58,167 bases of DNA from Macrostomum lignano (taxonomy: Eukaryota): assembly GCA_002269645.1 (NCBI GenBank), contig NIVC01000454.1, forward strand, positions 1 to 58,167, written 5' to 3'. Positions 1 to 58,167 of this stretch are shown here, in pieces; the first letter of the stretch is position 1; each line of letters begins with the position of its first letter. Made by a program: the position numbers and the translations under genes. The notes beneath the pieces were generated by a model. That model had not been told where the DNA came from and did not search any database. It saw only the letters and a program-made list of their open reading frames with translations.

Positions 1-257
1 AGCAGCGCTACCAGGTTTACTTGGAGGCCGAGGCCGAGCTGGGCCGCCTGAGACACTCCAGGCACTGCGCGCAGGCGCTGCTGTCTTCGCCGACAGCGTC
101 CGGGTCCGCAGCGGCCGCCTCCGTGCTGACCGAAGCTGCTGAGGTCGATTGACGGCCTGCCCGAGCAGCTTCGACTGCGGGAGCTGCTGCTGGACTTCGC
201 CCACGCCTGCGGACCTTTGATGAGGCCGCGCCCAGCCTGCTGAGCACCCTGCTGCAG
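1..257 (+). CDS. TBC1D16-like Rab-GAP, partial exon A (5' end outside window; frameshifted)
   Basis: LRELLLDFA..(F)DEAAPSLLSTLLQ resembles the TBC core, but reading through needs frame changes near 130-142 and 211-213. Donor GTGAGG at 258. Confidence 0.6.
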
Positions 258-282
258 GTGAGGGGATTGACTGGCATCAAAT

Positions 283-610
283 AGGATCTAACCGGTATCA
301 ACTAGGATCTAACCGTATCATCTAGGATCTAACCTGTATCATCTAGGATCTAACCGGTATCAACTAGGATCTAACCGGTATCATCTAGGATCTAACCTGT
401 ATCATCTAGGATCTAACCGGTATCATCTAGGATCTAACCTGTATCATCTAGGATCTAACCTGTATCATCTAGGATCTAACCTGTATCAATTAGGATCTAA
501 CCTGTATCATCTAGGATCTAACCGGTATCATCTAGGATCTAACCGGTATCATCTAGGATCTAACCGGTATCATCTAGGATCTAACCGGTATCAACTAGGA
601 TCGAACAGGT
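283..610. repeat. ~21-bp minisatellite (TATCATCTAGGATCTAACC[T/G]G), TBC intron
   Basis: About 15 near-identical tandem units. Confidence 0.95.
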
Positions 611-643
611 AACCTACAACCCAGGAAACGCTCCCTTTCGCAG

Positions 644-900
644 GTTCTGGACGACGACGTGGAAGCCTTCTGCTGCCTCCGCCTGCTGGTCTCTGACGGC
701 TTCCTGCTGCGCTCTGAGCAGCAGCTTGACTCGGACCTGGCCTGCCTCAGCGAGCTGCTCCGCCTGCTCAAGCCGGAATTCCAGGCCGTCTACGACCGGC
801 CCGCGGATCTCGGCTTCGCCAGGCGCTGGCTGACCGCCTGCTTCCTCTGGGAGTTCCCGCTGGACGAGGCGCTGGCCGTGTGGGAGGCCTGCTTCTGCAG
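644..900 (+). CDS. TBC1D16: TBC1D16-like Rab-GAP exon B
   Basis: CAG acceptor 641-643, donor GTGGGT 901. Encodes VLDDDVEAFCCLRLLV..L..LL..P.F......F.RRWL...FLWEFPLDEALAVWEAC, the TBC domain C-terminal half. Confidence 0.8.
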
Positions 901-941
901 GTGGGTGACTCTGGTGCCGTTTTTAGTAGTTTTTTGCAGAT

Positions 942-1520
942 TATTGACTGCCAGTGACAATTGACTGTCAGTGAAAATTGACTGCCAGTGACAATTGACT
1001 GTCAGTGAAAATTGACTGCCAGTGACAATTGACGGTCAGTGACAATTGACTCTCAGTGACAATTGACTGTCAGTGACAATTGTCTGCCAGTGACAATTGA
1101 CTGTCAGTGACAATTGACTGTCAGTGACAATTGACTGTCAGTGACAATTGTCTGTCAGTGACAATTGACGGTCAGTGACAATTGACTCTCAGTGACAATT
1201 GACTGTCAGTGACAATTGTCTGCCAGTGACAATTGTCTGCCAGTGACAATTGACTGTCAGTGACAATTGACTGTCAGTGACAATTGTCTGTCAGTGACAA
1301 TTGACTGTCAGTGACAATTCCTGACATTGCTGCCAGTGACAATTGACTGTCAGTGACAATTGACGCCAGTGACAATTGACTTTCAGTGACAATTGACTGT
1401 TAGTGACAATTGACTGTCAGTGACAATTCCTGACATTGCTGCCAGTGACAATTGACTGTCAGTGACAATTGTCTGTCAGTGACAATTGACTGTCAGTGAC
1501 AATTCCTGACATTGCTACCA
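942..1520. repeat. 17-bp minisatellite (CAGTGACAATTGACTGT), TBC intron
   Basis: More than 30 tandem units. Confidence 0.95.
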
Positions 1521-1548
1521 GTCAATCCCTGCTGAACTCGCACTGCAG

Positions 1549-1887
1549 GTACGCCACTGCCAGCTTCCAGCTGTTCCTCTGCGCCGCTCTGATCGACCTG
1601 TACGGCGACTTTTGCCTGGAGAAGCGGCTGCCGGCCACCGAGGCCGCCGCCTACTTCGCCCAGCTGTCCGGCGGAGTCGACTCCGACCAGCTGCTGCGCC
1701 GGCGCGCCAACTTCTGCGCCAATTCCGGCGCCTACAGCGGGTGCCGTGCCGGTTGGCGCCGCTATGCCGTGGCGCGCCGCGCGGCATGTGGGACTCCTGC
1801 CCGGGCCCGGGCTCGCCTGCCCGCCGGAGCCGCACGACTGCGGACTGCCGCAGTGAGTCGCCGCGCCGCGCTCGAGCGGCGCCTTGA
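1549..1887 (+). CDS. TBC1D16: TBC1D16-like Rab-GAP last exon (1-nt frameshift at ~1701)
   Basis: Acceptor CTGCAG 1543-1548, phase consistent with exon B. FQLFLCAALIDLYGD...ARQLLRQFRRLQRVPCRL...GMWDS matches the recalled TBC1D16 tail (FHLFICVAIVAIYGD...ARSLLYQF...IPCSL...GMWDS). Confidence 0.75.
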   Translation, partial: VRHCQLPAVPLRRSDRPVRRLLPGEAAAGHRGRRLLRPAVRRSRLRPAAAPARQLLRQFRRLQRVPCRLAPLCRGAPRGMWDSCPGPGSPARRSRTTADCRSESPRRARAAP

Positions 1888-1900
1888 AGTGTCGGTCTGG

Positions 1901-1914
1901 GTCGCCATAGCAAC
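1901..1914. promoter_or_regulatory. RFX X-box consensus match GTCGCCATAGCAAC
   Basis: Exact match to GTYNCYATRGNAAC. Function untested. Confidence 0.4.
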
Positions 1915-2034
1915 AACTTGCTGACCTTGACAATGATTTTTTACCAAGGAAACGAGTTTGTAATTTTAGCAACAGGTTGTCTACTTTTGCAATGTGTTGC
2001 CTAGCATAGCATGCTTGTCAAAACTTTGAAAACA

Positions 2035-2325
2035 CGTTGTTTACTATAGCAACGGGTTGTTCACCTTAGCAACGGATTGATTACCTTAGTAATGGGTTGA
2101 TGGGTTGACCTTAGCAACTGGTTAAATTACCTTAGCAACTGGTTGATTACCTTAGCAACGGGTTGATTACATTAGCAACTGGTTGATTATCTTAGCAATG
2201 GGTTGATTATCTTAGCAATGGGTTGATTACCTTAGCAACTGGCTGATTACCTTAGCAACTGGTTGATTACCTTAGCAACGAGTTGATTACCTTAGCAACT
2301 GATTGATAACCTTTTTATCTTAGCA
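2035..2325. repeat. 20-bp minisatellite (GGTTGATTACCTTAGCAAC[T/G])
   Basis: About 13 tandem units. Confidence 0.9.
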
Positions 2326-3133
2326 ATGTCTTTCTTAACAAACGCATTTTACCTTAGCTTACCTGGACTATTTTATTATAGCTTGAAACAGCATTAAATT
2401 AGAGATGAGCGCCGTCACTAAGGTAAACAACAGCTGTTGCGATGTCTGCGTTTTTCTTTTTTAGCCATTTTTTACAAAAGAATTCGAGATCTCTAGGTAT
2501 TCAATACCTGTTAGCTGCGTGAGGACTTGATCAAATCCGCTAGCTTTTTTATTCCTGATAGTCACTAAAACAAAAACGGGTTTTTTTCCGTGAAGTTTGA
2601 ATTCGAATTTTATAGTTAATTTTTTGTTGCTCTTGGCTGTTGTGTCCCGAATTAGTTGAATTTGTAATTCTGTCTCTTAGCTGTTCTTATCTCTGCATGG
2701 CTAGTTACATTTTTAAGATAAATCAAATTTTATTAGGAATCAATTTTTTAGTAACAAAGACTGCCTGCTCCGTCTAGGCGGATGCGGACTGTTCAGAGTC
2801 TGACTATTTTTTGTTTTAATCAACTCGAACCTGCCCTGTCGCACAGCCGGCCCCCTTTTTTGGGGCCTTTTTTTGCCGCAAGCTTTTTTGTGTACTTCTA
2901 GTCTGGTCCATTTTAACTGTCCATTCAGATTTATTTAGCAAGGCATCAACTACATTGTTCGCTATTCTCTCGCGGCGGCTCTGACTGTGTGTCTCTGGTG
3001 CCAAAGCAGCTCCGCATCTTGCTTTTTTCTGCTGCCGTTCTAGTGCGCTCGTGCCCCAACTTCTGGTATCCCGGCATGCTGATCTTTGAGTAACTCCAAC
3101 TCCCAGGAGACTGGCGTGTAGCGGCGGATTGTA

Positions 3134-3652
3134 AGCGGTGTCCCGCTGAAGAACTGCAGGGGTAGCGGTGAAGGGGGTAGCGGTGTCCCGCTGAAGTGTG
3201 AAGGGGGTAGCGGTGTCCCGCTGAAGTGTGAAGGGGGGTAGCGGTGTCCCGCTGAAGGGTGAAGAGGGGTAGCGGTGTCCCGCTGAAGGGTAAAGGGGGG
3301 TAGCGGTGTCCCGCTGAAGGGTGAAGGGGGTAGCGGTGTCCCGCTGAAGTGTGAAGGGGGTAGCGGTGTCCCGCTGAAGGGTGAAGAGGGGTAGCGGTGT
3401 CCCGCTGAAGGGTAAAGGGGGGTAGCGGTGTCCCGCTGAAGGGTAAAGGGGGGTAGCGGTGTCCCGCTGAAGGGTAAAGGGGGGTAGCGGTGTCCCGCTG
3501 AAGGGTAAAGGGGGGTAGCGGTGTCCCGCTGAAGGGTGAAGAGGGGTAGCGGTGTCCCGCTGAAGGGTGAAGAGGGGTAGCGGTGTCCCGCTGAAGGGTG
3601 AAGAGGGGTAGCGGTGTTCCGCTTAAGAGTGGGGGGGGGGGGTAGCGGTATC
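3134..3652. repeat. 30-31-bp GC-rich minisatellite (GGGGGTAGCGGTGTCCCGCTGAAGGGTAAA)
   Basis: Tandem units visible directly. Confidence 0.95.
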
Positions 3653-4500
3653 CCACGGAAGAACTGCAGGGCTGTGGGGGCGGTGACCTACGGCAGTAAA
3701 AAGTGCAGCCAAATTCCCGCTGCGCAAGGCAGCGATATGAAAGTAGGTTTCCTATTGTTCTCCTAGCCGATCCCGGATGGCCCGGAGAGGCTGAACCCGT
3801 TCCCGTTGAATGAATGAATGCTTTGTTTTTTTGTTATTCTGTTATCGTCCCGACACTGAGCTGCTAGATGCTATCCGGTGTGACTTCTCTGTTGGCAGGC
3901 AGTTGGGTATGTTGTGTTCGTGCGCCCTTGTTTTCGTACAAACCCCCTTTGCGGCGGAGACAAATACACGCTGGAAGTCGCACCGTGTCAGGTGTAGCAT
4001 TTCTCAGGCCTTTCACCGTGTTGCTCATTCGCTTTCATTGATGGAGGCGGTGGAAAAGTACAGCATGGGCTAAATATGGCATTTTTGTGGGGAACTCTGG
4101 CTAGGATGGCGAGCAGCTGGGGGGACTGTTGAGTTTGGAGTGCGGCAGCAGCTCGTCTCTAATTTTGTTGACAGGCGCTCCCGGCTAAATATGGCTCAGG
4201 CTGCACTTGAGTCGGGGGTGATGGATGGTGCACATTGTTTCACTTCCCTTCCCTGCCCTACTCGGCATTGCCCCATTATTAGTCTAAAGGGGGTGGGTTG
4301 AGGGGTGAGGAGCGACTCGCTGTCTTGCTGCTTTCTTACCTTTTTTGTCCCACTTTCTTGCCACCCAGCTCCGGGTGAGCGCATTGTCTCTGCCGTGTCC
4401 ATATTTGGCAATGTTTGCTTCTGCAGAAGTTTTTTGCTGTATTTGCAAACAGCTTTACCTGTGTTAATTTCTGTGCCAGTTCTAATGACAGTAGCCGTAA

Positions 4501-5445
4501 TATGACCTGGCAGTGGCAGGTGTTAATTGCTGGCTTTATGACCTGGCAGTGGCAGGTGTTAATTGCTGGCTTTATGACCTGGCAGTGGCAGGTGTTAATT
4601 GCTGGCTTTATGACCTGGCAGTGGCAGGTGTTAATTGCTGGCTTTATGACCTGGCAGTGGCAGGTGTTAATTGCTGGCTTTATGACCTGGCAGTGGCAGG
4701 TGTTAATTGCTGGCTTTATGACCTGGCAGTGGCAGGTGTTAATTGCTGGCTTTATGACCTGGCAGTGGCAGGTGTTAATTGCTGGCTTTATGACTTAACA
4801 GTTCCAGGTGTTAATTGCTGGCTTTATGACCTGGCAGTGGCAGGTGTTAATTGCTGGCTTTATGACTTAACAGTTCCAGGTGTTAATTGCTGGCTTTATG
4901 ACCTGGCAGTGGCAGGTGTTAATTGCTGGCTTTATGACTTAACAGTTCCAGGTGTTAATTGCTGGCTTTATGACCTGGCACTGGCAGGTGTTAATTGCTG
5001 GTTTTCTGACCTGGCAGTGGCAGGTGTTAATTGCTGGCTTTATGACCTGGCAGTGGCAGGTGTTAATTGCTGGCTTTATGACTTAACAGTTCCAGGTGTT
5101 AATTGCTGGCTTTATGACCTGGCACTGGCAGGTGTTAATTGCTGCCTTTATGAACTGGCAGTGGCAGGTGTTAATTGCTGGCTTTATGACCTGGCAGTGG
5201 CAGGTGTTAATTGCTGGCTTTATGACTTAACAGTTCCAGGTGTTAATTGCTGGCTTTATGACCTGGCACTGGCAGGTGTTAATTGCTGCCTTTATGAACT
5301 GGCAGTGGCAGGTGTTAATTGCTGGTATTCTGACCTAGCAGTGGCAGGTGTTAATTGCTGGCTTTATGAACTGGCACTGGCAGGTGTTAATTGCTGGCTT
5401 TATGACCTGGCACTGGCAGGTGTTAATTGCTGGCTTTATGACTCA
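4501..5445. repeat. 36-bp minisatellite (ATGACCTGGCAGTGGCAGGTGTTAATTGCTGGCTTT)
   Basis: About 26 units; source of the spurious AGVNCWLYDLAV ORF. Confidence 0.95.
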
Positions 5446-5819
5446 GTGGCATAAAAAGATTGCGCACATCAAAAGCTTTTATCATATTCATGTTTTTGAT
5501 TCGCATAAATTAGCAAGCTCTTGTATTCGCTTTGTTATCTCTTCATGATTTTTGTGCGTTTATTGCCATGGCTCATTGCTTTTGACATTCGATTTGTAGC
5601 TCACGTGTGAGTGCTTGTTAGCTAGTAAATATATAATTGACCATTTGGTCAGCTTCTTTGTTTGAAGCCATCGCTTTTTTAGTTCTCATTTTTGCACTGC
5701 CTACAGTGATACGAGCGTAGCTAGATTGCGTGTGCATCAATTGTGCATATAGGACAGGGATTGCTTGTGAAATGTGTTGCACTGCAGATTCTGAAAAGGT
5801 TTGGTTACTCTGTATGGGT

Positions 5820-6915
5820 GAACCGTAAATGAGCAAAGTGAAGACCGTAAATAGGATAACAGGGACCGTGAACAGGCACAGCGGAGACCGTGAATAAGCA
5901 AACCAGGGACCGCGAACAGGCACAGCGGAGACCGTGAATAGGCAAACCAGAAACCGTGAATAGCAAACCACAGACTGTGAATAGGCAAACCAGAAACCGT
6001 GAATAGCAAACCACAGACCGTGAATAGGCAAACCAGAGACCGTGAATAGGCAAACCAGAGACTGTGAATAGGCACACCAGAGACCGTGAATAGGCAAGGC
6101 GGAGACCGTAAATGTAAATAGGCACAGCGGAGACCGTGAATAGGCAAACCAGAGACCGTGAATAGGCAAGGCGGAGACCGTGAATAGGCAAACCAGAGAC
6201 CGTGAATAGGCAAACCAGAGACTGTGAATAGGCAAGGCGGAGACCGTGAATAGGCAAACCAGAAACCGTGAATAGCAAACCACAGACCGTGAATAGGCAA
6301 ACCAGAAACCGTGAATAGCAAACCACAGACCGTGAATAGGCAAACCAGAGACCGTGAATAGGCAAACCAGAGACTGTGAATAGGCACACCAGAGACCGTG
6401 AATAGGCAAGGCGGAGACCGTAAATGTAAATAGGCACAGCGGAGACCGTGAATAGGCAAACCAGAGAGCGTGAATAGGCAAACCAGAGACCGTGAATAGG
6501 CAAACCAGAGACCGTGAATAGGCAAACCAGAGACCGTGAATAGGCAAACCAGAGACCGTGAATAGGCAAACCAGAGACCGTTAATAGGCAAACCAGAGAC
6601 TGTGAATAAGCAAACCAGAGACCGTGAATAGGCAAACCAGAGACCGTGAATAGGCAAACCAGAGACCGTGAATAGGCAAACCAGAGACCGTGAATAGGCA
6701 AACCAGAGACTGTGAATAGGCAAACCAGAGACCGTGAATAGGCAAACCAGAGACCGTGAATAGGCAAGGCGGAGACCGTGAATAGGCAAACCAGAGACCG
6801 TGAATAGGCAAACCAGAGACCGTGAATAGGCAAACCAGAGACTGTGAATAGGCAAACCAGAGACCGTGAATAGGCAAACCAGAGACTGTGAATAGGCAAA
6901 CCAGAGACCGTTAAT
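5820..6915. repeat. 22-bp minisatellite (GTGAATAGGCAAACCAGAGACC)
   Basis: Tandem units with degenerate left edge. Confidence 0.95.
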
Positions 6916-7408
6916 AGGCGAGCACGGGAGCACGTTATTTCTCCCTACGATATTCCCGCATCTTCTAATTTCTGCGGGAAAAGTTCCGCATCTGTCTAGG
7001 CCACCCCCATTTTTATAAATAGAAGAAAAGAATGTTGAGCCATGCAGGGCAGACAAAAAGAGCCGAGTTCTGAAAGAAAAAGGCAGATAGACGAGAGGAA
7101 ATTATTAGTTTGCGCAGACTCTGCTACACAAGCCTGCGCCAGTGACAGTGTGGGTTGATAGCCTAGCAGCAGGGGCGGTCCTCTCCATCCCTGCCGTCCC
7201 GTTCGTGACTGAGCTGGGGGGCGGCCCCGAGTTCGAAACTCGCCGAACGGGGGCGGCATTGCAATAAAAATAGAAGAAGTTCGCCCGGCCTGATTGATGG
7301 CTGATGAACTAGCTAATAGCTCAAGTTCGCTCGCGTGCATGCGGCTCCGATTGCAGCTGCTCCCGAGGCGTGTAGTTCTGAATTTCAGTATATGTGAAGT
7401 GGAGGCAG

Positions 7409-8770
7409 CATCAGTTTACTCCAGAGTGTGGCTGTGAAACTCCATGGCTTGAGCATCGATCAGTTTACTCCAGAGTGTGGCTGTGAAACTCCATGGCTTG
7501 AGCATCGATCAGTTAACTCCAGAGTCTGGTTGTGAAACTCCATGGCTTGAGCATCGATCAGTTAACTCCAGAGTGTGTTTGTGAAACTCCATGGCTTGAG
7601 CATCGATCAGTTAACTCCAGAGTCTGGTTGTGAAACTCCATGGCTTGAGCATCGATCAGTTAACTCCAGAGTGTGGTTGTGAAACTCCATGGCTTGAGCA
7701 TCGATCAGTTAACTCCAGAGTGTGTTTGTGAAACTCCATGGCTTGAGCATCGATCAGTTAACTCCAGAGTCTGTTTGTGAAACTCCATGGCTTGAGCATC
7801 GATCAGTTAACTCCAGAGTGTGTTTGTGAAACTCCATGGCTTGAGCATCGATCAGTTAACTCCAGAGTCTGGTTGTGAAACTCCATGGCTTGAGCATCGA
7901 TCAGTTAACTCCAGAGTCTGGTTGTGAAACTCCATGGCTTGAGCATCGATCAGTTAACTCCAGAGTCTGGTTGTGAAACTCCATGGCTTGAGCATCGATC
8001 AGTTAACTCCAGAGTCTGGTTGTGAAACTCCATGGCTTGAGCATCGATCAGTTAACTCCAGAGTGTGTTTGTGAAACTCCATGGCTTGAGCATCGATCAG
8101 TTAACTCCATAGTCTGGTTGTGAAACTCCATGGCTTGAGCATCGATCAGTTAACTCCAGAGTGTGTTTGTGAAACTCCATGGCTTGAGCATCGATCAGTT
8201 AACTCCATAGTCTGGTTGTGAAACTCCATGGCTTGAGCATCGATCAGTTAACTCCAGAGTGTGGTTGTGAAACTCCATGGCTTGAGCATCGATCAGTTAA
8301 CTCCATAGTCTGGTTGTGAAACTCCATGGCTTGAGCATCGATAAGTTAACTCCAGAGTGTGTTTGTGAAACTCCATGGCTTGAGCATCGATCAGTTAACT
8401 CCAGAGTGTGTTTGTGAAACTCCATGGCTTGAGCATCGATCAGTTAACTCCAGAGTCTGGTTGTGAAACTCCATGGCTTGAGCATCGATCAGTTAACTCC
8501 ATAGTCTGGTTGTGAAACTCCATGGCTTGAGCATCGATCAGTTAACTCCAGAGTGTGGCTGTGAAACTCCATGGCTTGAGCATCGATCAGTTAACTCCAG
8601 AGTGTGGCTGTGAAACTCCATGGCTTGAGCATCGATCAGTTAACTCCAGAGTGTGGCTGTGAAACTCCATGGCTTGAGCATCGATCAGTTAACTCCAGAG
8701 TGTGGCTGGGAAACTCCATGGCTTGAGCATCGATCAGTTAACTCCAGAGTGTGGCTGTGAAACTCCATGG
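7409..8770. repeat. 49-bp minisatellite (CAGTTAACTCCAGAGTCTGGTTGTGAAACTCCATGGCTTGAGCATCGAT)
   Basis: Period 49 (e.g. 7501 to 7550), about 27 units. Confidence 0.95.
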
Positions 8771-9482
8771 CGCCATGGCAACACGAGATTAAACAGGCAG
8801 GCACGGGGGGTTGCTGCTCAACACGTTCACTTACTTTTTGCCTTCTCTTCCCAGGCGTTCTGAGTTTGGGATTTCCTTTTTTGGCCACTAGAATATGAAG
8901 AGGCCGGGCTGATTTTATCCACTGCCTGCCCCGCCCTGCCACAGCGAATGTCAAAGCAGCCCTCTGCTCTCCTTTTTTCTGCTGCTCAAAAGATTTCCTA
9001 ATAGCAGCGGCGGCGATGGGGTTGGGGATGAAATAAAAACATTTTTGTAGCTGGACATGGGATTTCGGGCAATGTCTATTTTTAGTATGCTGGGAGATTT
9101 CCTTATTTATCCAACACAAGGAAGCAAAGATATAAAATTTTCTTTGCCATGCGAGCCTGTTGTGGATATGCTTTATGTTTTATCAAAACTGCTCCATCAG
9201 TGATGTAGCTGCTGTCCTGCTTTCAAAGAGCGATTTTCCAAGAAAAGCTGTTGTTGCAAATCAAATGTTTCCTAAATTAGTTTTCAAGCACAAATGGCTT
9301 GCTACAATAGTTCTTAAAAAAGTGGGTTTCCTAGAAGAGGTCTAAAATGTGATGTGTTTCTTAGAAAGGACTTGTATATGTTTCTTAGAAAAGAACTCAA
9401 TCGGAAGCTCAGTATAACAAATATCTACAGTTCCTGAGAAAAAAGAGTACAGTTTTTTAAGCTTCATTTTCCGCTGGCCTTC

Positions 9483-10035
9483 ATGGAAGACCACGACAGC
9501 TTTCTAACTGCAGGTGGCAGTGGCTTCGGCGGCCATGTTGCCATGGCAACTGACCTCCTGCGCCGTCTGCCTGGCCGCCAGCAGCAGCTGCGCAGCCTCG
9601 ACGATCTTGGCGACGTCGTTGAGTTTTTCAGCGAGGTTTTCGCGCTCACCTGCCCGGAGGCCGCGACTTCCGTGCTTGACGAAGGCGGCGGCGCTGACGG
9701 TCTCGATAAACTGCGCGGCATCATCGACAGTCTGGCGGATGACGTCATCGGAGTGTCGCTGTCGCACATCCGGCCGAAGGACGTGCTGGCCCGGGACCGG
9801 ACCGCCGTCGGCAACCTGGTGGAGATTTTCCACGGCTTGGCCGAGTTCGCGCCCGACCTGGAGGCCGCCGCTGAGCCGCCGAGGACGTCAGCCATCGAGG
9901 CGGCGGTCGATGCGCGACCGCGTCCGCGTGCGGCTGCTGACGAGTTTCGGCCGGCAACGCCGCCGAGGCCGTCGGAGAATTCGACGCGGCAGCAGACATC
10001 AGCGGCGGCTGCGCGTATCGACTATGATAACCCTG
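9483..10035 (+). CDS. CEP95: Centrosomal protein CEP95-like exon 1 (5 exons, ~668 aa)
   Basis: [31 protein letters not shown] matches the recalled CEP95 N-terminus ([31 protein letters not shown]). Donor GTTAG 10036. The five exons sum to 2007 nt, in frame. Confidence 0.85.
9537..9550. promoter_or_regulatory. Perfect palindromic X-box GTTGCCATGGCAAC in CEP95 exon 1
   Basis: Exact RFX consensus, 54 nt downstream of the ATG at 9483. Confidence 0.5.
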
Positions 10036-10040
10036 GTTAG

Positions 10041-10590
<550 letters not shown>

Positions 10591-10620
10591 CGCAGGCCCA
10601 ACTAAATCGCCAACCCGCAG

Positions 10621-11082
10621 CCCCGGAGATGCCGCCCTCGTTGCGCCGCTCCTACGAGCAGCTGCACCGGCTGGCGGACCGGACGCTGCGCCTGTCCAGG
10701 GAGGCGGTCACCGCTCCGGCCCCGGCAGCCAGCCGACTGGAGGACGACTCGGAGGACAGCGACGCCGGAGACGAATTTCAGCGCGGCCAGCAGTTGCGTT
10801 GGCGTCGGGCTTCGGAGGGCGCCGAGTTCAGAAATGATAACACAGAGAGTGATGAAGCTCCAGACGATGCCGCTTCAGCTTCCGACGGTGGAGATTCCGG
10901 GGTTGGCGGCGGCGGCGGTGAGGGTGGCGGCCGAGGCGGCCTCTGCTGCGGCCTACCGGCCACATCGCCTCGCACCAGGCTTGCGGGCTACGCGGAGGAG
11001 CACGCGGTCCGGGTGGAGGAGGAGCGCCTGCGGCTGCGGCGGCTGCAGCGCGAGCGACAACTGCGGCTGGCTGCCGAGGCTG
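10621..11082 (+). CDS. CEP95: CEP95-like exon 2 (boundaries inferred by phase)
   Basis: Phase-1 acceptor CCGCAG 10615-10620 restores the frame ..[28 protein letters not shown]. Donor GTGGGC 11083. Confidence 0.65.
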
Positions 11083-11204
11083 GTGGGCGGGCCGACGGGG
11101 TTCGTGAAGCTGCTGTGGCTGCGTGCTGGGCGATGGGACTGAGAAATGAAAGACTGGGAGTCTCAGCCTTGGTGATGCAGAGCTGAGAGGCTGGACGAGG
11201 TGGA

Positions 11205-11770
11205 CTGAGCGTCTGGGAGATGAAGGACCAAGAGTCTGGGAGATGAAGTGCCGAGAGTCTGGGAGATGAAGGACCGCGAGAGTCTGGAAGATGGAGTACC
11301 GAGAGTCTGGGAGATGAAGGACCGAGAGACTGGGAGATGAAGGACCGAAAGTCTGAGAGATGAAGGACCGAGACTGTGGGAGATGAAGTACAGTGAGTCT
11401 GGGAGATGAAGGACCGCGAGAGTCTGGGAGATGGAGTACCGAGAGTCTAAGAGATGAAGGACCGAGAGTCTGGGAGATGATGGACCGAGAGTCTGGGAGA
11501 TGAAGGACCGAGAGTCTGGGAGATGATGGACCGAGAGTCTGGGAGATGATGGACCGAGAGTCTGGGAGATGAAGGACCGAGAGTCTGAGAGATGAAGGAC
11601 CGAGACTGTGGGAGATGAAGTACAGTGAGTCTGGGAGATGGAGTACCCAGAGTCTGGGAGATGGAGTACCGAGAGTCTGGGAGATGGAGTACCGAGAGTC
11701 TGGGAGATGCAGTGCCGAGAGTCTGGGAGGTGAATGACCGAGAGACTGGAACTGAGAGTGGACTGAGAGT
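11205..11770. repeat. ~23-bp minisatellite (GAGAGTCTGGGAGATGAAGGACC), CEP95 intron 2
   Basis: Tandem units visible directly. Confidence 0.9.
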
Positions 11771-11864
11771 CAGCAGACGAAAGGGCAACAGGGTAATCGA
11801 ACTCATCTCAGAACTCAAACTTATTGATTTTTTGAACTCTCCAAAAACCCTCAGCGAGACACAG

Positions 11865-12022
11865 CGGCGGCAGCCGAGACGGCGATGCTGACAGAGCGCC
11901 GCAGGCAGCTGGAGGCGGCCTACCGGCAGTCCGAGCGGCAGCTGCGGGATGAAGTAGGCGGAGGTCGGGGCCGCGGCGGCGGCCTCATCAAGAGCCGGGC
12001 GAGGCAGTGCCCTATAAAACAG
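11865..12022 (+). CDS. CEP95: CEP95-like exon 3 (acceptor could be 11855, 11865 or 11874)
   Basis: AETAMLTERRRQLEAAYRQSERQLRDE coiled-coil. Donor GTGAAG 12023. Confidence 0.6.
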
Positions 12023-12100
12023 GTGAAGGTTGTTGGGCCATGAACTTTTTATCATAGCTTATGCTAGCATTTGCTAGAATTTACCTTAGATCAGGGTCCA

Positions 12101-12800
12101 GACCAGTCTCAGACAATGGCCCAGACCAGCCTCAGACAATGGCCCAGACTAGCCTCAGACAATGGCCCAGACCAGCCTCAGACAATGGCCCAGACTAGCC
12201 TCAGACAATGGCCCAGACCAGCCTCAGACAATGGCCCAGACTAGCCTCAGACAATGGCCCAGACCAGCCTCAGACAATGGCCCAGACTAGCCTCAGACAA
12301 TGGCCCAGACCAGCCTCAGACAATGGCCCAGACTAGCCTCAGACAATGGCCCAGACCAGCCTCAGACAATGGCCCAGACCAGCCTCAGACAATGGCCCAG
12401 ACCAGCCTCAGACAATGGCCCAGACTAGCCTCAGACAATGGCCCAGACCAGCCTCAGACAATGGCCCAGACTAGCCTCAGACAATGGCCCATACCAGCCT
12501 CAGACAATGGCCCAGACCAGCCTCAGACAATGGCCCAGACCAGCCTCAGACAATGGCCCAGACTAGCCTCAGACAATGGCCCAGACTAGCCTCAGACAAT
12601 GGCCCAGACCAGCCTCAGACAATGGCCCAGACCAGCCTCAGACAATGGCCCAGACCAGCCTCAGGCTATGGCCCAGACCAGCCTCAGACAATGGCCCAGA
12701 CCAGCCTCAGGCTATGGCCCAGACCAGCCTCAGGCTATGGCCCAGACCAGCCTCAGGCAATGGCCCAGACCAGCCTCAGGCAATGGCCCAGACCAGCCTC
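12101..12800. repeat. 23-bp minisatellite (CTCAGACAATGGCCCAGACCAGC), CEP95 intron 3
   Basis: Period 23, about 30 units. Confidence 0.95.
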
Positions 12801-12826
12801 AACCCTCCCCATTCCTAACCGCGCAG

Positions 12827-13264
12827 GCCAAGCAGCAGCGCAAGCGCTGTCCGGCTGCCCCCGGCGACCCCCAGCTGCTGCCGGAGCTGCTGTCCGAGTT
12901 CCCCTTCCTAGACGTGTCTGAGGCCACCCTCAGGCAGATGCGGGACCGCCTGGACCGCCACAGCCGCCACATGGCCGCCACGGCGGCTTCGGCTAGCCGA
13001 GGCGCCGGCGGCCGCGGGAACAAGGCGGCGGCTGTTGTGGCGGACGCGGAGCGGCGGCAGCGGCTGCTGGTGGAGTCGCTCAGGCGGGAGGCGGCCGCTG
13101 CGGAGCGGCAGCGCGAGCAGTCGGAGAGGCGCGCGGCGGCGATTCGAGTCCGGGCTCTCGATCGGGAGCGGCGCAGTGAGTCGGCGAAGGCCAGGCAGTA
13201 CTATGACCAGTTCGTTGCCAGGCAACGGGCTCGCATGCTGGCCAAGCGGTCCGTGGAGGAGCAG
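12827..13264 (+). CDS. CEP95: CEP95-like exon 4
   Basis: GCGCAG acceptor, 146 codons, LLPELLSEFPFL...RQYYDQFVARQRARMLAKRSVEEQ. Donor GTGAGA 13265. Confidence 0.8.
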
Positions 13265-13470
13265 GTGAGACTTAGAAGTACCTTGATGTACTTTTTTCTG
13301 ACTGAGGCCTTTACCGACCTGATTACCGGACACTCTTCCTCAAAGTGAATGCCTGTAAGACTGGGAGTTTTAATTAATCCGCATTGAAAGCGGGCCGGAT
13401 TTGTACTTTGTTTCATTTGCCAGGCCATCCGCCCAGGGCCGGCGCTACGGCCGCTTCTCAGACAGAAAAC

Positions 13471-13735
13471 CTGTTCTTCAGGACAGCTGACCTGTTCTTG
13501 AGGACAACTGACCTGTTCTTGAGGACAGCTGACCTGTTCTTGAGGACAACTGACCTATTCTTGAGGACAACTGACCAGTTCTTGAGGACAACTGACCTGT
13601 TCTTGAGGACAACTGACCTGTTCTTGAGGACAACTGACCTGTTCTTGAGGACAGCTGACCTGTTCTTGAGGACAGCTGACCTGTTCTTGAGGACAGCTGA
13701 CCTGTTCTTGAGGACAGCTGACCAGTTCTTGAGGG
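13471..13735. repeat. 21-bp minisatellite (GACCTGTTCTTGAGGACAACT), CEP95 intron 4
   Basis: About 12 units; a partial unit reappears after the SINE near 14050-14070. Confidence 0.9.
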
Positions 13736-13742
13736 CATGACT

Positions 13743-14048
13743 ATGGTTATAGCGTAGTGGTTAGAGCGTCGGACTCGCGACTTGAAGGTCAGAGGTTCGA
13801 TTCCCGATCCCAATCGGAACAAATTGCGTCCTTGAGCAAAGCACTCAACTCTGCATTGCGTCAGTTCACCCAGCTGTAAAATGGGTGCCGGCATTAGCTG
13901 GGGTAATTGAGGGTGTGGCGACCCCCCAGTCCTTGGACTGAACAGCCGTACGCAGCCTTCAGATGCGCCGCGCAAAAGCTGCAGCTGACCTGTCGGTTGC
14001 ACACCTGCGCATTGGGGCAGGTGTAATCAATTTCTTATTACTATTATT
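13743..14048 (+). mobile_element. tRNA-derived CORE-type SINE
   Basis: A-box TAGCGTAGTGG 13750-13760 and B-box GGTTCGATTCC 13794-13804. A CORE/MIR-like central domain (GTCCTTGAGCAAAGCACTCAAC...TCAGTT...CTGTAAAATGGG) lies at ~13828-13885, followed by a TTATTACTATTATT tail. Confidence 0.75.
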
Positions 14049-14714
14049 GAGAGGCAACTGACCAGTTCTTATGTGTCAGTTCTTGTCTGTCAGCTCTTAT
14101 GTATCAGCTATTTTCTCCAATTTAAATTCCATATATTTTCTCATCTGGCAATATGTATGGAAAAATTAGTTTCCGCACTGAAGCGAGGTGCAACTCGAGC
14201 AAACGTCACAAGAATTAAGGAAGCCGCTTGTGTGCGGGGCTTCCAGAAACAAAGAGGGCCGGTCGTTGAGCCCCTCGACCTTGCGATCTCTCGAGTAATA
14301 TGCACTAGTCAGGGAGGAGATGACACCTCTAGGTCACTCCTGCTCGGAGCTCGAGAAGTGCTGAGAAGGCTCTTCCGCCTATAATATAAGTGCTTTTGAG
14401 TGGCTTCCTTTCAGCAGCTCAGGCCGCAACTTTTTGCCTGATCGCCTGATTGTGACTGACCGCCATTCGTCTTTCAATTTGCACTTTTGTCTGCTTTTGC
14501 AGCTTCCCTGCAGTTTGAGAGCACTTTGATCTTATCAGCAGCCCAGCCCAAAGTCCATGTTCTTATCATTCACATAGAATCCCAATTTTATCCTTGAGTC
14601 TCCCATTTTTCTCGAAATCTGCATTCTACATCTCTCTTTTCTTAGAGTCGCAGTTTAAATCTCTTGTCTCTTAGAGTCCCTATTTGAAATATCTTGAATC
14701 GCTATTAAAAAATA

Positions 14715-15130
14715 CAGATTTCTTAGAATTCACATTTGAAACATTCAGGTTTCTTAGAATTCACATTTGAAATATTCAGATTTCTTAGAATTCACATTTG
14801 AAATATCCAGATTTCTTAGAATTCACATTTGAAATATCCAGATTTCTTAGAATTCACATTTGAAATATTCAGATTTCTTAGAATTCACATTTGAAATATT
14901 CAGATTTCTTAGAATCCACATTTGAAATATTCAGATTTCTTAGAATTCACATTTGAAACATTCAGGTTTCTTAGAATCCACATTTGAAGTGCCCTCATTT
15001 ATTAGAATTCACATTTGAAATTCCGTGATTTCGTAGATACCCCAATTTCAAATATCCGGATTTGCTAGAATCCCAATTTGTTATATCCTGGTTTCTTAGA
15101 GATCATCCTTAGGTTTCTTAGAATCCCTAT
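14715..15130. repeat. 31-bp AT-rich minisatellite (AGATTTCTTAGAATTCACATTTGAAATATTC), CEP95 intron 4
   Basis: Period 31, degenerate edges. Confidence 0.85.
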
Positions 15131-15279
15131 TTTTTATATAATTTCTTAGATTTTTCCATTTAAGAAATATATTTCTTAGAATCCCCTCACTGAGGCCACT
15201 TCACCGGGCGCTGTCTCACTACTGTACAGCCAGTGCAAGCCAGCACCAATCATCTCAGCTCATCTTCTCTCCTTGTCAG

Positions 15280-15675
15280 GTCTTTCGCCGTCTGTTCACC
15301 GAGGCGCTGCAGCTGCAGCGTCAGCGAATTCGCGAGCACCGGACTCGAGCCCGGGACCACCAAGCCGAGCTGCACAAGCGGACGGCGGACGAAGTGGCCT
15401 CGATGGAGAATTTCTACAGGGACCGGTTCGCCATGCTGGCCGAGTCTCTGGCCACTGAGCGGCGCGAGCTGCAGGTCCGGGAGCGAGCTCACGACCACCT
15501 GGTGCGCGGCCTGTCCCGCGACCTTCGCCGCCGCATGGAGACCGAGGTGCGCGACATCCAGGAGCAGCTGGCTCGCGACCAAGACGATGCCCACTTCAGG
15601 CAGCTGGACGCCGACCAGGTGCTCGCCAGGCTTTACTCCAGGATGGCCGAACCGCCGCGGCTCCATGCCGTGTGA
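15280..15675 (+). CDS. CEP95: CEP95-like exon 5 (last)
   Basis: VFRRLFTEALQLQRQRIRE...SMENFYRDRFAMLAE...RRRMETEVRDIQE...DDAHFRQLDAD matches the recalled CEP95 C-terminus (SMENYYKDQFSLLAE...DDVFFRELEAE). Ends in TGA. Confidence 0.9.
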   Translation, partial: VFRRLFTEALQLQRQRIREHRTRARDHQAELHKRTADEVASMENFYRDRFAMLAESLATERRELQVRERAHDHLVRGLSRDLRRRMETEVRDIQEQLARDQDDAHFRQLDADQVLARLYSRMAEPPRLHAV

Positions 15676-15677
15676 TT

Positions 15678-15980
15678 GTCATGTAATGCTCTGCTTTGTC
15701 ATGTCGTGCAGTGCCATGTCATGTAATTTCATGTCATGCTGTGTCATGTCATGTAATTTTATGTCATGTCATGTCATATCATGTAGTATCATGTCATGTC
15801 ATGTCATGCCATGTCATATCATGTAGTGACATGTAATGTAATGTCATATCATGTAGTGTCATGTCATGTGATGTCATGTAGTGTCATGTCATGTCATGTC
15901 ATATCATGTAGTGACATGTCATGTCATATCATGTAGTGTCATGTCATGTCATGTAGTGTTACGTCACACCATGTCATGTT
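15678..15980. repeat. (ATGTC)n-type pentanucleotide repeat
   Basis: Starts immediately after the CEP95 stop codon. Confidence 0.9.
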
Positions 15981-17518
15981 GTGTGGCACTACTCCATGGC
16001 AGTGCCGATCTCATCTACGAGTACATGCACCCATATTTAGACAATTTCCGTTTGCTAGCATGTGTTTAGCGCAAAATCAATTAGTTCTCTATTTTTAGCT
16101 GGCCTGACTGACTAGCTAATGTTTCTATTGAGTGTATAAAAGCACTTTTTCAGTCCAGGCTCAGGCGGCGAGTTTCAGCATCGGGCACGGATGAAGAGGT
16201 GCCAACTGTCCCATTTATTTGCTTAATTTTGTGCCATTTAACGCTGAGCGCTACGAGCGGGCTTTGACAGCCATCATCTATGCCTGGCATCATTTTATTG
16301 TCAACTCTCCAATTTTTAAGCGTTTCAATTATTTTAGACTAAAATAGCAATTTAAATCGGTTGCTTATTAAAAGCTAAAATAAATTTGGGCTTTTTGTTA
16401 ATTACTTTCCTTTTGCCAAGTATAATTGCATGTATTATTATCCTTCCACAGAACTTGTATCCTTTACTAATGACTTCTCCGTCCTGAGACCAAAAATATA
16501 ATCGTACAATTAATTCTATACATAAGTAGCCTAGTGCAGCCTATCTTCCTTGATAATGTGCTCACGTGAAATAATCGTTTTTGTTTTCTTTCTCTTTTCG
16601 ACACTTGGCGTGTGCTTTTATAAAATTAACATATACGGTAACATAGAGAATCTATTACCAACTATAGAGATAAAATATATACTCCTGACCAACTGCAAAG
16701 TGGATTAGGGGGTTAGATATTAGAGCAAACTGCCAACGGCACAGCCGCTATAATTTTAGGCTTGCACCTATCAAAGTGAAAAAATGCTTGCTTTTCGAAA
16801 TTAATTCGCATCCTTTCAAAAAACCCGCGTGAAATTTCTAGAAAACATATTACTGTACTGTATTTCTATACCGTTCCATAGAACTGGTGGGAATGATAAA
16901 TAACTAGTTTTGTCATGTAGCTATAAAATAATCAATGTGTCATGTGTCTTGTTTTGTTAGTATTTTTAGTGGGAAAAATTAAAAAATGGAAAAATAACCC
17001 ATTAACCAGCAACTGTCTCTAGAAAAGTTTTGATGATATACGACTAACGGTTTTTTGTTTCTTTTTAGACTACTATAACAAATGAAACAATTAAAATAAG
17101 TTTTTAAGTTGTGAATATAAAAATAATCTTAAAATTTTGCACAAATATTTGCTTATATAATTGGAACATCTTTGTACAAGCTTTGTTTTTTCAGCCCATG
17201 TTTTCATTATCTGGTACTTGTTTAATATGGGCAGAGTTTTATATTTAGTTCAATTCAACAGCATAGCTTTATCAAGTTCAGTGTTTTGCGTTTGCATTTA
17301 TAATATTAAAAAAGTAGCTGACTTTCAATTTACTAATCATATGTATTCGTTTAGCTCTATGTAAACTTTTCTTTAGTAAGGTTCACATCCACGTCTAGTT
17401 TTGAATCACTGGCACTGGAGATAAGGCAGTTCAAGAAAGTACTGAAGAGTGAAGATAAATGTCTATGCAGCTCTTTTTATATTATTTTCTACTAGAATAA
17501 GAATACAATTATACAAAG

Positions 17519-17704
17519 ATGCAAAGAAGTGTCTCTGAAGACATATTGTTGAATAAAAAACCCATTAGACAGTTTCCTTGTAAAGTTGTTGCATTCAGCT
17601 CTCAATATGGTTCAGAAGATGGCTCATACTCAGTCAGACAACTGGTTGGAACTGGCCCATCTGTCTATCCTCGCTATGGAGACTTCTGCGAAGCATGTGT
17701 TCTT
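17519..17704 (+). CDS. FBXL4: F-box/LRR protein 4 exon 1 (5 exons, ~604 aa)
   Basis: KVVAFSSQYGSE...YSVRQLVG.GPSVYPRYGDF matches the FBXL4 N-terminus. Donor GTAAGT 17705. The five exons sum to 1815 nt, in frame. Confidence 0.9.
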
Positions 17705-18815
17705 GTAAGTTTAGTTTAAAAGATTTGCTACTTGCTTTGCTTGCTTGCTGATCTCAGTTTTTTATCTTTTTCCTAGCATTTGTACTTCTAATACCTAGAA
17801 ATTGTTAAATATTTGTCTCTTTTTGTTGGCCAAAACATTTCATGCTTAACAATAAAATCACTCAATGCATACATCATTTGTGCACAGATAATATATACAA
17901 ATCTATACACATGACTATGACAATGACACTAAGATTAAAAAGTAGTATAAAAATAATTTTTAATTAATGTTTCTTTCAATGAAGTAAAATTTAAATTCAA
18001 CTTTAAAACCATTAACTTCTTAAAAAATATGCTAAGTTCTATATGTATACAAGCATATATAGCTATTAAAATATATTGGCAACTAATAAAAAGTGAAACT
18101 AGTTTATGTGAAACCCAAATGGCAAATAAAAAAACAAAAAATATATGTGCATCAGGCTGTAAGGATTTAAAGTAAATAAAAGAAAAGGAAAAGAGATAGG
18201 CGGTGGTTCTTATTTTATTTAATCAAAAGTAAGAAGTATGGAGAAGAAGTAAGGAAGTAAAGATTATCTGTTGTGGGCACCATATATTTATAGCCATCAG
18301 GAGCATCACCGGAAACATCAGAAAATTCTAAGCATTATAACGAAACAAATATTAATTATTGATTCCTATTAGATTTGCATTAATTGTAGTACTGCTTTAC
18401 TGTAATAAATTATAAATTGAATAATTATAAATGCGAGTATTGAAATTAGTTACTGTGAGAGAAATTTCGAGAATTTAATTTGTACTCTACGGGGAAATTT
18501 CTAGAAATTAAATAATTCAAATGCATCGAACTTTCGCGAAGGTCACTACAAGGCCTTTGATTTGCATGGCTATTAAATTTAGCATATTAGGTACTGTTTA
18601 CAATGTTTTTTATTTATTCAGATAAGCGCTTTAGCACTGATGGATTTCCAAGTTTTGTATGTCTTCTGTCTAAAATATAAATTAAATTTGTTTAGAAATT
18701 TACAAGATAGATAAAAGTTCATCAAGCTCTTAAGTTTGGGTATTTTTGGTATAGTGCTTTTTGTACCTCATAGATGTATTTTACCATGCACTCCACCACC
18801 ATGGCCGCACTGCAG

Positions 18816-19289
18816 CGCTACTATGGCCCATGGTGGTCGCAGGCACCATCAGCCGCACCCCCAATCGGCACAAGGCCGGGCAGCCTCCCAGCCGGCTACT
18901 GCTCCGAGGACTTCGTCGAAGTCGAGTACAGCCAGCCAGTGCGGCTCCAGCGTATCCGCGTCTACGAGACCTTCGTGCCCGGCTGCCTGGTGGCCGTGTT
19001 CGCTCGCTCGCTAGCGCCGGAAGGTGCCGACGCTGAAGCCGACCTGTGGCACCGGGTGTGGCGCCGGCCGGGGCCCAGCAAAGAGCCGCACGCGTCCCGA
19101 GTGTTCGAGCCGCCCACAGACAGCTGCTGGCCGCCCGTACCGCCCAACAGGCTGGTGAACCGGCTGCGGCTGGAGTTCAACTGCTGTCTGGCTGCGTACT
19201 ACACGGAGATTGACACGGTTGAGCTCATCGGCACTGCGGGGATTGACTCTGGCGATCAAGAGGCGGCTGTGCAACCGCTGGCTGAACAG
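18816..19289 (+). CDS. FBXL4: FBXL4 exon 2
   Basis: RYYGPWW...SEDFVEVEY...IRVYETFVPG...LRLEFN...YYTEIDTVELIG. CTGCAG acceptor, GTGGGT donor. Confidence 0.92.
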
Positions 19290-19308
19290 GTGGGTCTTCT
19301 AATTGGTG

Positions 19309-21331
19309 TTGTCAGCTGAATCTAATTGGTGTGTCAGCTGAATCTAATTGGTGTGTCAGCTGAATCTAATTGGTGTATCAGCTGAATCTAAACTGATGTG
19401 TCAGCTGAATCTAATTGGTGTGTCAGCTGAATCTAATAGGTGTGTCAGCTGAATCTAATTGGTGTGTCAGCTGAATCTAATTGGTGTGTCAGCTGAATCT
19501 AATTGGTGTGTCAGCTGAATCTAATTGGTGTGTCAGCTGAATCTAAACTGATGTGTCAGCTGAATCTAAACTGATGTGTCAGCTGAATCTAAACTGATGT
19601 GTCAGCTGAATCTAAACTGATGTGTCAGCTGAATCTAATTGGTGTGTCAGCTGAATCTAATTGGTGTGTCAGCTGAATCTAAACTGATGTGTCAGCTGAA
19701 TCTAATTGGTGTGTCAGCTGAATCTAATTGGTGTGTCAGCTGAATCTAATTGGTTTGTCAGCTGAATCTATTTGGTTTGTCAGCTGAATCTATTTGGTTT
19801 GTCAGCTGAATCTAATTGGTGTGTCAGCTGAATCTAAACTGATGTGTCAGCTAAATCTAATTGGTGTGTCAGCTGAATCTAATTGGTGTGTCAGCTGAAT
19901 CTAATTGGTGTGTCAGCTGAATCTAATTGGTGTGTCAGCTGAATCTAAACTGATGTGTCAGCTGAATCTAAACTGATGTGTCAGCTGAATCTAAACTGAT
20001 GTGTCAGCTGAATCTAAACTGATGTGTCAGCTGAATCTAATTGGTGTGTCAGCTGAATCTAATTGGTGTGTCAGCTGAATCTAAACTGATGTGTCAGCTG
20101 AATCTAATTGGTGTGTCAGCTGAATCTAATTGGTGTGTCAGCTTAATCTAATTGGTGTGTCAGCTGAATCTAATTGGTGTGTCAGCCGAATCTAATTGGT
20201 GTGTCAGCTTAATCTAATTGGTGTGTCAGCTTAATCTAATAGGTGTGTCAGCTGAATCTATTTGGTTTGTCAGCTGAATCTAATTGGTGTGTCAGCTGAA
20301 TCTAATAGGTGTGTCAGCTGAATCTAATTGGTGTGTCAGCTGAATCTATTTGGTTTGTCAGCTGAATCTAATTGGTGTGTCAGCTGAATCTAATTGGTGT
20401 GTCAGCTGAATCTAATTGGTGTGTCAGCTGAATCTAATTGGTGTGTCAGCTGAATCTAATTGGTGTGTCAGCTGAATCTAATTGGTGTGTCAGCTGAATC
20501 TAAACTGATGTGTCAGCTGAATCTAAACTGATGTGTCAGCTGAATCTAAACTGATGTGTCAGCTGAATCTAAACTGATGTGTCAGCTGAATCTAATTGGT
20601 GTGTCAGCTGAATCTAATTGGTGTGTCAGCTGAATCTAAACTGATGTGTCAGCTGAATCTAATTGGTGTGTCAGCTGAATCTAATTGGTGTGTCAGCTGA
20701 ATCTAAACTGATGTGTCAGCTGAATCTAATTGGTGTGTCAGCTGAATCTAATTGGTGTGTCAGCTGAATCTAATTGGTGTGTCAGCTGAATCTAATTGGT
20801 GTGTCAGCTGAATCTAATTGGTTTGTCAGCTGAATCTATTTGGTTTGTCAGCTGAATCTAATTGGTGTGTCAGCTGAATCTAATAGGTGTGTCAGCTGAA
20901 TCTTATTGGTGTGTCAGCTGAATCTAATTGGTGTGTCAGCTGAATCTATTTGGTTTGTCAGCTGAATCTATTTGGTTTGTCAGCTGAATCTAATTGGTGT
21001 GTCAGCTGAATCTAATAGGTGTGTCAGCTGAATCTAATTGGTGTGTCAGCTTAATCTAATTGGTGTGTCAGCTGAATCTAATTGGTGTGTCAGCTGAATC
21101 TATTTGGTTTGTCAGCTGAATCTATTTGGTTTGTCAGCTGAATCTAATTGGTGTGTCAGCTGAATCTAATAGGTGTGTCAGCTGAATCTAATTGGTGTGT
21201 CAGCTGAATCTAATTGGTGTGTCAGCTGAATCTAATTGGTGTGTCAGCCGAATCTAATTGGTGTGTCAGCTGAATCTAAACTGAATCTAAAACTGATGTG
21301 TCAGAGGTGAATCTCAATTGGTGTGTCAGCT
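19309..21331. repeat. 22-bp minisatellite (GTGTCAGCTGAATCTAATTGGT), FBXL4 intron 2
   Basis: About 90 units with a recurrent AAACTGAT variant. Confidence 0.98.
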
Positions 21332-21479
21332 GTTTACTTTACTGTCAGGTGCCCCACTTTTGAAATGTCGGTCTTTCCAGTTTGAAGTATTACATGCCCC
21401 CATGTAGTGTCTGGTAATCTGATTGCCCAATTTTTTAAGTGTCACAAGATACCATAATTAAGGTATCAGGTGCGACGGA

Positions 21480-21775
21480 CTAGAGTGTCAGGTTCCCCAA
21501 TTAGGGTGTCAGGTGCCCCCAATTAGGATGTCAGGTGGTTTCCCTAATTAGGGTTTCAGGTGCCCCCAATTAGGATGTCAGGTGGTTTCCCTAATTAGGG
21601 TTTCAGGTGCCCCCAATTAGGATGTCAGGTGGTTACCCTAATTAGGGTGTCAGGTGCCCCAATTAGGGTGTCAGGTGGTTTCCCTAATTAGGGTGTCAGG
21701 TGCCCCCAATTAGGATGTCAGGTGGTTTCCCTAATTAGGGTCTCAGGTGCCCCCAATTAGGGTGTCAGGTGCTCC
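21480..21775. repeat. 22-24-bp minisatellite (GTGTCAGGTGCCCCCAATTAGG / GTCAGGTGGTTTCCCTAATTAGG), FBXL4 intron 2
   Basis: Two alternating sub-units. Confidence 0.9.
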
Positions 21776-21784
21776 CATTCAAAG

Positions 21785-22268
21785 CTACGCGGCATCAACC
21801 GGAAGGTCGCCTCGCTAAGCCTGGTGGACGCCGCCGGCCCGGCTGGCGACTCCGCCGACCCGGCCGCCTCTGCCGGCTGGTTCGGCCGCTGGCCGTCGGA
21901 GCTGCTGAGCCGCCTGCTCGGCCTGCTGGACCTGCAGTCGCTGCTGCGCCTCGGCCAGACCTGCCGCCTGCTGAACCACTTCAGTGCCGACCCGCTGCTG
22001 TACCGGAGCCTCAGTCTGCGGCCGTACTGCCTGCGACTCAAGGACGACCACTTATTGTCCTTGGCCGAGCGGCTGACCGCCTGCCGCCAGCTGGAGCTGT
22101 CCTGGTGCTCCGGAGTCGGGCCGGCCACCTTCTGCCAGCTCGTCAACTGCCGACTTGACGACGGCGCTCGCGTCGGGCGGCAGTTGACGGCTCTGCGGTT
22201 GGCGAGCTGCGGTTTTCTTGACGACACGTGCCTGACCGCCATTGCAGAGAGCTGCCCGGCTCTGAATG
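21785..22268 (+). CDS. FBXL4: FBXL4 exon 3 (F-box and first LRRs)
   Basis: F-box WPSELLSRLLGLLDLQSLLRLGQTCRLL, then LYRSLSLRPY and LELSWC. Donor GTGAGT 22269. Confidence 0.9.
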
Positions 22269-22298
22269 GTGAGTAGGAAGTAAATTGGGGGCAGTGAA

Positions 22299-22627
22299 CT
22301 GTCAGCAGTCTGACCTGTCAGCAGTCTGACCTGTCAGCAGTCTGACCTGTCAGCAGTCTGACCTGTCAGCAGTCTGACCTGTCAGCAGTCTGACCTGTCA
22401 GCAGTCTGACCTGTCAGCAGTCTGACCTGTCAGCAGTCTGACCTGTCAGCAGTCTGACCTGTCAGCAGTCTGACCTGTCAGCAGTCTGACCTGTCAGCAG
22501 TCTGACCTGTCAGCAGTCTGACCTGTCAGCAGTCTGACCTGTCAGCAGTCTGACCTGTCAGCAGTCTGACCTGTCAGCAGTCTGACCTGTCAGCAGTCTG
22601 ACCTGTCAGCAGTTTAAACTGTCAGCA
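22299..22627. repeat. 16-bp minisatellite (CTGTCAGCAGTCTGAC), FBXL4 intron 3
   Basis: About 20 identical units; each is self-complementary (GTCAG..CTGAC). Confidence 0.97.
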
Positions 22628-22748
22628 ATGAATCGCGGGCACATTTGGGGTTGCTCATCGAGGAAATGGAACCGAGACTATTGATAACAGATCAAAAAAT
22701 TAAAGAGCTCAAGTTTTATTACGGACTGACGCGTCATCCGGTGTGCAG

Positions 22749-23178
22749 AGCTCGACCTATCCGGCTGCAACTCCGCCAGGACAACGGTCTTAGGCTTCTC
22801 CGCCCTGGCCACCGGCCTCCGCCGCCTGCGCCGCCTGAACCTCTACCGCTGCGGCATCGGCCTGGAGCAGCTGCTGGCGCTGATCCGCGCCAACCCCGAC
22901 CTGCGCCACGTCAACCTGGGCGCCTGCCCGGTCATGACCGACTTTGCCGACGGCGTTGTGGTGGAGCTGGCCGCCTGCTGCCGTGGCCTGCTCAGCCTGG
23001 ACCTGTGGCGCAGTCGCGGCCTCGGCTGCCTCGGCGTGACGGCGCTGGCGGACGGCTGCCCGGGCCTGCTGGAGCTGGACATCGGCTGGTGCACCCGGGT
23101 GAACTCGTCAACCGGCTGTCTGGCCGAGCTGGCGCAGAAATGCCGCAGCCTGCAGAAACTCTTCTTGACCGCAAACAG
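22749..23178 (+). CDS. FBXL4: FBXL4 exon 4 (LRRs)
   Basis: ELDLSGC..LNLYRC..LDLWRS..GCPGLLELDIGWC..SSTGCL..LQKLFLTANR is nearly diagnostic of FBXL4. Donor GTGGGC 23179. Confidence 0.93.
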
Positions 23179-23246
23179 GTGGGCAAGTGATTTATTCAGA
23201 CATTGGATGGCTTCAGATTTGGGGATAGTGGGATCTTTGATAGTAG

Positions 23247-23446
23247 TGTAGGCTGGCTTGTTGGTGCGCGTGCACTTAGATGTGCACGTCTGGCTGTTTT
23301 GGGGGATGGCGTTTAGAGCTGCAGCGTGTGCGTGCTTGGGGTGGTTACACCCACCCCAACTTTGGTATATTAAATATATTGGCGTGAGCCAGTGAGGTCT
23401 CCTCACGTGTTGTGTTCGTCACTGCAATTCAACCCACGGTCTTACA
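23247..23446 (+). repeat. 5' LTR (200 bp)
   Basis: TGTAGG...CTTACA; identical by eye to 28004-28203. Confidence 0.95.
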
Positions 23447-23447
23447 C

Positions 23448-23460
23448 TGGTGGCAGCGGT
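23448..23460 (+). other. Primer-binding site TGGTGGCAGCGGT (tRNA-Leu 3' end)
   Basis: 13-nt complement of ACCGCUGCCACCA, the recalled 3' end of metazoan tRNA-Leu (AAG type); 1 nt after the LTR. Confidence 0.85.
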
Positions 23461-23466
23461 CTCAGT

Positions 23467-24261
23467 ATGGCCAAATCAGAGCAAGCCAGTTTATTGCCTC
23501 CAAAGTTCAGCGGCGACTCCAACGTGAGAATGTGGCTAAGCACGTTTGAAGACTTCGCCGACGACTGTGAATGGGACGACAAGAAGAAGGCAAAGAAGCT
23601 GAGACTGCTGGTGACAGGAGAAGCGCAAATCTTCGTCTGGGAGCAGCCGGCAGACGTGTCAGCCAGCTATGAAAGGCTGAAGGAGAAGCTGATCGAGTGC
23701 TTCGGCAACAGTCTGAGCTGCTACAGAGCAATGGAGGATTTTGTAGAGCGAAAGCGACAGCCCAACGAGTCGCTGAGGGAGCTCGCCTACAGCCTGAAGC
23801 TTCTCCACCTTCGGGCCCGCCCGGACGACTCCGTGGCGGCTCGGGAAAAGGACGTGAAGTTTCGCCTGATGCGCCTCCTGCCATCTGCCGTGAGAGATGC
23901 GCTGTTGAAGGACCAGGACGCGGACTCGTGTTCGCTGGCCGCCATCGTCGACAGAGCTGCGCAGCTTGAGCTGGTGAGCCACGCAACTACAGCCTCATCA
24001 GCCGCGGTGTCGGTAGAAGACAGACGGCTGAGCCAGCTGGAGCAGCAGATGCAGCAGCTGACAGCCAGCGTGCGAACGGGACAACCCGGAAGAGACAGGC
24101 GTCAGAAGGGACCCAGTAAGTGCTTCAGCTGCGGCGAGCCAGGTCACATCGCTAGGCGGTGCCCAAAGGCGATCGGCAGTCGCTGCAGCCGGTGCTCAGG
24201 CAAGGGTCACTCCGCCGCGGTGTGCCCGACACCAACTGGTCAGCCGCAGGGAAACTTCTGA
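23467..24261 (+). CDS. gag: Gag (264 aa) with two CCHC zinc knuckles
   Basis: PPKFSG N-terminal motif; CFSCGEPGHIARRC and CSRCSGKGHSAAVC. Confidence 0.92.
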   Translation: MAKSEQASLLPPKFSGDSNVRMWLSTFEDFADDCEWDDKKKAKKLRLLVTGEAQIFVWEQPADVSASYERLKEKLIECFGNSLSCYRAMEDFVERKRQPNESLRELAYSLKLLHLRARPDDSVAAREKDVKFRLMRLLPSAVRDALLKDQDADSCSLAAIVDRAAQLELVSHATTASSAAVSVEDRRLSQLEQQMQQLTASVRTGQPGRDRRQKGPSKCFSCGEPGHIARRCPKAIGSRCSRCSGKGHSAAVCPTPTGQPQGNF

Positions 24262-27200
24262 GGGTCGGCAGCCTGGGGCCAGCACCGACCCGCTCAAAAG
24301 GGGCCCTCAGATCAGCGCCTTCAGTCTTCGTGAAGGTGCACTTTGGCAGCGTGTCAGCGCCTGCTCTGCTCGACACCGGCGCGCAAGTTTCGTTGATGGA
24401 CAAGTCGCTGTTCGACAGACTGCAGTGCAAGATCGACTCCACCGACATCGGTGCGCTGCCGACGGCCGTCGACGGATCCCGGCTGCGCTGCCTTGGCGGC
24501 CTGTCAGCAGCGGATGTTTCGATCGGCCAGACCATCCGCGTGTGCCATCGCTTCACAGTCGTGGACGGCATCCAGCCCAGCCTGATCATCGGCATGGACT
24601 TCATCGGCGAGGTGTCGCAGGCGATGACCATTGACATTAAAGAAGGCGTCGTCAGGTTCGACAGCACAGCTGTGCCTTTCAGCAGCGAGCCGGCTAGAGC
24701 AGACTGTTGCCTGGTGCCGAGTGTCCTGGTGGCGCGGGTGGCGGCAACTACGGAGTTGCCCGCCCGCAGCGAGAAGCTGGTGTGGCTCAAGGTGGATTCC
24801 AGCGGCGAGCAGGGAGTCTTTGAGCCGTCTGAGGACTTCGTGAAGTCCACTGCCGTCCTGCCGGCCCGCGTGCTGGCGGTCTCGGACGACTGCCGCATCC
24901 CGGTGAAAATGTGCAACCTGGCAGAGGAGCCCGTGCTGCTGTACGCCAACAAGGCGGTTGGCACGTTCGAAGGCGCGATGACAGACGGGGACGGTCGCCA
25001 GGAGGCGGCCCAGGAGAACCCTGTCGGTTGGAACATAAACGCGGAGCTGCCCGAACCGGATGCTGCGAGGCTGCGACAGCTACTGGAGAGCAACGAGGAC
25101 CTGTTCGCCAGGCACGAGTACGACCTGGGCACGACGGCGTTGCTGCAGCACCAGATCGAGCTGGAGCCGGGAGCGCGGCCACACCGGCAGGTCCAGCGCC
25201 GGCTGCCGCTGTCTGTGCGAGAACAGGTGGACAAGAAGATCGGCCAGATGCTGGAAAGCGGCATCATCGAGCCGTCGACATCACCATGGGCCAGCAACCT
25301 GCTGGTGGTCCGCAAGAAGAACGGCGACATCAGACTGTGCACGGACTGGCGGCAGCTCAACGCCTGCACGGTCAAGGATGCGTACCCGCTGCCGCACCTG
25401 CAGCAGGCCATGGATGCGCTTGTCGGATGCTCCTGGTTCTCCACCATCGACTGCCGGCAGGGCTACCACCAGGTGGAGGTGGCGGAGGAGGACCGGTACA
25501 AGACGGCTTTCTATTCGACGCGCGGCCTGATGCAATTCTGCAAGATGGGCTTCGGGATGTGCAATGCCCCGGCGACGTTCCAGCGGCTCATGGAGCTGGT
25601 GATGTCCGGCCTGTCCTGGGAGTCCGTGCTGACTTATATCGACGACATCATTGTCTTCAGCAGGACGTTCGACGAGCACTTAGAGAGGCTGGCGGAAGTT
25701 TTTAAGCGGTTGCGAGACGCGGGACTCAAGCTGCACAAGGCCAAGAGCGCGTTCGGCCATCGCCGGGTGCTGTACCTGGGACACCTGATCAGCGAGCAGG
25801 GCATTGCCCCGGATCCCGGCAAGGTCGATGCCATTCGCAGCATGCCCAGCCCAACGACGACCGAGGAGGTGAAGCGGTTTCTTGGAATGCTGGGGTTCTA
25901 CCGTCGGTTCATCCCAGGCTTCAGCCAGACGGCGAGGGTCCTGCACGACGTCAGCGTGAAATCGAGGGACTTCGCGTGGAGCAGCGACTGCGAGCGAGCG
26001 TTCCGCGAGTTGAAGGACCGGCTGACGATGGCTCCGGTGCTGAGGCTGCCGGATTTTACCAAGCAGTTCGTGCTCAGCTGCGACAGCAGTCAGTTCGCCG
26101 TCGGCGCGGTGCTCAGCCAGCTGCACGGTGACGCCGAGCTGCCTGTGGCGTTCGCCTCTCGCACCCTCAACAAGGCCGAGCGCAACTACTCGGCGACCGA
26201 CCGCGAGCTGCTGGCGCTGGTCTGGAGTCTGAAGCACTTCAGGACGTACCTGCTGAGTGTCTCGAGCTTCAGAGTCTACTCGGACCACCGGCCACTGCAA
26301 GGTCTGCTGACAACGAAGGACCCGAAGGTCGGCTGGCGCGATGGCTTTCTACGCTGCAGCAGTTTTCGTTCGAGCTGCTGTACCGGCCTGGCAGGGACAA
26401 CGTCGTGCCGGATGCGCTGAGCCGGGTGGCCGGCACGCGCCTGCAGCCTCGGTGGGACGACAGCCGCCTGCACGAGGAGCAACTGCAAGACCCGCTGCTG
26501 AGCAAGGCGTTCCAGGCACTGACCGAAGGGATTGACAGCCTGTCCGATTCGTGGGCGGCGCAGGTTCGCGAGCTGCTGGACGAGGCCTCGGTGAGCTCGG
26601 CGGGTGTCCTGCTGGTGGGTGGCCGGCCAGTTATTCCCGGTCACCTGCGGCCGCATTTTCTGCAGCAGGCGCACTCGTGCGACCAGAGCGGACACCTCGG
26701 CGTCGACAGGACCGGAGCGAGATTGTCTGAGCGCTGCTGGTGGCCTGGTCTGCGACGGGACGTCGAGAACTGGGTGGCCAGCTGCGCGGTCTGCCTGGCC
26801 AAGAAGTGTCCAACCAAGCCGCAGAAGGCGCCGCTACAGTCGACGTGCCAGCCGACGGCTCCGTGGCAGCTGGTGCAGATCGACATCAAAGGGCCGCTTC
26901 CGCGTACGACTGATGGCAAGGCGTACATCCTGAGCATGTGCGACGCCTTTTCCAAGTGGATGGAGACGGCAGCCCTGGCGGCGATCGACGCGGTGACGGT
27001 GGCGGATGCACTGCTCAAGTCGGTGGTTCTGCGTCACGGCGCTCCTCAGGTGCTGCACAGTGACCAGGGACGGCAATTCGAGAGCGAGGTGTTCGGCCGG
27101 CTCTGCGAGCAGCTGGGCGTTGAAAAGACGCGCACGTCGCCGTTTCATCCGAGTGGCAACGGAATCGTCGAGCGAGGCAACCGGACGCTCGGCGATATGC

Positions 27201-27967
27201 TGGCGACGACGGTGGCCGAGAACCAGCAGGATTGGGACAGCAAGCTGCCGTATGTGACCTGGGCCTACAACACCTCCGTGCACAGCACCACCGGCCTCAG
27301 TCCGTACCAGGTCCTCCACGGCTGGCCACCGAGGCTGGATCTCGACAGCTGGCTGATAAGCGGCGACCGGCCGGCAGCCGACGGTGGACATCACGGCTTT
27401 CTGCAGCGGACTCAGGAGAACCTGCAGAGCGCTTTCGACACGGTGCACGGCCGACTGCGGAGCGCCCAGGTCGAGCGCAACCGGCTGGCCAACCAGGACT
27501 CTCGGTTCGTGCCGTTCGAAGAGGGCCAGCTCGTGATGCTGCGCAACTCCGTCGTCAAGCGCGGCCAGACGCGGTGCCTGAGCGCCAAGTGGAAGGGGCC
27601 GTACCGAGTCCTGAGGCGCCTGGGCGAGGTCAATTACCGCATCCAGGACGAGACCGGCCGCAGGCGCCGGCTGGTGGTGCACCACGACCGCCTCAAGCGC
27701 TTCGTGCAGCGACGGGCGTCACTGGAGCTTCCGGCCGCGGCAGACCACCAGCCGCCGGCCGCGGACTCCGACAACGACGGCACCGCCGCTGAGCCGCCCG
27801 GGCAGGCGGCCGATCCTGACGGCGACACGGTGACCTTCTGGCCCGAGCTGCAGGCAGACGAGGCACCCGAGGAGCAGCCGGCGGCACCGGCTGAGCCGGT
27901 AACGGTTCCGCGGCGGTCGGCGAGAGAGCGGCGGCCACCTGACTTGTACATGGCGGGCTTTGCTTGA
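24249..27967 (+). CDS. pol: Pol (protease, RT, RNase H, integrase), entered by -1 frameshift; 1-nt break at ~26327
   Basis: LLDTGA protease, YIDD RT, and RNase H ..GRLARW..YRPG..N..PDALSR after the frame switch. Integrase has an HHCC zinc finger, the DDE triad (IDIKGP, HSDQG, VERGN) and WKGPY. Confidence 0.95.
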
Positions 27968-27990
27968 CTCTGGAACTGTCTTTTGTTTCT

Positions 27991-28003
27991 AGGGGGAAAG
28001 TAG
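27991..28003 (+). other. Polypurine tract AGGGGGAAAGTAG
   Basis: Purine run abutting the 3' LTR. Confidence 0.85.
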
Positions 28004-28203
28004 TGTAGGCTGGCTTGTTGGTGCGCGTGCACTTAGATGTGCACGTCTGGCTGTTTTGGGGGATGGCGTTTAGAGCTGCAGCGTGTGCGTGCTTGGGGTG
28101 GTTACACCCACCCCAACTTTGGTATATTAAATATATTGGCGTGAGCCAGTGAGGTCTCCTCACGTGTTGTGTTCGTCACTGCAATTCAACCCACGGTCTT
28201 ACA
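28004..28203 (+). repeat. 3' LTR (200 bp)
   Basis: Identical by eye to the 5' LTR. Confidence 0.95.
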
Positions 28204-28242
28204 GTAGGATTAGGGTTCGGTTTTAGGTTTGTGTTTCTATGC

Positions 28243-28535
28243 CAGAGGTCGGCACACTCCGGCCCGCCGGCCACATGCGGCCCGCAAAGCCTCTCTATCC
28301 GGCCCTCGGGTGCTTTGAATCTTCACAATAGCAATGCGGCCCGCTCAATGTTTGTGTCTCTTCTTAGCTCTCTTCTCTCACCTTTCTCTTCTCTCCTCTC
28401 CTTCATTCCTCTCTCCTCTCTCCTGTCCTCTCCTCTCTCCTCTCATCTCTTCTTTTCTCTCATCTCTTCTTTTCTCTCCTCTCCTCTCCTCTCTTCTCTT
28501 ATCTTCTCTCCTCTCCTCCTTATCTCTCTCCTCTC

Positions 28536-28567
<32 letters not shown>

Positions 28568-28833
28568 CTCTCTCCTCTCTCTCTCACTCTCTCTCTCCTC
28601 TCTCTCCTCTCCTCTCCTCTCTCCTCTCCTCTCCTCTCCTTCTCTTCTCATTCTCCTCTTTCCTCTCCTAGTTAATCTCTTCTCTCCTCTCGCCATCTCT
28701 CGTCACTTATTCTCTCGCCTCTTTTTTCTTATATTTCTCTTTTCTATTCCTCTCCTCTCTCCCCTCCTCTGGCCTGCAGTCATGCGCTGGGTCCTCTATT
28801 TTGCTCTGGAGGTAAAACGTTTGCCGATCCCTG
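28243..28833. mobile_element. Non-autonomous hAT (Charlie-like) MITE with internal CT-rich microsatellite
   Basis: TIRs CAGAGGTCGGCACAC and GTTTGCCGATCCCTG (12/15), subterminal CGGCCC motifs, and 8-bp flanks TTCTATGC / TGCTATAC (6/8). CT-rich tract at 28367-28770. Confidence 0.75.
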
Positions 28834-29025
28834 TGCTATACCAACGGAATTTTAACTGCCTTCATGGGATGCAACTAAATGTTGGGATTTGAAAATTTTC
28901 AGCTGTTTTGTTATTCCAATAAAATTAAAATCCCTCGGGCAAAGCACGTGATCGACTCAAATCAATTTAGATCCCTTAGTAATAGTTTCGAGCTACTCGC
29001 ATTGCAACTTGCAATTCGCCCTCAG

Positions 29026-29266
29026 GACAATTCGAGACGTTGACGTGGAGCAGATCGCCAAGCACTGCCGCGACCTGCGCCAGCTGGACATCCTGGGCTC
29101 CAACCAGGTGTCACTGGAAGCTGTACAGTTCGTGCTGCGCAGCTGCCCGAAACTGGAGATGTTCGATGTCAGCTTCTGCGGCCAGATTAAGCGTGCCAGT
29201 GTCGAATGCCTCAAGGCTGACTATCCGCACTGCTCTCTGCAGATGAGCTTTCAGAATCAGCAGTAG
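29026..29266 (+). CDS. FBXL4: FBXL4 exon 5 (last)
   Basis: CTCAG acceptor, phase-matched to exon 4. RTIRDVD..LRQLDILG..DVSFCGQI..MSFQ, ends in TAG. Confidence 0.92.
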
Positions 29267-29515
29267 GTTTGGGTTGTTATTTTGATTTAGAAGAAATCAG
29301 GTCAACTGGATGGCCACTGGCCGTGGCCAGGCAAGGGTGAGCGAAGTGGCTGTGCCAGAGTCAGAGTCAAACGAACGGGTAAGGCTCATTCACACTGCAA
29401 TCAAATGAAAGACCAAATCACACGACTCGTTTGACTACACAGAATTTCTTAATTTTTCTGTGATCACTTGAAAATTGGCCTCATTTGATGGTGGTGTGAA
29501 CGAGTATTTGTGTAG

Positions 29516-29745
29516 CATGTATGTACAAATGTACACGCCCTGCGGACACACACAGGGCGTGAGGTTGGATGCGCTGATAAAGCAGCCAAGCGAAGACTTT
29601 CTAGGGGTAGACTTTTGAGCATGTATGTACAAATGTACACGCCCTGCGGACACACACAGGGCGTGAGGTTGGATGCGCTGATAAAGCAGCCAAGCGAAGA
29701 CTTTCTAGGGGTAGACTTTTGAGCGTGTATGTACAAATGTACATG
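29516..29745. repeat. 104-bp tandem duplication (~2.3 copies)
   Basis: The GT(A)TGTACAAATGTACA anchor recurs at 29521, 29625 and 29729. Confidence 0.9.
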
Positions 29746-29925
29746 CCCTCCGGGCCTGTTTACTGAATTCCAGGGAATTTGGCGGTAGGGGGGGTCGTGT
29801 TAAAATGTATCTCTTTTTTAGCCTATCTATCTCAATGTTGAATGGCGTAAACTGAGAGTTGGGCAGCGCTAATAAGGGAACAGAAAAGGTTAAATGGGGA
29901 TTAGAAGAATTTTACAGCATGTAGG

Positions 29926-30110
29926 CGAGGTCGTTTTATAAAGCAAAATTTCACAATGGCGAAATACTCCGGAGAGATACGAGTCGAAGGTGGCTTCACG
30001 AACCCAAATAGTCTCCTATCTCTCCAGTGCAATTACATGTGGACATTTTGAAATTTCGAGGTTGTAAAGTTTCGGCATTGTGAAAATTCGGGTTTATGAA
30101 AGCGCCTCGT
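29926..30110. mobile_element. Small foldback / MITE-like element
   Basis: ~40-bp imperfect inverted arms (CGAGG..TTTATAAA..TTTCACAATG.CGAA) plus an inner pair GGAGAGATACGAG / CTCCTATCTCTCC. No TSD established. Confidence 0.5.
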
Positions 30111-30985
30111 GTAGGCTTGGTGCTCGCTACGCCTTACTAAATTATTTTTCTAATTCGTTTTTGTTCAATTTTATTCCAAGCTTTCTGTCTACACAAGTGT
30201 AGTCTTTGTCAATTGTCTTTGTCATGTGCTTGCTTGAATAGTGATTTTTTAATTGATGGCTTACATCTACATGTATTGGGCACAGCGCAACAGATTCACT
30301 GATAGATTTAGTTTGCCTCAGAACAGTGAAGTGTCTTTGCCTAATCTCTCTATTTAAACTTCTACTTTTAGATGTCTTTTATTAAGTATTTATGCGCCAG
30401 AGAACAGTTTTTTTGTGCTGCCACTTTTTAATCCTGTGATGCGATATCTTTGATTTTTATTTAGGTATTGTCTGCTTTTGTGTGTAAGAATATCTACTTT
30501 CAAACAAAACTAAACAAATATACCGCACTTCTGAAGCACTTATTATGCAGTTTGGAAATTCTTATATACGAGCGTAGTTCGTGATGAAATTTCACAACTT
30601 TGCTGAGCTTCGCTTTAACAATTATTGAAATTTGGTAATTATTTCTCTGTGTACGCGGCAGGTACAAAAACGCTCTTCATGTGCTAGCCAGTTAAAAATC
30701 AATAAAAATCCAGATAGCCTGCCCCCCCCCCCTGACTGACTGAGTCATCTGCGCCCCGCCCAGTTCAATTATCTCTGCTAACCAAAGTGCCGCCCAGCCA
30801 ATCAGCGCTCGAGCAGGGTCAGACAGAGGTTCTGCAAGTGCGGGGTGGGTGAAAATCAGCACGTGATTGGAGTCTGCTGTATTCTTATACCTAAATAATC
30901 ACTTCAATGTTACTTAGGCGTCACTACTAGCTCTCTGGAAATCTTCTCCATAAGCGCACAGTACTGACAGACTTCACAAGCATTC

Positions 30986-31942
30986 ATGACAACTATCCGA
31001 CTTGCAACTATGAGTGCAGCATGGCTGTTTCTGCTCCTGCTCAGAGCTGGCGCATCTCCAACCCCGGCACCGCCTGAGCAATCTGAGTCCACCGTAGACT
31101 CAACGCTGGCGTCAGCGACGCCCGAGCCGCCGCAGCCAGTCGCGCAGCCGCCCGTGGTGTTGAGCTCCCGCAAAGCGGAGGTGCTGGTGATCGATGTGAC
31201 AAAGAACAAGTCTTCAGTGGTTTCCATCACCATTGAGAACGAGGTCGTCCCGCCCACCAATCTCACGGAAGCTGAGAAGCGCTATCTTAAGCTGGCCGCC
31301 AAGTTCCGCTGCATCCCGGAGCAGAAGGCCAACATCTTCATCTTGGTGCACCTCAACCGCAACTGGCGCCAGAAGCTGAGCTTCGTCCACCAGCTCCTCA
31401 GGTACACCTACCGCCAGGGCAGCACCAACGTGGCCATCGTGTTCTTTAACGCCTTCACCGAGATTCTCGCCACCTTCGGGACGGACCCGCTGGCCTTCGA
31501 GGCTGAACTGGTGCTGGCCCTGGCGCAGGTGCAGGCAGGCATGGAGAGGGACGAGAACGCCGCGGTCGTGGAGCACTGGTCGCAGTTCCAGCTGGACGAC
31601 GCGCTGAAGGCCTGCTACCGCTACGCCAAGCTGTTCCTGCACCAGTTCAGCCTGGACGCGCGGCCCAGCCTGCTTTTCTCCTACTTCGACGACAATGCCG
31701 TCCTCACCGATGCCACCCTGGCCGAGGCGGAGAAGCTCGTGCGCGAGTCCAGCAGCCAGTTCGCGGAGCGGTTCAGCATCATGCAGTGGTCGAGCAACCT
31801 GCCCGTGCCGCCAAAGTGGGCCCGGGTCTCCCAGCTGCTGTCTTCGTCGCCCAACTACCAGGTGTCGGGGTCATCTGAGGACAGCCTGATGGGCGCCGTG
31901 GCCGACCTGTTTGACACGGTCTGCAACGCCACCGCGACCTGA
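30986..31942 (+). CDS. Secreted protein, P/S/T-rich stalk plus divergent vWA-like domain (single exon; start 30986 or 31010)
   Basis: 318-aa ORF with GC3-rich codons and a signal peptide (WLFLLLLRAGA). The vWA-like secondary-structure pattern is bracketed by Cys. Confidence 0.8.
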   Translation: MTTIRLATMSAAWLFLLLLRAGASPTPAPPEQSESTVDSTLASATPEPPQPVAQPPVVLSSRKAEVLVIDVTKNKSSVVSITIENEVVPPTNLTEAEKRYLKLAAKFRCIPEQKANIFILVHLNRNWRQKLSFVHQLLRYTYRQGSTNVAIVFFNAFTEILATFGTDPLAFEAELVLALAQVQAGMERDENAAVVEHWSQFQLDDALKACYRYAKLFLHQFSLDARPSLLFSYFDDNAVLTDATLAEAEKLVRESSSQFAERFSIMQWSSNLPVPPKWARVSQLLSSSPNYQVSGSSEDSLMGAVADLFDTVCNATAT

Positions 31943-33222
31943 TGAGAAGAGAATGCCAGTTTTGCCTAATTAAATATTTAAAATCAATTTATAAACCACA
32001 AGTCACTTTTTGCTATCGGTTTCTTTGGAATTATGTTGGGGAATTATACGTTTTGAATTTTGGCACCAATTTAAATTTAATATTACGAGTAGTTTAATTA
32101 TTATCGCAACTACTATATATGCGTTGACAAGTTTATTGTTTTCGTTACAATATTATTAATACAGCTTTTTACAGTCAGTTTGAGCTTAGTAGCGGTTGAC
32201 TAAATCCAGAGTGGCAGAACTCTACACACAGACAACTGCTGCCCCTAGTCCATGGCCTGAAGTTTGACTGGTGAGCAAAGACTGCATTAACTTGGTCCAT
32301 TTTCATCCTTTTGAACATCGGATTTCACTCTTATTATCGTAAACCAATGCAGTAAAACGAATGCAAACGAATAAAATAAGATGGAACTCAGGAAAAGAAC
32401 AGTACCATCTGAACAATAAGCATGAGAAGTTCATATTACGAACCACAAGCTGTAAATGTTCAGATTAACAGCTTCAATCATGATCTATTTCTATATCTAT
32501 TTCTATAATGCCGGAACACGTAAAACATGTTAAACTCCTGAAAATTTCCAAGAAACGTACTTTCCCACCCTTCTATTTGCTTGGATTTATTCTTTACATA
32601 GCGCTTAATGGGGATTTGACATAGACAATTCCGGTAGCAGTCGGGGCCAGTAGCAGTTAATAAAAAAATTAATAAACTTGTGATTGCAGCTCGGACCAAA
32701 TGCTTGCTTCATTTGCAATCAGAAGGCCTGGAAGGTACAGAGCCAAGTGAGCAAAGTGGCCCATTAGCATTTATAATTATGAATGCGTAGACTTAGTCAA
32801 CACGAGAAGACTTAAGCAATTCGTAGCACAGAGCATCGTTGAGAATTTTTATCGGGCAGAAGCAACGAGTCATGAGCTGTGAGTTGAGCAGTTTTTATCC
32901 GAAGCGGCTCTGCCCAAAAGCAAGCATCAGACAGCTCAAGTACAAGCAGAAGATGGGGCAGAGAGAGAGGCGAGAGTGCAGGAGTGAATGAAGACAGAGG
33001 CTGGCAACTGTTTGCACAGCCAGGCTGCATGGTCTCTGCCATTGTGCGCCTGACTCCCTGTGAGCGGCACAAACACACAGCAGCCAGTCTCAGTGGAGCG
33101 GCTATCAATTTCTGCTTATATTATACAACTGCAATCCGACATTTTCCTGGTTCTTCTGCGTGTGAATAGGTGAAGAACTGCTCAATCACAACTCAAGCAG
33201 GCCTAATACCCCATTGCCGCAA

Positions 33223-33369
33223 ATGGAGGAGCTAACGGAAGAGCAAATAGCCGAGTTTATGGAGGCATTCAGTATATTCGACAAGGAGGACAAGGGCTAC
33301 ATAATGGTGGATGATCTGCTCACTATGATCGGCTCGCTGGGACAGAATCCCACTAAAGAGGAGATTGCG
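33223..33369 (+). CDS. Calmodulin-like protein exon 1
   Basis: [37 protein letters not shown]. Donor GTGAGA 33370. Not in the ORF track (too short). Confidence 0.9.
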
Positions 33370-33409
33370 GTGAGAGGGCTGGGATGAGTTTTTATGGTTT
33401 TTGACTATA

Positions 33410-33960
33410 GACTGACTTTGGTGACCCCAGACTCAGGCTGTGACGGGTGACCATAGAATCAGGCAGTGACTGGGGTGACCATAGACTCAGGCAGTGACTG
33501 GGGTGACCGTTAGACTCAGGCAGTGACTGGGGTGACCATAGACTCAGGCAGTGACTGGGGTGACCGTTAGACTCAGGCAGTGACTGGGGTGACCGTTAGA
33601 CTCAGGCAGTGACTGGGGTGACCATAGACCCAGGCGGTGACTGGGGTGACCATAGACTCAGGCAGTGACTGGGGTGACCATAGACTCAGGCAGTGACTGG
33701 GGTGACCATAGACTCAGGCAGTGACTGGGGTGACCCTAGACTCAGGCAGTGACTGGGGTGACCATAGACTCAGGCGTGACTGGGGTGACCATAGACTCAG
33801 GCAGTGACTGGGGTGACCATAGACTCAGGCAGTGACTGGGGTGACCATAGACTCAGGCAGTGACTGGGGTGACCATAGACTCAGGCGGTGACTGGGGTGA
33901 CCATAGACTCAGGCAGTGACTGGGGTGACCATAGACTCAGGCGGTGACTGAGGTGATTAG
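33410..33960. repeat. 28-bp minisatellite (GTGACTGGGGTGACCATAGACTCAGGCA)
   Basis: About 19 units in the calmodulin-like intron. Confidence 0.95.
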
Positions 33961-34206
33961 ACCAATACATTTACTGGGATGAATAAAAATAGTTTTGCCC
34001 TCCGTTTTTTAACTCAGAAAAATGAGTCCCGATGATAATACTACGCTTTACCATATCCGAGATGCTGTAAAGGTGACGATGCATACAAAGGGTGTGAATG
34101 AGCAAAGCGCGATAAACCACCATAGAAGTGGCGATAGGAGTGAAAATCAGAGATCCTGCAACTCGATCTGTAGTCCTCTGGCCAAAGGCTTCAGCTCTTC
34201 GCATCC

Positions 34207-34663
34207 TCACACGAGAGTCTCTGGGGTGTCGAAGACATCGCAAGGAGCTCGCCAACCCGACACTGACGGCGCTGGCCGCTTCCGAGGCGTCTGATTCGGT
34301 GTGGGCAGCAGCTTCTGGCTCAGGCACCGGTAGGCGCAGCTCTTCGCAGAGTCCTTCTGACCGCCGCAGTCGCCCCCGCCGGTAGGACGGCAGGCCTTCA
34401 GGATGGCGCCGTGCCAGCAGCGGACGAGCAGCAGCAGGGCGGCGGCGCACTCGAAGAGGCCGATGACGGACACGCCCAGGTACAGTCCCATCAGGCCGCC
34501 GATGTCGGACAGGAACTGCGACAGCGGGTACTCGGCCTCCTCCACAACGAGATCGCCTTTGTCTTTGGCCGCCATCACAAAGAGGTTGCTGATGCTCAGG
34601 CGGCCTTTGCGCACAATGTCGACGAGGGTCTCGGATTCCGAGGTGCTCAGTGGATGGGGAGGA
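34207..34663 (-). CDS. DEG/ENaC (ASIC-like) channel exon 3 (TM2 and C-tail)
   Basis: YPLSQFLSDIGGLMGLYLGVSVIGLFE is the TM2 with a GxS filter; ends ETLV*. Acceptor CCCGCAG at 34670-34664. Confidence 0.88.
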
Positions 34664-34737
34664 CTGCGGGATGGGACGCGGGCATGCATGGGTGCAGCAT
34701 TGGGAATTGAAGACAGCTTTAAGGAACCAAAACTCAC

Positions 34738-34905
34738 AATTCTTTCAGGATACTCCTTAGGAAGGCCTCCCTTGCCTGATTGGCAGTCTCTGCCCACATC
34801 TCCCTGTACTGCTCCCGGTGGCTCTGGAGTTGCCAGGACAGCGAGTGGCAGGGAGGTCTCCTTAGGTCGGCGCACTCGCGACGCAGCAACGGTCGAAAGT
34901 TTTTC
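34738..34905 (-). CDS. DEG/ENaC channel exon 2
   Basis: CTGCAG acceptor (34911-34906) and GTGAGT donor (34737). Encodes ECADLRRPPC..W; phases match exons 1 and 3 (total 1776 nt, ~591 aa). Confidence 0.75.
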
Positions 34906-35232
34906 CTGCAGTGGTTCGACGGTTGGGTAGCTGATCTTGACGCAATTGAGTCAGATGGCTCGTCTATTCGCATCAAGGACATCAGCAATGGTAGCTCCGA
35001 AAAGCTGCCGTCTGAATTTAACCTTCGGGATGCTTTGAAAAAGTTCAAGAACTCGTCTCAAATCTTCTGTCAATCTTAAAATGTTTCAAGCAGCAGTCTT
35101 GACATCACCCTCAAAGACTAAAAACTCTTAAAAACTCTCTCGCACTTCAGTTTGACCTTAAATTAGAGATGCAGAAATATTCATAGTCGTCACTCCAGGG
35201 AAACCTTGCTGATAAGCACTCTCTCCACTCAC

Positions 35233-36383
35233 TCAAGCCGGTAGGTCGCAGCGGTGTGGTTCAGGCAGATCAAGTTGTCCAGCAGCCCGGACTCCTTGAA
35301 CTTGCTCCAGTCCAGACACAGCACTGGCGGTCGGTCGTCCAGCTTGGGCACAATCAGGTTCGGATTGAAGCAGCCGCAGGATCTGTAGAAAATTGTCTGC
35401 GACAACAGCTGGTGGCAGTGGAAGTAGCTCAGGTTGTAGCGGCGCGCGTGCCGCAGGTCGTAGTTGAAGACCTCGGCGGTTTTCTCCGCCTTGCGGCAGT
35501 CGCTCTTGACCGGATCGGACAGACGCCGTTTCTGGTCGAGCGCAACCGTGGTGGCCACTCCGGGTGGCGTCTCCAGCATCCTGCCGGACTCGGGCAGCGT
35601 GTTCGGCGCGTGGATGAACACCCGGCCGCCGAACTGGTAGTTGGACGAGTTGAAGTGCCAGTAGGTGAGAAAGTTGCCCCGGATGAAGAACTGCACAGCG
35701 TCGATGGCGCCGAGCTGCTTGGAGTTGATGAAGCTGTTCAGCTTCAATGTGTAGCACGAGCAGCGATACCGCATGGACATCGTGTTGCTTAAGAAGGAGC
35801 TGAGAATTTCATCCTCGCTGAACGCTTGCCAGCCGGAGTCCATGTTGATCTCGCTCTGGATGCCTTTGTTAGGCAGCCGGTAGCCGACACCTACCAGCAC
35901 TTGTCTGGGGTCGTTCACCTGGAACACGGAGCTATTGATGCTGGCGAGTGCGATGGACCGGATGAGCACCGCTAGGACGCCCTCCTGTTCGACGTTTTTA
36001 TCGAAAAAGAACGTCTCCATGAGCCGGCTGGCGGTGACCACGGCGCTGTCATTCTGCAGCTTCCGAATCCAGTAGCTGAAGTTGCTGCGCGCCTCCTCGG
36101 AGCGAAGGCTCACGGGCGAGTTGTCGCAGAATGTGATATCGGGCCAGACGAACGAGTCCTCGTTTGAGTAGTGCGCCGTGAGCACGGGGAAGCTGTTGTA
36201 GCGAGCCACCACGGATATCAGGTTGCCGACAAATGAGCACAGGCCGAGCAGCACTAGCGACAGCCAGAAGATCTGCTCAGCTCGGCTGGCCGCGGAGGCC
36301 GCATGCGAGATGCCGTGCACAGTGGAGCGGCTGAGCAGCTGCAGCAGCTGAGCTCGCAATGGCCTTTGCTGCAGGTCTGGCAT
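35233..36383 (-). CDS. DEG/ENaC channel exon 1 (TM1 and ectodomain)
   Basis: STVHGISH (HG motif), TM1 FWLSLVLLGL, WPDITFCDNSP, CYTL, Cys-rich C..LLSQT..Y..CGC. Donor GTGAGT at 35232. Confidence 0.92.
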
Positions 36384-37167
36384 TGAACCTCTGGCCCGAT
36401 CTCTCTGCCCTTTCTGTTCACGGATCCGTCGCTAAAAAAACTAAAAAAATGACAGATCGTCGACGTCTTTATAGCCAAACCAGGATCAAATCGAATCGGG
36501 CCTCACCCTACAGATACTGCTGCCGGATTGCATATGCCGGTGGGTCTGGTTATGCGTAATTTCGATCAAGTAAAATGTCACAGTACCGTTTCTTGCGAGC
36601 GCGCTCAGTGTCTCCGCAAGCATTCCAGTCTATGCAGTGCATTTTCCAAGAGACTCTATCTTTGCAATTTCGCTTTTATTCAATCAAGCGCAAAAAGTTT
36701 TCATTTTTTTACTGAGCGAGTCAGGGGTAGCGAATTCCAGAAGCACCGCGCGCACGACCCCGACTGAACCAGGTGCGACAGAGCCTTTGAGGGCTGTCTG
36801 CAGGTTCTTGCGTTTTCGAACAATTTTCCTGCACGGATCTGGCAGTCGCGGCCAGCCACTTTTGTGGCAATTCAATGAGAATAAACTGTCCTTAAGGTTT
36901 ATCGAGAGGTTAAGCAGAAGGTCCGCGGTTAGTACACTGCTTGTGTCATCCCTCTCGGCAGCCGTTGTTAAGCACACAACCTGTGATGTTTTACGGCGTC
37001 ACCCGGCCTCCTTGTAGCAGGACCGGCGTGTGTTTCACCTGCCACGCCTGTCATCCAGCTGCATATGAGCTACATCTACAAGCGGAAAAGAGACACGCAA
37101 TTTTTATTCTAAGTATACTACTGATCAACCCCAATAAGAAAGTAGTTTTCGCACATCCTTCCCGCAG

Positions 37168-37479
37168 TCCCTCATTGGCGGCACCGGCAGCGACTTCGGC
37201 GAGGACACCATCGACTTTCCCCGCTTCCTGGAAGTGATGGTGGTGAAAATGCGCCGGCGCGACTCCGAGGAGATGCTGAAGCAGGCGTTCAGCGTGTTCG
37301 ACAGCGAGGGCCAGGGCTGGGTGAGCACCGATGAGCTGCGTCACGTGATGAAAGTTCTCAGCGAGAAGATGACGGACGAGGAGGTCGAGGAGATGATCAG
37401 GCAGGCTGACCAGGACGGCGACGGCTCCGTCAATTACGAGGAGTTCTGCCGGCTCATGGCCGGGAGCAAGGACGACTGA
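37168..37479 (+). CDS. Calmodulin-like protein exon 2 (total 152 aa)
   Basis: CCGCAG acceptor; [54 protein letters not shown]. Confidence 0.93.
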
Positions 37480-37488
37480 TGGAGTTTT

Positions 37489-37994
37489 AGCCATGGAGTT
37501 TTAAGCTTAGAGTTTGGAAATGGAAACTCTATGGCCAGTTATATTTTTAATATACGACGTAAAACCTACCTCGTAGAAAAAAGGACCACTTAAGTATCGA
37601 AATGTGAAGTCTGGAACAGACGGTTTCCAAACCAGGAGTTCTCAGACCTAGAGTCTGGAACAGACGGTTTCCAAACCAGGAGTTCTCAGACCTAGAGTCT
37701 GGAACAGACGGTTTCCAAACCAGGAGTTCTCAGACCTAGAGTCTGGAACAGAACGGTTTCCAAACCAGGAGTTCTCAGACCTAGAGTCTGGAACAGAACG
37801 GTTTCCAAACCAGGAGTTCTCAGACCTAGAGTCTGGAACAGAACGGTTTCCAAACCAGGAGTTCTCAGACCTAGAGTCTGGAACAGAAGAAAAGAAAAAG
37901 AAGCTGCGACCTGGGCCGTCAAAGTTTCAGAGCATGAGATTCAGTTGCTCATCTGTTTCCAATCCAGATTCTACCAGCCTAAAACTCCATGGCT
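37489..37994. mobile_element. Possible MITE: ~40-bp inverted arms enclosing a tandem array
   Basis: AGCCATGGAGTTTTA.. at 37489 and ..TAAAACTCCATGGCT at 37980-37994 are a perfect 15-nt inverted pair, extending imperfectly to ~40 nt. Confidence 0.45.
37608..37886. repeat. 44/45-bp minisatellite (GTCTGGAACAGACGGTTTCCAAACCAGGAGTTCTCAGACCTAGA)
   Basis: About 6 units. Confidence 0.93.
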
Positions 37995-38546
37995 GTACTG
38001 ATAGCTATCCAGAGCGCTTGACTGGTGTTAATAACTGTAATATATTAATTCGAAATAACTGCGCGAAAAATTGAACAATAGAGCAGCGATCTCTCTTCAA
38101 TTATCAGAGACTCCTCAGACACTCAGGCAGCAGCCATTAGCCTTAATTTTTCTATGTAAAGCTGCATGGGGCCAGAGGGAACGGCTGCCTTCAAAGTGAT
38201 CGACTGCATCGCTCGTTCACCTCGGATCGCAGCTCAAGCCCAGCGCTCCGGGCCTCACAGCCTCATTGTGTTTTCACCCCTCCCCATCTATGCATTCTCA
38301 ACCAGCAGCTCACGGCGGTTGTCAAAGCAACAGAGAGAAAATGGGAACAGGGCAGAGAGCCTCCCACCTCTCCCCTGCACAGGATCCATTTCCCGCTGAG
38401 CACACAACCCAAAACGCCCGGGACCTTTTTCCGGCTGCCTCAGTAGCAGCGCCAATTCCTTTTGTTTCCCCAGTAACTGAGGAAGCGAGCCGTTCAAAGC
38501 ATTCTGTAAGCAGCTTTGCCCCCCCCCCCCCCCCGGGCTGAGCTGA

Positions 38547-39254
38547 ATGCTCCGGAGGCTGGAGCAGCTTATAAAAACAAAGCCGAGACTCTGGGAGGAA
38601 ATCAGAGCAACACTGCCAAGGCACAGTTGGATACCGCAGCCTGTTGTCATGGCAACATCAGTGTCCAGCGCAACCGGTCGCAGGCTGGGCCCGCCGCCGC
38701 CGCAGCCGCCGACGACGACAAGCGCTGCTTCATCTGGCGGCGACCGGCGGCACCGATCGAAGTCTCCGGCCTCCTCGGGCTCCGCCCCAGCCGCCGCCAA
38801 GGCGAAGCAGCCGAGCCTCGCCACGCTGATGATGCTGAAGCGGCGCATCGGCGACCTGCGCGCCCGGCACCGCCGGAACCGGCCGGTGCGCCGGCAGGAG
38901 AACAGCTACCGGCTGGGCCCGGAGCCCGCCGCCAGGTACCCGGCCGCCGAGGTGCGCCGCATCGCCGAGAACAGCCTGAAGTTCTTCCTGGCCGAGTCGC
39001 GCTACGACGCAAAGGCGACGCCCAAGCTGGCCAAGATGGTCACCGAGGACGTGAAGCGCCGGATGAAGAGCAACTTCAGCTGCCCGCGCTACAAGATCGT
39101 TGTCATGGTGACGGTGACGCAGCGGGAGCAGCAGCACCTCATGATGGCGTCGAGAACTGCGGGCGACTCGGAGCTGGACGACTTCGTCACCTGCACGCTG
39201 GAGAGGCCGAGCTTTCTGGCCTCGGCGGCCGTGTTCTGGTTCTACTGCGAGTGA
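38547..39254 (+). CDS. Tctex1-domain dynein light chain (TCTEX1D/DYNLT-like), single exon; start may be 38649
   Basis: ENSYRLGP...L....YD....KL.K.V.E.VK.R.K....PRYKIVV.V......MASR...D..D.F.......FWFY.E is the Tctex-1 signature. Confidence 0.9.
   Translation: MLRRLEQLIKTKPRLWEEIRATLPRHSWIPQPVVMATSVSSATGRRLGPPPPQPPTTTSAASSGGDRRHRSKSPASSGSAPAAAKAKQPSLATLMMLKRRIGDLRARHRRNRPVRRQENSYRLGPEPAARYPAAEVRRIAENSLKFFLAESRYDAKATPKLAKMVTEDVKRRMKSNFSCPRYKIVVMVTVTQREQQHLMMASRTAGDSELDDFVTCTLERPSFLASAAVFWFYCE
38643..38656. promoter_or_regulatory. X-box-like motif GTTGTCATGGCAAC
   Basis: 13/14 match to GTTGCCATGGCAAC, at the 5' end of a ciliary-type gene. Confidence 0.45.
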
Positions 39255-40697
39255 CCGAGTCACGTGACGGCTGGGCCGCAAGGTCACCTGACGCGACCTC
39301 CGCTGAACGATTTACTGCCGTAATTTGCTTGGATAGAAAACACCGTAAACGTTAAACTGATGAACTGAGGTGACAATGTTTTCTATAATACTTTGGTCCC
39401 CTGAATAGCAAGTGTTTTGCTCCTGAGCAATTCAAAATCCTGAGCTCGCCCTCCCCACCTGACCATTGATAGAAGAGAGAGGACAAAGCACCCTTCAACT
39501 CTATTTAGTTTTTTTTAAAATACAATTAAAAGAAGTTAAAATATGCTTATAAAGTTGGCATCTGATTGATTTGAGATTATAAGCGATGAAGCCATCTCGG
39601 ACACGCTGGCATAAAATGAACTTCGGAACTGTAGGTAAGAATTTGCTTACGTTGGGCTGAAAAGCTTAATAATTTATATCTTTCTAAGACGTTTTGAAGC
39701 CAAATTATAATATTAATACTTGCAGGAGGGTTGCAGGCACCCTGACACAAGCAGCGTTCTCCGCTCAGCTGCTCTGTCCTCTTATTTCGGCCTTCAAATA
39801 AATTGTCCCAATACTCAGTGATCGTTCAAAAGCGCTTCTGTTCGCCTTAGCCTACAAGACAGCAACCCCAGCCTCGGCCTGCTCGCGCCTGTAAGCAGAA
39901 GGCATGAATGAGCCTGACACGCTGGAGTATCGATACAGTACAGTCGCGGTGAATCATCCAGGGTCGCGTCTTAAGAGCGAGCAGTGAGGTTTCTTTTGGC
40001 TCCTCTCCCCCTTTATTAAGTTGAGTCGTATTTCGTGTGCTCTCCGCTCTTCTGCCTACAGCGATCTGCTGCCGTACCTGTACTTCCAAGAGTTACCAAC
40101 TAACTGGCAAAATTAATGCAGCGAGAAAATCAATGAGATTGAAATCGAACAGTTTGCGCACGAACAAAAAAGCTGCACTTCTACAAACAACCGTTCTACC
40201 CCTAAAGGGGGGCAAATCGGCTAGTCTAATTTACTAAAAAGCGCAAGATATCACTAGACCTCTTTCTGATCATAAGAAGTGCATCGATCGCACTCGGAGC
40301 CATTTCGGCAGTTTTTTTCAGACCGAACTTAACGCTATATACGCGTATTTAACCCAAGAGAGAAATTTTGCAGAGAGCCAAGAGAATCAAACCATACAAA
40401 ATTGAGTTCAAAGTTATGTGTGACGAAAAAAGAAAGCCATTGGTCGCTGGCTGTGGGCTGTTATATCTTATCTTTGGGACTCGTCCCACCCCAATGACCA
40501 CCGCTGCTCCGTCGCTATGATTATGATTTACCTGCACCCCTGAGCTTCGAACTCAAGCCGCAGTTATTTTAGTGCAACAAGTGGCCCCCCGTCAAGCCAA
40601 CGAAAATTCAGCTGTTCAGCAAACACACATCGCAGCCTTGAGAGTCTTTATTTATTAGCTCGGTTGGCCGCTCAGTCCGTTGCTGCGCCATCCAACC

Positions 40698-41492
40698 ATG
40701 GGACTCAAAATCAGCGGCCAGCTGCTGGCCCTCCTCGGATTCATCCTGGTCTGCCTCACCGCCACCTTTGTCATCACTGCTCTGCTGCCCACACTCGTGC
40801 CCCGGGAGCGCACCTGCCCTGATCACGACGTGAAGCTCGACCAGCTGCTGCTCACTGCGCCTTCGGGCAAGCGGCTGAAAGTGCAGCTGAACCTCAACAA
40901 CACGGCCAAGAGGTCCGGCAAGTACTTCCACTGCGGCGACAGCTCGGCCGCCTATGTCAGGCAGAACGCCGACCCCGCGGCGAACGCCTCCTGCCGGCTG
41001 TTCGAGTGGCGGCTCACCCAGTCGGTCAAGGAGGTCACGGACTGTTTCGACATGAGCGGCGAGTTCTGGTTCGGCGGCGCCGAGATGTGGCGCCAGGACT
41101 GGCCGCTCAACACAGGTGAGCAGGTGCGGACAGCCTACGTGCCCAGCGACGTCTACCTGCGACAGTTCGGCGGGGCAATCGAGCGATTCTGGATCTCCAC
41201 GGGTGGCTTCGCTGTGTTCGTTGAGGACTCGGTGCCGCTGTACGTCAGCATCTCCGGCGGCAGGCTCTGCCTCAGCGGAAGCCGCAGCGCTGAAGTCTAC
41301 GGCAATCTAGCGGCGAGAAATCCGGGAGACCCGCTGCTCGCCTACTCCGTCTGCTCGGGCGCCGACATCAAGTCGCTCTACCGGGCCACCCAGTTCTGGC
41401 GGGGACCCAGCGAAACGCCAGAAAGGGACCTGTTTGAGAGGCCTGTCTGGTCCACCTGGGCCTACCTGAAGGCCGGCATCACCCAGGAGTCT
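40698..41492 (+). CDS. MYORG: MYORG-like GH31 glycosidase exon 1 (4 exons, ~667 aa; type II membrane anchor)
   Basis: N-terminal TM; WFGGAE...Q.WP..ERFWIS.GG..PVWSTW. Donor GTGAGT 41493. The four exons sum to 2004 nt, in frame. Confidence 0.88.
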
Positions 41493-41530
41493 GTGAGTTG
41501 CGGTGCCGCTTGATGCTGGCTCTGATGCTC

Positions 41531-41684
41531 GATCTCAATCTCAATGCCCCTTTCCCGGTGACCTCATCTCAATGCCCCTTTCCCGATGACCTCATCTCAA
41601 TGCCCCCTTCCCGGTGACCTCATCTCAATGCCCCTTTCCCGGTGACCTCATCTCATTGCCCCTTTCCCAGTGACCTCATCTCAA
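41531..41684. repeat. 28-bp minisatellite (AATGCCCCTTTCCCGGTGACCTCATCTC), MYORG intron 1
   Basis: About 5 units. Confidence 0.9.
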
Positions 41685-41793
41685 ACCCTTTCTCGCTGAC
41701 CCCAATCTTCATGACCCAAAATTGTGACTGGAGTACATAGCAACTCGGTAGCAACTGAAAAACCAGCGGCCCAGCCCGCCCCTCGAATCCCAG

Positions 41794-42155
41794 GTGCTGG
41801 AGTTCGCGCACAACATCAGCGCCAATGCTTTGCCGGCCTCCCAGCTCGGAGTCGACGACAAATGGACGGTGAACTACGGCGACCACGTGTTCGACACAGC
41901 CCGGTTTCCCGACCCGGCCGCCATGGTCAAGGGGGTGCACGACCAGGGCTACAACCTGACGCTCTGGGTGCACCCGTTTGTCAACAAAGACTCGGAGGCG
42001 TTCGCCACGGGAGCCCAAGTGACCAGGAGGAACGGCAGCTTCCTGCTCACCTCAAGGACGCGGCTGGACGAGCCCGCCTTCACCAGCTGGTGGCGCGGGG
42101 CGAACCTCAGCGCGGCCATGGTGGACATCACGGATGTGGAGGGTGAAGGGTCAAA
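41794..42155 (+). CDS. MYORG: MYORG-like exon 2
   Basis: VDDKW..YGD..FD..RFP..TLWVHPFVN..WWRG. Phase-2 donor GTGAGT 42156. Confidence 0.88.
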
Positions 42156-42377
42156 GTGAGTGGCGCAGGCAGGCTTTGAAGGCATTCAGAAAGGAGCTGG
42201 AAGATCCTGCACAGGACATCAAAACCTACAAGACACCCGAAACTACCATAAGACACCGAAACCTATCATACGACACCAGAAACTACGAGTACTATGGGGT
42301 TATTATATTCTCTCAATAGAGAGGAGCGAAATTCCACCAGTCGATCAGTATCCATCGCTGAATCCCGGACACTACAG

Positions 42378-42870
42378 GTACCTGATGCAGGAGCTCCAAC
42401 GCCTCAAGACGGACTTCGGCGTGGACTCCTTCAAGCTGGATGCCGGCGAGTTCAACTGGCTGCCCGAGAACTCCCGCCTTCGCGGTTTCGACAACCGCAG
42501 CAACCCCGGCTGGTACGCGAACGCCTGGGCCGACTTCGGCATCCGCCTCGACCCCCTGCGGCGCCGCCAGGAGGTCCGCGTCGGCTTCCGCGCCCAGCAC
42601 CTGCCGCTGACTGTCCGCGCCATCGACAAGGACTCGCACTGGGGCCTGGACAACGGACTTAAAGCCATGGTCACCTCCGCCCTGCTGCACTGCCTCATCG
42701 GCTACAATTTTCATCTACCCGACATGGTGGGCGGCAACGCCTACTGCGAGGGACCGGACGGCCTGGACGGGAACTGCTATCCGGACAGGGAGCTGTACAT
42801 CCGCTGGCTGCAGGCAACTGTACTCATGCCATCACTGCAGCTGTCTGTGCCGCCATGGCACTACGATGAG
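42378..42870 (+). CDS. MYORG: MYORG-like exon 3 (catalytic residues)
   Basis: KLDAGE (nucleophile Asp) and RAIDKDSHW (acid/base Asp) are intact; also PDMVGGNAY and ELYIRWLQ. Confidence 0.92.
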
Positions 42871-42879
42871 GTCAGTGGG

Positions 42880-43150
42880 GGATTGCTAATCTAGCCAATC
42901 AGTGAGGAGCTGGAACAGAATGGATTGCTAATCTTGCCAATCAGGGATGAGCTGGGACAGAATGGATTGCTAATCTTGCCAATCAGGGATGAGCTGGAAC
43001 AGAATGGATTGCTAATCTAGCCAATCAGGGATGAGCTGGAACAGAATGGATTGCTAATCTAGCCAATCAGGGATGAGCTGGAACAGAATGGATTGCTAAT
43101 CTAGCCAATCAGGGATGAGCTGGAACAGAATGGATTGCTAATCTAGCTAA
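42880..43150. repeat. 42-bp minisatellite (CCAATCAGGGATGAGCTGGAACAGAATGGATTGCTAATCTAG), MYORG intron 3
   Basis: About 6 units filling the intron. Confidence 0.93.
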
Positions 43151-43166
43151 TCTACCTAACCCGCAG

Positions 43167-43520
43167 GAGGTGGTGAACATCTCCAGGCGTCTGCTGGCCA
43201 TCCGCAGTGAGCCCCGCTTCCGCGAGAACATGAAGTCGGCTCTGGCTGACCTTCTGGCCAACGGCGACCCCCTGCTGCGTCCGATGTGGTGGCTGAAGGA
43301 CGGCCGGCCGGGCAGCGCCGACCAGTTCCTGCTGGGCCGTTCGATCTTAGCGGCCCCGGTGCTGGAGCCCGGCGCAAAATCCCGCAAGGTGCACTTCCCC
43401 AGCGGCCGGTGGAGGCCCTGGTTCGCGCCCGAGGACGGGTCTCAGGACATTGCCGGGCCGCAAGAGAAAGACGTGACGATGCCACTCGACTCGGTGGCAG
43501 CCTTCTGGCTGGTTGAGTGA
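43167..43520 (+). CDS. MYORG: MYORG-like exon 4 (last)
   Basis: GDPLLRPMWW...DQFLLG..IL.APVL..G..SR.V.FP.G.W is the GH31 C-terminal motif; ends in TGA. Confidence 0.92.
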   Translation, partial: EVVNISRRLLAIRSEPRFRENMKSALADLLANGDPLLRPMWWLKDGRPGSADQFLLGRSILAAPVLEPGAKSRKVHFPSGRWRPWFAPEDGSQDIAGPQEKDVTMPLDSVAAFWLVE

Positions 43521-44900
43521 CATCAAGAGTGACAGTGGGAGTGACAACGGGATGGCATTGGGAGTGACAATGGGGATGACTGTGGGAGTGACAATAGGGA
43601 TGACTGTGAGAGGGACAATAGGGATGACTGTGAGAGGGACAATAGGGATGACTGTGAGAGGGACAATAGGGATGACAGTGGGAATGACAATAGGGATGAC
43701 AGTGGGAGTGACAATAGGGATGACAGTGGGAATGACAATAGGGATGACAGTGGGAGTGACAATAGGGATGACTGTGAGAGGGACAATAGGGATGACAGTA
43801 GGAGTGACAATGGGGATGACAGTGGGAGTGACAATAGGGATGACTGTGAGAGGACAATAGGGATGACAGTGAGAGTGACAATAGGGATGACAGTGGGAGT
43901 GACAATAGGATGACAGTAGGAGTGACAATGGGATGACAGTGGGAGTGACAATAGGGATGACAGTGAAAGTGACAATAGGGATGACAGTGGGAGTGACAAT
44001 AGGGATGACAGTGGGAGTGACAATGGGGATGACAGTGCGAGTGACAATAGGGATGACAGTGCGAGTGACAATAGGGATGACAGTGGGAGTGACAATGGGA
44101 TGACAGTGGGAGTGACAATAGGGATGACAGTGAGAGTGACAATAGGGATGACAGTGGGAGTGACAATAGGGATGACAGTGGGAGTGACAATAGGGATGAC
44201 AGTGGGAGTGACAATAGGGATGACAGTGAGAGTGACAATAGGGATGGCAGTGGGAGTGACAATAGGGATGACAGTGGGAGTGACAATAGGGATGACAGTG
44301 AGAGTGACAATAGGGATGACAGTGGGAGTGACAATAGGGATGACAGTGGGAGTGACAATAGGGATGACAGTGGGAGTGACAATAGGGATGACAGTGGGAG
44401 TGACAATAGGGATGACAGTGCGAGTGACAATAGGGATGACAGTGGTGACAATAGGGATGACAGTGGGAGTGACAATAGGGATGACAGTGGGAGTGACAAT
44501 GGGATGACTGAGAGGACAATGGGATGACAGTGGAGTGACAATGGGATGACAGTGGGAGTGACAATGGGATGACAGTGGAGTGACAATAGGGATGACAGTG
44601 GGAGTGACAATGGGACAATGACAGTGCACAGTGAGTGACAATAGGGATGACTGAGAGTGACAATGAGGGATGACAGTAGTGAGTGACAATGAGTGAGCAG
44701 TGACAATAGGATGGCAATAGGGAGTGACAATATGAGTAGTGACAATAGTGACAAGTGAGTGACAAGTGAGTGACAGTGGGAGTGACAATAGGGATGACAG
44801 TGGGTGAGACACAATTGACAGTGGGTGAGTGACAAGTGACAATTGACAGTGGGAGTGACAATTGACACTGGGAGTGCAATTGACACTGAGTGACAACCAA
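43515..44900. repeat. 24-bp minisatellite (GTGACAATAGGGATGACAGTGGGA)
   Basis: Begins at the MYORG stop codon; degenerates after ~44480. Confidence 0.95.
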
Positions 44901-45284
44901 TTGTGCTTGAGTGAAATTTGTAGGTAGATTTGAAGCGACAAATAGTAGTAACAGTGGGAGTAACGGAATGTCACTGAGGGGTGACCCGTGCACTTCCACT
45001 CAAGACAGTCAGTGGGATCTGCGCTTTACTGCCATCTCACACTGTGGCAATAAGGATTGCAATTTACAATTTCACTTTACTTGGACAAGTTTTGAGCTAA
45101 ATTTCATTGCACAGTTGTGAAATATTTCAGCACTGAGAATATCCGTTCAAATGCATGCATATTGCACATGAATCTGTGTCCGCAGATGATTACTGAATAC
45201 AGTAAGTAGTATGATCATTTTTACTATTTTTTCTAATACGATTTCAATTTATCTATTGTAGCTAGTAAAACTGAAAGTTAAAAT

Positions 45285-46742
45285 GGGAGTGACAATTGCA
45301 GACACTGTGACAATTGCAGACACTAGGAGTGACAATTGCAGACACTAGGAGTGACAACTGCAGACAGTGGGAGTGAAAATTGCAGACACTAGGAGTGACA
45401 ACTGCAGACAGTGGGAGTGAAAATTGCAGACACTGGGAGTGCCAATTGCATCAGACACTTGAGTGACAATTGCAACACTGGGAGTGACAATTGCAATCCC
45501 TGGAAGTGACAATTGCAGACACTGGGAGTGACAATTGCAACACTGGGAGTGACAATTGCAACACTGGGAGTGACAATTACATCAGACACTGGAGTGACAA
45601 TTACATCAGACACTGGAGTGACAATTGCAACACTGGGAGTGACAATTCCAACACTGGGAGTGACAATTACATCAGACACTGGAGTGACAATTCCAACACT
45701 GGGAGTGACAATTGCAATCCCTGGAAGTGACAATTGCAGACACTGGGAGTGACAATTACACCAGACACTGGAGTGACAATTGCAACAGACACTGGGAGTG
45801 ACAATTGCAACACTGGGAGTGACAATTGCATCAGACACTGGAGTGACAATTGCAACACTGGGAGTGACGATTCCAACACTGGGAGTGACAATTACATCAG
45901 ACACTGGAGTGACAATTCCAACACTGGGAGTGACAATTGCAACACTGGGAGTGACAATTGCAATCCCTGGAAGTGACAATTGCAGACACTGGGAGTGACA
46001 ATTGCAACACTGGGAGTGACAATTGCATCAGACACTGGAGTGACAATTGCAACACTGGGAGTGACGATTCCAACACTGGGAGTGACAATTACATCAGACA
46101 CTGGAGTGACAATTCCAACACTGGGAGTGACAATTGCAACACTGGGAGTGACAATTGCAATCCCTGGAAGTGACAATTGCAGACACTGGGAGTGACAATT
46201 GCAACACTGGGAGTGACAATTACATCAGACACTGGAGTGACAATTCCAACACTGGGAGTGACAATTCCAACACTGGGAGTGACAATTCCAACACTGGGAG
46301 TGACAATTACATCAGACACTGGAGTGACAATTCCAACACTGGGAGTGACAATTGCAATCCCTGGAAGTGACAATTGCAGACACTGGGAGTGACAATTACA
46401 CCAGACACTGGAGTGACAATTGCAACAGACACTGGGAGTGACAATTGCAACACTGGGAGTGACAATTGCATCAGACACTGGAGTGACAATTGCAACACTG
46501 GGAGTGACAATTCCAACACTGGGAGTGACAATTGCAACAGACACTGGGAGTGACAATTGCAACACTGGGAGTGACAATTGCATCAGACACTTGAGTGACA
46601 ATTGCAACACTGGGAGTGACAATTGCAGACACTGGGAGTGAAAATTGCAGACACTGGGAGTGACAATTGCAGACACTGGGAGTGAAAATTGCAGACACTG
46701 GGAGTGACAATTGCAGACACTGGGAGTGACAATTGCAGACAG
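45285..46742. repeat. ~21-26-bp composite minisatellite (GTGACAATTGCAACACTGGGA and variants)
   Basis: Variant units arranged in repeated multi-unit blocks. Confidence 0.95.
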
Positions 46743-47324
46743 AGGGAGTGAGGGAAAAGAGTGAAATTGGGACAATGAAGATGAATTGCAACTGAGCTTC
46801 AATTGACACGATTCATGATTTGTGTCCCCGTGATTTGATGTGAACAAAGAATTGTGTCACGGTGTGTGTCTAAACGCCAGCACTGCTAAATATTCAAATA
46901 CAGACTCGTCAATTACTCTAATTTTGTATTTTTCTGAAAATTGTAGCTTGCCGTCAGAATCTTTTTTTTGATTGACAATCTCCATTAATAGATTTGCTAT
47001 TTTTATCTCTCAAATTTCAAACTACGCAAAAAAAATTCTCGAGTTCAAATGCCATTGCAGTTACGTTTATTTTGAAAAAAATTGATTTTTGAATCTAAAA
47101 AAAACTTGAACAAAAGCAATCAAAGTTCAGCAGCGGATGGTTTTCATTTTTTATACAATCAGACAAAAATTATTTCCGAGTAATTAAAATATCTTTCCAC
47201 TTGTGTACAGGAGCCAATACTACTACAGAATTCTGAACAAGAAAAAGATAGAGTAAAAATGTGGATTGCTAGTCTATCGCTCTTGCTGTACCACTACTGG
47301 AGTCACAAAGGGGACTCAGAGGGA

Positions 47325-49350
47325 GTGACCTTGAACCCTTCAGTTGGAGTGACATTGTGAGTTTCAATCAGAGTGACACAGAATGATATTGGGAGTTTCA
47401 CTGGGAGTGACCAACTGACCATTATCAGTTGGAGTGATACTGGGAGTGACCAGCTTCAGTGGAGTGACACTAGGAGTGACCAGCTTCAGTGGAGTGACAC
47501 TAGGATCGGAGTGACTATTTTCAGTTGGAGTGACACTGGGAGTGACCATTTACAGTCGGAGTGACACTGGGATCGAAGTGACTATTTTCAGTTGGAGTGA
47601 CACTTGGAGTGATAATTTTCAGTTGGAGTGACACTGGGATCGGAGTGACCATTTTCAGTTAGAGTGACACTGGGATCGGAGTGACTATTTTCAGTTGGAG
47701 TGACACTGGGAGTGACCATTTACAGTCGGAGTGACACTGGGATCGAAGTGACTATTTTCAGTTGGAGTGATACTGGGAGTGACCAGCTTCAGTGGAGCGA
47801 CACTAGGAGTTACCAGCTTCAGTGGAGTGACACTGGGAGTGACCATTTACAGTTGGAGTAACACTGGGAGTGACCATTTTCAGTCAGAGTGACACTGGGA
47901 TCGGAGTGACCATTTTCAGTCAGAGTGACACTGGGATCGGAGTGACCATTTTCAGTTGGAGTGACACTGGGATCGGAGTGACAATTTTCAGTCGGAGTGA
48001 CACTGGGAGTGACCATTTTCAGTCGGAGCGACACTGTGAGTGACCATTTACAGTTGGAGTGACACTGGGAGTGACCATTTACAGTTGGAGTGACACTGGG
48101 ATCGGAGTGACCATTTTCAGTAGGAGTGTCCATTTTCAGTTGGAGTGACACTGGGATCGGAGTGACCATTTTCAGTTGGAGTGACACTGGGATCGGAGTG
48201 ACCATTTTCAGTTGGAGTGACAGTGGGAGTGACCATTTTCAGTTGGAGTGACACTGGGATCGGAGTGACCATTTTCAGTTGGAGTGACACTGGGATCGGA
48301 GTGACCATTTTCAGTTGGAGTGACACTGGGATCGGAGTGACCATTTTCAGTTAGAGTGACACTGGGATCGGAGTGACAATTTTCAGTTGAAGTGACACTG
48401 GGATCGGAGTGACCATTTTCAGTTAGAGTGACACTGGGATCGGAGTGACAATTTTCAGTTGGAGTGACACTGGGATCGGAGTGACAATTTTCAGTTGGAG
48501 TGACACTGGGATCGTAGTGACCATTTTCAGTTAGAGTGACACTGGGATCGGAGTGACAATTTTCAGTTGAAGTGACACTGGGATCGGAGTGACCATTTTC
48601 AGTTAGAGTGACACTGGGATCGGAGTGACCATTTTCAGTTGGAGTGACACTGGGATCGGAGTGACAATTTTCAGTTGGAGTGACACTGGGATTGTAGTGA
48701 CTATTTTCAGTCGGAGTGACACTGGGAGTGACCATTTACAGTTGGAGTGACACTGGGGGTGACCATTTTCAGTTGGAGTGACACTGGGATCGGAGTGACC
48801 ATTTTCAGTAGGAGTGACCATTTTCAGTTGGAGTGACACTGGGATCGTAGTGACTATTTTCAGTCGGAGTGACACTGGAGTGACCATTTACAGTTGGAGT
48901 GACACTGGGAGTGACCATTTTCAGTTGGAGTGACACTGGGATCGGAGTGACCATTTTCAGTTGGAGTGACAGTGGGAGTGACCATTTTCAGTTGAAGGAC
49001 ACTGGGATCGGAGTGACCATTTTCAGTTGGAGTGACACTGGGATCGGAGTGACCATTTTCAGTTAGAGTGACACTGGGATCGGAGTGACAATTTTCAGTT
49101 GAAGTGACACTGGGATCGGAGTGACCATTTTCAGTTAGAGTGACACTGGGATCGGAGTGACCATTTTCAGTTAGAGAGACACTGGGATCGGAGTGACAAT
49201 TTTCAGTTGAAGTGACACTGGGATCGGAGTGACCATTTTCAGTTGAAGTGACACTGGGATCGGAATGACCATTTTCAGTTAGAGTGACACTGGGATCGGA
49301 ATGACCATTTTCAGTTGGAGTGACACTGGGAGTGACATCGAGAGTGACAC
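47325..49350. repeat. ~36-bp minisatellite (GAGTGACACTGGGATCGGAGTGACCATTTTCAGTTG)
   Basis: Each unit contains two GAGTGAC cores. Confidence 0.95.
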
Positions 49351-49504
49351 AGACAGTCTAGATAGGAAATTATAAAGAAAAAGAAAAAACTATTAAGCAA
49401 ACACAGGCCTCCTCTACATACGTGTACATGTGTGTCGATCAGCTTCAGCCTCAATAGAAGCAGAAATGCAGCAGGTGGGTGATGTTGCACACCAAGAGAA
49501 GCAG

Positions 49505-50005
49505 CTACACCTGCACAATGGTGCTGCTGGGGACAGTTCGGTACTGCTGCCACCCGGCAGGTGTCACCAGCGGCCGGTGGCCGGCAGTAGCACCGCTCTG
49601 CCTGCTCATCCGCAGCCGCTGCTGCCTCCGGTGCGACCGGCACAGCCTGGCGATGACTGTCGATCCGACAACCAGCAGCGCGGCGCCCAGACACGTCATG
49701 ACAACGGAGCAGGGCAGCAGCCAGGAGTACTTGGCCCTCAGCTGTACATCAGCCAGGAAGGCGCCGCCAACGATGAAGAGACCCGCGGCGCCAGGAAACA
49801 GCAGCAGGATGGCGAAGGTGCAGAGCTGCAGGGTGTTGCCGCTGGAGTGCAGCAGGAAGTCGTCAACCTCGGAGGCCAGGCCCATTGCTTCGGTCAGGGG
49901 GCTGTCAGCTGGCTGAGGCCTGGCGCAGCAGGTAATAGCAGCTGGCTCAGCGATGTGGGTGCGGCCCAGCCTGGAGCCAATGGCAGGGCAGCGGAGGACA
50001 AACAC
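49505..50005 (-). CDS. Small two-pass membrane protein (ATG at 49885, or an upstream exon splicing at ~50006)
   Basis: Two hydrophobic helices followed by a basic RSHRRQQRLR tail; GC3-rich codons; strong acceptor CTTCCCTCCTGCAG just upstream on the minus strand. Confidence 0.65.
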   Translation of the reverse strand: MFVLRCPAIGSRLGRTHIAEPAAITCCARPQPADSPLTEAMGLASEVDDFLLHSSGNTLQLCTFAILLLFPGAAGLFIVGGAFLADVQLRAKYSWLLPCSVVMTCLGAALLVVGSTVIARLCRSHRRQQRLRMSRQSGATAGHRPLVTPAGWQQYRTVPSSTIVQV

Positions 50006-51054
50006 CCTGCAGGAGGGAAGACTGCCTGAGCCGGAAGATGGGGGATCTCTATCCCCAGTGCCGGGTATGCAGGCAAGCTTTTTTCAGTCCAGCTGAGCAC
50101 ACAAACCTTCGGGGATCTGTGCGAGCTTACGAAAATGCTCTCAACACTCTTCGTGTCCCTGCACAGCCCTTATCAGTTCGGAAACTGCTTTTATCTTGCT
50201 TGGTCACTCAGGGAGGGGGTGGGCGGTGCGGCTTATCTTAGTTTGTCTGCTCTGCGTATCTGCGCATTTTTGCTTGCAAGTGCTCGCGCTTTGGCTCGGC
50301 ATAATTTTTGCCTGCTGCGACGGAAGAATTTTGGTTCCAATTGCCTGTTGGAGGCTATTTGGTCCAATTTTAAGGCTAATCAAGAGTGCTGGACACTCCA
50401 GTGCTGACCAAAGTGGTGACACGTCAGTACGGAAAAATACAATTTAGCGCCATCACCCATGTAAATAGCATCTTAGGCCTGGGTACGACCTGACCTGCAA
50501 CAAGCAGGGGCAGCAGTTTCAACTGGTTTTATATGAATTTGCCTCATCCTATAGCCGCGATAGCTGAATTCAAAACTGACACCAATAGTGCACTCTTGCT
50601 GCCGTGTTGCGTGCTGTCGTCACAGCTGTGGCTGCGGCCCGGCTGAGCTGTTTGCTCAGGAATGCTCGAGTGTGTTTGCATTTGAGAGAGAGAGAGCTAT
50701 AGGAGCTCAGATCTCGGGGATCCCGTTACCCCATGGCTGGCGGGCCAGGGGAAAATGGATAAGGATTCCCCCAGATGGCGGCTTCAGGGCAGCTCCAGGC
50801 CTCCCAGACCCGAAACCCACAGGTTTGAGCAGTTGCTGGCATAAGAAACACTGCAAAGGCCTGCAGCTATCATTGCACGCTGCTCATGCGGCAGAGAAGT
50901 GAGTATTATCGTGCGACTTATCGGAGTCGACTCAACAGAGCAAACAGAATCCAACAGAGTTCCTGTCTGAATCCTGGGGCAACCTCTGACGGATGCCTGT
51001 CACTCAAAAATTGACAACTTCCCGAATTCGACACAGCTTCTTCTGTCAAACAAA

Positions 51055-53619
51055 CCTAACAGTATCGATTGGATTGCTAATCTATGGCGATCTGGTGACC
51101 TAACAATATCGATTGGATTGCTAATCTATGGCGATCTGGTGACCTAACAGTATCGATTGGATTGCTAATCTATGGCGATCTGGTGACCTAACAATATCGA
51201 TTGGATTGCTAATCTATGGCGATCTGGTGACCTAACAATATCGATTGGATTGCTAATCTATGGCGATCTGGAGACCTAACAATATCGATTGGATTGCTAA
51301 TCTATGGCGATCTGGTGACCTAACAATATCGATTGGATTGCTAATCTATGGCGATCTGGTGACCTAACAATATCGATTGGATTGCTAATCTATGGCGATC
51401 TGGTGACCTAACAATATCGATTGGATTGCTAATCTATGGCGATCTGGTGACCTAACAATATCGATTGGATTGCTAATCTATGGCGATCTGGAGACCTAAC
51501 AATATCGATTGGATTGCTAATCTATAGCGATCTGGTGACCTAACAGTATCGATTGGATTGCTAATCTATGGCGATCTGGTGACCTAACAATATCGATTGG
51601 ATTGCTAATCTATGGCGATCTGGTGACCTAACAATATCGATTGGATTGCTAATCTATGGCGATCTGGTGACCTAACAATATCGATTGGATTGCTAATCTA
51701 TGGCGATCTGGTGACCTAACAATATCGATTGGATTGCTAATCTATGGCGATCTGGTGACCTAACAATATCGATTGGATTGCTAATCTATGGCGATCTGGT
51801 GACCTAACAATATCGATTGGATTGCTAATCTATGGCGATCTGGTGACCTAACAATATCGATTGGATTGCTAATCTATGGCGATCTGGTGACCTAACAATA
51901 TCGATTGGATTGCTAATCTATGGCGATCTGGTGACCTAACAATATCGATTGGATTGCTAATCTATGGCGATCTGGTGACCTAACAATATCAATTGGATTG
52001 CTAATCTATAGCAATCTGGAGACCTAAAAGTATACGGTGGATTGCTAATCTACATCTATAGGAAGTGGGGACCTAAAAATATAGATTGGATTGCTAATCC
52101 ACATCTATAGCAATTAGGGACCTAACAATATCGATTGGATTGCTAATCTATAGCAATCTGGAGACCTAAAAGTATACGGTGGATTGCTAATCTACATCTA
52201 TAGGAAGTGGGGACCTAAAAATATAGATTGGATTGCTAATCCACATCTATAGCAATTAGGGACCTAACAATATCGATTGGATTGCTAATCTATGGCGATC
52301 TGGTGACCTAACAATATCAATTGGATTGCTAATCTATGGCGATCTGGTGACCTAACAATATCGATTGGATTGCTAATCTATAGCAATCTGGAGACCTAAA
52401 AGTATACGGTGGATTGCTAATCTACATCTATAGGAAGTGGGGACCTAAAAATATAGATTGGATTGCTAATCCACATCTATAGCAATTAGGGACCTAACAA
52501 TATCGATTGGATTGCTAATCTATGGCGATCTGGTGACCTAACAATATCGATTGGATTGCTAATCTATAGCAATCTGGAGACCTAACAATATCGATTGGAT
52601 TGCTAATCTATAGCAATCTGGAGACCTAACAATATCGATTGGATTGCTAATCTATGGCGATCTGGTGACCTAACAATATCGATTGGATTGCTAATCTATG
52701 GCGATCTGGAGACCTAAAAGTATACGGTGGATTGCTAATCTACATCTATAGGAAGTGGGGACCTAAAAATATAGATTGGATTGCTAATCCACATCTATAG
52801 CAATTAGGGACCTAACAATATCGATTGGATTGCTAATCTATGGCGATCTGGTGACCTAACAATATCAATTGGATTGCTAATCTATGGCGATCTGGTGACC
52901 TAACAATATCGATTGGATTGCTAATCTATAGCAATCTGGAGACCTAAAAGTATACGGTGGATTGCTAATCTACATCTATAGGAAGTGGGGACCTAAAAAT
53001 ATAGATTGGATTGCTAATCCACATCTATAGCAATTAGGGACCTAACAATATCGATTGGATTGCTAATCTATGGCGATCTGGTGACCTAACAATATCGATT
53101 GGATTGCTAATCTATAGCAATCTGGAGACCTAACAATATCGATTGGATTGCTAATCTATAGCAATCTGGAGACCTAACAATATCGATTGGATTGCTAATC
53201 TATGGCGATCTGGTGACCTAACAATATCGATTGGATTGCTAATCTATGGCGATCTGGTGACCTAACAATATCGATTGGATTGCTAATCTATGGCGATCTG
53301 GTGACCTAACAATATCGATTGGATTGCTAATCTATGGCGATCTGGTGACCTAACAATATCGATTGGATTGCTAATCTACGGCGATCTGGTGACCTAACAG
53401 TATCGATTCGATTGCTAATCTATGGCGATCTGGTGACCTAACAATATCGATTGGATTGCTAATCTATGGCGATCTGGTGACCTAACAATATCGATTGGAT
53501 TGCTAATCTATGGCGATCTGGTGACCTAACAATATCGATTGGATTGCTAATCTATGGCGATCTGGTGACCTAACAATATCAATTGGATTGCTAATCTATG
53601 GCGATCTGGTGACCTAACA
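51055..53619. repeat. 44-bp satellite (ATCGATTGGATTGCTAATCTATGGCGATCTGGTGACCTAACAAT) with higher-order blocks
   Basis: About 57 units; a 142-bp variant trimer recurs five times. Confidence 0.98.
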
Positions 53620-54289
53620 AGCGTCTTGGAACTGAAAAATTGCCGTTTAAAAATGATTCACTCTGCGCACCTCCAACACTTCCAATCCAAATCTAAGGCT
53701 TGCTTTAAAGACTCCTTGAGCAAAACCAGCAGAAGCTCCCAGCCGCCTGCACCCTGTAAGTTCTGCTGTTCTGTAAATATCGAAAGAATGCAGCCAGGCT
53801 CCAAAGCACGACATGCAAATACAAAGAAGCTTCAGCATTGGGGATCGCGGGAGCAAGAAACCCGGCCGGCAATTCTTGAACGCATTAAAGCCGGCGGCGC
53901 AGGGAGGCCTGCAGATTCGCTTAATTTACTTCATTCGGCCGCGGGCGCAGGGAGCAGCTTCCACCAATCCTTGATGCAGCATTAGCCAATAAACAATGCA
54001 GGTCCCCATGCGGTGTCCCAAACAGGACCAAGCTCTGCCCTCGAGGAGTTCATTGCGGTTGCGACAAAGTTTTAATTGGCTTCCATTTTCTTGTACGATA
54101 TATGGCAGAGACCCGAAGCAAACTAAAGGAAAGTCAAAAGAAATTTCCTAAGATAGACGGAATGGCCCACCCAGTGTGTGGGCTTCGAGGCCAGCCCAAG
54201 CCTAAAAAAGTCTGTGCTTTGCATTGAAGTCATATCAAGTTTGACTTTACGAGTGGCGGAATTACCAGTTTACCTTGCAGTTCATGACT

Positions 54290-54450
54290 CAAAATACCAG
54301 TTTACATTGCAGTTTGTGTTTCAAAATACCAGTTTACATTGCAGTTTGTGTTTCAAAATACCAGTTTACATTGCAGTTTGTGTTTCAAAATACCAGTTTA
54401 CATTGCAGTTTGTGTTTCAAAATACAAGTTTGCATTGCAGTTTGTGTTGA
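54290..54450. repeat. 32-bp minisatellite (CCAGTTTACATTGCAGTTTGTGTTTCAAAATA)
   Basis: About 5 units with degenerate flanks. Confidence 0.85.
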
Positions 54451-54872
54451 AAGATAGAAGTTTACCTTTAACTTTTTTGTTTAAAAATATCAGTTTACCT
54501 TGAAGTTTATGATTCAAGTTACCAGTTTGAATTTCAGTTCACGCTTAAAGACACACCAGTCTACTTCACATTTTCTGTTTGAAGGTACCAGTTTACATTT
54601 AAAAAATTAGTGACAGAAACAACGAAATGTGTAAAATAAACACGAACATTACCTGATTAACAAGCAAAAACAGGCATTTATTTGTATTTAAATACTGTAG
54701 ATAAATTTTGCATTAACCCAGTCCCTCTCCTTGAACAAAGAAAGTTCAGTTTCAAATGCAAAAGCAGCAGTCATTTTACCATACTAGGCCTACTACTAGT
54801 AAGTAGTATAAAAAGGGGGCAAGTTTTGTCTAGAATTGGATGATTTTAAGCCAACCAAAATGCACAAAACGT

Positions 54873-55322
54873 TCAATGCAGGCGCGGGACTGCAGATGTC
54901 TCGCAGATGAGTTGCGACCCTGGCGGCCCCGGCAGCACCGCCCGAATCCAGTCGCACTGGCGGAACCCGTACGTGGCGAAGCTCCGACACAGCCGGCACG
55001 TCACCACGCCAACCATCCGCCGGTGCCGCCGACGCCGTCGGCAGCGAATGTCTGCGGTGACACCGCTAACCAGCGGCAGTCGGCAGCGTCGGCAGAAGCC
55101 GCGTCGAAGCAGCGGCGGCGGCCGGGTCTGCGACTTCTCGGCCAGGGTGAACAGGGCCTCGGCATGCTGCCTGGCCAGCATCTGGCCAGCCTGGCCGCCC
55201 TGCCCGGCCAGCAGCCTAGCCACCGCCTGCAGGTGGGCGATCCGCCTCACAGCCTGCTTGTTCTGCGGCTTCTGCTTTGCAGACTTGGCGGTTGTGGCGG
55301 CTTTGTCAGTTGGTTTTGGCAT
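54873..55322 (-). CDS. RPP21: RNase P subunit Rpp21/Rpr2 family protein (149 aa)
   Basis: RIAHL.A.A...LARQH....AEK..R....LRRGFCRRC..PL.SG.......VVTCRLC: two CxxC zinc-ribbon motifs in the Rpr2 layout. Confidence 0.88.
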   Translation of the reverse strand: MPKPTDKAATTAKSAKQKPQNKQAVRRIAHLQAVARLLAGQGGQAGQMLARQHAEALFTLAEKSQTRPPPLLRRGFCRRCRLPLVSGVTADIRCRRRRRHRRMVGVVTCRLCRSFATYGFRQCDWIRAVLPGPPGSQLICETSAVPRLH

Positions 55323-58167
55323 TTGGCTTGGGCTGACTGACTTCTAGGCATGAAATTTAGGTGATTGCAGATATTCGTTAAATTTGAAAAACAAAACTGA
55401 TAACCAAAACTAATATGAAAACTTGTTTTATTAAATTGTAGATTACTTATGTATTATATCTAGTGCTGCTAAATTCCCAATGGCTTTGTTATAATGACTA
55501 GTAAAAAGCAAATTAACAGATAAATGTATTTGTTTTTAAACTTTAGTTCAAGATGCAATTTGATACACATTAAACCATTGTCTCTATTTCAAGTTTAAAA
55601 TTTTTTAACTATAAACACAAACATGTATCTAACACAATAGTTTTAAAAATGACTCAAATATGTGTCATGCTAATAAAATGATACATCTTAGATACAAGAA
55701 AACCAAGCCCAAAATGCTTTGGCAATAAGATTTTAAATTTTATGCCAACTTTACAAAAGGCTGTTTTTGGTGTAAACCTTATTAAAATATTCATATTGTA
55801 GATTATAGAAGAGCTTTCTAGCTATTTAATTAAACTAGGCCCCTATTGAACTATAGGTTTTATATTATATTGTATAAAATATAATAAGTTTAACAAATAA
55901 TAAACTAATGATTATAATAGGCCTATAAATTAACATAAGGGCTTATTATTGCTATAAATACAAAGAAATCTATTCATAATCATAGTTAAGATTATATAAT
56001 AGGTCTTGACTCTTGGGTAGAATACATTTTTTAAATATTGAATATATAAAATTAGGCTAGGCCATAAATTTTATAATCTCTACCAATAAAAATTTTATGT
56101 TATAATTGAAATGCACTATTTAATTTAGATACTAGGGCCTAGGGACTACTTTAGAGTTTAGTGACCATTCATACTTAAATCCTTAAATACTAAGCTAAGC
56201 TAACTAATAAAATCTTATGTCAACCAAAGCTATAAATATTTCAAAAATTTGGATCCTGATCTTACTAAATAACCTCTAATCCCTAAATTCTAATATGATA
56301 TCTACAATCCAATCCTCTATATACTAGGCTAGGTCCCTATTCAAAACTTATAGATAGTAGATACTAGATAAGTATATGATCTCAATAGCAAACTACTTAG
56401 AACTTAGGGCCTATCCCAAAAGGCCAAAAATCCTTGGGTTGTAAATCCATGAAGATCTTAACAAAATGTAATAATTTTGACCCTAATATTGGATAGGTCC
56501 ACTTTACTTGGCCCATTGGCACAGGCCTCAATTCCAAAAAGTATCCTCTTCAACCTTGAGTTATTAGCAAGAGATTATTAGAATATCTACTTATAACTTG
56601 TATACTTGTATCCTCTAATCCTAAACCAAAGCTAAGTGGTAACTAATAATAAAATCCTGTCAACCAAACCAAAGTCAAGACGATCCACTGTAAGTTATAA
56701 GTACAATAGATATTATTATTAGCACCTTAGCCTTAGGATGCAAAGGCCCTAGTCCAGAATAAAAAAACAGCTGTCTTTCAGAAGGAGTAGGTCTTATAAT
56801 ACAGTCATTGAGGATATAGACATGATTGATAGAGTTAATTATCTAGTCATTTAATGCTATACTATTTAACTATATTTCAATAACAATTAAAAAAGCAGCT
56901 TGCAAAATTATAAGACAAGCTATCTTCTGATTTTGCTTGCATCTGCTTCCGGAAAAATCCAAATCGCGATAAAAACTTTCGCTAGGCCTAAGCTACGCTA
57001 AGTTGTGGCGAAAAAGTTATTCATCGGTTCATGGGTGTGACTGGTCACTGGTGCATATGGATTGGATGGACCTAGCGAGCGAGCGATACAAAATAATCGT
57101 GTAAAAGCCGATTTTGAAAATTTGGACAACACAAAGAACGCGTGCTCAATGCTCAATGAAATTCTATGGTTACTGGTTCCGGTGTAACAAACAATCCTGA
57201 TGCATGTGTTAGTTATACAAACACATATAACAATAATTTATATTACATGAAGCACTTATATTTTTACGTTGCCTACTTATACGTTGCATGAATTACAATC
57301 GATGCATGCTCATGTACAGTATACATGTACGCATTCGAATTTCATTCAAATTTCTTCCGAATTTTCAACACTGTATGCCATACCTCGATACTGGTACCAA
57401 AAAGCCTTGAATTGCTCACTAAATTTACAACCAAGCCCACACTGCAAGTGCACATGGCTGCGCCGCATCGAAAATTTCGACTTGCATCCAGCTTTACTTT
57501 TACATTTACATTGTGGCGGTGCACAACCGGGATCGAGAGCTTGGGTGTGTTCGCACGCCTGGCTGGTGGGGCGACTGTTGATGTGCCTGGGGCAAATGAC
57601 TCACGCTACTGTTTATGCGAAACTCCCTATGCATGTTTTTCCATTACAGAATAACGCTATAAGAACTTTTGTCTGACAAATAAACTCTGATGATTTTAGG
57701 GAAGCAAGTCTATGAACTTGTCTCTACAGCTGCCGTGTCTCCCAATTCCAGCTGAGCAGAACGCGCCTGAGAGGTTGTTTGCGCGAGAACTGGCAGCAGG
57801 TGTTTGAGGCGATCGACCCGCCTGCAGTAGGCCCTCGGAGCGTAGCAACCCGTATGCAGAAGGAGGGTAATTGCTAAGCCATGCCAGCCCAGACATCAGC
57901 TCTCTCTCTCTGTCCGGCTGCGCTTCATCGCTCGTCTCAGTGGAAACTATGTATGCATGTAGCTCACGAATCTGCAGCAGAATGCGCGATTCCCCCCCCC
58001 CCCATAAATGTTTCTGTCGATGCCAGCGCCCGGCCCAAAAACCCCGCCTCGGCCTCCAATATTTGCGAAAGAAAGCCAGACTGAGCAACAGTCATGCCTG
58101 AGCGGCTGCTGCAGGCAGAGTGAAAAAAGCCAAAGAACAAAGCGGAGAAGAGAATTCTGGGGCGGAG

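Follow-up and report, generated by a model that had tools for sequence, protein, structure and literature searches.

An intact DEG/ENaC channel gene nested on the opposite strand within the intron of a calmodulin-like gene of Macrostomum lignano

The window analyzed here (58,167 bp) is the whole of scaffold NIVC01000454.1 from the Macrostomum lignano assembly Mlig_3_7 (GCA_002269645.1). Between positions 33223 and 37479, it holds two genes on opposite strands: a calmodulin-like gene with a single coding intron (the host) and, inside that intron, a gene for a DEG/ENaC channel subunit (the guest). The features of the locus are as follows.

33223-33369, plus strand: host coding exon 1 (Mlig017897.g1), 49 codons from the ATG, with a GTGAGA donor from 33370
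33370-37167, plus strand: sole coding intron of the host, 3,798 bp, phase 0, GTGAG...CAG
33413-33956, no strand: 28-bp minisatellite, 19.4 copies, within the host intron between host exon 1 and the guest 3′ end
34207-34663, minus strand: DEG/ENaC coding exon 3, with the pre-TM2 region, TM2 with the G-V-S filter motif, a cytoplasmic tail ending ETLV, and the stop codon
34664-34737, minus strand: DEG/ENaC intron 2, 74 bp, GTGAGT...CGCAG
34738-34905, minus strand: DEG/ENaC coding exon 2, 168 bp, with the same boundaries as the paralog exon
34906-35232, minus strand: DEG/ENaC intron 1, 327 bp, GTGAGT...TGCAG
35233-36383, minus strand: DEG/ENaC coding exon 1, starting with the ATG (36383) and covering the HG motif, TM1, and the greater part of the extracellular domain
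36384-37167, minus strand: presumed guest 5′ UTR and promoter (function predicted), the 784 bp that separate the guest ATG from host exon 2
37168-37479, plus strand: host coding exon 2, 103 codons plus stop, preceded by CCCGCAG

For the host, the first-pass annotation had proposed two coding exons joined in phase 0, and their coordinates proved exact: splicing 33223-33369 to 37168-37479 yields a product of 152 aa that, by exact-sequence cluster look-up, is identical to GenBank PAA82748.1 (Mlig017897.g1, annotated range 33223-37479 on NIVC01000454.1). The same sequence is UniProt A0A1I8HAE3 (UniRef100_A0A1I8HAE3) and is common to three UniProt entries. The GenBank annotation was built from StringTie, TACO, and Trinity transcripts with TransDecoder ORFs (PMC5730564); because the model was derived from RNA-seq transcript assemblies, the host junction has transcript-level support, and the exact identity of the spliced product to PAA82748.1 indicates, if indirectly, that the intron is spliced. 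The splice motifs fit the consensus reported for M. lignano, GT[G/A]AG / CAG (PMC8629364). The joined protein is collinear with calmodulin (E about 1e-48), with neither gap nor overlap at the junction; host residues 2-148 align to calmodulin residues 3-148 with one 1-residue insertion, and identity is similar in both exons (58% in exon 1, against calmodulin residues 3-50; 57% in exon 2). Upstream of the exon 2 acceptor, the frame is closed by a stop at a distance of 10 codons. The part of exon 2 ahead of its first ATG is still calmodulin-like and so depends on exon 1 for its translation. No further EF-hand-coding piece was found anywhere in the 58-kb window.

The host protein has significant EF-hand pair matches, consistent with its membership in the calmodulin-like group (PF13499, E=2e-26, two stretches; PF13405 and PF00036 also above their cut-offs). 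Animal calmodulins are almost identical to one another. The host resembles calmodulin in length (152 aa compared to about 149) and in its four collinear EF-hand units, with about 57% identity, while its best database match reaches 59%. By inspection of the sequence, EF-hands 1 and 2 are degenerate and have lost canonical Ca2+ ligands: in EF1, ligand position 5 is K and position 12 is D, and EF2 contains one inserted residue and R at position 12 (-Z). By the same inspection, EF3 is semi-canonical and EF4 canonical. Calmodulin sensu stricto was ruled out for the host, given 57-58% identity and fewer than four canonical Ca2+-binding loops; calmodulin-like proteins (CALML3-type and light-chain-like calmodulin relatives) are among its closest known counterparts. 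Because the EF-hands of the N-lobe are degenerate, the description of the host as a Ca2+ sensor is only partly justified. The gene structure also differs from that of a nemertean (Tubulanus) calmodulin-like gene, in which introns fall at 58/59 and 139/140, so that an exon starts near residue 59 rather than residue 50.

The channel gene had been described as a complete, three-exon gene of 591 aa lying antisense in the only coding intron of the host, and here too the coordinates held exactly. Its coding sequence (36383-35233 / 34905-34738 / 34663-34207, minus strand) is intact and encodes exactly 591 aa, and the span 34207-36383 lies wholly within the host intron, 33370-37167, making the two coding sequences a nested pair. 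The Pfam ASC domain (PF00858) is matched end to end in one stretch (positions 2-452/455, E=1.3e-38), with a score of 133.7 bits compared to a gathering cut-off of 23.6. As in other DEG/ENaC channels, all of the family hallmarks are present: two TM segments (hydropathy peaks at residues 38-60 and 497-522), a large Cys-rich ectodomain, the HG motif before TM1 (TVHGISH), and the GxS motif in TM2 (LGVSV). All guest splice sites fit the M. lignano consensus; the exon 1/exon 2 junction was confirmed by alignment to an M. lignano paralog, and both junctions are reproduced in the UniProt models A0A1I8HDB6 and A0A1I8JHV8.

The closest paralog of the guest within M. lignano shares 50% identity and has the same exon structure and intron positions; despite this divergence, the guest contains not a single stop or frameshift. 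At the two paralog loci (L006 and L007), a P450 gene lies directly upstream of the channel, and no EF-hand or calmodulin-like sequence was found in the 23 kb fetched there; because the paralog lacks a calmodulin-like neighbor within that distance, the pairing of channel and calmodulin-like gene appears specific to the present locus. The P450 domain that is fused to the paralog in UniProt was not found in the window. The nearest named relatives of the guest are all flatworm proteins, namely A0A1I8GER8 of M. lignano (channel part), A0A183A5V1 of Echinostoma caproni, and the Schmidtea mediterranea 'asic' S5W2R2, with identities outside M. lignano of only 25-35%. Among solved structures, the FaNaC channels (7yvb, 8on7) are nearest, the PDB matches being weak and piecewise (E=1e-14). 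In oocytes, three M. lignano channels close to the FaNaC branch, a set that may include this gene, gave no response to peptides (PMC9234716). Outside M. lignano, homology searches with the host and guest proteins recovered no close ortholog, and two ENA metagenome contigs with calmodulin-like ORFs carried ordinary calmodulin genes and no channel.

In the remainder of the host intron, three candidate signals for the guest were located by consensus match: a TATAAA at 36473-36468 (minus strand), an acceptor-like site (TTTTTTTAG followed by CGACGG) ending at 36432, with public models beginning an exon at 36431, and an AGTAAA at 33975-33970 (minus strand). A repeat search of 33900-37200 revealed nothing meaningful in the way of transposon-like boundaries around the guest, and an Rfam scan of the window gave no match at the gathering threshold.

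The first-pass annotation held that the first exon of the host had been missed, a claim contradicted by the presence of the full 152-aa protein in both public annotations; the unannotated gene is the guest. GenBank annotates only three genes in the interval 23223-47479, the guest not among them, and a collection of 15 billion proteins does not contain the exact 591-aa sequence. In UniProt, the guest occurs only inside the two chimeric ab initio models mentioned above, A0A1I8HDB6 and A0A1I8JHV8, which read several plus-strand genes in antisense, host exon 2 included. The annotation pipeline dropped the lower-expressed strand where the read-count difference was at least 5-fold, and a neighboring Tctex-1 ORF is likewise unannotated. 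On the redundant contig NIVC01001935.1, the annotated host product is only 80 aa, exon 1 being put out of frame by three 1-bp deletions; the differences are 1-bp indels clustered at the contig end, with no clean substitutions, as is typical of long-read consensus error. A text search of the literature for Mlig017897 and a search of the supplement of PMC5816591 yielded no matches.

Nested antisense gene pairs are common in animals and are usually functionally unrelated; further nested examples include the Gart/pupal cuticle gene pair and human NF1 with OMG, EVI2A, and EVI2B. The locus is probably best explained in these terms, as an ordinary host and nested gene combined with an annotation gap. 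The host is a divergent calmodulin-like gene, Mlig017897.g1, transcribed from the plus strand across the 3.8-kb intron, which is then spliced out of the pre-mRNA. The guest is an independent, intact gene on the opposite strand; it encodes a DEG/ENaC subunit of 591 aa, probably belonging to a flatworm-specific clade, and would be transcribed from within the host intron. Most likely, a separate promoter lies within the 784 bp preceding its ATG, and its transcript ends in the ~250 bp leading up to the minisatellite. Its expression in whole animals may be much weaker than that of the host, and any interaction between the two genes would be limited to generic antisense transcriptional interference. 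PMC3786989 puts intronic genes at about 6% of D. melanogaster genes and describes Drosophila tim2/2mit as an opposite-strand example. As in animal antisense intronic genes generally, a complete multi-exon guest of an unrelated family occupies one host intron; what differs is the flatworm setting, the calmodulin-like host, and the DEG/ENaC guest, which make this a new instance.

It is unlikely that the guest is instead a silent or decaying copy, leaving only a calmodulin-like gene with a long intron. Consistent with such a copy, the gene is missing from the transcript-based GenBank annotation, and its exact protein occurs in no public set, the guest being contained only in ab initio chimeras. 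However, the three coding exons carry an uninterrupted 591-codon ORF with splice sites that fit the consensus, the family hallmarks and the full-length Pfam match have all been retained, and neither a stop nor a frameshift has accumulated despite 50% divergence from the paralog. Moreover, the pipeline filters remove low-expressed antisense transcripts, and the Tctex-1 ORF next door was passed over as well.

A functional unit of host and guest, whether through antisense transcription across the intron that makes their expression coordinated or mutually exclusive in sensory cells or through regulation of the channel by the calmodulin-like protein, is quite improbable. Calmodulin is reported to modulate some DEG/ENaC channels, which counts in favor of such a unit, as does the antisense nested geometry, which is real. 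Other systems provide documented cases of transcriptional interference from nested genes (PMC3192792). In contrast, the nearest paralog, of identical exon architecture, has no calmodulin-like neighbor, EF1 and EF2 of the host are degenerate, and frequent nested antisense pairs seldom have related functions. The possibility raised in the first-pass annotation, that the two genes are co-regulated or mutually exclusive in their expression in sensory cells, is pure conjecture, set against a paralog without a calmodulin-like gene and against the opposite orientation of the two genes. Because they lie on opposite strands, host and guest cannot share a transcript.

The classic coupled pair is the cholinergic locus, where VAChT is nested in the first intron of ChAT, with shared orientation and promoter, in an arrangement conserved across animals. 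The present locus resembles it in that the guest lies within a host intron and a functional link between the products can be imagined; unlike it, however, the genes here occupy opposite strands, precluding a common orientation and shared promoter, and the paralog loci in M. lignano do not show the linkage within the 23 kb fetched. An evolutionarily maintained module in macrostomids, in which antisense transcription through the intron would gate expression of the channel, with the cell types mutually exclusive, or in which the calmodulin-like protein, half degenerate, would act as a Ca2+-dependent auxiliary subunit of the channel, is very unlikely.

Finally, it is scarcely credible that host exon 1 is a relic and the functional product only an 80-aa C-lobe translated from the internal ATG at 37237: the 80-aa annotation on NIVC01001935.1, the lower GC3 of exon 1 (0.65 compared to 0.90 in exon 2, p=4e-4), and its degenerate EF1 are outweighed by the 152-aa product annotated on NIVC01000454.1 and in UniProt (three entries), the apparent consensus errors of the redundant contig, an exon 1 that is open throughout, is followed by a consensus donor, and has diverged from calmodulin as far as exon 2 has, and the 23 exon 2 codons upstream of that ATG, which are still calmodulin-like.

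Nothing at this locus suggests more than a typical nested pair, and its biological weight is modest. As an ordinary host with a nested antisense gene, it nevertheless supplies the M. lignano gene set with an intact DEG/ENaC gene that is currently unannotated, and it points to a systematic risk, namely that pipelines keeping only the higher-expressed strand lose nested antisense genes. Since transgenesis and RNAi are established in M. lignano, the pair would also make a convenient test case for transcriptional interference.

Two intact genes of opposite orientation make up the locus: the coding sequence of a DEG/ENaC channel (the guest) lies wholly within the single coding intron (33370-37167) of the calmodulin-like gene Mlig017897.g1 (the host).

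Coding exons of the host and guest genes
33223-33369, + strand: host coding exon 1, 49 residues from ATG, followed by GTGAGA
37168-37479, + strand: host coding exon 2, 103 residues and stop, with TTCCCGCAG directly before 37168
36383-35233, - strand: guest coding exon 1, donor/acceptor pairs GTGAGT...CAG
34905-34738, - strand: guest coding exon 2, donor/acceptor pairs GTGAGT...CAG
34663-34207, - strand: guest coding exon 3, donor/acceptor pairs GTGAGT...CAG

The host exons join in phase 0, and translation of the spliced sequence yields a 152-aa product that aligns with calmodulin over residues 2-148, with no gap at the exon junction, and contains two EF-hand pairs (Pfam). No EF-hand-coding fragments beyond these exons were found in the whole 58 kb of the window. 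Both the donor and the acceptor fit the species splice motifs, namely a GT[G/A]AG donor and a CAG acceptor (PMC8629364). Read upstream from the acceptor, the frame of exon 2 meets a stop after 10 codons, and the first ATG of exon 2 lies 23 codons in, after codons that are still calmodulin-like, indicating that full translation of exon 2 requires exon 1. Divergence from calmodulin is equal for the two exons (58% and 57%). Their third-position GC content differs: 0.65 in exon 1 (33223-33369) versus 0.90 in exon 2 (37168-37476; Fisher p=4e-4), compared to 0.78-0.85 in the guest and a GC content of about 0.43-0.49 in flanking non-coding DNA. This gap may reflect a 5′-end codon effect or separate histories of the two exons.

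The same 152-aa product is annotated twice as an exact match, in GenBank (PAA82748.1, BOX15_Mlig017897g1) and as UniRef100_A0A1I8HAE3, which is labelled 'Calmodulin' and covers three identical M. lignano entries. The GenBank gene models of the Mlig_3_7 assembly (GCA_002269645.1; Wudarski et al. 2017; PMC5730564), of which the window is one complete scaffold, NIVC01000454.1, were built from transcripts assembled from RNA-Seq data, with ORFs called by TransDecoder, so the host junction is already carried by a transcript-derived model, supporting it at the level of the gene model rather than of reads. The two-exon, phase-0 coding sequence proposed in the first-pass annotation was thus exact in its coordinates. 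However, the accompanying claim that exon 1 had been missed by annotation does not hold, since the full product is present in both GenBank and UniProt; the missing gene is the guest.

An 80-aa 'short' host product occurs only on NIVC01001935.1, a redundant contig of this assembly, which is known to be redundant (PMC5730564). Upstream of host exon 1 the contig continues for another 374 bp to its end; it matches window positions 32849-47646 with 99.0-99.7% identity to about 44.4 kb and about 95% in the repeat arrays beyond. Compared base by base over 32849-37888, the two copies differ in 18 alignment columns, nearly all of them single-base indels near the contig end; three 1-bp deletions in exon 1 (33237, 33331, and 33349) account for the 80-aa length of the annotated product. 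This indel pattern fits long-read consensus error.

By its sequence, the host protein is classed as calmodulin-like rather than as calmodulin. Inspection revealed a Lys in a ligand position and an Asp in position 12 of EF1, as well as an insertion and an Arg in position 12 of EF2; the EF3 loop is semi-canonical and the EF4 loop canonical. Ca2+ binding would probably be limited to the C-lobe.

A 384-codon minus-strand ORF opens the guest at the ATG at 36383; once introns of 327 and 74 bp are removed, the spliced product of the three exons is exactly 591 aa. This protein matches the Pfam ASC family (PF00858) in a single stretch covering profile positions 2-452 of 455 (E=1.3e-38), a better score than those of the separate exons. 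Its sequence includes an HG motif (TVHGISH) and hydrophobic stretches at two places (residues 38-60 and 497-522); TM2 carries a G-V-S motif, and the C-terminus reads ETLV. Parts of two M. lignano UniProt entries match exon 1 with 100% identity, alignment to the channel part of A0A1I8GER8, a paralog from the same species (50% identity), confirms the exon 1/exon 2 junction, and A0A1I8HDB6 and A0A1I8JHV8 contain both junctions. The closest relatives outside M. lignano are flatworm DEG/ENaCs with 25-35% identity (Echinostoma, Trichobilharzia, and Schmidtea 'asic'); among solved structures, FaNaCs are nearest, although the match is weak. A repeat search found no repeat or transposon boundary around the guest. 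The complete antisense three-exon channel previously described within the only coding intron of the host is therefore upheld, with exact coordinates and a full-length Pfam match. The guest frame also stays open for 16 codons upstream of its ATG (36431-36384, - strand), as far as an acceptor-like TTTTTTTAG. In M. lignano, the spliced leader has ATG as its last three bases (PMC8629364); speculatively, trans-splicing at TTTTTTTAG would provide an in-frame start and a 17-residue N-terminal extension (M + RRIREQKGQRDRARGS).

The guest is probably an independent transcription unit; its promoter would then lie in the 784 bp separating its ATG from host exon 2, and its 3′ end in the ~250 bp preceding a 28-bp minisatellite. 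Consensus matches on the guest strand include TATAAA at 36473-36468 and the acceptor-like sequence before 36431. Antisense is the commonest orientation of nested genes, and the functions of host and guest are usually unrelated. In D. melanogaster, intronic genes represent about 6% of genes, with tim2/2mit as an antisense case (PMC3786989). Since host transcription crosses the guest in antisense, it could in principle cause some transcriptional interference, which is documented for nested genes in other systems (PMC3192792); nothing indicates that such interference serves regulation here. In contrast to the functionally coupled ChAT/VAChT locus, which has a shared strand and promoter, the M. 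lignano genes lie on opposite strands. The structural interpretation is right, and the pair adds one more case to a familiar type of gene arrangement.

To determine whether the pairing is special, the guest's paralog was analyzed at two loci (L006 and L007), reached via a P450 gene that is fused to the paralog in UniProt. At L007 (NIVC01001845.1), the paralog (13636-22600) shares the guest's three-exon architecture, its two introns measuring 4.8 and 2.6 kb. The cytochrome P450 gene (Mlig005784) lies ~480 bp upstream of it in the same orientation. EF-hand sequences were absent from the 23 kb examined at L007 and likewise from the L006 locus; association with a calmodulin-like gene is therefore not a property of the guest's channel lineage. 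At L006, a search of the 8.3 kb downstream did not recover paralog exons 2 and 3, so this copy may be truncated or contain a larger intron. The functional link between host and guest raised in the first-pass annotation lacks support, and the findings on the paralog weaken it somewhat.

Elsewhere, the scaffold is minisatellite-rich, with a 45-bp unit repeated 6.3 times 3′ of the host (37608-37888) and long staggered arrays, visible as ladders of self-hits, at about 43.5-44.9, 45.3-46.8, and 47.4-49.0 kb. An intact single-exon ORF of 235 aa (38547-39254, + strand; alternative start ATG 38650), closely preceded by a 15-nt poly-C run (38521-38535) and absent from the GenBank annotation, carries a Tctex-1 dynein light-chain domain (PF03645, E=1.6e-17) at its C-terminus. 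The host stop lies 1.07 kb upstream of this ORF on the same strand; after subtraction of the 281-bp minisatellite, the spacing falls under the 1-kb M. lignano operon criterion (PMC8629364), so the two genes, both encoding light-chain-type proteins, might share a transcriptional unit. A Ty3/Gypsy-type LTR retrotransposon coding region (23392-27967, + strand), with two long ORFs encoding zinc-knuckle gag, aspartyl protease, RT, RNase H, and integrase, lies within the annotated span of an F-box/LRR gene (at or before 23223 to 29266, + strand) and is apparently another 'nested' element in an intron, in the same orientation.

GenBank annotates three genes in 23223-47479, all on the + strand (F-box/LRR, calmodulin-like, and GH31 glycosidase), and the guest is not annotated in this interval; its paralog is likewise unannotated. 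The annotation pipeline dropped transcripts of the lower-expressed strand at a difference of at least 5-fold (PMC5730564), which plausibly explains the guest's absence and, if applied here, would imply host expression well above that of the guest in whole animals. An exact-sequence look-up found the 591-aa protein in no public set. In UniProt, the guest appears only within two very long minus-strand models, A0A1I8JHV8 (3,859 aa) and A0A1I8HDB6 (1,618 aa), which span window positions 15-42699. Both are clearly chimeras, in which real channel exons are joined to the antisense of GC-rich plus-strand genes, repeats, and a retrotransposon, including host exon 2 (37334-37149) and the Tctex-1 ORF. 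A0A1I8JHV8 also lacks nine channel residues (VKSDCRKAE), one of them a conserved Cys. The practical value of these results is a correction of the annotation, which gains a DEG/ENaC gene so far unannotated and has two UniProt entries exposed as chimeras.
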